A model generated the notes under the pieces. The model made no database searches and was not told the DNA's origin. It worked only from the letters and a program-made list of their open reading frames with translations. Both the position numbers and the translations under genes were made by a program. DNA of 64,000 nt from NCBI GenBank assembly GCA_950097015.1, contig CATNEN010000041.1, positions 1,612,001-1,676,000 of the forward strand. The letters run 5' to 3'. The stretch is from Macrostomum hystrix. Lineage: Eukaryota; Animalia; Platyhelminthes. This document shows positions 1 through 64,000 of the stretch, in pieces (the first letter of the stretch is position 1; each line of letters opens with the position of its first letter).

Positions 1-29
1 ACGAGGCCGACAGGCAGCATCCGACGGAT

Positions 30-60
<31 letters not shown>

Positions 61-2908
61 CGCCGCAGCACCGCATGGAGAAGCCGCGCGACCTTCCGCT
101 GGCCAGCCGGGCCCAGCCGCAGCCGCCGCAGCAGCCGTCGGGCAGTCGGGCGGCTCAGTCCGGGCGCCGAATGCTGGACTCGCGGATGAAGAGCATCTCG
201 GTGGACAATCCGGACCAGGTGTCCGACCAGGTGCAGATGCTGCGGCTGGATGATGAGGCCAGGAAGAAAAGCTCGTCCTTTACAAACACAAACTTCATCG
301 AGAGCCAGGGTGAGGCCAGTCTTAGCTCACAAAAAAGAAGCTTCCACTGCAGCAGCATTGGCTTTGCAAGTCTGATTTGTACTTTTGCGCTTCTTCCCAG
401 TCCCGCCCAGTCCGAAGCGCAAGAAGCAGCTGTTCGGCCGCAACAAGAGCTTCTCTGTCGAGCAGGAGAACTCCGGCATCAGGCGCGTCGAGTTCAGCGA
501 GGAGAGCGTTGGCAGGCGCGGCCTGTCGCCGAGGCACTCGCCCCGCCACTCGCCTAGAGGTTCGCCGGGACGCGGCTCACCCGGCCGAGGCTCGCCGAAT
601 TCGCCGAAATCGACTGCAACAGCTTCGCCGCCGCACACCTCGCCGCGAAGATCTCCGGGCTACGCGTCGGCGGCTTCGTCGTCCGGCGTGGGGCTGCCAG
701 CGCCGGAGAAGAGCCCGCAGCGCAGCAGTCCTGGTCGGGATAAAGGTTTGTTTGGTTTTTACTTTCAACGATCTCAGCTCCGAGGATTGCTATAGTCGAG
801 CCAAACCCGCCCTCGTGTCCCGCCCAGACATGTCGAAGCAGATCGGCAAGCGGCGGCTGCAGTGGAAGATGAAGAGCTTCTCCTTGGACACCCCGGACCC
901 GAAGCATAACCTGGAAGTTGACGAATTCGAAGTCGCCGCTGCTGCTGCCACTGCGGCTGCCGCTGCACCGCCTTCTGGGTCCGGGATGGCCGCTGCGCAC
1001 CGCGGAGCCGTGGGCGGCGGAGGCTACGCTCCAGGCTCCGGCGCAGTCTACGGCGACAGAGGCTACAGAGCTGGAGATCGAGGCGAGGGATCGAAGGATC
1101 GCGGCTCGGCTGCCAGGATGAATTTCCAGCACGGACACGGTCGAGGTAATTTGCTAACGTTCGATTTTGTACATCCCAAACCCCAGACCGCAAACCGATT
1201 TCTGGGCATCTGAATAGCAATTCTAAAAGGTTCTGACTACAACGAAACATCACCCAGCAAGCGCCATTCCTTTTCGATCCATCTATTTCATTGCCTCATT
1301 AATCTGCCGCCACCCTCTAGTCTTTTTTATGTGCCGCCACCCTCCACCCTCTAGTCTCTTTGATGAGCCGCCACCCACTAGTCTCTTTGATGAGCCGCCA
1401 CCACTAGTCTCTTTGATGAGCCGCCACCACTAGTCTCTTTGATGAGCCGCCAACCACTAGTCTCTTTGATGTGCCGCCACCCTCTAGTCTCTTTAATGTG
1501 CCGTCACCCTCCACCCTCTAGTCTCTTTGCTGAGCCGCCACCCACTAGTCTCTTTGATGAGCCGCCACCCACTAGTCCCTTTGATAAGCCGCCACCCACT
1601 AGTCCCTTTGATAAGCCGCCACCCACTAGTCCATTTGATAAGCCGCCACCCACTAGTCCCTTTGATAAGCCGCCACCCACTAGTCCCTTTGATAAGCCGC
1701 CACCCACTAGTCTCTTTGATAAGCCGCCACCCTCTAGTCTCTTTGATAAGCCGCCACCCACTAGTCTCTTTGTTGGGCCACCACCCTCCAAGGTCTCTTT
1801 GATGTGCTACGCTAGGAAAGGTGTGCCCACAGTAAAGTAGCAATGCTTAATTCCACCGTTAATTTTCAACAGAGGAGGACGACCTGAGCCGGTACGGAGC
1901 CTCGGGCTACACTGACCAAAAGTTTGAACAGCCGACCCAGGTGCATTCTTATCTGGGCCAGATGCAGCCGCAGAGAAGTCGTAAAATGGTGAGTAGCTCG
2001 GTAAACAGGAGAGTACTATGTTAGTACTGACAAATTTAGTCACCACATGTACAAACTGATGCCGTTGTCAAATTGCAGCTGCGTGAAAGCCGCCTTTCTG
2101 GCAATCTCTACGTGGTCCTGTACGACTTCAAGGCTCGACACCGTGACGAGATGGACCTGAAGTGAGATTCCTTTTCTGCTTCCCAATTGTTTGGAGAGAC
2201 CCTTACGTACCCTTATTCTTACTAATTGAGCTCGCAAACTTGTATTGATTTAGATCTAATATCATTCACTTACGCTCGTAGATTGTTCTCGTTAGCTGAT
2301 TGGCCAGTTTAAAAATACGCACAAATTGCTTGATGTGCGCTGATTGGCTAGCTAGTGACACACGCACTAATTCATGCTGTTCGCTGATTGGCTAGCTCGT
2401 GACACACGCACTAATTTCATGCTGTTCGCTGATTGGCTAGCTTGTGACACACGCACTAATTTCATGCTGTTCGCTGATTGGCTAGCTTGTGACACACGCA
2501 CAAATTTCATGCTGTTCGCTGATTGGCTAGCTCGTGAAACACGCACTAATTTCATGCTCTTCGCTGATTGGCTAGCAAGTCGCCTTCTTCTCTCTACCCT
2601 CCAGGGCTGGCTTCAAGCTCAGCTGCATCGAGATGACGGACCAGGACTGGTGGCGCGGCAAGTGCATGGGCCGCATCGGTTTGTTCCCGGCCGCCTACGT
2701 GCAGAAGATCCGCGACGGCGACATCATCTGGCGCGTCTTGAGCCCGCTGACTACCAGCACCGCCTGCGGCAGCACTGTGAAGCTGTACAGGGGCCAGATT
2801 GTGGTGCAGCAGGCGCAGAGGAAGTCGCCTCACTATGTGCCCATCACGCTGAAGGACGGCCGCGAGCTGGACTGTCCTTTGCAAATTCTCGAGCGCCTCT
2901 TGGACTAG
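1..2908 (+). CDS. STAC: 3' part of STAC-like SH3 adaptor protein (5' end outside window); exons <1-309, 401-745, 828-1145, 1873-1988, 2079-2161, 2605-2908
   Basis: The spliced C-terminus reads NLYVVLYDFKARHRDEMDLK|AGFKLSCIEMTDQDWWRGKCMGRIGLFPAAYVQKI, an SH3 domain closely resembling invertebrate STAC. It is followed by a degenerate second SH3-like segment ending at TAG 2906-2908. GT-AG junctions keep frame. No C1 domain is visible in the window, so the symbol is tentative. Confidence 0.72.
1304..1790. repeat. 27-bp minisatellite (GAGCCGCCACCCACTAGTCYCTTTGAT), about 17 copies, in STAC-like intron 1146-1872
   Basis: Direct tandem periodicity; explains the PPPTSPFDK-type ORFs. Confidence 0.95.
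2336..2577. repeat. 45-bp minisatellite, about 5 copies, in STAC-like intron 2162-2604
   Basis: Unit GCTGATTGGCTAGCTCGTGACACACGCACTAATTTCATGCTGTTC repeated in tandem. Confidence 0.95.
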
Positions 2909-3374
2909 CCCCGACCGGGACTCACCTTCGGAATGTTCAACTCCAGCCCCTTAAATTTTCAAACAAATTAATTTTAATATTTAGTGATATTTGCTTGCAT
3001 CCCAAACTACTGTATGGATCACCCACACAGCTCGCCAGCCCTCAGCCTCTTGCCTGCCTGCCTGCCATCTGCCCAGTGCATTCCAGTAGCCCCTCTGCCG
3101 ACTCAGTAGTTTAGGCCGCACATTTCTGTAAAATTTGCCAGCAGTTCAAAGTCATTCTGCCCTCACCCAATGAGGTTACAAGCCATAAGCCGAATTGTCA
3201 CACTTAGATGGTTATTTTACTTTTTATTTCCTTACAGAAAATTCACAACATATTTTGAGCAGAGTGTGAGTAGGTGACACATTTTTGATCCGAGAGTTTG
3301 CCACAAAAATGTCATATTTTGTTATTTTTTTAAAATTGATGCAAAAAACTACTTGAAAATCTAATTTCTCGCGA

Positions 3375-4257
3375 GCACTGGGAAACTGTGAGCAGACCAG
3401 TATAATGAAGCATTGGGAAACTGTGAGCAGACCAGTATAATGAAGCATTGGGAAACTGTGAGCAGACCAGTATAATGAAGCATTGGGAAACTGTGAGCAG
3501 ACCAGTATAATGAAGCATTGGGAAACTGTGAGCAGACCAGTATAATGAAGCATTGGGAAACTGTGAGCAGACCAGTATAATGAAGCACTGGGAAACTGTG
3601 AGCAGACCAGTATAATGAAGCATTGGGAAACTGTGAGCAGACCAGTATAATGAAGCATTGGGAAACTGTGAGCAGACCAGTATAATGAAGCATTGGGAAA
3701 CTGTGAGCAGACCAGTATAATGAAGCACTGGGAAACTGTGAGCAGACCAGTATAATGAAGCACTGGGAAACTGTGAGCAGACCAGTATAATGAAGCATTG
3801 GGATACTGTGAGCAGACCAGTATAATGAAGCATTGGGATACTGTGAGCAGACCAGTATAATGAAGCATTGGGAAACTGTGAGCAGACCAGTATAATGAAG
3901 CATTGGGAAACTGTGAGCAGACCAGTATAATGAAGCACTGGGAAACTGTGAGCAGACCAGTATAATGAAGCATTGGGAAACTGTGAGCAGACCAGTATAA
4001 TGAAGCATTGGGAAACTGTGAGCAGACCAGTATAATGAAGCACTGGGAAACTGTGAGCAGACCAGTATAATGAAGCACTGGGAAACTGTGAGCAGACCAG
4101 TATAATGAAGCACTGGGAAACTGTGAGCAGACCAGTATAATGAAGCACTGGGAAACTGTGAGCAGACCAGTATAATGAAGCACTGGGAAACTGTGAGCAG
4201 ACCAGTATAATGAAGCATTGGGAAACTGTGAGCAGACCAGTATAATGAAGCATTGGG
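3375..4257. repeat. 35-bp minisatellite, about 25 near-identical copies, between the convergent STAC-like and SLC6-like genes
   Basis: Unit GCA(T/C)TGGGAAACTGTGAGCAGACCAGTATAATGAA. Confidence 0.97.
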
Positions 4258-4554
4258 CAGTGCGTGTTCATTCTCATTTTCTTTGCGATCAGAAATAACT
4301 AACAATGGTGTGCTGTAATCAATGAACTGTGATTGCAAAGGACGAATGTGAAATTTGTGGGAAGTAGGGCTTATCAATAAAGAACTGAGCTATCCGATAT
4401 CATGAGGATTGACACCTCAAATCCCAAAGATTACTTTCCAAATTTTTGAATAATAAACCCCGCTTCCCATACAAGTTCCAAATCCTGAGGATTGGCAGTA
4501 TGAGTAATATTTCGGTGCCTGTCAAAGTCGGATTATCTATATGCATCTCCCAGC

Positions 4555-7500
4555 TCAGGTTTGCCGCTTTCTGAGCAGCTGCAGGTCAGCTGAAATTTCA
4601 CCCCAGCCGTCCTCATCGGGACTCTCGGACTGCTTGGCCTTCTTTAATTTATTGTGCACCGGACGTAGCAGGCCGTGCCGCAGCGCCATTACAGCCACTG
4701 GCAGCAGGGTGGCAGCGCGCAGCAGCTCGAGCACCCACCACGGGTACAGCGACCCCTGCAGCTGGTTCTTGCTGAGGTTGAAAAGCGGCCCAACCGTGGT
4801 CTTGTTCATGCTGGTGCCCACCCGGCCAAGGGCGAAGGTCACGGACTCGTAGGCCAGCACCGCGCAGCTCAGCAGCAGCAGCAGCGGGGTGTAGAAGAAC
4901 CAACAGAGCTGCCACCAGAAAGTCAGGCCGTTGAACTGCTCGCTCACTGCGGGTGGAATTTGGAATGCTAGAGGACAACTGATTGGCTGACTGACTGACT
5001 GTGATTGGCTGACTGACTGACTGATTGGCTGACTGACTGACTGTGATTGGCTGACTGACTGACTGTGATTGGCTGACTGACTGACTGTGATTGAATGATT
5101 GTAAGCTGGTTTAATTAATTGGTTAATCGATCAATGAATCCACATATTGATTGGCTGACTTATTTAATTTTCGATTGAGTTTTGAAAGCGTTTATTGTTT
5201 CATTCATTAACTTATTTTTTGTTAGCATATTTTTTGTTCGCCGATTGGTTGTTTACCTGATCTTTTGATTTATTGATACATTTTGTTAATAGATAGATAA
5301 ATCCATTCACCCTCAGGTCCATTGATTGATTGGTTGATTAATTGATAAATTGATTGGTTTGTTGATTGTTTGATGGATTGTTAGATTAATCAATTGATAG
5401 ATAATTTGGTTGATTAATTGATTGTTTGATTGATTGATCGAATTCAACTCCGACTCACAGCCCAGGTGTCGGAACAGGATGAGAACTCCAGTCGGGCCCA
5501 GGTAGCTGAGCAGCGCGCCCAGCAGCACGGTGAGCAGAATCAGGCAGTTCCAGCTGAAGGAGGCGTACAGGAAGTTGTAGACGGCGGACCCTCCGAACTC
5601 ATAGCAGAGCGGCATGCACAAGCCGAAGAGAACGCAGAACAGCAGGATGTACAGCATTCCGCTCCAGGCTCTGAGCCGAGGCCAGACGTCGCTCAGAGAC
5701 TCAACGCAGCAGCAGAGGAAGGCGACGATGTCGCAGACCTCACCGACCGCGAAACACAGCAGCGGGCTCACGCTGAGCGAGTAGCTCAAGGAAGAAAGCA
5801 TATAGGGCTGCAGCTCCATGAGGATGTTGGTGAATCCGTGGGCTTCCATGCGCAGATCGGTTCCACGCGATCGGTTGACGAACTCAAAAATGATCTCCTG
5901 GACCATGACGTGCAGCGTGTTGGCAAGGCAGTGAACTGCGAGACTCAGCATAGTGGGCCTGATGAAGTCCTGCCCGAACTGGTTCATCTTGGTCATGCCG
6001 ATGATCTCGCCTGAGGCGCAGCCAGTGTTCCTGGGTGTGAAGTATTGGGTGTCAGAACACTACAGCCAGTGTTCCTGGGTGTGAAGTATTGGGTGTCAGA
6101 ACACTACAGCCAGTGTTCCTGGGTGTGAAGTATTGGGTGTCAGAACACTACAGCCAGTGTTCCTAGGTGTGAAGTATTGGGTGTCAGAGGACTGCAGCCA
6201 GTGTTCCTGGGTGTGAAGTATTGGGTGTCAGAGGACTGCAGCCAGTGTTCCTGGGTGTGAAGTATTGGGTGTCAGAGGACTGCAGCCAGTGTTCCTGGGT
6301 GTGAAGTATTGGGTGTCAGAACACTACAGCCAGTGTTCCTGGGTGTGAAGTATTGGGTGTCAGAACACTACAGCCAGTGTTCCTGGGTGTGAAGTATTGG
6401 GTGTCAGAGGACTGCAGCCAGTGTTCCTGGGTGTGAAGTATTGGGTGTCAGAGGACTGCAGCCAGTGTTCCTGGGTGTGAAGTATTGGGTGTCAGAGGAC
6501 TGCAGCCAGTGTTCCTGGGTGTGAAGTATTGGGTGTCAGAACACTACAGCCAGTGTTCCTGGGTGTGAAGTATTGGGTGTCAGAACACTACAGCCAGTGT
6601 TCCTGGGTGTGAAGTATTGGGTGTCAGAACACTACAGCCAGTGTTCCTGGGTGTGAAGTATTGGGTGTCAGAGGACTACAGCCAGTGTTCCTGGGTGTGA
6701 AGTATTGGGTGTCAGAACACTACAGCCAGTGTTCCTAGGTGTGAAGTATTGGGTGTCAGAGGACTGCAGCCATTGTTTCTAGGTGTGAACTATTGGGTGT
6801 CAGAACACTACAGCCAGTGTTCCTGGGTGTGAAGTATTGGGTGTCAGAGGACTACAGCCAGTGTTCCTGGGTGTGAAGTATTGGGTGTCAGAGGACTGCA
6901 GCCAGTGTTCCTGGGTGTGAAGTATTGGGTGTCAGAGGACTACAGCCAGTGTTCCTAGGTGTGAAGTATTGGGTGTCAGAGGACTGCAGCCAGTGTTCCT
7001 GGGTGTGAAGTATTGGGTGTCAGAGGACTACAGCCAGTGTTCCTGGGTGTGAAGTATTGGGTGTCAGAGGACTGCAGCCAGTGTTCCTGGGTGTGAAGTA
7101 TTGGGTGTCAGAGGACTACAGCCAGTGTTCCTAGGTGTGAAGTATTGGGTGTCAGAGGACTACAGCCAGTGTTCCTGGGTGTGAAGTATTGGGTGTCAGA
7201 GGACTGCAGCCAGTGTTCCTGGGTGTGAAGTATTGGGTGTCAGAGGACTACAGCCAGTGTTCCTAGGTGTGAAGTATTGGGTGTCAGAACACTACAGCCA
7301 GTGTTCCTGGGTGTGAAGTATTGGGTGTCAGAGGACTACAGCCAGTGTTCCTGGGTGTGAAGTATTGGGTGTCAGAGGACTGCAGCCAGTGTTCCTGGGT
7401 GTGAAGTATTGGGTGTCAGAGGACTACAGCCAGTGTTCCTAGGTGTGAAGTATTGGGTGTCAGAGGACTACAGCCAGTGTTCCTGGGTGTGAAGTATTGG

Positions 7501-10500
7501 GTGTCAGAGGACTGCAGCCAGTGTTTCTAGGTGTGAAGTATTGGGTGTCAGAACACTACAGCCAGTGTTCCTAGGTGTGAAGTATTGGGTGTCAGAGGAC
7601 TGCAGCCAGTGTTTCTAGGTGTGAAGTATTGGGTGTCAGAGGACTACAGCCAGTGTTCCTGGGTGTGAAGTATTGGGTGTCAGAACACTACAGCCAGTGT
7701 TCCTAGGTGTGAAGTATTGGGTGTCAGAGGACTGCAGCCATTGTTTCTAGGTGTGAACTATTGGGTGTCAGAACACTACAGCCAGTGTTCCTGGGTGTGA
7801 AGTATTGGGTGTCAGAACACTACAGCCAGTGTTCCTAGGTGTGAAGTATTGGGTGTCAGAGGACTGCAGCCATTGTTTCTAGGTGTGAACTATTGGGTGT
7901 CAGAACACTACAGCCAGTGTTCCTGGGTGTGAACTATTGGGTGTCAGAACACTACAGCCAGTGTTCCTGGGTGTGAAGTATTGGGTGTCAGAGGACTGCA
8001 GCCAGTGTTCCTAGGTGTGAAGTATTGAAAAGTCAGAGGGCATCAGAAGTCTCTCAGAGCAGGGCATTGCTAGAAGAAGGTTGCGCACCAGAGAACCAGC
8101 AGTACGGCGTCCACCCAGATCACGAGGTTGTTGGTCAAGTGCAGATTCACGGGACTCCTGAAGAACTGTTTCAGGCCGGCAAAAATGCTGGGGCCGTCGC
8201 TCAGCAGGCAGAGGCTGACGATGTTGATGATCACCAGGCTGGTGGAGCTGAACAAGCTCAGGCAGTACATCGCAGTCCTCAGCGTTGCGTCATCCACCAT
8301 GAGCATGAGTAGCAGGCAGCAGTACGCCAAGGTGAATACGAAAGACAGCAGGGTCCAGTGCACCTTATTGATTGCCCCTGAGTCAGCACGGAACCCCCGC
8401 CTCATCCTCCCGTTCAGGAGGTCCGTGGTTGGCAGCTTCAGCCCGCTATCCAGCGAAGCTTTGTTGGCAGCGAAGCTATCCTTGGCGTTGCTTCTATCGA
8501 TGACGCCAACCTTTTTCCAGAGGTAATGATTTTGTAGCGTCGCCTTACCTGCATAGAGCACCCGTTTATAATTCAGCTCGCCGCAGATGCCCCAGTCTGG
8601 ACTGACAAGCCGGAGGTCCCTATCATAGCAGCCATCGAATTTCATGAATTTAATTTCATTACAGAAGCCTGACTGCAGGGGCGAGGAGCAGCGCGTCACG
8701 TTTCCCGCCCCGCCGCTGTAGAACCCGAAGCTCTCCAGCAGCACGATGGCCACGAATACACCCTCGCTTGCCACAACCATGTTCGGGACAGTCCTGAGAG
8801 CCGACATCAGCATGATGGCCACCCCGATGCCTGCGGTGTAGATTGAGCAATTAAGTGCATGGCTCACCTGCTTGCCACATCATCTCCTCCCTCACCTGTC
8901 TGCTCCTCCCTCACCTGTCTGCTCCTCCCTCACCTGTCTGCTCCTCCCTCACCTGTCTGCTCCTCCCTCACCTGTCTGCTCCTCCCTCACCTGTCTGCTC
9001 CTCCCTCACCTGTCTGCTCCTCCCTCACCTGTCTGCTCCTCCCTCACTTGTCTCCTCCTCCCTCACCTGTCTGCTCCTCCCTCACCTGTCTGCTCCTCCC
9101 TACCTGTCTGCTCCTCCCTCACTTGTCTCCTCCTCCCTCACCTGTCTGCTCCTCCTCACCTGTCTGCTCCTCCCTCACCTGTCTGCTCCTCCCTCACCTG
9201 TCTGCTCCTCCCTCACCTGTCTGCTCCTCCCTCACCTGTCTGCTCCTCCCTCACCTGTCTGCTCCTCCCTCACCTGTCTGCTCCTCCCTCACCTGTCTGC
9301 TCCTCCCTCATTGTCTCCTCCTCCCTCACCTTGTCTGCTCCTCCCTCACCTGTCTGCTCCTCCCTCACCTGTCTGCTCCTCCTCCCTCACCTGTCTGCTC
9401 CTCCCTCACCTGTCTGCTCCTCCCTCACCTGTCTGCTCCTCCCTCACTTGTCTCCTCCTCCCTCACCTGTCTGCTCCTCCCTCACCTGTCTGCTCCTCCC
9501 TCACCTGTCTGCTCCTCCCTCACCTGTCTGCTCCTCCCTCACCTGTCTGCTCTTCCCTCACTTGTCTCCTCCTCCCTCACCTGTCTGCTCCTCCCTCACC
9601 TGTCTGCTCCTCCCTCACCTGTCTGCTCCTCCCTCACTTGTCTCCTCCTCCCTCACCTGTCTGCTCCTCCCTCACCTGTCTGCTCCTCCCTCACTTGTCT
9701 CCTCCTCCCTCACCTGTCTGCTCCTCCCTCACCTGTCTGCTCCTCCCTCACCTGTCTGCTCCTCCCTCACCTGTCTGCTCCTCCCTCACTTGTCTCCTCC
9801 TCCCTCACCTGTCTGCTCCTCCCTCACCTGTCTGCTCCTCCCTCACTTGTCTCCTCCTCCCTCACCTGTCTGCTCCTCCCTCACCTGTCTGCTCCTCCCT
9901 CATCCTGTCTGCTCCTCCCTCACCTGTCTGCTCCTCCCTCACCTGTCTGCTCCTCCCTCACCTGTCTGCTCCTCCCTCACCTGTCTGCTCCTCCCTCACC
10001 TGTCTGCTCCTCCCTCACCTGTCTGCTCCTCCCTCACCTTGTCTCCTCCTCCCTCACTTGTCTGCCTCCTCCCTCACCTGTCTGCTCCTCCCTCACCTGT
10101 CTGCTCCTCCCTCACCTGTCTGCTCCTCCCTCACTTGTCTCCTCCTCCCTCACCTGTCTGCTCCTCCCTCACCTGTCTGCTCCTCTCTCACTTGTCTCCT
10201 CCTCCCTCACCTGTCTGCTCCTCCCTCACCTGTCTGCTCCTCCCTCACCTGTCTGCTCCTCCCTCACCTGTCTGCTCCTCCTCACTTGTCTCCTCCTCCC
10301 TCACCTGTCTCCTCCTCCCTCACCTGTCTGCTCCTCCCTCACCTGTCTGCTCCTCCCTCACCTGTCTGGCTCCTCCCTCACCTGTCTGCTCCTCCCTCAC
10401 CTGTCTGCTCCTCCCTCACCTGTCTGCTCCTCCCTCACCTTGTCTCCTCCTCCCTCACCTGTCTGCTCCTCCCTCACCTGTCTGCTCCTCCCTCACCTGT

Positions 10501-12775
10501 CTGCTCCTCCCTCACTTGTCTCCTCCTCCCTCACCTGTCTGCTCCTCCCTCACTTGTCTCCTCCTCCCTCACCTGTCTGCTCCTCCCTCACCTGTCTGCT
10601 CCTCCCTCACCTGTCTGCTCCTCCCTCACTTGTCTCCTCCTCCCTCACCTGTCTGCTCCTCCCTCACCTGTCTGCTCCTCCCTCACCTGTCTGCTCCTCC
10701 CTCACTTGTCTCCTCCTCCCTCACCTGTCTGCTCCTCCCTCACCTGTCTGCTCCTCCCTCACTTGTCTCCTCCTCCCTCACCTGTCTGCTCCTCCCTCAC
10801 CTGTCTGCTCCTCCCTCACCTGTCTCCTCCTCCCTCACTTGTCTCCTCCTCCCTCACTTGTCTCCTCCTCCCTCACCTGTCTGCTCCTCCCTCACCTGTC
10901 TGCTCCTCCCTCACTTGTCTCCTCCTCCCTCACCTGTCTGCTCCTCCCTCACTTGTCTCCTCCTCCCTCACCTGTCTGCTCCTCCCTCACCTGTCTGCTC
11001 CTCCCTCACCTGTCTGCTCCTCCCTCACTTGTCTCCTCCTCCCTCACCTGTCTGCTCCTCCCTCACCTGTCTGCTCCTCCCTCACTTGTCTCCTCCTCCC
11101 TCACCTGTCTGCTCCTCCCTCACTTGTCTCCTCCTCCCTCACCTGTCTGCTCCTCCCTCACCTGTCTGCTCCTCCCTCACCTGTCTGCTCCTCCCTCACT
11201 TGTCTCCTCCTCCCTCACCTGTCTGCTCCTCCCTCACCTGTCTGCTCCTCCCTCACCTGTCTGCTCCTCCCTCACCTGTCTGCTCCTCCCTCACCTGTCT
11301 GCTCCTCCCTCACCTGTCTGCTCCTCCCTCACTTGTCTCCTCCTCCCTCACCTGTCTGCTCCTCCCTCACCTGTCTGCTCCTCCCTCACCTGTCTGCTCC
11401 TCCCTCACTTGTCTCCTCCTCCCTCACCTGTCTGCTCCTCCCTCACCTGTCTGCTCCTCCCTCACTTGTCTCCTCCTCCCTCACCTGTCTGCTCCTCCCT
11501 CACCTGTCTGCTCCTCCCTCACCTGTCTGCTCCTCCCTCACCTGTCTGCTCCTCCCTCACTTGTCTCCTCCTCCCTCACCTGTCTGCTCCTCCCTCACCT
11601 GTCTGCTCCTCCCTCACTTGTCTCCTCCTCCCTCACCTGTCTGCTCCTCCCTCACCTGTCTGCTCCTCCCTCACCTGTCTGCTCCTCCCTCACCTGTCTG
11701 CTCCTCCCTCACTTGTCTCCTCCTCCCTCAACTGTCTGCTCCTCCCTCACCTTTCTGCTAGTTGGTGAATGGGCTAGTTGGTGAATGGGCTAGTTGGTGA
11801 ATGAGCTAGTTGGTGAATGAGCTAGTTGGTGAATGAGCTAGTTGGTGAATGAGCTTGTTGGTGAATGAGCTAGTTGGTGAATGAGCTAGTTGGTGAATGG
11901 GCTAGTTGGTGAATGAGCTAGTTTGTGAATGAGCTAGTTGGTGAATGAGCTAGTTGGTGAATGAGCTAGTTGGTGAATGAGCTAGTTGGTGAATGGGCTA
12001 GTTGCTGAATGGGCTAGTTGGTGAATGAGCTAGTTGGTGAATGAGCTAGTTGGTGAATGAGTGAGTTGGTGAATGAGCTAGTTGGTGAGTGAGTGAGTTG
12101 GTGAATGAGCTAGTTGGTGAATGGGCTAGTTGGTGAGTGGGCTAGTTGGTGAATGAGCTAGTTGGTGAATGGGCTAGTTGGTGAATGAGCTAGTTGGTGA
12201 ATGGGCTAGTTGGTGAATGAGCTAGTTGGTGAATGAGCTAGTTGGTGAATGAGTGAGTTGGTGAATGAGCTAGTTGGTGAATGAGTGAGTTGGTGAATGA
12301 GCTAGTTGGTGAATGGGCTAGTTGGTGAATGGGCTAGTTGGTGAATGAGCTAGTTGGTGAATGGGCTAGTTGGTGAATGAGCTAGTTGGTCAGGTCACTA
12401 GCTGTCATTCTCACCTTTGATAGCGGGACAGAAGCCCCAGCAGCGCAGCGTGCCAAACCGAGTCAGCTGGCCCACGGCAGCCAGCAGGACGACAGTCGGC
12501 AAACCGAAGGTCATCATGACGGTGAAGTAGGCCACAGAGAAGGACAGTCCGCCGTACTTCAGGCAGTAGCTGAAGTACAAGTAGATGCCGGAGCTGCGGA
12601 ACAGGCAGGAGCTATAGCCAAGGACAAAGTCGAGCGTGTTGCGCCAAGCCCGAGCACCTGGCTTGCTGGCCTGCGCGAGCTGCTCGCAGGTGCAGTGCTG
12701 ATAGCCGCCTTTGAACTCATGCGGCAGCTGCTGGCTGCAAATGGCCTCCAACAACTGAGGGCCGCCACCGGTCAT
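4555..12775 (-). CDS. Atypical SLC6 (sodium:neurotransmitter symporter family) transporter-like protein, about 688 aa; exons 12775-12415, 8830-8089, 6030-5459, 4946-4555
   Basis: Translated exons align by eye with the SLC6 architecture: RAWRNTLDFVLG (pre-TM1), YGGLSFSVAYF..GLP....AAVGQ (TM2), WGFCPAIKG|IGVA, a Cys-containing EL2, IWVDAVLLVLW|NTGCASGEIIGMTKMN (TM6), GGSAVYNFLY (TM10) and YPWW (TM12). The summed exon length of 2067 nt is divisible by 3, and all introns are GT-AG. Confidence 0.85.
4980..5440. repeat. GACT-based about 22-bp repeat (4980-5095) and ATTG-rich low-complexity tract (about 5318-5440) in SLC6-like intron 3
   Basis: GATTGGCTGACTGACTGACTGT x about 5; degenerate (ATTG)n. 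Confidence 0.85.
6018..8027. repeat. 44-bp minisatellite, about 46 copies, filling SLC6-like intron 2 and containing its 3' splice site
   Basis: Period 44 (GCCAGTGTTC at 6021, 6065, ...). On the minus strand the unit reads CTGACACCCAATACTTCACACCCAG|GAACACTGGCTG. Confidence 0.97.
8885..11755. repeat. 19-bp pyrimidine-rich minisatellite, about 150 copies, in SLC6-like intron 1
   Basis: Units CTCCTCCCTCACCTGTCTG / CTCCTCCCTCACTTGTCTC. They explain the three about 970-aa LLPHLSAPPSPVCSS ORFs. Confidence 0.98.
11757..12390. repeat. 16-bp minisatellite, about 39 copies, directly abutting the 19-bp array
   Basis: Unit GCTAGTTGGTGAATG(A/G). Confidence 0.97.
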
Positions 12776-14154
12776 GTCTAGCACTCTCCTGAGATTTCTG
12801 ATGGCCTAGAAAACAACTAGTTATCTACTCACTGTCAGCTTGATAGAAAAAATGGACTATAATTTTTATTCTGCACTTCTCAATGACTCAAGTTGAGTAT
12901 AATTTGACCATAGAACAAGCGAGCTGTCTGAGCTTGAGGTGGTTTCACACCCAGTCATGAAACGCGTTTCACGGCCCGCCCGCTGTGCATATCTATGGAA
13001 TTCGACCATAGACAACAGCAGAGGGCGGGCTGCCGTTTGTTTCAACCTCGTTTGAACACGCGTAGGCTAACTACAATCATATATTATATATCATATATAC
13101 AACATGAGTTTCTGTTGCTATCTCGTAAGCAGTGTACTCACTCACACACAGAGCTGAGCATGTGACATGAGTTTCTGTTGCTAAGCAGTTTACCAGGAAT
13201 GTATCTCGGGAATTCTCTCTCATGTTAGCAAAGTGCAACGTGGCGCAGGTCAGTCGGCTCATTTCTAAGTCGCTCGTTTTCTTTCGCGACTTCTAGGGTG
13301 TTGCAAAATTGGTTCTCCAAGCAGAAATGCTCAGCTTTCTCTTCCACGTGACCCCTGGATTGCCCCAGAGGAGCGGGCCAGGCTGTGCTTTATGGTCCTC
13401 TGCCCACCTCCCCACCCTGCCCAGCGCTGCACTCCGCAATGCGAACCAGTATTCGGGTTGGTTCTTGCTGCACTAAATGGGATAGCGAATTAGCTCAGGT
13501 GGCTTGAGATTAGATGGTATCCATGCAGATTAAGGCCATTGTGTCACCCTACGTGGTCAGCTGAAATCCGCTCCAGGCACCAAGCAGGTTCTGAGCAGTC
13601 TTCAACCTCCCCGTGTTTGTTAATTAGCAAGAATATTATGCACAGCGCCGGCCCCATTCTGCTGGGAGCAGTTTCAATATTGACTAGCTCCGCCCGGCCT
13701 GCAGCGTCACAGGCCCGTTTTATCACTCTCACCCCAACCCCCCCTGCCGCCCCTCTCAACGGCCGATAAGAAGGCGACACGCTGGCTCCGGGGGAGATTG
13801 GGAAGCAATGAACAAGCCGCAGCTGGCCCCGGGATCCAATGGAATCAATTCAATGAGAGAGGGCCGACTGAGAGACAGACTTCGGTTTCTGGGGTTGGGA
13901 ATCGGCCTTGGCGTAGGGCGGCTTCGCTGTGGCAAATCGCGGTGGACCAGGGCAGCAAAGGACAAAGGCAGCAGCGGCGGCAGCAGCAGAGGCAGACATT
14001 CCAATCCATGTACAAAACTTCCTTCTCCTCTCGATAGAAAAGCGCCAGCTAAATTCGCATGCTGCGCGAACAAGTTCACTCGCTAACAGACCCCACTGGC
14101 CGACCTCCCCGCACTGCCGAACATCCACCGAAGACGGAGACCCCAAACTGAGCC

Positions 14155-17100
14155 ATGAGCACTGAAATTGACGATGGCGCGGCTCGGACGCCACCGCAGC
14201 CGCCACCGCCGATCATGGCAACCGACATTGATCCGGCTGAAGTAGCTACAGAGCCAGAGGTTCAAGGAATTGCGGACAGCTCGGAAGGAGCAACCGCAGC
14301 TGCTGAAAATGCCGCGGCGGAAAATTCCGACGCAGAGAAGCTGGAGGAGCCGCTGGCCGACACGAACGCGACATCGTCTCCGCCGGGAAACTCCGGCTCG
14401 GCCACACCGTCCGCGGTGTCCATCGCGGCCCAGTTCAACCAGATCGCCCGCCTGACCACCGTGCGCAGTCCGCGATCCGCAAAGCTTACCGCCCGCCAGG
14501 ACGTGCCCGCCACCGCAGCTCCGGGTGTCGCCGCGTTTCGCTTCTCGCCGGCGCCGTCAGGCGACTCCGGCGCCGCGGACCCGGAGCCGGGAGCCGAGCC
14601 GCATGCCAGGCAGCACAGCGACGAGCTGGCCGGGACCGGCCGAGCGCAGCAGCAGCAACAGCAGCAGCAGCAGCTGACAGCACCACTTCTGGCTCGGCCC
14701 TACGTGAACCGGAGCCGCAGTGCGGCGAGCACCCTGCCTGTACGGCTGCGCGGGCGGTTGGGGCAGACGGCTGACTCCAGTGAGTCCTGAATTTGCAGCC
14801 TGTCTATGTGCCAGCAGGGCACGACTGCTCCAACAGTGCACCGTTTTTTTGCTGGAGTTTTTCTAACAAAATTACAGAAAATGTTTTGCTTTTGGATTTT
14901 TTAGCTTCCCAGGAATCTGATTCAGCCAGCACGGGGGAGACGGCCTCAGATCAGCAGCAGCAGCAGCAGCAGCAGTTGGAGTCTTCGTCATCTCAGCCTG
15001 AGCTGACACCGGATAATGGAGGCGATGGTAGCACAGCGGCAGCAGCAGCCGAAGCGGCCGCAGCCGCCGCCGCTGCAGCTGCCGCAGTGGCTGCAGTCAC
15101 CTCATCTGCGGATCTCGGTGGCGTTGGGCCGCAGCCAGCGGAGCCTCCGGCAGCGCAGCCGCCGAGGGTGAGTCAGGAATAAAGTGCGAACAGCGGCTGA
15201 GTAGTGACACTCACTATAGTCATTGGAGTGACAACCAGAGTGACTGTTTAGAGTGACAACCAGAGTGCCTTACTTAGAGTGACAACCAGAGTGACTGTTT
15301 GGAGTGAAGACCAGAGTGATAGTTTAGAGTGACAACCAGAGTGACTGTTTGGAGTGACAACCAGAGTGACTGTTTGGAGTGACAACCAGAGTGACTGTTT
15401 GGAGTCCAAATTAGAGGGATAATCAGAGGACTCACGATGTGAGCGGTGCTAGGATGAATCGCGCAGCTGGCAGGTGGGATGTGTTATCTTGTACAAGCAA
15501 GTCTAGTGCACAATATTTTGGTCTAGTATTCCAACGAAGCTGCACCAGAGTGTTCGGTGCGCCGATTCCCTGCACGAGGGAGTGAGTTTCAAAACTTCCA
15601 CTGGGAGTTTCCCCTCGCCCTTCCGACACTTCAGGCATCATTTTCCCTACTTCCTATCTCTTATCTTCCGAATAGTGAGGTCGGTTCCATCGTCATTAGA
15701 CCACTTGAAGCTGTCAATCAAATCGGGCGGGCAACACCTGTGAATCTCGAGCTTGGTGTAAATAATTCCATAATGAGGCCGTTTATGAAACTCGGGGAAG
15801 TTCGCGCTATCGCGCCGGCTGAGTGTCGCGAGCGACAGGTCCGGGCTCGGCTTTATTGCCGACAGACACGCGGCCGGGTGACGAATTGTGGCGGAAGCAC
15901 TTTCAGCCGGCCGCTGGTTTCATAGTCAAATTAGGCAGACAAACTCCGCGCGGGATAAAAATCCCCAGGATCTGGGGGGCTTCATCCTTCCCAGGGAAGC
16001 GGAGCCCAGCCGGGTTTGATGAATTTGCTGCCAGAGGACCGGCAGTGGGGCGGATTGCGGGATATTGTGATATCGGGGCGGTGCGAGCTCCGCCAGCAGC
16101 AGAGAAGCTGGAGGGCATGCATGAAGTCACTTCAAAGTCTCGGAGAGCATCGGCAGGATTTCAAGGCAGTAAAACCCGCCTCTTAAATCTCCTGGGGGGC
16201 TCTTTTGGGTTGCTCAAGTGTAGCAACAATGCCGCCATTGTCCAGCCATCAGCTCGGCTTCCTCTCCTCTCCCTGGCTCTCATCGCTCCAGAAGATGAGT
16301 TTTAGGAAAACTAGCCGGGAAGTGAGGGGCAGAGATGGAGCCGCCTGCTCAGCCTGTACTTTTAAAACTCATGCGTGACCCGTCGGACCAGCGTCATATC
16401 CGAATCACCCGCCTCCACATTTCACAGGACAAGAGGTATCACATTGTGAAGGAGCTTGTCGATGTTGAGAAGGAATATGTGGAGTCTCTGCAGACTCTCG
16501 TGGAGGTGAGTTGTTGCTGGATCATTGTTCTGTCTATTTTATTTTCTAGCACTTGAGTTTTGCAAAACACTAGATTGACGCATTCAGGCTTAGTCGGAAT
16601 GGGCAAAGATAAAAAACTTGTTGCGTGCAGTTGCTAAGCCGTAGTTAAGTCATTCGTTTTTGTTTCTATGCTGTTTCTATTCAAACTCGATTGCTTCCAC
16701 AATAATCCCGCCCACTTTGTCGTGGGCCCGCAGAAGTATATCATCCCGCTGAAGGTGACGGGCATTCTGGACGCCTGTGTGGTCGACGAGATTTTCTACC
16801 GCGTCCCGGAGCTGTACGCGCACCACTCCATCTTTCTGAACATGCTGGAGAGCTCTTGGACCAACTGGTCGGATGAGACTGCCATCGGAGATCAGATCTA
16901 TGTAATGGTGAGCACATGGCGGCTGCTGATGTACTTGACGCGATGCGGCTAGAAAGCTGCCCATTGGCTAATAAAAACACCTGGGACGGTAACCGGATCT
17001 CGACGGAGCCAGAGATGAAGTGCTCTTCTACTTTTCGGCGCTCGGGGATCAGGTTTTAGGGGCCATGATGGAGCAGCTCAGCTTCTAAGATTTGATTAAA

Positions 17101-20100
17101 GTCTGGGCCGGCTACTCGCGCTCTGCTTTCCCCTTCGGGCCAAATGAAAAGCAAACAAAGGCGAGTTTGCCCGGTGGTCCGAAAACATCTGTGGCTTTGG
17201 CCACAACGGTTCAACCAGAAAAAAGTTTTTTTTTCTCAGGAGCTATTGGTCCGTCGGAAACGGACAGTTTGTGATACTCAGTGAGGTGTCAGGTCCATGG
17301 GAGTTGGACACTTTATGGTACTCAGTGAGGTGTCAGGTCCATGGGAGTTGGACACTTTGTGGTACTCAGTGAGGTGTCAGGTCCATGGGAGTTGGACAGT
17401 TTGTGGTACTCAGTGAGGTGTCAGGTCCATGGGAGTTGGACAGTTTGTGGTACTCAGTAAGCTGTCAGTGGGAACCCAGAACGAAGGTGGTACGAGCTGA
17501 GGCTCGCATTAAGGATTTATTTTCCAACTGAATTGCAGTTCAAGAAGGAGAGCATTGCAGAGTGCTACTGCTCATTTGTTGAGAACTTCAACCGATCGGA
17601 AAAGTCCCTAGAAGCTTCACTCCAGCAGAAGTCTTCGCTGCAGCGCTTCGTCGAGGTGAGTCGTGCTCAGGGAGGATTCGAAGGACCGGTATAGACTTTT
17701 TCAAGCAGCCAGTGGGATATTTGGCATCCACTGGCTGCATGGGGTGATAGGCGCGCAGAGGGGCTGGTTCCCGATTGCAGTCAAGAGGCCAATCTTATCA
17801 GGGCCAGGCAAAGCCTTGTAAAACACGCGCGCTCACTATCCGCGCGACTTGTCAACTTGGCTTGAGCTGAACTCGAGAGCAAACTCTTGGGCTCCGCACC
17901 CGCCTTGGTCTCTCCCGGCGCCGTCTCCGCAGCTTCCAGCGCCGAGCTGCCGCAGCAGCGGTGAAGCGTAGAGATAGAGGAAAGGAAACAAAGTTTGTTC
18001 AACAGCTACAGGCAGATAAGTGCTGAGGCCACACGCGCGGTGACCATGGCCTGACTGACTGCATCCTAATGCAATTCACTGATTCGATAACCAGCCCATT
18101 GCCCGCCGAGCAAAGAGAGCCCTCGGCCGGCTTCCTATCTTGCAGCGTGGCTTTTCTCGCTACGGCTTTACAGAGAAGGCTAATAGCAATGATTTCCCAG
18201 CTATTCGGGGCTCCCACCTCCGCCCTTCTAGCCTTCCCGGCTCCATCCTAACTTCCTTCCTCCCGCTTCATCGCCCGTGTCGCGCATGCAGGATCCTGTC
18301 CCAGAATCCCAGAGGCCTCATCAAACTGCCTTTTAAGTCAGTCGCCGCTTTTGCTAGGTCACGAATTAGACGGACCGGCTCAGCGTCCCTCTTTACTCAG
18401 GTCGAGTGCGCTCTCGGTCCTTTCTTGGAAGCTCAAAGAGCACCTGATCCTTCTAAATTAACATCTCTGCTCTGCTCTCACGGCCAGACCTGTCTCTGTG
18501 ACTTGGTCGCAATAGTGTCCTCATCTCTACTTATTTCTCTGATACTCTGCGATTCTTCTAACCCTTTGAAATCCGGAGCACTTTAAGACAGTAAATCTAT
18601 TCTGATCGGACTAAAAAAACAAATCTCTGCAACTGCCGCAATCTTGCTGTTTGTAATGAAATAAGCCAATTTTATGGAGCCTAAAAAATGGATCAGGTCT
18701 GCATTAGATTTGAGAACACGACCCGCCACCGTCGCGCGACCCGCAGCAAATCCAACGGGAGAACCGGCGCCGCCTGCCGCTCAAGTCGCTCATCATCAAA
18801 CCCGTGCAGCGGATCCCGCGCTACGAACTGCTGCTCAAGGTGAGATCGTTAGCTCACTGCAGTCTAAATGCTATTTCACACTGCGATCAAACGAGGCCAA
18901 AAAACTATTCATTTGAATATCAAACAAATGTACGCGAAAAACGACTTTTCTGATGGCCGTGAGAACGAGCCTTGCCCTTAACAATGAAGGAAACAAGGCC
19001 CAAAAGGTATATTTAAACGATGAATTTCTAAAAGGAGGTTAGAAAATCGATAAGGGTGCGCGTAGGGAGAGAGTGGAGGATAGACAAATCCAGATAGATA
19101 AACAAGGCTCGACAGGGTGGATAGGGAAGAAATGAAACGCACAGCGAGAGACAGCCAACCAGAACGCAGAGATTGTTAACCATTCAAAGCGTTCAGTACA
19201 TTAGACCAGCCGTTCAAAGCGTTCAGTACATTAGACCAGCCGTTCAAAACGTTCAGTACATTAGACCAGCCGTTCAAAACGTTCAGTACATTAGACCAGC
19301 CGTTCAAAACGTTCAGTACATTAGACCAGCCGTTCAAAACGTTCAGTACATTAGACCAGCCGTTCAAAACGTTCAGTACATTAGACCAGCCGTTCAAAAC
19401 GTTCAGTACATTAGACCAACCATTCACAACATTCAGTACATTAGACCAACCATTAAAAGCGTTCAGTGCACAACATAATTGCCTACCTTCAGCACATTAG
19501 ATCATTCTCAAGCTTCAGTACACTAGAAAATTCACAACCTTGAATAGGTATCTACAACGTACAGTACGTACAACGATAAGTTGATGCATTTAGCCCCAGC
19601 CAGTGAGCCCCGTAACAACACAAAGTCCATTATTTCGAAGCTGCCCTGTGTTTTCGTGGCTCAACCACAAAACCACCGCGCCCTAACTTCAGAGGCTGCT
19701 TGAGCACACCCCGGAAGGCCATCCGGACTGGGAGCAGCTGCGGCAGGCCGAGACAACGGTTCACGCCCTTGCGCTCAAGATCAACACCTTGAAGGAGTCG
19801 CAGCACACTGAGGGTGCCGTGGAGAGTCTGAGAACTCTGGAGGGCCTACTCCTGTTGGCGGACGTGAGTTCAGCAAGGGCAATGTTCTGCATGCTGCTTC
19901 AGGAAGGTTCTGTATGCTGCTTCAGGAAGGTTCTGTATGCTGCTTCAATGATGTTCTGCATGCTGCTTCAAGGATGTTCAGTATGCTGCTTCAAGGATGT
20001 TCAGTATGCTGCTTCAAGGATGTTCTGCATGCTGCTTCAAGGATGTTCAGTATGCTGCTTCAAGGATGTTCAGTATGCTGCTTCAAGGATGTTCAGTATG

Positions 20101-23100
20101 CTGCTTCAATGATGTTCTGCATGCTGCTTCAAGGATGTTCAGTATGCTGCTTCAAGGATGTTCAGTATGCTGCTTCAATGATGTTCTGCATGCTGCTTCA
20201 AGGATGTTCAGTATGCTGCTTCAATGATGTTCTGCATGCTGCTTCAAGGATGTTCAGTATGCTGCTTCAATGATGTTCAGTATGCTGCTTCAATGATGTT
20301 CTGCATGCTGCTTCAATGATGTTCTGCATGCTGCTTCAAGGATGTTCTGCATGCTGCTTCAAGGATGTTCAGTATGCTGCTTCAAGGATGTTCAGTATGC
20401 TGCTTCAATGATGTTCTGCATGCTGCTTCAAGGATGTTCTGCATGCTGCTTCAAGGATGTTCTGCATGCTGCTTCAAGGATGTTCTGCATGCTGCTTCAA
20501 GGATGTTCAGTATGCTGCTTCAAGGATGTTCAGTATGCTGCTTCAAGGATGTTCAGTATGCTGCTTCAAGGATGTTCAGTATGCTGCTTCAAGGATGTTC
20601 AGTATGCTGCTTCAATGATGTTCTGCATGCTGCTTCAAGGATGTTCAGTATGCTGCTTCAAGGATGTTCAGTATGCTGCTTCAAGGATGTTCAGTATGCT
20701 GCTTCAAGGATGTTCTGCATGCTGCTTCAAGGATGTTCAGTATGCTGCTTCAAGGATGTTCAGTATGCTGCTTCAGGGATGTTCAGTATGCTGCTTCAAG
20801 GATGTTCAGTATGCTGCTTCAAGGATGTTCTGCATGCTGCTTCAAGGATGTTCAGTATGCTGCTTCAAGGATGTTCAGTATGCTGCTTCAAGGATGTTCT
20901 GCATGCTGCTTCAAGGATGTTCAGTATGCTGCTTCAAGGATGTTCAGTATGCTGCTTCAAGGATGTTCAGTATGCTGCTTCAAGGATGTTCTGCATGCTG
21001 CTTCAAGGATGTTCTGCATGCTGCTTCAAGGATGTTCTGCATGTTGCTTCAAGGATGTTCTGCATGCTTCTTCAGGAAGGTTCTGCATGCTGCTTCAGGA
21101 ATGTTCTGCATGCTGCTTCAAGGATGTTCTGCATGTTGCTTCAAGGATGTTCTGCATGCTGCTTCAAGGATGTTCTGCATGCTGCTTCAAGGATGTTCTG
21201 CATGCTGCTTCAGGAATGTTCTGCATGCTGCTTCAAGGATGTTCTGCATGCTGCTTCAAGGATGTTCTGCATGCTGCTTCAAGGATGTTCTGCATGCTGC
21301 TTCAAGGATGTTCAGTATGCTGCTTCAAGGATGTTCTGCATGCTGCTTCAAGGATGTTCTGCATGCTGCTTCAAGGATGTTCTGCATGCTGCTTCAAGGA
21401 TGTTCTGCATGCTGCTTCAAGGATGTTCAGTATCCTGCTTCAAGGATGTTCTGCATGCAGCTTCAGGAATGTTCTGCATGGTGCTTTAAGGATTCGTCCG
21501 TAGGCTTCCTTGCAAAAGTCTGGCTGATAAACAACAGCCCAATGCGTCATTCACACTCGCATACCAGTGTTGGCTACTGGCTCACTGACATGCTCAAAAC
21601 CAGTTCCTTATACCTGCTCACTGCCATTCTGAATTGCATGTGGCAAGAGTTCTGAAAATTCAGACCTAAACAAGGCGCACAGGCTCCGTTCGCCTGTCGA
21701 TCACGTGAGAACGAACCCCGGTCCTCAGTCCGTCTCGTTATCTGTTTGTGTCTGCCCAGGCCGGGGGGGCGGCCGGCTTTTGACAGGTCACCGACAAAAC
21801 AAACTAGAAAAGGAAGGCCAAGAAGCAGCGCGAACAAGAAAGTCCACGGACTTGGCGCGGATGGGTGAAGGGGAAGGGATGTTGGAGGCAGCGGAAGAAC
21901 CAGCAGGAAACGACCCGGGCAGATAGAAGCACAGACAACAGCGCCGGCCCAGACGGCCAGCCTCCTCGATCACGAAGAAATGGCTGCGAACAAAAACGCA
22001 AACTGCCGCCGAATCTGTCCGACTGTTCCCTCCCCTTCCTCTTCCTGCCCTCTGCCTCTTGTCTCGTCTGTTTGCTTTGATGGCAATGGGGGGCAACACG
22101 GGAGACTTCAGGCGGGGTTGGGCACTTTGGAATGCAGAAATCCCCGACGGGCAGGCCCTGTGTAAACACTTCCTGCTCCAGGGCTGGGAGGGGACTTTTG
22201 GGGCGCTGTTTGGGAAGGAGCGCGCTCGAAAATGGAGGCCCGCAACTCGGCCTGTCCACTTTTGACCCTTGTGCTCAGGCTAAGCTGGGCAGATCAGATT
22301 GCGCCGAAATCCTCATTCTCAATGCGGCCACAGCCTCAGCTTCACCCGCCCACCTCAACCCATTCAGCTGGCCTCCACGCAGCGGGAGTACTTGCGCCAC
22401 GACATTGTCCAGGTTGAGGGCCGCAAGGAATCTGTCTGCGTGTTCACCTTCTCCGATCAGCTGATCTTCGCGGCGCTCAAGAAGCGAGTCGGACCGCAGG
22501 CCACCAGGAAGCCGGTCATCAGGCTGTGAGTCCTGCTGGGGGGACTGGGGTGTCAGGCCTGGGGACTGGGGTGTCAGGCCTGGGGACTGGGGTGTCAGGC
22601 CTGGGGACTGAGGTGTCAGGCCTGGGGACTGAGGTGTCAGGCCTGGGAACTGGGGGTGTCAGGCCTGGGGACTAGGGTGTCAGGCCTGGGGACTGGGGTG
22701 TCAGGCCTGGGGACTGGGGGTGTCAGGCCTGGGGACTGGGGTGTCAGGGATGTCGCCTGTTTGTTTTGGGAAAAAATCAGGTTTTTTTCGGTGGCCACTA
22801 TTTGATATATTTTTTTATTTAGGAAAAGCCAAGCTATTCACAATCTTGCTATTTTATCTCGCCTAAGTCTGATTTCAGCCAACCTGTCAGAAAATATGTT
22901 GAACTTAAGCTTGAAAAATGAAACTTTCAAAATCCCCTCTTGCTTACCAAAGACCCAACACCTAAATCTATATATCCCACACGATCCCAAACTGCAGCCA
23001 ATCGTCCGGTGGCCAGGACTTCATCGACTCCGGCTTTAAGTACAAAGTCTGGCTGCGCCTCGGCCTCGAGTCCATCGAGATTAGCAAGGGCCGACATCGA

Positions 23101-26100
23101 GTGGCCATCAGGAAGTCCCTGGAGGAGGTGGAGCGGCTGGAGGAGGACCGCAGCCTCGTGCTTGAGATACTCGACCTCAGCACCAAACTGTGCAGCAAGC
23201 ATGCCGTGAGTGACTGACTGGCTGACTGACTGACTGACTGACTGACTGACTGACTGACTGACTGACTGACTGACTGACTGACTGACTGACTGACTGACTG
23301 ACTGACTGACTGACCAAATTTGCCTATTTCAGCAACTGGAGGAGGTGATCAAGGACGCCCTGGAGTCGCTGAATCGTCAGCTAGAGAATGCCCGACGCCT
23401 GGACAACAGCCAGCAACAGCAGCAGCAGCTGGCGGCGGCGGCAGCAGCCACCGGGCAGCCAGGTGGGCAGTGCCGCATTGACCTGCTGACCAGCAGCCCG
23501 GGCGGCATCGCCAGCTACGCGCTGATCTTCTCTACGCCAGAGAAGAAGTCCCAGTGGGAGAACAGCTTCCTGGACACCAAGATGAAGCTGCTCTACAAGG
23601 GTGCTCAGATTCCGGACTTTCTTCAGACGCTGCAGATTGCCAAGATTCGTTCCGGAATGCAGGTGCAGAGGCCTGGGATGCTGGGGCGGGAGCCTGGGAG
23701 TGCACAGGCTGCAGAGTGGGATGCTTGGGCGGGAGCCTGGGAGTGCACGGGCTGCAGAGTGGGATGCTGGGGCGGGAGCCAGGGAGTGCACAGGCTGCAG
23801 AGTGGGATGCTTGGGCGGGAGCCTGGGAGTGCACAGGCTGTAGAGTGGGATGCTTGGGCGGGAGCCTGGGAGTGCACGGGCTGCAGAGTGGGATGCTGGG
23901 GCGGGAGCCAGGGAGTGCACGGGCTGCAGAGTGGGATGCTGGGGCGGGAGCAAGGGAGTGCACAGGCTGTAGAGTGGGATGCTGGGGCGGGAGCCAGGGA
24001 GTGCACAGGCTGCAGAGTGGGATGCTGGGGCGGGAGCCAGGGAGTGCACAGGCTGCAGAGTGGGATGCTTGGGCGGGAGCCTGGGAGTGCACAGGCTGTA
24101 GAGTGGGATGCTGGGGCGGGAGCCAGGGAGTGCACAGGCTGCAGAGTGGGATGGGTAGGCGCAAATCTGTTTAGCCTGACTGAAGGCTGCCCTTCGAGCC
24201 GGCCTCGTTGGTTTTTGCCACCTCCGTGTTTCGCTTGGCCCTTCACTGCCAGACCCTCCGATGTGTTCGCCTCTCACTTCGTGAATCCAAGCAGCAGCAG
24301 CAGCAGCTGATGCCGCAGCACGGCCGAAGCAACTGCGCTCGCCTTGAGAGAAAAGAAAGACTTCCTCACCTGCACTTTTACCGCTCGTGATCGGCCCCAG
24401 AATTGTGCCGCTGCCTCCCCTCCTCCTCCAGACCTTCCCGCGGCTGGCCCAGTGCAGATGCCTTTGCTGCCTATCTCTTTCCCCCAATCTCGCTTACCTG
24501 GGGCTCCCAGCCCTCAAGATGTTATTCTATTTCGTTTCTCCCAGCGTTCTTGCATGTTCGCAAGGCGCTTGATGTCCATTAACAGACTGCCTGCGGCACT
24601 CGCTGCGCCGCTCGGCTTCTGATTCAAGAAACGATAAAAAATTCCCACCTTCTTGCAACTTAGCCATGATTTCTTTGCACCTGCCTTCCCCCGGGTGCCG
24701 GCGGACTGCAAGCAGCTGAAATGAACTCCGAAGCCTGCAAGACCTGTTCTCAGAAGCCCAATCCCTGCTTCACCTTGACAGTTCACCTGCGGCGCCGCCA
24801 TTGAAGGCTACAATGAGAACAACTTTAGAGATGTTTGGATCTGCAAGTCTGACGGCTACATCAGCCACCTGTGCCTGCTGAGCCTGCAGCCCGAGCCCAT
24901 GGTGTCCATGAACACCCCGCTGCCCGGCTGCAACTCCCGCGTCAACTGCGTCTGCTCCGTGCCGGCCTACGCGGGGCTGCTCAAAAGGTTCGCCTCAAGT
25001 TGCCTACTTCAACAGTAGAAAGATTTTTTCCCTCGGGAAAGACACGATGGGTATTTCAAATACTCATTGCCTATACTTAGCTCCCAAACCGAGAGCAGGA
25101 ACAAAGGCTGACACAGCCTCCGCACGCAGGCCAACACCCGCCGCGCCCCAAACGGACAGACCGGCGAGCGCACGCAGCACACCCAGCCGTTTACATCACC
25201 TTACCGACCTTGCCGAGTTGGCTGATTGGTTGAATATTCTAAGAGATACGGAAAAAGGAAAATGTGTATATTTAAAATACCTTTGTATTTTCGTAGTAAC
25301 GCGATGAGGCTTATGGAGTTACTTGAAACATGAAAAGTAGAAAAATAGGTGAAGTCTGAATGTGACAACTGGCCCATGCGAGCACCACCGAACCTCCTCG
25401 AACCCCCACGGCAGCAGGCAGGGCAGCGAGCACCGGCGTCGGTCGCGGGCGCACGCTCTGACGGAGCCGATCGCCGAGGCAGAAACGCCGGCTGACGGCC
25501 AGGCGCCGCCGCTGCCGCCGCGGACGCAGACGATTCCGGAGGCCGCCGGGGAAGCCGGCCAGGAGGCGGGAGCCGGCGAAACTTCGACAGCCCGGCCGGA
25601 CCAGGAGGCAATGCCACCGCCTGTGACCAACGCCGCTGGTGATACCAGTGACGACGATGACTCATCGTCGGACAGCTACGACGCGGTGGATCCCCACGCC
25701 GACGAGTCCTCCAGCCCGGAGGCGTTCGGCAAGTCGGTCGCGCAGACGCAGGCGTCATCGGGCTCCGCGGACTCAGCGCTGGCCGCAAGTCCCAGCGTGA
25801 AGTCGAAGAAGCTCAGCGACCCCTACAAAGGCACGATGTGGCTGGGATGCGAGGACGGCTGGATCTACGTGTACTATTGCACAGACAACATCCGCACCAG
25901 CCGCTCCAGGCAGAAGGTGAAGCAGAAGGCCGGCGTCACCTCCATCATCCATCTGGACGGTCGGGTCTACGTCTGCCTGCAGAGCGGAGAGATCGCGGTC
26001 TACAGGCGGAAGCCGGGTGAGTTCGCAGGAAATCGACACTTTTTATCATGCTGAATTTATGAGAACAGTCAGCACCAGAACCAGCTGCCCGCTTGGCATT

Positions 26101-27447
26101 CAGAGGACGGCCTGTGGGACTTCGACAACCACCGCATGATTTTGGTGAAGGAGAAGAAGCCGCTGAAGCAGATGGTCGCGGTGGCTGGCAAAGTGTGGTG
26201 CGGCTCGCAGAAGGACATCACAGTGGTCAACCCGGCGTCCGAGAGCTCCGAGTCGACCTTCACAGTCGGGCACCAGAGCGGGCGGCGCAGCGTCCAGGCG
26301 ATGGTGTGCTCGGGCTACGCGGTCTGGATTGCCCTGGAGAACTCCACGAAGGTGTTTCTCTACCACGCCCTGTCAGCCGAGTTCCTCCTGGAGATGGATC
26401 TGTCGGCCGCGGTCAACCAGAAGCTCGGATGTGAGTTTTCAATTGTTTCTTTGAAAGCTGCGATGCTCCAGTGTAGCTTAATACCGTCCACGTGACTTCC
26501 ACATCCAAGGCTGCGACGAGATTGTTCGTCAGCACAAGTCCGCCTGCCTGCGCATCACCTGCCTGCTGGTCTGCAAGGACCTGCTGTGGGTCGGCACCAG
26601 CGCTGGCGTTATCGTGGTCATCCCTCTGCTGAAGGTATCGTCAACCACTGGCGCCGGCTCTCTGAAGCCTCCTTCGGTGACTGGTGAGCTTGAAGCCCTG
26701 CAGCTGATGGCCTGAAGGATGCGTGGAGTAGCGGTTGATGCCCTGAAGGACGCGGGGAGTAGCGGCTGATGGCCTGGAGGATGCAGGGGGTAGCGGCTGA
26801 TGGCCTGAAGGATGCAGGGGGTAGCGGCTGATGGCCTGGAGGATGCAGGGAGTAGCGGCTGATGGCCTGGAGGATGCAGGGAGTAGAGGCTGATGGCCTG
26901 GAGGATGCAGGGGGTATAGCGGCTAATGGCCTGGAGGATGCAGGGAGTAGAGGCTGATGGCCTGAAGGATGCAGGGGGTAGCGGCTGATGGCCTGGAGGA
27001 TGCAGGGGGTAGCGGCTGATGGCCTGGAGGATGCAGGGAGTAGCGGCTGATGGCCTGGAGGATGCAGGGGGTATAGCGGCTAATGGCTCACAAAAACAAC
27101 CCGCAGCGCTGAACTATGGCCACACGGGTCACGTGCGCTTCCTGGCAGCCGTGGAGAAGGCCCGCGGCCCCGGCGGCGTCCCTGGCGTCGGCGGGATCGG
27201 TGTCGGTGGCCACCGGCCCACCCCCGTGCAGGCGGCCCGACGCGCTTCGCTGTCCCCGGTGACCACGCTGGCTTCGCAGATGCTGGTGCTGTCCGGTGGG
27301 GCGGGCTTCGAGGAGTTCGCCAGCGAAGGCGGCGGTGCGGCAGCTGCAGTCGCCGGTGGCACAGGCAGCAGCGGCATCGCCAGCGCCGGCAATTCTGAAG
27401 TTGGCAAAGACGACACCGTGAATCACCTGCTAATCTTCCAGGTGTGA
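14155..27447 (+). CDS. ARHGEF17: Rho guanine nucleotide exchange factor 17-like (DH-PH plus C-terminal beta-propeller), about 1288 aa; exons 14155-14779, 14905-15167, 16428-16505, 16734-16907, 17539-17655, 18747-18839, 19693-19863, 22368-22525, 22998-23205, 23333-23662, 24782-24987, about 25415-26016, 26104-26430, 26510-26683, 27107-27447
   Basis: DH motifs KRYHIVKELVDVEKEYVESL, VDEIFYRVPELYAHHSIFL and LIIKPVQRIPRYELLLK|RLLEHTPEGHPD. C-terminal motifs VWICKSDGY, GTMWLGCEDGWIYVY, LLWVGTSAGVI and GHTGHVRFLAA are typical of ARHGEF17. The exon sum of 3867 nt is divisible by 3. Confidence 0.92.
15225..15405. repeat. 25-bp minisatellite, about 7 copies, ARHGEF17 intron 2
   Basis: Unit GAGTGACAACCAGAGTGACTGTTT(A/G). 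Confidence 0.9.
17275..17468. repeat. 44-bp minisatellite, about 4.5 copies, ARHGEF17 intron 4
   Basis: Unit GGTACTCAGTGAGGTGTCAGGTCCATGGGAGTTGGACA(C/G)TTTGT. Confidence 0.93.
19178..19465. repeat. 30-bp minisatellite, about 9.5 copies, ARHGEF17 intron 6
   Basis: Unit CGTTCAGTACATTAGACCAGCCGTTCAAAA. Confidence 0.95.
19880..21482. repeat. 23-bp minisatellite, about 70 copies, ARHGEF17 intron 7
   Basis: Units ATGCTGCTTCAAGGATGTTCAGT / ATGCTGCTTCAAGGATGTTCTGC; the array starts about 16 bp after the donor at 19864. Confidence 0.97.
22538..22748. repeat. 21-bp G-rich minisatellite, about 10 copies, ARHGEF17 intron 8
   Basis: Unit GGGGACTGGGGTGTCAGGCCT. Confidence 0.95.
23208..23314. repeat. (GACT)n microsatellite, about 26 copies, filling most of ARHGEF17 intron 9 (23206-23332)
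   Basis: Near-pure tetranucleotide run starting immediately after the GTGAGT donor. Confidence 0.98.
23665..24152. repeat. 43-bp G-rich minisatellite, about 11 copies, ARHGEF17 intron 10
   Basis: Unit GAGTGGGATGCTGGGGCGGGAGCCAGGGAGTGCACAGGCTGCA. Confidence 0.95.
26700..27087. repeat. About 31-bp minisatellite, about 12 copies, last ARHGEF17 intron
   Basis: Unit GCGGCTGATGGCCTGGAGGATGCAGGG(G/A)GTA. Confidence 0.94.
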
Positions 27448-27752
27448 CACACTTTTCAGCAGAGCGACAAGAACGCAGAGCCTTCATGCGAATCCAGTGT
27501 ACAGTCAGTCAGGCATTATCAATAAAAACTCAATTTGACAATCGAACAGAACAAGCGCCGCCCATCTGCAGCCCCCCTAGCTGTCATTGCTTGGAATTGC
27601 TTCTGAAACCTCAATAAATAAAGTCCTGCAGCAGAGACAGCTGCTTGCTTTCTGTTTGCACATATCTGCAAAAACTGCATCTGGCTTCGCTTCCTTCTCG
27701 GCCTTCTAAATTCTAAAGTTAAACAGCGCTCTGCTGGCCCTCCGTGATATCT

Positions 27753-28225
27753 CACAGGTGTGCGGCCTGTCTAACAGGTCTGCGGCCTGTCTAACAGGTG
27801 TGCGGCCTGTCTAACAGGTGTGCGGCCTGTCTAACAGGTGTGCGGCCTGTCTAACAGGTGTGCGGCCTGTCTAACAGGTGTGCGGCCTGTCTAACAGGTG
27901 TGCGGCCTGTCTAACAGGTGTGCGGCCTGTCTAACAGGTGTGCGGCCTGTCTAACAGGTGTGCGGCCTGTCTAACAGGTGTGCGGCCTGTCTAACAGGTG
28001 TGCGGCCTGTCCAACAGGTGTGCGGCCTGTCTAACGGGTGTATAGTCTGTCTAACAAGTGTATAGTCTGTCTAACAGGTGTATAGTCTGTCTAACAAGTG
28101 TATAGTCTGTCTAACAGGTGTATAGTCTGTCTAACGGGTGTATAGTCTGTCTAACAAGTGTATAGTCTGTCTAACGGGTGTGTGGTTTGTCTAGACAGGT
28201 GCATAATCTGTCTAACAGGTGCGTG
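27753..28225. repeat. 20-bp minisatellite, about 23 copies, downstream of the ARHGEF17 stop
   Basis: Unit CTAACAGGTGTGCGGCCTGT, grading into CTAACA(A/G)GTGTATAGTCTGT at the right end. Confidence 0.96.
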
Positions 28226-28607
28226 TTAAACCAGGTCTTGAAACTTGAAAAATGAGCACTGATAGCACTTTTTACTATATATATACTATATATATTGAAT
28301 AAGAGAGCAGTAAAACAGTAGAAAGTATGCTTTAGTATATAATATATTTAACATTAAAACTTCAGCTTTCAAATTAAAATAATCTATGCATTTTTAAGAA
28401 TTTTAAGACTTTTCCAATAGCTAATCGATACCGCAGTGCCTTTAAACGACTCAAATAATTAGAAGCTTTTCACAGTGGAAACGAATGTTGGTGCCACAAC
28501 TACGAGTCTACAACCACAAACTCTCGTAGTTCTTACTTTAATAACATATACTCATTAAGAACAGTGAACTTGGCATGCCCAATGAATGACGGTTGCTACA
28601 TAATGGT

Positions 28608-28887
28608 CCTACGGTTGCTACCCAATGGTCCCTCGGTTGCTATACAGTGGTCCATCGGTTGCTACCTAATGGTCTTACGGTTGCTACCCAATGGTCCTTC
28701 GGTTGCTACCCAATGGTCCTTCGGTTGCTACCCAATGGTCCTTCGGTTGCTACCCAATGGTCCTTCGGTTGCTACCCAATGGTCCTTCGGTTGCTACCCA
28801 ATGGTCCTTCGGTTGCTACCCAATGGTCCTTCGGTTGCTACCCAATGGTCCTTCGGTTGCTACCCAATGGTCCTTCGGTTGCTACCT
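28608..28887. repeat. 22-bp minisatellite, about 12 copies
   Basis: Unit CCCAATGGTCCTTCGGTTGCTA. Confidence 0.96.
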
Positions 28888-28937
28888 ATTTAGTTTTTCA
28901 GTTGTCAGTTAAGGCTTTTTGGGTCCAAGGACTGTGC

Positions 28938-31692
28938 TCAGTTGAACACAGGGTTGTCCCGGCTGACATTGAACTGGCTGTGGAACACGTTCGCGTTGCC
29001 GGGTACAGGTGAGCCGCGGTAGGCAAGCTGCGGGAAGGCCCGGCCCTGAGTTGACACGGATGAGCGGCGGGACCAGGCCGTGCTGTCTGCAGCTGCTGTT
29101 GTGGTCAGTTCAGGTGGAGGACATTGGACATTGTTGAAACTATTGGCTACTCTCACTTCACTCGAATACCCTGAGCCCATCCATTCACACAGCCACCCTC
29201 AGCCCATCCATTCACACAGCCACCCTCAGCCCGTCCATTCACACAGCCACTCTCAGCCCAACCATTCACACAGCCACCCTCAGCCCATCCATTCATACAG
29301 CCACTCTCAGCCCAACCATTCACACAGCCACCCTCAGCCCATCCATTCATACAGCCACTCTCAGCCCATCCATTCATACAGCCACCCTCAGCCCATCAAT
29401 TGACACAGTCACCCTCAGCCCATCCATTCACACAGTCACCCTCAGCCCATCCATTCACTTTCCTAATTTTCTAAACAACATGTACAGAACACTCACACAC
29501 GCATTTATCTACTTCTGAGTAGTTCATACAGAACTTTAATCTAAAATTTTTGATACGTACCCACATCGTCCGTCCAGCTTTTTCGTCCGACGGACTGCTG
29601 ATAGCTCTGGTAGCCAAGACCCGGCTGCTGCTGTTGTTGAAGCGGCAGCTCGTCAATCGGGATCTGCCGGGTCACCGTCCACTCCTCCACCTTGAACGGA
29701 GTGCTCATTCGCGTCTCCACGCCCTGGTCCTCCTTTCGCTCCAGGAACTCGCGCAGGTGGTCGTACCGCCCGGCGCCCTCAACCGGCTGTGTCGTCGCGC
29801 TGTGGTATTCGGTCCACTCTTCGAAGTTAAGGTTCTCCACGCTGCCGATCGAATGCCGTCGATCGCGACGTTCACCGCCGCTCCTGATGGCGCGGGTCTC
29901 AAACGACCGGGCGCGCCGGGCCGGGTTCGAGCTGCCGACGGCCTCTGCGGAATCCAACAGGCGCCTGTAGCCTTCAATCGAGTCTTGACTGTTGACGACC
30001 TGCCGCGGCGACGGAGAAGATCGTCCCTTGCCGGACCTCCGCGTCTCGTAGCCCGTGACGGCCTGCACAGCGGGAATTCGCTCGTACACAGTCCACTCCT
30101 CTTTGAGGAAGACTTCTGGCGTCTTTGACTGATCGCGACTCCCAGCAGCTGCCTGACGAAGTCGCTCCTTTTCTTCGCTAAATTCTTTACGATTTTCCTC
30201 TTCCACTTCGTGACGTTGACGACGCTCTTCTTCCTCACGACGCCGACGACGCTCTTCTTCCTCGCGGTGCCGACGACGCTCTTCTTCCTCGCGATGCCGA
30301 CGACGCTCTTCTTCCTCGCGATGCCGATGATGCTCTTCTTCCTTGCGACTTCGACGCTTCTCCCCCTCCTCGTGATATCCGCGTTGCTGGACATCTTCCG
30401 TTTTTCGTGTATTTCTGTCCTGCTTTCCTGAGTTTTCGTCCAGGTAACGTCGATAACCAACAACCGAGTCTGAGCTATCGTAGTGCTGCAGCAGCTGCGC
30501 TGGTGCAGGGGGTGATTGTGACCTCGGCCGTACCTGCTGATGCACCACCGGCACCGTCTCGTACACTGTCCATTCCTCCCGTCGGAAAATATCAGGAGTC
30601 TTATTGGCCACTTCTCGCCTCCTGAGCTCTTCTTGGCGCCGTTGCCGCTCTTCCGCCTCCTTGAGGTCACGCCTCTCGCGTTTCTCCTCTTCCGCCTTGC
30701 GCCTTCTGTCCCGCTCGGCCGCCTCAGCCCAGAGGTGCCTCTCCCGGTCCTCTGCGTCAGCCATCCGCCTCCGCTCCACCTCCTCCGCTTCCTCCCGACG
30801 CCGACGCTCCGAGGACTCGCGCTGCAGCCGCCGACGCTCCGCCTCCTCCGCCTCCTCCCGACGCCGACGCTCCGAGGCTTCACTCTGAAGTCGCCGCCGC
30901 TCCGCCTCCTCCGCCTCTTCCTTCTTCCGCCTTGCTTCGCGCCTGTCTATGGTGTCGGCCACCGGCAGAGTCTCGTAGACGGTCCACTGCTCGGTCTGCT
31001 CGGCGGGGCGCAGGTCGCCTCTTGAACCCGTCGGACTGTCCCGCTCCAAGATGGTGCGCGAGACGTAGCGCGTCTTCTTCGTGACAAAACGCGGCTGCGG
31101 GGGTCGCAAGTCCCGGCTGCTGTTGTACTGCACTGGCGAGCCGTCCGAGGGCTTCTGTTTACCGGCGGCCAGGTTTGAGTCGGACTGCAGCGGGCTCGCT
31201 GCATCATCATCATCGTCCACTGGAGTCTGGACGATCCGGATTCTGGCCGGCTTGCCGATCGGAGTGAAGCCTAAGTTGGTCGGTGAAGATTGCTTCGGCG
31301 ACGGGGCACGCGGCGGCTGCTGCAGCTTCAATGGCTGCGACAGCTGCGGTTGCTTCGGCTGCTGCTGCAGTGGTGCATGCTGAGGCGACGGCGTTAACGC
31401 CAGTTGCGGCCGTGGCTGCGGTTGCGGCGGTGGCTGCGGAGGCGGCGGTGCCGATGGCTGGGTCCGTCTATCGGACGGCAGGCGGCGAACTGGCACCGGG
31501 ACCTTCTTAAGAGACTCGTTCGAAGCCTGGCGCTGAGAGAACAGGCTGGCCAAAGAGCTCACGTGGCCCTTCTTGATGCCGGCCTCGGGTTCAATGTGGC
31601 TTTGCTGCTGCTGCTGCTGATGCTGCCGACGCAGAGTCTGGTTGTTCATGACGTCCTCCGCGGTTTTGAAAGCTGTTTTGGATTCTCTAAGT
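28938..31692 (-). CDS. Uncharacterised, largely disordered E/R-rich protein with repeated EEWTVY motifs; large exon 31692-29561 (first ATG 31649) spliced to about 29086-28938; possible further upstream exons
   Basis: A non-repetitive 2.1-kb GC-rich ORF with protein-like content (poly-Q, Pro-rich stretch, ER/K helices). It is bounded by a TTTTCAG acceptor at 31693 and a GTACGT donor at 29560. A phase-compatible last exon ends at TGA 28938. No recognisable family. Confidence 0.75.
29174..29458. repeat. 27-bp minisatellite, about 10 copies, in the intron of the EEWTVY-motif gene
   Basis: Unit CAGCCCATCCATTCACACAGCCACCCT. Confidence 0.95.
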
Positions 31693-31738
31693 CTGAAAAT
31701 AATTTTTAAGAAAGGAGCCGAACAGATTCTCGCCCGCA

Positions 31739-31972
31739 ATGGCAGCCGCAGCTGCCTATTTAGCTGCCGCGGTCTTCGCCTTGTGCCTGTCGGTTCCCAC
31801 GGACCCCGCCCTGGCGGCTCGCAGCCGCTTGTCGCCTCAGCTCAACTTATTCGGCCTTTATTTGCGAAAAGCTGCCGAGTTTTTACTGCCGTTGGAATCA
31901 GAGGCAATAAAAGCTGCGGGCGAGCAAACTTTTGCCCGGGAAACTCGGCAAAATGGGACTCTTTTGTCCTAG
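31739..31972 (+). CDS. Possible small secreted protein (77 aa) with signal-peptide-like N-terminus
   Basis: ATG in gcaATGg context; MAAAAAYLAAAVFALCLSVPTDPALA is hydrophobic with an AxA end. No homology recognised. Confidence 0.25.
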   Translation: MAAAAAYLAAAVFALCLSVPTDPALAARSRLSPQLNLFGLYLRKAAEFLLPLESEAIKAAGEQTFARETRQNGTLLS

Positions 31973-32016
31973 GTTTCTCCACAGCTCACATCCTTCTCCT
32001 CTCCGCCCAGTTCCCC

Positions 32017-32603
32017 CCTCACCTGTCTCATCTCCATCCACAGTTTTCTCACCTGTCTCATCTCCATTAACAGTCTTCTCTCACCTGTCTCATCTCCATC
32101 CACAGTCTTCTCTCACCTACTGCATCTCCATCCACAGTCTTCTCTCACCTGTCTCATCTCCATCCACAGTATTCTCTCACCTGTCTCATCTCCATCCACA
32201 GTCTTCTCTCACCTGTCTCATCTCCATCCACAGTCTTCTCTCACCTGTCTCATCTCCATCCACAGTCTTCTCTCACCTGTCTCATCTCCATCCACAGTCT
32301 TCTCTCACCTGTCTCATCTCTATCCACAGTCTTCTCTCACCTGTCTCATCTCCATCCACAGTTTTCTCTCACCTGTCTCATCTCCATCCACAGTCTTCTC
32401 TCACCTGCTGCATCTCCATCCACAGTCTTCTCTCACCTGTCTCATCTCCATCCACAGTCTTCTCTCACCTACTGCATCTCCATCCACAGTCTTCTCTCAC
32501 CTGTCTCATCTCCATCCACAGTCTTCGCTCACCTGTCTCATCTCCATCCACAGTCTTCTCTCACCTGTCTCATCTCCATCCACAGTCTTCTCTCACCTGT
32601 CTA
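32017..32603. repeat. 32-bp minisatellite, about 18 copies
   Basis: Unit TCTCACCTGTCTCATCTCCATCCACAGTCTTC. Confidence 0.96.
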
Positions 32604-33219
32604 TTCTCCAGCCTCCTTCAATCCTTGAGCAGTCTAAGGTCCAGCACTAACTAACCAAATGAGCAGTGCTCACCATCAAAGTGAGCCGTTACAAAGAAGT
32701 GGAGTCATAAATGATGCCGCCAGAACTGCAACAAAGGGCAAGATAATGGGAATTCTCTTTAGTGCTGTGGGATCCTTCGTACTGGGGATCGCATGACTTC
32801 CAGCTAATGACCGCCCACCCTGGCGACAAGATGTGTCCTCGCCGTCTCCGTCTCTCCCTCTGTTTCCATTGCTTTTTGGGCGAAGCCGCGCCTTCATCTG
32901 GCCCACCCCACCCTCCGCACTGCACTAATGACTTAGCTGGGAAATACAATTCCCAGGCAACTCGCTAGCAAATTTATGCGCCCACTCAACTCTCCAAAGC
33001 TGTCTTCATTCGCTAAAGAGCTCACTGAGCACAGCAAGAGAATTGAGCAGTGGACAACGGTCGGCAACGCGAAAGCAGCCAGTCAAACTGCTTGTTGGTG
33101 CGTGCGGACTCGGCCCTCAGCTTATTATTATTTTCCAGCTGCATTGTGCCTCGCGTGATTTGCTAGCAAAGCCTGAGTGCCCGCTTTGCTGTTCTCGTCA
33201 TGCGTTTTTAATATTCATC

Positions 33220-33860
33220 TGGTTTTCTGGTCATCTGATTTTCTGGTCATTTAGTTTTCTGGTCATCTGGCTTTTTGGTCATCTGGTTTTCCGATCATCT
33301 GTTTATCTGGTCTTTTTTTTCTGGTCATCTGGTCATCTGGTCATTTGATTTTATGATCATCTGTTTATCTGGTTTTCTGATCATCTGTTTATCTGGTCAT
33401 TTGATTTTCTGGTCTTCTGGTCATCTGATCATCTGGTTTTCTAATCATCTGTTTATCTGGTCATTTTTTTTCTGGTCATCTCGTCATCTGGTCATTTGAT
33501 TTTCTGATCATCTGTTTATCTGGCCATTTGATTTTCTGGTCATCTGGTCATCTGGTTTTCTGGTCTACTGGCTTTTTGGTCATCTGATTTTCTGGACATC
33601 TGGTCATCTGAGCATCTGGTTTTCTGATCATCTGGTTTTCTGATCATCTGGTCATCTGGTCATTTGATTTTCTGGTCTTCTGTTCATCTGGTCATCTGGT
33701 CATTTGATTTTCTGGTCATCTGGTCATCTTCTTTTCTGGTCTTCTGATCATCTGGTCATCTGGTCATTTGATTTTCTGGTCATCTGGTCATCTTGTTTTG
33801 TGGTCTTCTGATCATCTGGTCATCTGGTATTTTGATTTTCTGGTCATCTTCTTTTCTTGT
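33220..33860. repeat. Degenerate repeat built on 8-9-bp TCTGGTCA / TCTGGTTTT motifs
   Basis: Dozens of TCTGGTCA(T) motifs with T-rich spacers. Confidence 0.9.
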
Positions 33861-34669
33861 CATAAGGCTTTTCTGACCATTTAGCCAAAGCAACGCAACA
33901 AATTGAGACTCAACTGGATTTAGCGCCGTCTTCTCGCCCAGAGGACAATTCAATTATCTGCTAATCCTGCTCAGATCTCCTCTGCGCCTTTCAGATCGCT
34001 AAGTCGGCCGTAGATTCGCTCACTCGACTCAACCGTCACTCCGCCTCAGCTCCTCCCCTAGTGCCTTTAATCCGCAGGGCCGAGACTCGCTGTCTCACCC
34101 CCCGGCCAGGCTCTCCCAGCGACTCCACATCGGGCACATCAGGGGGGGGGGAATTTGCATGAAGACCGGGGCAATAAAAATGCAGATCGCAGAATCCCAG
34201 ACTCAAATGCCGGCCTCTCAAAAGCCAACAAGTGCGGCAAGCAGGCCGGATGGGAAGGCGGGGAAGTTTCCCGTTTATCTGTTGACGAGACCGCCGGCCC
34301 GCAGCCGACAATCTCGCTGCTTGTATCTCACAGCTCCATCTGGCTGCGTTCAGAAAGTGCGACCTAGAAATTCGTCTCTTTTAACAGGCCCCCCACTCGA
34401 CTGGGTTCGATTCCACACATGGCAGAAGGGGGAAGTGGCACAGCAACAGACGGGACGCAGATGCCCGGTTTCCGAGTGGCCTCGGTCACCTTTTAGTTAG
34501 GAAACATCTGCAAGGGATCGAACCCCACCCCGTGCGGCGTCTGATGAGGGCAGGCGAAGCTGCTGGCAAACAGGGGAATTCTCCAGCACCTCAGAGCCCC
34601 TGCCACCTTCACCGCAGCACAGCGCAACCTCGGTTGCTGGCACTGAGACTGCAAAATTAATTTATTGAT

Positions 34670-34985
34670 TGGCAGAGTGACATAGAGAGTGACATGGAAG
34701 AGTGACACAGAGAGTGACATGGAAGAGTGCCTCGGAAGACTGACATGGAGAGTGACACGGAAAAGTGAAATGAAGAGTGACTTGAAGAGAGTAATATGGA
34801 GTGACATCGAGTGACATGGAGAGTGACATGTAGTGACACGAAGAGTGACATTGAAGAGCGACAGAGAGAGTGACAAAGAAAAGTGAAATGAAGAGTGACT
34901 TGGAGAGAGTGACATAGAGAGTGACATGGAGTGACATGGAGAGTGGCATGTTGAGTGACAGGGAGAGTGACACGGAGAGTGAACC
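34670..34985. repeat. Degenerate GAGTGACA(T)-based purine-rich repeat
   Basis: Many GAGTGAC motifs at 9-13-bp spacing. Confidence 0.88.
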
Positions 34986-35716
34986 TGAGCAGAAGGGCAG
35001 GCGGGCTTGTGCGGGATTTCGACCCAGTTTCCAGGCCGTTTTGCTGCGGCTCGAGATTTAGTTTTCCGGGCCAGCCGAGCGCAGTCTCTCAGAAGCAGCA
35101 GATGCCAGTGCTGCCAGATATGAGTCAATTTATATGCAAGCGCACAGATGTCACTTAGCCCCAGTATCAGCCCCAGATAAGGACTAGGAAAAAGTGCAAA
35201 TCACTGGGTGAAAAATTTTCCCACTTGAACCTAGAAAACTTATTTGACTGTTCACCCGGGAATTCTCAGTGATCCCCATTAGTCTCTCAAATTACTGTCG
35301 GACCCGGCAAGGAAGCGGCAGGTGATACTTTGCTGCCAGGCACATCTGCCAGCCTCACAACCCTGCGCCCTCGTGCACTTTTCATGTTCAGCCGGTCTGT
35401 AGTCAAGCCTAGTCAAAGAGGATTCCAGTCTTCCCAACTTTCTGCTGCTCACGAAACAGAGCTCTACACACCGCAACTTTTTCTATTGTTCCCTTTGTTC
35501 TGAATCTTTCATTGTTCTACAGAATTTTCAATGAATAAAAGACTGCAGAAGCAAAGTGGAGAATCAAAGTTTTGTCAATCTGCGCGAGTTACAGGCGGGT
35601 AAACTCGATTGGTTTGTCAGAGATTGAATTGGGAATATTTTTTCTTCATGTCTAAAACTTTTGTTAACACACCGGCTATAGAAGTGACGACTTGTGGAAA
35701 TACCTGCAAGCTGCTT

Positions 35717-38011
35717 CCAAGCTTCTAACTTCCAGCTTCTAGCTTCCAGCTTCTAGCTTCCAGCTTCTAGCTTCCAGCTTCTAGCTTCTAGCTTCCAGCT
35801 TCTAGCTTCCAGCTTCTAGCTTCTAGCTTCCAGCTTCTAGCTTCTAGCTTCTAGCTTCTAGGTTCCAGCTTCTAGCTTCCAGCTTCTAGCTTCCAGCTTC
35901 TAGCTTCTAGCTTCTAGCTTCCAGGTTCCAGCTTCTAACTTCCAGCTTCTAGCTTCCAGCTTCTAGCTTCCAGCTTCTAGCTTCCAGCTTCTAGCTTCCA
36001 GCTTCTAGCTTCCAGCTTCTAGCTTCTAGCTTCCAGCTTCTAGCTTCTAGCTTCCAGCTTCTAGCTTCTAGCTTCTAGCTTCTAGCTTCTAGCTTCTAGC
36101 TTCCAGCTTCTGGCTTCCAGCTTCTAGCTTCCAGCTTCTAGCTTCTGGCTTCCAGCTTCTAGCTTCCAGCTTCTAGCTTACAGCTTCTAGCTTCTAGCTT
36201 CTAGCTTCCAGCTTCTAGCTTCCAGCTTCTAGCCTCTAGCTTCTAGCTTCTGGCTTTCAGCTTCTAGCTTCTAGCTTCTAGCTTCTAGCTTATAGCTTCC
36301 AGCTTCTAGCTTCCAGCTTCCAGCTTCCAGCTTCTAGCTTCCAGCTTCTAGCTTCCAGCTTCTAGCTTCCAGCTTCCAGCTTCCAGCTTCTAGCTTCCAG
36401 CTTCTAGCTTCTAGCTTCTAGCTTCTAGGTTCCAGCTTCTAGCTTCCAGCTTCTAGCTTCCAGCTTCTAGCTTCCAGCTTCTAGCTTCCAGCTTCTAGCC
36501 TCTAGCTTCTGGCTTCTAGCTTCTGGCTTCCAGCTTCTGGCTTCCAGCTTCTAGCTTCCAGCTTCTAGCTTCCAGCTTCTAGTTTCCAGTTTCTAGCTTC
36601 CAGCTTCCAGCTTCCAGCTTCTAGCTTCCAGCTTCTAGCCTCTAGCTTCTGGCTTCTAGCTTCTGGCTTCCAGCTTCTGGCTTCCAGCTTCTAGGTTCCA
36701 GCTTCTAGCTTCCAGCTTCTAGCTTCCAGCTTCCAGCTTCTAGCTTCTAGCTTCCAGCTTCTAGCCTCTAGCTTCTGGCTTCTAGCTTCTGGCTTCCAGC
36801 TTCTGGCTTCCAGCTTCTAGCTTCCAGCTTCTAGCTTCCAGCTTCTAGCTTCCAGTTTCTAGCTTCCAGCTTCCAGCTTCTAGCTTCTAGCTTCTAGCTT
36901 CTAGCTTCCAGCTTCTAGCTTCCAGCTTCTAGCTTACAGCTTCTAGCTTCTAGCTTCTAGCTTCCAGCTTCTAGCTTCCGGCTTCTAGCCTCTAGCTTCT
37001 AGCTTCTGGCTTTCAGCTTCTAGCTTACAGCTTCTAGCTTCTAGCTTCTAGCTTCCAGCTTCTAGCTTCCAGTTTCTAGCTTCCAGCTTCCAGCTTCCAG
37101 CTTCTAGCTTCCAGCTTCTAGCCTCTAGCTTCTGGCTTCTAGCTTCTGGCTTCCAGCTTCTGGCTTCCAGCTTCTAGGTTCCAGCTTCTAGCTTCCAGCT
37201 TCTAGCTTCCAGCTTCCAGCTTCTAGCTTCTAGCTTCCAGCTTCTAGCCTCTAGCTTCTGGCTTCTAGCTTCTGGCTTCCAGCTTCTGGCTTCCAGCTTC
37301 TAGCTTCCAGCTTCTAGCTTCCAGCTTCTAGCTTCCAGTTTCTAGCTTCCAGCTTCCAGCTTCTAGCTTCTAGCTTCTAGCTTCTAGCTTCCAGCTTCTA
37401 GCTTCCAGCTTCTAGCTTCCAGCTTCTAGCTTACAGCTTCTAGCTTCTAGCTTCTAGCTTCCAGCTTCTAGCTTCCAGCTTCTAGCCTCTAGCTTCTAGC
37501 TTCTGGCTTTCAGCTTCTAGCTTACAGCTTCTAGCTTCTAGCTTCTAGCTTCCAGCTTCTAGCTTCCAGCTTCCAGCTTCCAGCTTCTAGCTTACAGCTT
37601 CTAGCTTCCAGCTTCTAGCTTCCAGCTTCTAGCTTCCAGCTTCTAGCTTCCAGCTTCTAGCTTCCAGCTTCTAGCTTCCAGCTTCTAGCTTCCAGCTTCT
37701 AGCTTCCAGCTTCTAGCTTCCAGCTTCTAGCTTCCAGCTTCTAGCTTACAGCTTCTAGCTTCCAGCTTCTAGCTTCCAGCTTCTAGCTTCCAGCTTCTAG
37801 CTTCCAGCTTCTAGCTTCCATCTTCCAGCTTCCAGCTTCCAGCTTCTATCTTCCAGCTTCCAGCTTCTAGCTTCCATCTTCCAGCTTCTAGCTTCCAGCT
37901 TCTATCTTCCAGCTTCCAGCTTCTAGCTTCCAGCTTCTAGCTTCCAGCTTCTAGCTTCTAGCTTCCAGCTTCCAGCTTCTAGCTTCCAGCTTCTAGCTTC
38001 CAGCTTCTAGC
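35717..38011. repeat. 7-bp satellite (GCTTCTA/GCTTCCA), about 325 copies, with higher-order structure
   Basis: Continuous 7-bp periodicity over 2.3 kb; rare variants recur at 483-bp spacing. Confidence 0.98.
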
Positions 38012-38437
38012 TCAATGCCAGCTAACTGGGCAATCGTCAGCAATCAAAAGGGGAAGATTTTCCATTTTTAGAAGCGACTCTGTGAAGAACGCGCGGGCCT
38101 TGTCCGAATTCCGTGACAAGCAGCGCGCGGGTGGCTGAGACAGATAAGAGAGCCAAGAAAATCAGGGAGTTCCGGCGCCTCCTCAATGGGAAGTTCGGAT
38201 TAGGGAAAATCGTGTTTTTTAGCGGTGACTCGGCAGGCCTTTGAACCCCTGAGCTCGGGGCTCCAGCTTCCTGGGGATCCGGGATCGGGCAGGGTAGCAG
38301 ACAGCCCCGGCCCGCAGGAAATTAGGGCCTGGGCTGCTTCCTTTCATCCCCTGTGCATCTCTTTCTCCCAACTGCAATTCTCCCCACTGCCCTGCTTCAC
38401 ATTCCTGCTCTCCTCTGTGTGGTATCCATTGTCTCAA

Positions 38438-38768
38438 CTCTGACTGTCTTCCCCTCAGCTCTGACTGTCTCCCCCTCAGCTCTGACTGCCTTCCCCTCAG
38501 CTCTGACTGTCTCCCCCTCAGCTCTGACTGTCTCCCCCTCAGCTCTGACTGTCTCCCCCTCAGCTCTGACTGTCTTCCCCTCAGCTCTGACTGTCTCCCC
38601 CTCAGCTCTGACTGTCTTCCCCTCAGCTCTGACTGTCTTCCCCTCAGCTCTGACTGTCTTCCCCTCAGCTCTGACTGTCTTCCCCTCAGCTCTGACTGTC
38701 TTCCCCTCAGCTCTGACTGTCTTCCCCTCAGCTCTAATTGTCTCCCCCTCAGCTCTGACTGTCTCCCT
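38438..38768. repeat. 21-bp minisatellite, about 16 copies
   Basis: Unit CTCTGACTGTCT(T/C)CCCCTCAG. Confidence 0.96.
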
Positions 38769-39444
38769 TTAAACCCTGACAGTCTAAGAAATGCAGAAAC
38801 AGTGGTTAAATAGATGCACTTTAAGCCCGCAGTCATTCAAGCACGGAGTCGACCAAAAAGGGATTTCAGTTTTATCCTGTTCTGTGGGAACAAAAGTCCC
38901 CAAAATGCCACTGCAAAAATCGGCTAGCAAATGTTGATGCGACTGGCACTGCATTGGGTTGCCGGCCCCTAATCCCACAGAGGATCAGGAATAATCCCGT
39001 TTCGCCCGATCGCGTTTTCCGAATGAGGCAAAGTTTGCACTTTGTTTAAACGGATCAGTGCAGCCCAGACATGAAGTGCGACTGCAGATTTCTCGCCCGT
39101 CGGACCAGGCGCCGAGAAACGATGACAGACGGCTGTCGGTAGCACCTGATCCGGGCGAACCCGAGGTCGGGCAAACACGCCGGAGAAGGCGGGGGTCGGA
39201 CTGGCTCATCGATCCCCGAAAATCTCAAGAAAAGTCCCCGCCGCAGCAGGCAAAGGCGAGCGGGCGTCAGTTTATTTGCTTTTTCTGGCACAGGGCTGGA
39301 GTTAGACTGCAAACCTCACTGCTAGCTTTCTTATCACTGGGAAGCTGTGGTCCTGCCCCCATGCTCACATAGAGCATCAACTGGATCCGAATCGATAAAC
39401 TAATTCTAGTTTCCACAACCAGATAAATTAGAAACACTGTACAA

Positions 39445-40535
39445 AAATAGAAAGATAAGACACCAGAACCACTGGATTCGTAACTGAAACCACTAGATTC
39501 GGAACTAGAGTCACTAGATTCGGAACTGGAGCCACTAGATTCGTAACTGAAACCACTAGATTCGTAACTGAAACCACTAGATTCGTAACTGAAACCACTA
39601 GATTCGGAACTGAAACCACTAGATTCGGAACTAGAGTCACTAGATTCGGAACTGGAGCCACTAGATTCGTAACTGAAACCACTAGATTCGGAACTGAAAC
39701 CACTAGATTCGGAACTAGAGCCACTAGATTCGGAACTAGAGCCACTAGATTCGTAACTGAAACCACTAGATTCGGAACTGAAACCACTAGATTCGGAACT
39801 GAAACCACTAGATTCGGAACTAGAGCCACTAGATTCGGAACTAGAGCCACTAGATTCGGAACTGGAACCACTGGATTCGGAACTGGAGCCACTGGATTCG
39901 GAACTGGAGCCACTAGATTCGGAACTAGAGCCACTAGATTCGGAACTGGAGCCACTAGATTCGGAACTGGAGCCACTAGATTCGGAACTAGAGCCACTGG
40001 ATTCGGAACAAGAAACACTAGATTAGTAGCAAGAACCACTGGATTCGGAACTGGAACCACAAGTTTCAGAACAAGAAACACTAGATTAGTAGCAGGAACC
40101 ACTGGATTCGGAACTAGAGCCACTGGATTCGGAACTAGAGCCACTGGATTCGGAACTAGAGCCACTGGATTCGGAACCAGAATCACGGGATTAGGAACTA
40201 GAGCCACTAGATTCGGAACTAGAGCCACTAGATTCGGAACTGGAACCACTGGATTCGGAACTGGAGCCACTGGATTCGGAACTGGAGCCACTAGATTCAG
40301 AACTAGAGCCACTAGATTCGGAACTGGAGCCACTAGATTCGGAACTAGAGCCACTAGATTCGGAACTGGAGCCACTAGATTCGGAACTGGAGCCACTAGA
40401 TTCGGAACTAGAGCCACTGAATTCAAAACAGGAACCGCTAGATTCGGAACTAGAGCCACTAGATTCGGAACTGGAGCCACTAGATTCGGAACTGGAGCCA
40501 CTAGATTCGGAACTGGAGCCACTAGATTCGGAACT
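39445..40535. repeat. 21-bp minisatellite, about 52 copies
   Basis: Unit CCACTAGATTCGGAACTGGAG with variants. Confidence 0.96.
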
Positions 40536-41073
40536 ACAAATATAAAATTGGTATAAACTAAAGAAAGAGGTTGGCTGCCTAATAACATTTAGAATAGCGT
40601 GATACACAAGGTGAGCAGTCTTGTGCTCACAACGGCTCACTAGCAGCAAAAGTACAGAACGGCAGCCCCCCGTCCCGCATTCTCAACGCAGAGCCGTCAC
40701 GACTCAAACGGAGGCCAGATCTTGATCTCAGCGTTGCTTCCTGCTCAAGCGGAGGAAGTATTGAATGCAGCTTCCCCTTTCTCAATTCATCAAGAAAACA
40801 GACGCCATTGTGAGGTGGGAACAGAACACAGACCCAAGTCAGGTCAGAGGCCTAAACTGATCTCAATCGAAGGCTTGATAGCAAAGCCGAAACTCGCTGC
40901 CAAGTCGGAACAGGATTTCAGATTTTAGATATGTACTATGTGCATATATTGCGTATGAAACATGCAGTAGTTGCGGGTTGTTGCTATGCAATGATAATTC
41001 TGTGACTGCTCAAATTACTGCTGCAACATCCGCTAATACTCATGCGATGACCCAGGGTGCCGGCCCAGCGGAC

Positions 41074-42516
41074 TCAGGCGGTTTCAGAGGCGGCGCCAGC
41101 GCAGCAGAGAAGCGACACGGCTGCGGAGGACTGCGGCCTCTTTTGCGAGTTCAAGGAGGCTGCCGCGGCTGCGGGAGCTTCCGATGCTGAGGCCACTGCT
41201 GCTGCCTCGGTGACGCCTTCAGCACCGCCGTTGCACCTGGCAGCCAGGTGGGACTGAATGGCCAGGCCCAGCAGGTCCGGGTCGATGTCCGCGCCGTAGA
41301 CGTCCCAGGTCTGGCCGTTCTCGTCGAAGCTGACATCCCGCGGAGGCGGCGGTCGCGACAAGCCCGAAGGTCCGGGCACGTCGACGCTGCACCGATCGAA
41401 GCTCCGATGGCAGGCGTCGCAGAGGGAACCGCGCCGGCCTGATGACGGCGTCTGCGATGAAGGTGACGACGGCTGTTGTGGGTGCGTTGGCGAAGGCGTG
41501 TGACGCGGTGGCGGTGGCGACCGACGTTGCTTAGGCGTTGCGGTCGGCGAATCTGTTGGAGAACTTGACGCTGCTGCAGCCGGAGCTGATGGGGCGGTGG
41601 CTGCCGCGGCCGAAGATTGCCCTGCTGCAGCCAAGTGATGAGGCATGACCAGCCGGTTTTGCTTCGGGTCGATGAAGCAGACCTGCTTGCGCACTGGCTG
41701 CTTCTGCTGGCGATTCGGCGATGAGGTCAGGCAGGGAGGCAGCGGCGGCTCGGACGGTAGCGAGATGACTTCGATCAGCTGGGCCATGTGGTTCTGCTGG
41801 ACTGACTTCTCGAACTGCTGGATGCTGGCGATGATGGAGCGGATGTCGGAGTCCGAGCACACGATGCCACCGCCGTCGCCCGCAGCAGCCGGGGCAGCCG
41901 TCGCAGGCGGCGAGGTTGCTGCCGCTCTTTGAATCGACGTCGGCGCGTGGGCAAGCAACACATCGGGCGGCGGCGGCCAGTCCGCCACGGAGACGTTGCC
42001 GCAGTTGGTCTGCACGGCGTGGCGCTGAATGCGCAGCTTCAAGTTCCGCATCTTGTCCAGCAGCTGCTCTGAGCGGGACATCTCCCGGGCGCTGGGCTGC
42101 AGCAACCGCTCCAGGGTTGGATTGCGGCCCGCCGGCTTCCTCCGCGCCTGCTGGCCACCGCCGGAGTTCTGGCGCTGGTGCGCCGAGGTCAGCGGGCGCT
42201 GCTGGGACGATGAAGCGGAAGTTTCCGGCTCTGGGCAAGACACAGAGCGCCGAGCCGCCCTCGGCTGCTTCTGGCGCTGCTTTCGTAGCTGCTGCTGCTG
42301 CTGCTGTAGCTGCTCCTGGTGCGAGTGCTGCGGCTGCAGCTGGTGAGGAAGTCGCGGCTTGGGCAGAGGAATCAGCGGGCTGACTATGTAGGCGTTCATC
42401 TTGTCGGCAAAGTCGGTGTCGTGGTGGATGGAGGTCCTGCGACCAGTCCGGGTGCTTATGATCGTCACGACCGGGCGGCCCTGAAGCGGCTCCGCCATGG
42501 CCTCTTCGTCAGTCAC
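41074..42516 (-). CDS. GPRIN: GPRIN-like protein (G protein-regulated inducer of neurite outgrowth C-terminal domain), single exon, 480 aa
   Basis: The C-terminal RDVSFDENGQTWDVYGADIDPDLLGLAIQSHL matches the GRIN_C signature (RDVxWDExGxTWEVYGAxxDxExLGxAIQxHL). It is followed by a terminal Cys-Cys as in GPRINs; the rest is low-complexity. Confidence 0.8.
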   Translation of the reverse strand: MTDEEAMAEPLQGRPVVTIISTRTGRRTSIHHDTDFADKMNAYIVSPLIPLPKPRLPHQLQPQHSHQEQLQQQQQQLRKQRQKQPRAARRSVSCPEPETSASSSQQRPLTSAHQRQNSGGGQQARRKPAGRNPTLERLLQPSAREMSRSEQLLDKMRNLKLRIQRHAVQTNCGNVSVADWPPPPDVLLAHAPTSIQRAAATSPPATAAPAAAGDGGGIVCSDSDIRSIIASIQQFEKSVQQNHMAQLIEVISLPSEPPLPPCLTSSPNRQQKQPVRKQVCFIDPKQNRLVMPHHLAAAGQSSAAAATAPSAPAAAASSSPTDSPTATPKQRRSPPPPRHTPSPTHPQQPSSPSSQTPSSGRRGSLCDACHRSFDRCSVDVPGPSGLSRPPPPRDVSFDENGQTWDVYGADIDPDLLGLAIQSHLAARCNGGAEGVTEAAAVASASEAPAAAAASLNSQKRPQSSAAVSLLCCAGAASETA

Positions 42517-43036
42517 TTCGGCACCGCCAAAAGGACTTCAGGGGCCTCCATGTGATTCCGAGAATTGCGCGCATCGAGAACCGGCCTCTCAAATATGAGC
42601 ATTCTTTCACTTAGAGTTGTTGCACTTTCTCCAAAGTCGCTGGCCTGATTTGACACCCCCGGCCAACCAGCCGCCCGCCCGCCTCCTCGGCTCCGCCGCT
42701 GGTTGGTCCGCAGCCGGGCCCAGCGAATCCGCGGGGCACTTTGCGGTGTGCCATTCACTGCAACAGCCCGCAGGCAGGCCTCGGCCTTCATTCACGAAAG
42801 TGGGCGGCCGACACCACAGCCAGCTCCTCCCCTCCTCCACTCTCACGGTAACCAGGCGGGCTTGGTAAAGAAAATGAACTCAAGACTCGCTCCAAGGACT
42901 GGCGCGTGCAGCTTTCAGCCTGAGTGGGAGCTCCCGGGTCCGGTTGGGGAAGTATTTCACTGCCTACCGCGGGGATTTTAATTATTTATGCAGTGCCAGC
43001 CACTGGGAGGCCTCAAGCACGCACCACCGAGCCTTC

Positions 43037-43080
<44 letters not shown>
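43037..43080. repeat. (CAG)n microsatellite, about 14 copies, upstream of the GPRIN-like gene
   Basis: Pure AGC/CAG run. Confidence 0.95.
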
Positions 43081-43081
<1 letters not shown>

Positions 43082-43704
43082 TGCCTTGTCTCCGGGAGCG
43101 TCAGCACCAACCACCCCGCGCCGGTAAATTATTCCCCCCCGCCTCGCAAAGTTTCCAATCTTTTAATTTGAGAATGAATTAGAAAATTGCCGGCAATTCT
43201 CTCAGCATTCTCGGCTGCTTCATTGAGGCCTCAAGCAGGTCGAAGGCATGAAAATGAGCACAGAAGGCACTCGTGTTGGCTAATTTTTTGCTGCTTCGAA
43301 TCGGCGAGCCGAATTATAAAACTCAACTCAGTGACACTGAATAAGATCACGGTGAGAGCACAGCTGAGCAGCAGCCTCATCTCAGCCATCTGGTGTAACG
43401 GAATTTAGAACAAAGTCCGCACAATGTCAACACTGATCCATTTATTATTCATTTGCCTCACGGAATGAAGATGCAGCAGCACCAGGGATTCTGGGCGCCC
43501 AGTTGATCTAGACTGAATTTCGTATTGGAACACATGCGCGTGCGATGGGCGCTAATCCTCAACCTCAGCCCAAACCTCTGGGCAGGAACTAGATTTGCTA
43601 AATCAGAACATTTTGCCTCCTATATTCCAATTTGAGAGAGTCCAAGGTGCCGCTGCCACTGGGGATATTTTAAATGCTGTTTTTAGGAGAAATCAATAAT
43701 CGAT

Positions 43705-43990
43705 TCCTGTTGGGAGAATTCGGAACTAATTCCCAGTGGGAGAATTCGGGAACTCATTCATATTGGGAGAATTTGCTATTAATTCCCAGTGGGAGAATTC
43801 GGGAACTCATTCATATTGGGAGAATTCGGGAATTCATTAATATTGCGAGAATTCGGAACTAATTCCCAGTGGGAGAATTCGGGAAGTAAGTCATTTTGGG
43901 AGAGTTCGGAACTAATTCCCATTGGGAGAATTTGCGATTAATTCCCAGTGGGAGAATTCGAGAACTAATTACCATCGGGAGAATTCGGTG
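43705..43990. repeat. Diverged about 26-bp repeat built on TGGGAGAATTCG, about 11 copies
   Basis: GGGAGAATT recurs at about 25-28-bp spacing with alternating AACTAATTCCCAG / AACTCATTCATAT spacers. Confidence 0.88.
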
Positions 43991-46069
43991 CGCATCAGGG
44001 TCGGAGTATCGGGGTGCCTTATTACTATTAGGAGAATTTTATGGTTCTCCCATGGATACTATTAGCACTAAATACAGAAAGTGTTTCTGGTTACTATGGG
44101 TTTTCCCAATGGTCGGGAGAAAATTAAGAAACAAGAATAGGGATATTGTCTGGACTTGAAATTTTCTCTTAAGCCGATAGTTCAGGGCCGGTCAACAATG
44201 GCCGCATAAACAGGGGAATCCACATAAAGAATGCGAATGAGCTGCGATCCGGCCAGATTCCCTGCAGAAGCCGTCAGCAGCGGAGTCGCTGGCCGCTCAG
44301 AGCGTAGAAAATAGTTTCTGAGCAAGTAGAACGGGGAGAAATTGATTTGGCCAATGTACAGAAAATGATCAAAGCAATTTATGACTGGCGGGTGAGCGGT
44401 AGCTCGAACCCACAATTGCGAATCGCACTGCTCTGTTGGGGGTGTGCCTTTGGCTGAGCAGACTCACCCAATTATCCGACAATCCCCAGGGACACAAGCG
44501 GCTGGTAGGGAGAGATAGCGGAACCAAACCCGTTGCAGATAATCCGACTGCACTGGCTAAGCTCTAAGCTGCCACCCGTTTCGCACTCGATTGCAGGCGG
44601 ATTAGGGAGGCCAGGATTAGCAGCGATTTGACGCCTGGCTGAATCTAAGTACTTCAGTTGAGCAGCTGTGCTCACTGTGGCAGTAACTGGCACTGCCACA
44701 TACTGCAGCTGCCAATTGACTGAGCAGTGGTTGAGCAGTCGGCCTGCTGGGGCCACAACCCAGGCTGACTTTCTCTCGGCAAGGCATGGAGTTGAATCGT
44801 TGAAATCCTGACTGAAGATCCATTTTTCCCATTGCGCAATTGCTATCAGTACACAGCCTATCAGCGCTTTGAATTTCACCAGCGTATGCCTCAATCATCT
44901 AAGCCTTCGGTGTCTACTGGACCTTCAACGGGTGGCACAGATGTGCAGCCGACAGCACAGCCGCAGCTATTGCGCGGTACATCTGTTCAAGGGGGGACGC
45001 CACAGCACCCCAGCTATTGCCTTTTCGCATGTAACAGTAGAAAGACAACAGGGTGTTTTAAATCCCCACTGCCTACTTCACGACAGCTCCCAAACCGAAT
45101 GACCGATGACCGTGAAAGTCCAACAAATGGATCAAACTTTTCCGCCCTTTACGGTGAGCTCACTTTCAAAGCCGTCCGACGCCAGCATCGTCGAGATATT
45201 CAGCGATTTTGACGAAGACTCTGGTGGCAAGTTTACCGACCTACCTATCGAACTACCGACCGTGAGTCCGACGCCGAAACCACCAGATTATACAACCACA
45301 AAAAATTTAAAATGAGTAAAAAATACAGAAGGGAGTCAAATCTTTAAATGAAGTTAAAACTGCAATCGACGCAATCGATCGCCTGTACCATCGATCGCCT
45401 GGCTCACAGTATATTTCATGCAGTAGAGGGTTCGGGAGTTCGCCTGTGCCACTCGGCTCACAGTCTATTTCATGCAGTAGAGGGTTCGGGAGTTCGCGGT
45501 CGAGCACAAGGGACTAGAGAGCTGAGGGTGGGCCTAAGGACAGTTGGCACACGGGACTGACCAACAATAGCACAGAGTGCACAGAGCAATGCCACCGAGA
45601 TAATCGCCGTGAAAGCAAGAAGGAGAACCTAACAATTAACGGAACAGCTAAAGTTAAGCACTAGAGTTATTCCGTTATTTTTCCAGCATTGTTTAAGTGA
45701 GAAACAAGCAAAACGAAAGCAAAAACCAATGCGAAACAATGAATTGCCAATTGTCAGTCATAGTGCGTAATAATATTAGGTAAAGCACTCTGTGCGTAGA
45801 GTTACCGCCATAGGCGACAACAAAAAATGATATCTGATTCTAAGCATGATAATTTAAAACGATTACCAAATGCCCATGGTGCTACTGATCGTTTAACAGG
45901 CGATCAGTAGCACATGAAGCGCAGAACATAAGGAAAATAGAGTAACTGCAACCAGATTTAAAGAATTTCTGTGCCATGATGCAGACAGTCTACTAATTAG
46001 TGGCACTGGCAGCAACCTCAAATGAAACCATTTTCAAGGGCCTCAACATTCCATTCAGGCCAATTTTGA

Positions 46070-46614
46070 AGGGCCTTTGAAGAGCCCTTTGAAGGGCCTT
46101 TAACCCTGCATTCTAGACAGTGTTGAAGGGCCTTTAACCCTGCATTCTAGACAGTGTTGAAGGGCCTTAAACCCTGCATTCTAGACAGTGTTGAAGGGCC
46201 TTAAACCCTGCATTCTAGACAGTGTTGAAGGGCCTTAAACCCTGCATTCTAGACAGTGTTGAAGGGCCTTAAACCCTGCATTCTAGACAGTTTTGAAGGG
46301 CCTTAAACCCTGCATTCTAGACAGTTTTGAAGGGCCTTAAACCCTGCATTCTAGACAGTGTTGAAGGGCCTTAAACCCTGCATTCTAGACAGTGTTGAAG
46401 GGCCTTAAACCCTGCATTCTAGACAGTTTTGAAGGGCCTTAAACCCTGCATTCTAGACAGTTTTGAAGGGCCTTAAACCCTGCATTCTAGACAGTTTTAA
46501 AGGGCCTTAAACCCTGCATTCTAGACAGTGTTGAAGGGCCTTAAACCCTGCATTCTAGACAGCTCTGAAGGGCCTTAAACCCTGCATTCTAGACAGCTCT
46601 GAAGGGCCTTGAAC
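46070..46614. repeat. 34-bp minisatellite, about 15 copies, downstream of TBL2
   Basis: Unit TTGAAGGGCCTTAAACCCTGCATTCTAGACAGT(G/T). Confidence 0.96.
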
Positions 46615-46829
46615 CGTCCATTCAGGTCATTTTAATGACTTCATTTTTATGAATGAAGCCTTTTTAAGTTTTTATGAATCTAAAAACCCGGAAATGATTG
46701 TGTTGGAAAAAACACGCAAAAGACAAGAAAGAGTCGGCTATAACAAGTCAAGCAGTATTTGGCAAGTGCATAGATAACAGAAACTTCTGTTTCATACTTC
46801 TGATTCCAAGCACTAGTTTGTCTCGCAGC

Positions 46830-49800
46830 TCAGCTGGCTCCCTCGCCCGTGGCGATTCCGTGCCCGGCCAGGAAGGCCCGGGTGTCCGCCATCTCCTGCT
46901 CGAACATTTCGCGCTGGGCGCGGCTCTGCGTTGCCTTCGCCTTGGCGGCGCAGTCAGCGATGGCCGCCCGAGCGCCGGGCACATTCAGCAGCACAGGCAG
47001 GTGGCGGTCACCGCCGCAGGTGACAAGGAACTGCGACCTGGGGTGGAACAGAAGGCGGGACACGCCGCCGCCGTGGTGCAGCCCGATGAACTGCGCCAGC
47101 TGACTGGCGTCCAGGCAGCTGTAGACGGTCACTGAGGCGCCTGTTGCTATGGCAACGCATCTGGCGAGGGCACAGATTGTAAGTTACATTAGCCCGGATA
47201 GATCCGATTTGGAAGAAACGAAAGTAACGAATTCGCTATTTAGGCGTTTAACTAAGACCAAAATAACGTACATTTATAGTAACGAGAATATTTAAAATCG
47301 TTTGTCATTTGTCAAACAAAACAGCCCAAATCCGATAACTTTGTGACTAATGGAAGAAACAAAATTCGCTACTTCGGTAAGCAAATTCAGAAACTAAATC
47401 CGCTTTCCTGAGAATAACGGAAGAAAAAGCAAATATTTTTTTATTGACACGCTTACGCACCTGGCGTCTGGCGACAGGGCGATGCGGCAGGCGCCGTCGC
47501 GCCGATAGCGGCCCGTGACAAGCAGCTTTGGATCCTCGCCCAGCTTGTAGCGGACGCCAATGTTCCACAGCTTCCAGGTGGTGTCCTTGCTGGCCGTGGC
47601 CATCCTGGTGGAGTCCGCACTGAACGCCAGGCCGTCAACCTGGGCATTGTGGCCCTTCAGCTCGAAGGCCCGAGCAGGCGGGCCGGTCAGGCCCGAGCCC
47701 GACTTGTCCAGCGTCACCTCCCACACCTGGCGAGTGGAACAGGGGCCTATGCGACTGGGAAGGCGGCAGTGTCCCAATCCTGATTAGGAATGGGATCATC
47801 GTGTGTGGGAATGGGATCATCCTGTGTGGGAATGGGATCATCCTGTGTGGGAATGGGATCATCCTGTGTGGGAATGGGATCATCGTGTGTGGGAATGGGA
47901 TCATCCTGTGTGGGAATGGGATCATCCTGTGTGGGAATGGGATCATCGTGTGTGGGAATGGGATCATCGTGTGTGGGAATGGGATCATCGTGTGTGGGAA
48001 TGGGATCATCGTGTGTGGGAATGGGATCATCGTGTGTGGGAATGGGATCATCCTTTGTGGGAACGGGATCATCCTGTGTGGGAACGGGATCATCCTGTGT
48101 GGGAATGGGATCATCCTGTGTGGGAATGGGATAATTCTTTGTAAGAATGGGATCATCCTGTGTGGGAACGGGATCATCCTGTGTGGGAATGGGATTATCC
48201 AAGGAGATAATCCTAGGTGGGAATGTGATTGAGCCAGGTAGGAATGGGCAGGCTTTAGCCAGAGGAGCAGTTCCAGCATGAATTGAGGGATCTGCTGATT
48301 GGGTCAAGGGGATGAAATCCAGGCCAGAAGTTGAAGCCGCTAAAACTCACCTTGACGTCGGGCGTGAAGCCGCAGCTGGCAACGAAGCGGCCGCAGGGAC
48401 TGACAGCGGCCATGCAGTTGGTCATGTGGCAGGTGTCGATGGTGGCCAGGTGGTCACCGCGCCGGCTCCACAGCTTAATGCGCGTGTCCGAGTAGCAGGT
48501 CATGAGGAAGCCGCCGGTGGAGGCCACGCCAACCGACAGCAGCTCGGCTGGGTCGCCCGGATCCTGGTGCTGGAACTCGGACAGGTGCGTCACCGACAGT
48601 TGCGACTTGCGCCCGGCATCCTCAGCTGAGCGGGCCAGCTTGTACACGGCCAGGCTGCGGCTGTTGTACAGGTTCACTATGAAGGCCTTCGAGTCTGGGC
48701 TGAAGGCCACCCGGCTGCCGTGGTCCAGCTGCAGTGGAACCTTCACGCTGGTCACCGCCTTGCGCACCGACCAGTCTTTGGTGAACCACAGGAAGCAGGA
48801 CCGGTCTGGGTGGGTGGGCAGGTGGTCGCGTGCGCTGACTGACCTTGAGCACATTCACTACAGGCTGAGAAGATTCCTTTTCACTATAGACTGGGCAGAT
48901 TCCGCCCACTACAGACTGGGCAGATACCACTCACTTAAGACTGGGCAGATACCACTTACTACAGACTGGGCAGATACCACTCACAGTGGGCCGATTCAAC
49001 ATCTAAATAAAGACTATGTGGATAGATTCCATTCCAGGTTGGCACAACCTGATTGTGATTGGCACAAAATAAGCATTGAAATCCTGCAGAGAAACTCACC
49101 ATCATCGCAGCTAATAAGGTATTTGCCATTTGGACTGAAGTCAATATCCAGCACATTGCCTGTATGGCCTTTCAATGTACAGGCAAGCCACTCATGTGAG
49201 AACTGTGGTGCCTTCAAATCTTTCTTTGCCACCGGCTTAGACTTTGGGGTTGGCTGCGGTACTACAAGTTAAAATAACAAATGAGAAGATAATATATTTT
49301 AATTTTTTGTAAAAGGGATGCAAAAATGCAACTACTTTAATTTTAGTTACAAAATACCAGACATTCCATTCCATTTTCAAAATGGATATGCCATTTTAAA
49401 ATAGCTAAAAAAATTATAACAAGCTAGGAGCAATAAATTTCTGAAATAAATAAATAGACATTAAATTAGAGTATAAGATTTGCTAAGCAGGTCTTTTATC
49501 ATCAGAGACATCTAAAATAAATATTATGTAATGGATTCTCTTATAAACACAGAATTCTCCTAAAATATGTTAATACATACAAAACACATATTTAATACTA
49601 TAATACACTTATATTCAGCAAATCATATATTATACTATATTTTATTACACAATGCTATAGTTTAATACTATAATAAATATAGCCGTTTCATTAGAAGGAT
49701 GCACAAAATATGAATAGTTTTATTTTAGCAATATAATACTAGACATTCACTTCTGTTTTTAATATATATAAGCCATTGTAAAATAAGTACAAATTTAACA

Positions 49801-50637
49801 CATTACTACTAGGTAAAGTTTCTGCCCAATTTCAACTAATACTTTAATAGAAGATTTTACAACTAGCAAATTAAAATAACTGAGCAAGAAACTGTGGTAT
49901 AAATTGTGAATAGCTAGCAGCAAAAAACAAATCCCAATTTTAAAAAAGGTTTTGTTTTGTTCAAGGTTATTAAAATATTGCTGTTAAAAACATAAAGTTC
50001 TGTGTTGTTCTGAAAGAAAAATTGTTTTAAAAATGTGTTGCTCTTAACTTTTTTCACACCCTTACAGTAATGGGTCATGGCCATATACAAATCAACAACA
50101 ACAATTGGCTCAATATTTACATCTTTATACGTCACTAGTACATATGTGATATGTCTTATGATATATAATATAATAGATGACAGATATATGATAAATATAG
50201 ATATCATATAGATAATATCATATAGATATATCTTCTGTTATATCACTATCATGATATAGACAACAGGAATGATACTATATGCTTTTAAGGGGAGTTAAAG
50301 TGAGCAATACTAAATTGGGCTTATCAAAGGGAATAGAATATATTGAGTACACAAAATATCATATATAAAAAATTAAATATGAATATAGATTTGAATGGCT
50401 TCCTAAATCAAATACCACTACTCGAATATACAATAATTACTGCCAATCAATAAACTTACCAGACTTGTTACTCTGTTTTCCATTCTTTTCCTGGAAATCA
50501 GACTTTTCCCCTGTTGTAAGGGTGATGCTGGTTTTCTTTCGACTGCTTTGAAAGAAATATAGCAGCATAAAAATTACAATACCCATTACACCAATAAGTA
50601 CAGCAGAAAGAGCATCGCTTTCCTGGGCAGTTTCCAT
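46830..50637 (-). CDS. TBL2: Transducin beta-like protein 2 (N-terminal TM anchor plus WD40 repeats), about 463 aa; exons 50637-50460, 49261-49100, 48805-48351, 47726-47461, 47160-46830
   Basis: N-terminal hydrophobic anchor, then [49 protein letters not shown]|[38 protein letters not shown] and a C-terminal helical tail. The exon sum of 1392 nt is divisible by 3. Confidence 0.93.
47786..48195. repeat. 21-bp minisatellite, about 19 copies, TBL2 intron 3
   Basis: Unit GGGAATGGGATCATC(C/G)TGTGT. Confidence 0.96.
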
Positions 50638-51716
50638 TTTTTATTTTAAAAAATATTTGGAATTGCTACTAATTAATGTAAGGTATGCTTCGATATGTTA
50701 AATAGCGAAGGAGGGACTGAAAATACAAAAAATGGTCACTAAACAGTTTATATCGAAGAACGAAATAGCTAATTGTATGTTAACGAACAACACAAGCAGA
50801 AGGCCAAACTTCAAGTTAGAACTTTGACTCACACATCGTCGCCGGCATGAGGTACTTGTTTCGTCGTAGCAAAAAGTTAAATTGCCACAGCTTGTGAAAT
50901 ATTTCTATTTTATATTATTAACATTAAAGCCATGCGCTAATTAGATGTCAGAAACTATTTCAGACAAAATTATAAAAAGTGACATAAACCTTTGAATAAA
51001 ATTATTTATTTTGTTGTAATCATTAATTAATTAAATTTAAAGTATTCCGCAAGAACTCTTATTCTTTAAAAGGGTTAAATATACCGTTTCTTCCTAGACA
51101 GAGCGACGGTAAAACACAAATGCCTTTTTAGTACATTTAGTACTCGTCTGAAAAATTTTTTATCTACATATTCTCCTTACTTTCAGTGGATCCATAATAA
51201 AAATACAAAATTTACAATTATAATTACTCATAAATTTTCGAATATTAAATAGCTACTAAATATTTTTTTCAATTTCATTATTTTCTTTTCATAAAACTAA
51301 AATGTATATTGTTCTAGTGCCAATAGTACTTAACTGTTCAACGTACCGAATATACAAAAATAAATTAACGACACAAAAACCACGCAGTATTTACATAGGA
51401 TATTTACAAACTCGAAATAAATCGCAAAAAGCACACAACGTTGCCACGACAAGAATCAGCTCATCGGGTGCGATTGTATTTTAAATAGTTTTATTAATAA
51501 CATAAAGACATTAAATGGACGAGAGGCGGCTGTACAGAGAAACATGCGTTTTCATTTCAACTGATGACCACCGAAATGGCTGGTATTAAAAACTAAATGG
51601 GCGAGCAACACATCAAGAGAAATTATGACTAAGACAAGACAACACTCCGCAGCACTGCTTACTAGTAGGAATTTCTTTATCAATAAAAACAGGAACTAGG
51701 CGAAAGCCAGCGTCAC

Positions 51717-54700
51717 CTAGTCGTACATGTCCTGATCCGAGCCGGACATCCGGGCGTCCTCCTTTTCTTCCATCTCCGCGCGCCGATCGTCATCCAACTG
51801 AGGAAAAAAATCTGGTGGCACGTCCTGAAGCTGGACGGAGGGCGCGTGGCTCAACTGTTTGAGATTGTCGTGCACCACCATGCGGATAGAGTCCAGGTAG
51901 GTCTTCGTGTTCATGTTCTCCTGCTTGGTGCTGAGGTCCGGGTGCAGCACAAAGTCAGGCGAGAAGAAGTCGATATATTCGGAGAACGGCAGATCCGGCG
52001 CCATTTCGTCCTCGCGGTCCAGCAGGCAGGCGGTCTCGTAGGTCCAGCAGCGGGCCACGTTGCGCACAGTATAGCCGCCGCCGCCCAGCACCAGGGTGGG
52101 CACACCGAAGCTCTTGACGAAGCGCACGCACTCTCCGTGGCCGCGAATGCTGAGATTGAACACACCCAGCCTGTCGCAACCAAGGGAGTCCGCGCCGCAC
52201 TGCAGAACCACCACCGAGGGCCGGTAGAAGCTGAACACGTCCTGCACAACCGGCTTGAAGATTGAGGCGTATAGTTCGTCGTCGATGCCCTCCTTCAGCG
52301 GCACGTTGACGCTGTACAGGCGGCCAGCGTCGACGCCGATTTCGTACATGTCGCCGGTGCCAGGGAAGAACAGGTTGCCGTACTTATGGAATGACACGGT
52401 CATGACCCGGTCGGTCAGGTAGAAAGCCTCCTGCACTCCGTCGCCGTGGTGAATGTCGATGTCGATGTAGAGAACGCGGGGATGGTATTTTAGCAGCTCC
52501 AGGATGCCCAGAACAATGTCGTTGATGTAGCAGAAGCCGGAGGCTTCGTACTTCTTCGCGTGGTGCAGGCCGCCGGACCAGTTGATGGCGAATTCGCATT
52601 GCTAGGTGGTAAGCAGTGGAGCTTTGAGAGTCAGACTCATTCATGCCTACTGTTAGTAGGCTGACTCAGTCAGGTTGTCAGACTCATTCATGCCTACTGT
52701 TAGTAGGCTGACTCAGTCAGGTTGTCAGACTCATTCATGCCTACTGTTAGTAGGCTGACTCAGTCAGGTTGTCAGACTCATTCATGCCTACTGTTAGTAG
52801 GCTGACTCAGTCAGGTTGTCAGACTCATTCATGCCTACTGTTAGTAGGCTGACTCAGTCAGGTTGTCAGACTCAGTCAGGTTGTCAGACTCAGTCAGGTT
52901 GTCAGACTCAGTCAGGTTGTCAGACTCATTCATGCCTACTGTTTGTAGTCTTCTTCAGTCAGGTTTTCACTCACCTTGTTGTTAATCAGCTGCGCGCCCT
53001 GTATCGATGCACCAGTGTAAGCCGAGCAGAAGTCGAAAATGCCGTCGAACACGGGACTGCGGGCAGCAGGATCGGCGGGATCATCTCCATAAAGGGAGTG
53101 AAAAGGCACAAATGTTTTTAGTAAAAAAACTAATTGGCACTCACCAGTCGTCGCCAACGTTGAACATGCTGGTGACCTCCTTGGCCACGCTGCCGATGGT
53201 CTGCGGAGAAACGCTCTCCAAAAAATGCACATAGTCCTCCGTGTGGAACAGAGCCATGTCGTGCGAGGTGGCGCAATACGGAACATAGTACTGAAAGTAG
53301 CAGGTTTGGTGAGAATGCCAACAACAATAAATATGGACACTAAGCTGGGAGCCATATCATAACAATATTCGAACAGATGAACATCTCATGCAATATTATA
53401 ACTGAGCTACTCCCATCTCAACCTGAGCTAGTCCCATCTCAACCTGAGCTAGTTCCATCTCAACATGAGCTAGTTCCATCTCAACCTGAGCTAGTTCCAT
53501 CTCAACCTGAGCTAGTTCCATCTCAACATGAGCTAGTTACATCTCAACCTGAGCTAGTTCCATCTCAACCTGAGCTAGTCCCATCTCAACATGAGCTAGT
53601 TCCATCTCAACCTGAGCTAGTCCCATCTCAACATGAGCTAGTTCCATCTCAACATGAGCTAGTTCCATCTCAACATGAGCTAGTTCCATCTCAACCTGAG
53701 CTAGTTCCATCTCAACCTGAGCTAGTTCCATCTCAACCTGAGCTAGTTCCATCTCAACCTGAGCTACTCCCATCTCAACCTGAGCTAGTTCCATCTCAAC
53801 ATGAGCTACTCCCATCTCAACCTGAGCTAGTTCCATCTCAACATGAGCTAGTCCCATCTCAACCTGAGCAGGAGCCAACTAAGCTGGAGCTAGACAGCTG
53901 TTAACCTTCAATAATGCTTCATTTGACGTGTCTACAAAAACTGAGGAACACAAAAGAGCAAGTCATGTCACTCACATCCATGGCATCAATGAGGCCATAG
54001 TTGACAATCAGGCTGTGTGTCAGACTCAGCCGGTGTGGCTTCATAGGGTGACCTGGCCCTGTATGGTCAGTGTGATACACTATAGATATTATTTAATTAG
54101 ATGAGTACATCTATTCATGTATTAACAGACCCTGCACATAGATACATTAGATACAATATTGTCCATTGGTCAATAGATTACTATGGACAATTATTTGTTG
54201 CATACAGAACATTTGAAGCTACTAAGTATCATTGTTTAAACAAAGAACTAACATGAGCATTTCTCTCACATGCATGAGCTACATTTAAATGTCTAAAAAT
54301 GAGTACACTCTTTTTGTCACCAATACAAAACTGACAAGTGCCTTAATAAAATACAGAAAGCACAAAGCAAAATTTTCTACTTTTTATGCAAAAGGCAGAA
54401 AGCAAGAATATATGCCAGAATAAAATATATGCCAGAATATTTGTATCTTGTACACATGGCCCTAAACATATTTCATTATTATAGTTAAACCAACTACAAT
54501 AAATATTGAATCCCCACTTCCAGAACTAAAATAATCATGTAAAACTTGATTAACATTTATTTTAAATAGTGCCTATTTTAATTATTGAATAACTATAATA
54601 GTATTTAGCTTCATCAGTTCAGTTAGCATGTCAGACAGTTGATTGTTAGCTATATAAGTTACAGATGACCCACAAAATTTGAAAATAAAAATTCTAAGCT

Positions 54701-55444
54701 ACTAATAGTTCTTAGGCAGTGCTTATTGGCATGGTCCTATGCAAACCCTATTGGAATAAATAACATTTTGTGGATATGCGTCTATTGTATTTTTCAATTA
54801 GCCTGTTGCACTTTAATGATCACATCAGCTTTTTTCACATAGCTTTTTCTGATATGTGCAATTGTAAGTTGATATTTGTTACACATCTTGTTAAAACTAG
54901 TGGTCTTGTCACACACTTGAGACCACTTATTGCAAGTTGACTCATTTTTAGATTTCCAAAAGGGCCTGCAAATAGTGCCAACTTTATCCACATGGATCTA
55001 TGCCAATAATATCTACCTTAAAGTAAGCACTATTTCACAGGGACTATACTGACCAATAAACACTACTTATGCTAACAAAATAAATATATATATTGGTCTA
55101 GCTTTTAAAAAGTCATTTAAGTATTTAAAATGCATAGACGAATGGCTTTATAGGCTATAAATAAAAACACACTAACATTATTAATAGATTTTTTCATGGT
55201 CACAATGGTACATTTTAAAGGTAAACTAAAAAGCCAAATGCAGGTTCAATCAAAACTTACTTGAAACTTTACTTAAAATATTAATGAAAACCATTCTAGC
55301 ATCAAACCAATTAAACTCACACAATAAAAGTTAATTTGTTGATTAGCCTATAGAGCCATGTCGAGCTAAAGCATGCTTACCATAGTGATAGTTTCCAACT
55401 GCTGGGTTATGAAGATATGCCACTAGTTTCGAATTCTTTGGCAT
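51717..55444 (-). CDS. HDAC3: Histone deacetylase 3, about 419 aa; exons 55444-55381, 54058-53976, 53290-53145, 53056-52975, 52601-51717
   Basis: Motifs [82 protein letters not shown] and [18 protein letters not shown]. All catalytic motifs are intact and HDAC3-type. The exon sum is 1260 nt. Confidence 0.96.
52631..52940. repeat. 47-bp minisatellite (5 full copies plus 18-bp truncated units) in HDAC3 intron 4
   Basis: Period 47 (TCAGACTCAT at 52631, 52678, ...). The unit contains the inverted repeat GCCTACT-GTT-AGTAGGC. Confidence 0.95.
53404..53868. repeat. 21-bp minisatellite, about 22 copies, HDAC3 intron 2
   Basis: Unit CCATCTCAAC(C/A)TGAGCTAGTT. Confidence 0.96.
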
Positions 55445-56311
55445 ACTGCTGGTGTGAGCTAAGTGCAAATGACTTTTTGCACTAGTGATTTTAGATTTCT
55501 AAAATTCTTAATCAAATTCTTAAACAAGCAGTTTATTAGGAGAAGTCTCAGCAAATTTAAGTGTACATGGTAGCTAAGATAGACAGACAGACAGCCAGTT
55601 GAAGTGTACGAAAAAATGAAGAATGCGTGTCAATTTTTTATTATCAATAGTATATTGTTTGGTAACTGTGCGATGTTTAACAAAAAGCTTCGAATCGTTA
55701 GTCAGCGCGTCCACTGATTTCTATAAAACAAAAGAAACTCTTTTTGGAAAATGTTGCGCTTAAACTTGGTCTGTATTTTTAAGTAGTTAAGCAAAATTGC
55801 AGTAAAAATCTAAATTATTTTAATAATAAAGTTTTACATGGTTCCTAAAACTAAATAACTTATTGTATTTAGTAATTATAAGCTTTCTATATTTACCTGA
55901 AGATAAAAAATTCAATGCGCATGGAAAATCACGAAAAAAATATGGCAAAGAAAATAGCAACGACCACTTAAATGACTAACGACCATTGTCATTGGCATGA
56001 GTTAAAAAGCAAAAGACCCACCATGGGCTAATATACCGTGGGAAAAAATAGATGTCCTTGTGGGGTGCCAATCTAGGTTTTAAAACAGGGTTTCTAAAAT
56101 ATATTCGGCAAAACCGTTCAGTGTTTTGGGCCTCCCAGCTGTAGACAACAATAGCAAGGTTTTTCATTTTCAAAAACTTAGAACGTATTTTTAACCACAC
56201 CAGAAGAAGATAATAATTATGCCTTTTGTTAAAAGTGAATGGTGGTGGCAGCAGAAACAAAGCAGAAACATCACTGCGGAGTTGATTCGCACCTAGTAAT
56301 TATAGATTAAC

Positions 56312-56680
56312 ACTCTGAGTGGCAGAGCGGATAACGCGTTTGCTTCTCACAACGAGGTCCCTGAGCTCGATTCCGCGGCGAGTCCACATTCATTTGTGAA
56401 GCGTCCGCCGAGAAGGCTTTGGCTTGTCGAGCAATCTACGCCCTTAAAGGCCAACCTCCAAGGTTACAGTGAAAGTGTACAATGCTTAACAATGAGAAAT
56501 TCGGAGCAGATGTACACACCTGCGTGAGTGCGTGCTTGCGTACAGTATATGTGTGTGTGTGGTGCTCAGGATTCTGCGAAATGGGCTTAATTGCCTCCAC
56601 GCTGGCTGCGTGACTATATAGTGACACCAAATGATGCGCCTGCCGCCCTGCTGAAATTATTGTTTTTATTATTAGTAAAA
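56312..56680 (+). mobile_element. Degenerate tRNA-derived element, probable SINE (tRNA-like head about 56312-56386)
   Basis: A-box-like TGGCAGAGCGG (56320-56330) and B-box-like GCTCGATTCC (56365-56374) at tRNA spacing, with broken stems. A body with a (TG)n tract and an AT-rich tail follows. Confidence 0.45.
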
Positions 56681-57806
56681 CGATTATTAAAAACGCATTT
56701 TCGTTCATTCTAACCTGAAAAGAATGAAATCGGTTTTCGGGATTGTTTAAGTAAATTAAAATCCAAGAACTTGTACTGGTACTTTGCGATGACGTCACAC
56801 TCGTACGTATAACAAACAGATCACTAATATTGAAAGAGTTAAAAGGCTCCCAGTTTATGACCATCTTTTCGTCAAAAAAACAAGACTGATTACTCGTACA
56901 CGAAGGAATTTTTTAATTATACTTTTTTCAACACTGTCGAGACGATAATGAGGAAGCCTCCAAAGCCACAAGCCTCCTATTGTTCACAAGTTTGCGGTGA
57001 ATTGTGAACAACAGATAAATTTCAGAGCGGTATTCCCAATCCCACGAAGAATATACTCGCAATTACCAATATGGAATGAAACCCAGGGCCATTCATTTTA
57101 CGGCTCGGAATTCTTGTTGAATATTAAGTTGAATAAAATATAAAGCTGAAGGTTTGCAAAAAAAACATTCTAAAACGTTTTTAACTTTTTTTCTAAACGG
57201 CAACAGAAAACAGTTGTGTAAAAACGAAGCAGAGTCAAAAGCAAAAAGGTGCGCTTCCGCGGGTCACCGATAGATAGGTCTGCCCGCTTCTCTGGCTCCA
57301 AGCGCACCGCAAGCTCACCAGCTCTACAAATATACGAGTAAATAATCGCCTCTGGCATTAGCCAATCGATACACTGCTGGGTTAGACCAGTTTTGTTGGG
57401 TAACGCATCGAGCAGTGAGTTCGTCAACGTTGCTGGAGTACAGGTGCGACTCAAGTGCCTGTCCCACTGCCAGCTGAAGGGCTGCCTGCTGGCTTTGTTC
57501 ATTCCCAGCTCGCGCTGGGAATCTATTGACCAATTGACCAATGTCAGCTGCTGCTGCTGGTGAACGACGCGTCCCAGGGCCTGGGGCCGGCCGGGACTCA
57601 CGTGCAGAGACTTCTGCGCTCCGAGGCTGACGCGACGCTGTGGACAAGGCGCTAACTTCAGAGAGCTGCTTATATAGCTCGTAGATGATGCAGAACATTT
57701 CCTACCTGAACAGCAGTAAGTGGCTTCTGAGATGACGTGTATTACGAGTAAAAATATGTTGCTTCCTCTTCAGCTCAGCTTACTTTCTGGGTATTCATTT
57801 CTCCAG

Positions 57807-58714
57807 ACAGCAGCACAGGAAGAACCGGTTCGATCCAGTTTGTTACAATCCCCTCGACCGGCTGTTTTCGGATCGAAGCCACGGGAGCCAGAGGTGGAAC
57901 CAACACCTACTTAGCTAGGGCAGGTGGCAATGGAGCCTTCATCTCAGTCGCCTTCATCCTGACTGCCGGCACCCAGCTGACTATCGTCGTCGGGCAGGCC
58001 GGCGGCTCGCCAAAAAACATTTATTCTGGAGGAGGCGGCGGTGGAGGCACCTTCGTGTGCAAGACAACGAATAATTTTCTGCTTAATTGCAGCTGGTGCA
58101 GGCGGTGCTAGGACATACGTTGAAACCGATAAGCCCGTGATGCATGGGATGTAATGGTAAGTATTTTGGCTCCAAGAAACTCTCTCAACAAAATTAAACA
58201 GCAGAACTATTGAAGGTCTGTCGGGAAAAGCTGGGATCAATGGCACAGGGTATCATCCTTATGGAGATCTCAGTGACTTCGGAGGAATCAATGGGCAGCC
58301 TGGCTTCCTCAATACTAGCGCTGCCTCCACCACCACAACTACGGCGGCTGCGGTGCCGGCTGGCTGGGCAAGCCCCTGAACTCCAGGCGAGGACCTGAAC
58401 CTGACGATGGCGACGAAGGCGGCGGTCTGGCCGAGGGCTGAGTCGCAGGCGCAGCTGGCAGCTCTAACACTGGCGATGGCGGTTTTGGCGGAGGGGGAGG
58501 TGGCGGAGTGACGAATCCCAAATTTTGAGCCGGCGGTGGCGGCGGTGGCTGTAACGGAGGCGGCGCTGACTTCTACACGAGCCCGGCAGGCGGCGGCGGC
58601 GGTTCCTTCTTCTCCGGTTGCGGCTTTCGCGGCACTACAGGGGGCAGCGCCCAGCAGCACGCCCCGAAGGTGCTGATTCGGCTTCTTGTGCCCCTTGGTG
58701 ACTCATGCAAATGA
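57807..58714 (+). pseudogene. Disabled gene for an ALK/LTK-type glycine-rich-domain protein (two exons, intron 58157-58201)
   Basis: It reads IQFVTIPSTGCFRIEATGARGG...GGNGAFISVAFILTAGTQLTIVVGQAGG...GGGGGGGTFV...LL/IAAGAGG, later GGCGAGW...GGFGGGGGG...AGGGGGSFF, which is the glycine-rich-domain signature. At least two frameshifts are needed (about 58086, about 58325), and there are in-frame TGAs at 58439 and 58526. Confidence 0.72.
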
Positions 58715-59969
58715 GCAGAGCCGACTTATGAAATTCTGGTTCGAACAGCTTTAGCCAACTCATGGCTTGAATTCTTGATTTCTCAAGGTTTATCAATTTA
58801 AAAAACATAAATACATGAAAATGAAACAGAACTCAAGATTCATAAAACAAAAATTAATTGTTGATATGACTCGTCTTGAGCTCTTACTCTTACTCTTGGC
58901 AGATTTAGGCATGAAAGCAGTCGGCCTAACTGGGCGCGAAATATCAGGTATGGACTCTTGACTTACTAGGCTTCGCTGCATGGCGGTCCGAAGACACAGC
59001 CGGGAGGCGGCAGTCGCCCATTCCGCTAGTCCCTGAAAGGCCCTCTTCAGCCGAGGAATAGGCTCTTTGAACTATTGAATTCTGATAGATGGAAACAAAC
59101 CTATTGGGACTTCTTCTAAACTGCAGCTTTCGACAGATTATCGGAATTATAACATTTGTGTGCTCTTTGCAGCCGTGAGATTTTAGTGCAATTAACGACT
59201 CAGCAGCCAAACTCGAAAACTTAAGTCTTAACCTCTTATGAAAATTCAGACCGCCTCTCTCCAGAACAACTAGCATTCATTGTCCCTAAAGGGCATCCAA
59301 CCGCAGATGGGAGATGAACAGCTCCACTGATGCATGGATTACCGTCTTAAAAAGTTAACGGATGGTAAAAGAAAGTCAGGGCAGCATGTAACAGACGTTC
59401 CATTTTCAGCAGGACTCTCGTGTTTTGATGAAGGCACAACTTGTGCAGAGATTGCGGCTGTCAACGTTGACTCTGGAAGTCAGCAGACTGGCAGCAGAAG
59501 AGCAGCCTATAAGCAAGAGAGAACTCATCAACCAAAATTAAACTTAAACTAAACACACGAAACTCCCCGAGTTACTAGCAAGCTTGTCTGCCTACCAGCG
59601 CATTTGCCTTCATGCTTCACTTAAAGACTCCTAAAGAATTTTGAAAAAAAGAAAAAGCTAAGGCAAATCACTACCTTTAGAATAATACGCTCGTACTTCA
59701 AGACTCAAAAAATGCGTAAGAATTTGATGAAAACGAAGTCCAGTCATTAAACAAAAAGGAAAAAAGGAAAAAGGAAATCATAACTTGAGTGTTCAAGTGT
59801 ACAAACCCCAACATAAAAGCCAACAAGAAGTCGAACACCGTCTATAGGACCCAAAATAAAAAACATAAGACAGACTGCGTCGAAAGAGCGATGAATAAGT
59901 TCCTTTTTATTATCCCACAACCACAAACTACACCGCACAAGCATGCTCAAAACAATAATATATCCAAAA

Positions 59970-62900
59970 TTATCCAAATCTAGCAAAACGGTTGCTTCTT
60001 CTCTTTCTGACATCGCGGCTCTTGCGATTGCGTCTGGCCGAGCGTCTGCGGTTACGTCTGGCGCGTCTGTTGGAGCGTCTGCGGTTGCGTCTAGCACGTC
60101 GACGGTTGCTTCTTCTCTTTCTGACATCGCGGCTCTTGCGGTTTCGTCTGGCCGAGCGTCTGCGGTTACGTCTGGCGCGTCTGTTGGAGCGTCTGCGGTT
60201 GCGTCTAGCACGACGACGGTTGCTTCTTCTCTTTCTCACATCGCGGCTCTTGCGGTTGCGTCTGGCCGAGCGTCTGCGGTTACGTCTGGCGCGTCTGTTG
60301 GAGCGTCTGCGGTTGCGTCTAGCACGACGACGGTTGCTTCTTCTCTTTCTGACATCGCGGCTCTTGCGGTTGCGTCTGGCCGAGCGTCTGCGGTTACGTC
60401 TAGCACGACGAGGGTTGCTTCTTCTCTTTCTGACATCGCGGCTCTTGCGATTGCGTCTGGCCGAGCGTCTGCGGTTACGTCTGGCGCGTCTGTTGGAGCG
60501 TCTGCGGTTGCGTCTAGCACGACGACGGTTGCTTCTTCTCTTTCTCACATCGCGGCTCTTGCGGTTGCGTCTGGCCGAGCGTCTGCGGTTACGTCTGGCG
60601 CGTCTGTTGGAGCGTCTGCGGTTGCGTCTAGCACGACGACGGTTGCTTCTTCTCTTTCTCACATCGCGGCTCTTGCGGTTGCGTCTGGCCGAGCGCCTGC
60701 GGTTACGTCTGGCGCGTCTGTTGGAGCGTCTGCGGTTGCGTCTAGCACGACGACGGTTGCTTCTTCTCTTTCTGACATCGCGGCTCTTGCGATTGCGTCT
60801 AGCCGAGCGTCTGCTGTTATGTCTGGCGCGTCTGTTGGAGCGTCTGCGGTTGCGTCTAGCACGACGACGGTTGCTTCTTCTCTTTTTGACATCGCGGCTC
60901 TTGCGGTTGCGTCTGCCGAGCGTCTGCGGTTACGTCTGGCGCGTCTGTTGGAGCGTCTGCGGTTGCGTCTAGCACGACGACGGTTGCTTCTTCTCTTTCT
61001 CACATCGCGGCTCTTGCGGTTGCGTCTGGCCGAGCGCCTGCGGTTACGTCTAGCACGACGACCGTTGCTTCTTCTCTTTCTGACATCGCGGCTCTTGCGG
61101 TTGCGTCTGGCCGAGCGTCTGCGGTTACGTCTGGCGCGTCTGTTGGAGCGTCTGCGGTTGCGTCTAGCACGACGACGGTTGCTTCTTCTCTTTCTGACAT
61201 CGCGGCTCTTGCGATTGCGTCTAGCCGAGCGTCTGCTGTTATGTCTGGCGCGTCTGTTGGAGCGTCTGCGGTTGCGTCTAGCACGACGACGGTTGCTTCT
61301 TCTCTTTTTGACATCGCCGGCTCTTGCGGTTGCGTCTGGCCGAGCGTCTGCGGTTACGTCTGGCGCGTCTGTTGGAGCGTCTGCGGTTGCGTCTAGCACG
61401 ACGACGGTTGCTTCTTCTCTTTCTCACATCGCGGCTCTTGCGGTTGCGTCTGGCCGAGCGCCTGCGGTTACGTCTAGCACGACGACCGTTGCTTCTTCTC
61501 TTTCTGACATCGCGGCTCTTGCGGTTGCGTCTGGCCGAGCGTCTGCGGTTACGTCTGGCGCGTCTGTTGGAGCGTCTGCGGTTGCGTCTAGCACGACGAC
61601 GGTTGCTTCTTCTCTTTCTCACATCGCGGCTCTTGCGGTTGCGTCTGGCCGAGCGCCTGCGGTAACGTCTAGCACGACGAGGGTTGCTTCTTCTCTTTCT
61701 CACATCGCGGCTCTTGCGATTGCGTCTGGCCGAGCGTCTGCGGTTACGTCTGGCGCGTCTGTTGGAGCGTCTGCGGTTGCGTCTAGCACGACGACGGTTG
61801 CTTCTTCTCTTTCTGACATCGCGGCTCTTGCGGTTGCGTCTGGCCGAGCGCCTGCGGTTACGTCTGGCGCGTCTGTTGGAGCGTCTGCGGTTGCGTCTAG
61901 CACGACGACGGTTGCTTCTTCTCTTTCTGACATCGCGGCTCTTGCGGTTGCGTCTGGCCGAGCGTCTGCGGTTGCGTCTAGCACGACGACGGTTGCTTCT
62001 TCTCTTTCTCACATCGCGGCTCTTGCGGTTGCGTCTGGCCGAGCGTCTGCGGTTACGTCTGACGCGTCTGTTGGAGCGTCTGCGGATGCGTCTAGCACGA
62101 CGACGGTTGCTTCTTCTCTTTCTCACATCGCGGCTCTTGCGGTTGCGTCTGGCCGAGCGCCTGCGGTTACGTCTAGCACGACGAGGGTTGCTTCTTCTCT
62201 TTCTGACATCGCGGCTCTTGCGATTGCGTCTGGCCGAGCGTCTGCGGTTACGTCTGGCGCGTCTGTTGGAGCGTCTGCGGTTGCGTCTAGCACGACGACG
62301 GTTGCTTCTTCTCTTTCTGACATCGCGGCTCTTGCGGTTGCGTCTGGCCGAGCGCCTGCGGTTACGTCCTAGCACGACGAGGGTTGCTTCTTCTCTTTCT
62401 GACATCGCGGCTCTTGCGATTGCGTCTAGCCGAGCGTCTGCGGTTACGTCTGGCGCGTCTGTTGGAGCGTCTGCGGTTGCGTCTAGCACGACGACGGTTG
62501 CTTCTTCTCTTTCTGACATCGCGGCTCTTGCGGTTGCGTCTGGCCGAGCGTCTGCGGTTGCGTCTAGCACGACGACGGTTGCTTCTTCTCTTTCTCACAT
62601 CGCGGCTCTTGCGGTTGCGTCTGGCCGAGCGCCTGCGGTTACGTCTAGCACGACGAGGGTTGCTTCTTCTCTTTCTGACATCGCGGCTCTTGCGATTGCG
62701 TCTGGCCGAGCGTCTGCGGTTACGTCTGGCGCGTCTGTTGGAGCGTCTGCGGTTGCGTCTAGCACGACGACGGTTGCTTCTTCTCTTTCTGACATCGCGG
62801 CTCTTGCGGTTGCGTCTGGCCGAGCGCCTGCGGTTACGTCTAGCACGACGAGGGTTGCTTCTTCTCTTTCTGACATCGCGGCTCTTGCGATTGCGTCTAG

Positions 62901-64000
62901 CCGAGCGTCTGCGGTTACGTCTGGCGCGTCTGTTGGAGCGTCTGCGGTTGCGTCTAGCACGACGACGGTTGCTTCTTCTCTTTCTCACATCGCGGCTCTT
63001 GCGGTTGCGTCTGGCCGAGCGCCTGCGGTTACGTCTAGCACGACGTGGGTTGCTTCTTCTCTTTCTGACATCGCGGCTCTTGCGATTACGTCTGGCCGAG
63101 CGCCTGCGGTTACGTCTGGCGCGTCTGTTGGAGCGTCTGCGGTTGCGTCTAGCACGACGACGGTTGCTTCTTCTCTTTCTGACATCGCGGCTCTTGCGGT
63201 TGCGTCTGGCCGAGCGCCTGCGGTTACGTCTAGCGCGTCTGTTGGAGCGTCTGCGGTTGCGTCTAGCACGACGACGGTTGCTTCTTCTCTTTCTGACATC
63301 GCGGCTCTTGCGGTTTCGTCTGGCCGAGCGCCTGCGGTTACGTCTGGCGCGTCTGTTGGAGCGTCTGCTGTTGCGTCTAGCACGACGACGGTTGCTTCTT
63401 CTCTTTCTGACATCGCGTCTCTTGCGGTTGCGTCTGGCCGAGCGCCTGCGGTTACGTCTAGCACGACGACGGTTGCTTCTTCTCTTTCTGACATCGCGGC
63501 TCTTGCGGTGGCGTCTAGCCGAGCGTCTGCGGTTACGTCTGGCGCGTCTGTTGGAGCGTCTGCGGTTGCGTCTAGCACGACGACGGTTGCTTCTTCTCTT
63601 TCTGACATCGCGTCTCTTGCGGTTGCGTCTGGCCGAGCGCCTGCGGTTACGTCTAGCACGACGAGGGTTGCTTCTTCTCTTTCTGACATCGCGGCTCTTG
63701 CGATTGCGTCTAGCCGAGCGTCTGCGGTTACGTCTGGCGCGTCTGTTGGAGCGTCTGCGGTTGCGTCTAGCACGACGACGGTTGCTTCTTCTCTTTCTGA
63801 CATCGCGGCTCTTGCGGTTGCGTCTGGCCGAGCGCCTGCGGTTACGTCTAGCACGACGAGGGTTGCTTCTTCTCTTTCTGACATCGCGGCTCTTGCGATT
63901 GCGTCTAGCCGAGCGTCTGCGGTTACGTCTGGCGCGTCTGTTGGAGCGTCTGCGGTTGCGTCTAGCACGACGACGGTTGCTTCTTCTCTTTCTCACATCG
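59970..64000 (-). CDS. 3' end of a very large arginine-rich repeat protein (38-aa unit, about 58% Arg), 5' end outside window; three single-base indels in the given sequence
   Basis: The repeat is open in the RRSNRRRARRNRRRSNRRARRNRRRSARRNRKSRDVRK frame and ends ...SNRFARFG-TAA (59972-59970). AATAAA lies about 60 nt downstream (59911-59906). Recurrent unit variants are mostly synonymous in this frame. Confidence 0.62.
59988..64000. repeat. Composite 114-bp/78-bp tandem repeat, about 40 units, continuing past window end
   Basis: Unit GACGGTTGCTTCTTCTCTTTCTGACATCGCGGCTCTTGCGGTTGCGTCTGGCCGAGCGTCTGCGGTTACGTCTGGCGCGTCTGTTGGAGCGTCTGCGGTTGCGTCTAGCACGAC. The short form lacks 36 bp. Confidence 0.98.

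Follow-up and report, generated by a model that had tools for sequence, protein, structure and literature searches.

The glue proteins of flatworms are known to contain giant secreted repeat regions of polycationic character (PMC6410801, PMC9229212). The repeat regions of Mlig-ap1 are Lys/Arg/Gly-rich (PMC6410801, PMC8621496), and ap3, described as Mile-ap3 in Minona ileanae and Tmed-ap3 in Theama mediterranea, is a stand-alone secreted polycation with a cohesive, charge-based role; a signal peptide is followed by nearly nothing but a giant cationic low-complexity repeat, reaching 3,700 aa in Theama, and the protein was stated as not found in macrostomids (PMC9229212). The polycationic regions of these proteins are the closest known systems to the array described here, which lies at the end of the window (the whole 64,000-nt stretch of DNA analysed) and continues past it:

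59988..64000, minus strand: tandem array comprising 25 long (114 bp, 38 aa) and 14 short (81 bp, 27 aa) units, with 1 terminal unit cut short

The count of 39 full units and 1 partial unit agreed with the approximately 40 units reported in the first-pass annotation. That annotation had given unit lengths of 114 and 78 bp, both multiples of 3; the long unit was confirmed and the short one was found to be 81 bp, and the three length classes, 114, 81 and their 33-bp difference, are all multiples of 3. The short unit corresponded to a long unit lacking an internal 33-bp duplicate, and the internal 33-bp sub-repeats of the long unit differed by 3 silent third-position changes and 1 replaced codon. 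Off-size units were one of 113 bp and one of 115 bp among the 25 long units and one of 82 bp among the 14 short ones. The window contains more than 30 other tandem arrays, with periods that are mostly not multiples of 3.

On the minus strand, the array was read as DVRKRRSNRRRARRN..., with 56% Arg, and the long unit as DVRKRRSNRRRARRNRRRSNRRARRNRRRSARRNRKSR, whose composition (22 R, 5 N, 4 S, 3 A, 2 K, 1 D, 1 V) was exactly as claimed earlier. The composition of the whole arginine frame was R 55.6%, N 12.2%, S 10.7%, A 7.7%, K 6.0% and G 0.4%. The net charge was +23 for the 38-residue unit (22 Arg, 2 Lys, 1 Asp) and, with frame breaks skipped, approximately +0.59 per residue over about 1,340 codons in the window, or about +790 in total. 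Provided that three frame breaks are skipped, this is a giant stretch of low complexity and very strong positive charge; the pieces open between them were 545, 351, 136 and 315 codons long, and the proposed protein of >1300 aa was reached solely by skipping these three frameshifts, the frame being broken in the assembly. The 5′ end of the putative gene lies beyond position 64000, outside the window, together with any start codon or signal peptide. AlphaFold2, run on the last 200 residues with no alignment, gave two long helices, interrupted where the short unit with Pro lies (mean pLDDT 83.5, pTM 0.28), a model that was not trusted for a chain carrying +0.6 charge per residue.

At its 3′ end, the arginine frame ran into the following elements:

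59973..59996, minus strand: last eight codons, SNRFARFG, a degenerate last unit (compare SNRRRARRN, minus one codon)
59970..59972, minus strand: TAA stop of the arginine frame
59906..59911, minus strand: consensus poly(A) signal AATAAA, 58 nt past the stop, with no transcript support in the runs checked
59850..59885, minus strand: U/GU-rich stretch, ...GTCTGTCTTATGTTTTTTATTTTGG, downstream of AATAAA

The array thus closes, as had been noticed before, with the unique tail SNRFARFG and a stop, followed by AATAAA (at 58 nt, where 60 had been given). The U/GU-rich stretch is located as expected for a cleavage/downstream element and is a putative one, as judged from sequence. A proper end with stop, AATAAA and U/GU-rich element was observed for the arginine minus frame alone among the frames.

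Variation among the units pointed in the same direction, if less strongly than first thought. Twenty-one distinct variants were observed, 10 of them synonymous against 24.9% expected (p = 0.02), and the four most recurrent (n = 24, 15, 10 and 7) were every one silent; codon position 3 held 11 of the 21 (binomial p = 0.056), and the frequencies of silent and replacement variants showed no significant difference (Mann-Whitney p = 0.17). The silent bias seen earlier is therefore present as an excess, its strength having been overstated. The silent variants that had been named (AAT/AAC, GTC/GTG, AGA/AGG, GCC/GCT, CGC/CGA/CGT) were all recovered, and R>P (n = 8) was indeed the main recurrent non-silent variant. 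No AGA or CGA codon had changed to TGA, as reported, but this observation is uninformative because stop-making substitutions amount to 3.5% of those possible, so that just about 0.7 stop-creating variants would be expected among 21. Four of the six frames were open or nearly open, and codon usage, with five ORFs from the window as the reference, did not tell the frames apart. The sequence case for coding of the arginine array is moderate. Since the unit lengths are multiples of 3, the silent excess is modest but present, the proper end occurs in this frame alone and the rival frames carry defects (see below), the minus-strand arginine frame is the best single reading of the array.

On balance, there is about an even chance that the array is the 3′-terminal coding array of a minus-strand gene, intact or truncated, belonging to a small local family of giant arginine-repeat polycations. 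Which of the two states would apply depends on three frame breaks:

60915, minus strand: 1-bp deletion, GG to G (plus-strand letters), in the 113-bp unit
61318, minus strand: 1-bp insertion, C to CC (plus-strand letters), in the 115-bp unit
62368, minus strand: 1-bp insertion, C to CC (plus-strand letters), in the 82-bp unit

These single-base indels (-1, +1 and +1, respectively) had been located correctly in the first-pass annotation, and all three are one-base run-length changes. The annotation had regarded them as typical of long-read error, a view that their type supports and that most other arrays oppose: 1-bp indels were absent from 11 other tandem arrays of the window (8.7 kb), which makes a generic assembly error rate a poor explanation of three frameshifts. 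The rate in the arginine array was 0.75 per kb (3 in 4 kb), and 4 of the 15 other window arrays checked had 0.4 to 3.5 such 1-bp indels per kb, so that the breaks may be either real indels or errors. Should they be assembly errors, the gene would be intact. If they are real, translation would end at 62368, the first break met by the ribosome, which is followed by an immediate stop (...RRART*), the remaining 2.4 kb of the array would be 3′UTR, and the product would still be a polycation.

Four sequencing runs were checked as contigs; X1 and X6 were labelled RNA by guess, X19 is of unknown kind, and all three are from animals. The array units occurred in X1, X6 and X19 with a summed word depth of approximately 16,000 to 120,000, and the adjacent unique flank of about 1.2 kb had zero depth in the same three runs, a combination that speaks for RNA, and against genomic DNA from the same animal, as their source. 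Contigs are directionless, so these depths apply to either strand. The repeat also occurs in environmental metatranscriptome runs, by carry-over or in real environmental relatives. A rare variant at 60144 made up 2.2% of the depth in X1 and 3.4% in X6, and a singleton variant at 60099 was absent in all four runs. Despite the huge array depth, no contig in any of the four runs covered the copy-specific tail and 3′UTR (59896-59997). Lack of a polyadenylated minus-strand transcript had been set beforehand as a refutation test, and no transcript with the SNRFARFG tail was found in these contig data; contigs drop rare variants, and absence from them is no proof of absence.

The same data bear on a second explanation, namely that the array is a dead or silent paralogue, once coding, with expression or translation lost in this copy and the abundant RNA supplied by sister copies. 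It would account for three frameshifts that are each a singleton, for the lack of contigs on the copy-specific tail and 3′UTR or with the 60099 singleton, and for the rarity of indels in most of the window's other arrays, which suggests real indels. However, one-base run-length changes are also what long-read consensus errors produce, comparable indel rates were observed in the 4 arrays mentioned above, contigs lose rare variants and so cannot show that the copy is silent, and the substitution pattern still looks constrained. We regard this explanation as unlikely, though far from negligible.

A non-coding minisatellite, possibly transcribed and 3-periodic, of the (A/C)G(A/C) type, whose open frames result incidentally from composition and recent amplification, is a quite improbable third explanation. 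It would fit a window packed with tandem arrays, the openness of four frames, the borderline codon-position bias, a frameshift rate that falls among those of the non-coding arrays in the window, the lack of protein relatives and a tail without RNA support, but it leaves as coincidences that each of the three length classes is divisible by 3, that silent variants are in excess with the commonest ones all silent, and that the older differences between sub-repeats are mostly silent as well. The very high depth in X1 and X6 next to a flank of zero depth also speaks against it, insofar as these runs are RNA.

Two plus-strand frames were compared with the arginine frame. The Leu/Arg frame, LLLLFLTSRLLRLR (LLLLFLTSRLLRLRLAERLRLRLA...), has its third positions in common with the arginine frame, and its silent counts were nearly identical (8 of 15 variants in long units, equal to arginine, and 5 of 8 in short units versus 4 of 8), so that, as had been cautioned, silent bias alone is not decisive between them. 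The variants do separate the remaining frames in the way claimed before, changing the residue in most cases in the Ser/Ala plus frame and creating stops in the DATADAP minus frame. The plus-strand features are as follows:

61663..61665, plus strand: TAA interrupting the Leu/Arg frame; N>Y when read in the arginine frame
59943..62372, plus strand: ORF of 809 aa with an ATG start, rich in Ser, Ala, Thr and Val, in which 13 of 15 long-unit variants are non-synonymous

That the array is plus-strand coding sequence is very improbable: the Leu/Arg frame, for all its shared third positions, is broken by this internal TAA and has no ATG after its upstream stop, and the Ser/Ala/Thr frame, although its ATG at 59943 lies 45 nt upstream of the array and opens 809 codons, is changed in residue by 7 of 8 short-unit variants in addition to those of the long units, and neither this ORF nor a 72-aa upstream ORF was on record in an exact look-up among called genes.

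Similarity searches returned no relative of the arginine repeat. The 545-aa open piece had none among 5.8 billion protein clusters (length range 300-954 aa), and none was found among 1.84 billion representatives of all lengths; scoring in such searches is harsh on low complexity, and the sole match of the exhaustive representative search, P0001, was spurious, being a repeat-bearing protein with QEGSHRDVA units. No match above 0.81 was obtained in the ESM Atlas, no Rfam family was detected over 58000-64000, and a conserved 32-mer of the unit had no exact match in JGI metagenome contigs. In the literature, no relevant report was found on the repeat peptide or DNA, Macrostomum protamine, rhabdite basic proteins or Macrostomum satellites. 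Gene annotation and protein databases would miss such genes entirely, the repeat occurring in no predicted protein of two very large libraries.

Returning to the minus-strand arginine gene, a broader reading may be offered tentatively, at somewhat less than an even chance: the flatworm would make, at a very high level, a family of proteins of approximately 1,000 to 1,700 residues and about 56% Arg, without detectable relatives, as stand-alone, polyarginine-type secretory polycations that differ from the Lys/Gly-rich glue proteins and serve as charge-based cohesive, granule-packing or antimicrobial material. We infer that the product would enter the secretory pathway and be stored in association with a polyanion; once released, it may cross-link or condense sulfated or carboxylated glycans, or other polyanions, electrostatically, by analogy with the role proposed for Mlig-ap1 in its Lys/Arg-rich regions and for ap3 as a stand-alone polycation. 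The copy described here is of value as a member of such a family, and its frame breaks and absent 3′-end support are to be settled before it is given gene status.

Protamines are small nuclear proteins of tens to a few hundred residues without a secretory leader. The arginine repeat resembles them in arginine content (50-70%) and in RRR/RRS-type motifs, but differs in its reading of >1,300 residues and in its architecture of 38- and 27-residue repeats. The protamine-like candidate proposed in the first-pass annotation does not agree with the size observed, since the open pieces are themselves hundreds of codons long for the most part and the array runs past the window, and a protamine-like nuclear protein is unlikely.

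Mlig-ap1, the other candidate proposed, is similar in having very long, low-complexity and extremely cationic repeats (>3,600 aa, calculated pI above 14), in being a flatworm secretory protein with one cationic region at the C terminus, in having been difficult to assemble and resistant to tryptic proteomics, and in its proposed charge interaction with polyanions. It is set apart by its published description: the Mlig-ap1 repeats are Gly/Arg/Lys-rich, with SRKPRRKNRKSRKP as the published peptide, whereas the repeat here is a different unit with high Arg, little Lys and almost no Gly. The Mlig-ap1 gene also encodes a core with C-type lectin, vWD/C8/TIL and EGF domains; no such domain occurs from the array to the window end, and the 5′ part of the arginine gene lies beyond the window. 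Identity with Mlig-ap1 is unsupported, given this mismatch in composition and the lack of a sequence relative in the two libraries. The giant cationic low-complexity repeat is shared with ap3 too, but Lys, Arg, Gly, His and Ser (GRKHS motif) dominate in ap3, versus Arg with Asn, Ser and Ala in the present array. If the arginine frame is translated, its product would rank with the most arginine-rich large proteins on record, of relevance to reversible underwater adhesion, complex coacervation and the cellular translation and storage of extreme polycations, and it would extend the known secretory polycations of flatworms, the KR regions of Mlig-ap1 and ap3, to an almost pure arginine chemistry.

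The tandem array extends from position 59988 to the end of the window. Anchored segmentation on the minus strand divides it into 39 complete units and a final one truncated to 27 nt, in the order LSLSLSLLLSLSLSSLSLSLSLLSLSLLLSLLLLLSLLL. Of the complete units, 25 are long (114 bp in 23 cases, 113 bp and 115 bp in one each) and 14 are short (81 bp in 13 cases, 82 bp in one). The combination L+S (195 bp) often recurs as a higher-order period, and a short unit corresponds to a long unit lacking an internal 33-bp duplicate. The first-pass annotation correctly had both unit lengths as multiples of three, but its short unit of 78 bp is one of 81 bp. The minus-strand translation of the long-unit consensus is DVRKRRSNRRRARRNRRRSNRRARRNRRRSARRNRKSR, matching exactly the residue composition claimed there, and that of the short unit is DVRKRRSNPRRARRNRRRSARRNRKSR. 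In this arginine frame, the window contains four in-frame pieces totaling 1,347 codons (a few of those at piece ends are out of frame), with 55.6% Arg, 12% Asn, 11% Ser, 8% Ala and 6% Lys and a net charge of about +790 for the pieces together. The leading explanation, held with middling confidence, is that the array forms the 3′ coding part of a gene from an arginine-repeat family. Three indels break the frame; the gene would be intact if these are errors, and real ones would truncate it at 62368. The breaks, all singletons, are:

60915, one-base deletion, GG to G
61318, one-base insertion, C to CC
62368, one-base insertion, C to CC

These indels, previously described as typical of long-read error, are true features of the assembly, and the first met from the 5′ side, at 62368, gives a reading of ...RRART and an immediate stop. 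As an internal control, 15 other arrays in the window (15 kb) were aligned to their own consensus and 1-bp indels were counted; 11 of them (8.7 kb) had none and four had 0.4 to 3.5 per kb, which makes assembly errors spread evenly at 0.75 per kb an unlikely source. Context-dependent errors and real indels like those of non-coding arrays are both possible. A dead paralogue, for which real breaks would speak and against which the silent variants described below would count, is a tentative second choice.

An open frame is in itself little evidence of coding here, since four of six are open or nearly so. The formal variant count, which took in all clean units, yielded 21 distinct variants, 11 of them at codon position 3 (p = 0.056). 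In the arginine frame 10 of the 21 were synonymous, against an expectation of 24.9% based on all possible substitutions (p = 0.02), and the four commonest variants (24, 15, 10 and 7 copies) were all silent; the main non-silent exception was R>P (8 copies), confined to short units. The silent excess proposed earlier is modest, and silent and replacement variants did not differ significantly in frequency (p = 0.17). Occurrence counts are non-independent because blocks of units have been duplicated; for example, identical units begin at 61315 and 60893, and both carry four of the less common variants. The lack of stop-creating variants, also put forward as evidence, is uninformative because only about 0.7 would be expected. 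A non-coding minisatellite, to which the weak codon-position bias leaves room and the synonymous fraction is adverse, appears improbable.

Other parts of the window encode identified animal genes, namely a class I histone deacetylase exon, a GRIN_C domain and WD40 repeats. Positions 1–54000 contain over 30 distinct minisatellite arrays, some very long, located both within genes and in the intervals separating them; their periods are 14–47 bp, mostly not multiples of three. Features include:

6019–8027, minisatellite, 44-bp unit, 46 copies
8884–11759, minisatellite, 19-bp unit, 151 copies
29541–31739, minus strand, 732-codon open frame, Glu/Arg-rich protein
35713–38012, minisatellite, 14-bp unit, 166 copies
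41074–42516, minus strand, 480-codon ORF, GRIN_C (G protein-regulated inducer of neurite outgrowth C-terminus), E = 6e-14
51717–52436 and 53919–54080, minus strand, class I histone deacetylase exons, Pfam Hist_deacetyl, E = 1.4e-37

Minisatellites at 52630–52973 and 53402–53869 occupy apparent introns of the histone deacetylase gene. The Glu/Arg-rich frame, which had no Pfam match, contains in-frame repeats of 27, 63 and 81 bp with the motifs EEAEEAERRR and HREEEERRR, and the motif EEWTVYE recurs in it.

Plus-strand coding is very improbable: the Leu/Arg frame shares third positions with the arginine frame, as the first-pass annotation had cautioned, and has equal silent counts in long units and similar ones in short units, but contains an in-frame TAA at 61663–61665 and lacks an ATG. 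The Ser/Ala frame starts with ATG at 59943 and runs uninterrupted for 809 codons, yet almost every variant is non-synonymous in it, as had been stated. Codon usage scoring did not separate the frames. Taken together, the internal evidence moderately, not decisively, favors the minus-strand arginine frame.

The tail, stop and poly(A) signal noted earlier were all located at the array terminus:

59973–59996, minus strand, degenerate last unit SNRFARFG
59970–59972, minus strand, TAA stop after SNRFARFG
59906–59911, minus strand, AATAAA, followed by a U/GU-rich stretch

By sequence, this terminus resembles a textbook 3′ end. Such hexamers are not rare in the A/T-rich flank, since a plus-strand AATAAA occurs at 59855–59860. 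A 72-codon plus-strand ORF (59334–59552) comes after a candidate splice acceptor (ttttcag, about 59403–59409); with the plus-strand AATAAA it could mark where a convergent gene ends, right beside the putative poly(A) site of the arginine-repeat gene, and no RNA contig backs this end.

Array words were present in many sequencing runs, whereas no run matched the mostly unique flank of about 1.2 kb beyond its array part. Four runs were compared over 58700–60240 as assembled contigs, which are strandless, and so do not give the RNA strand, and cannot prove absence. Array units occurred as short contigs in three animal runs, X1 and X6 (presumed RNA) and X19, with peak summed word depths of about 58,000, 16,000 and 122,000, respectively. 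Over the unique flank (58700–59947), depth was zero in X1 and X6, with none in X4, the fourth run; X19 had only a matching piece of about 50 nt (58993–59043), flanked on both sides by unlike sequence, which may represent a short element that is shared or repeated. For the tail and 3′UTR (59896–59997), no contig was found in any of the four. DNA from the same animal should have given depth over the flank as well; array depth without flank depth therefore fits an RNA of very high abundance, or else runs from closely related animals. At 60099 all runs had the consensus base instead of the window's singleton, and the rarer variant at 60144 made up 2.2% (X1), 3.4% (X6) and 0.07% (X19) of depth. The repeat family is thus probably highly expressed, the window copy's own 3′ end lacking RNA support. 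Array 31-mers also occurred in at least 10 environmental metatranscriptome runs from seven studies (sediment, soil, wastewater, root, outdoor), and X4 had one 144-nt contig (60042–60185) identical to the animal consensus; our guess is carry-over from very abundant RNA, although related animals in the samples could be responsible.

No protein relatives were found in two large protein libraries or the Atlas, Rfam gave no match, and the public collections queried contained no called gene at this locus. Mlig-ap1, the adhesion protein named as a candidate type in the first-pass annotation, has 5,407 aa, of which more than 3,600, at both ends, form Lys/Arg-rich repeats thought to bind polyanions, with a calculated pI above 14 (PMC6410801); the repeat composition is given as Gly/Arg/Lys (PMC8621496). 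In Minona and Theama, its repeat part exists as a secreted protein in its own right, ap3, with a signal peptide and about 3,700 residues of GRKHS-type repeat, which macrostomids are said to lack (PMC9229212). The window repeat has a composition unlike that of either, and the library searches showed no sequence similarity; it is the same kind of thing as the Mlig-ap1 repeats and ap3 rather than a demonstrated member of either family.
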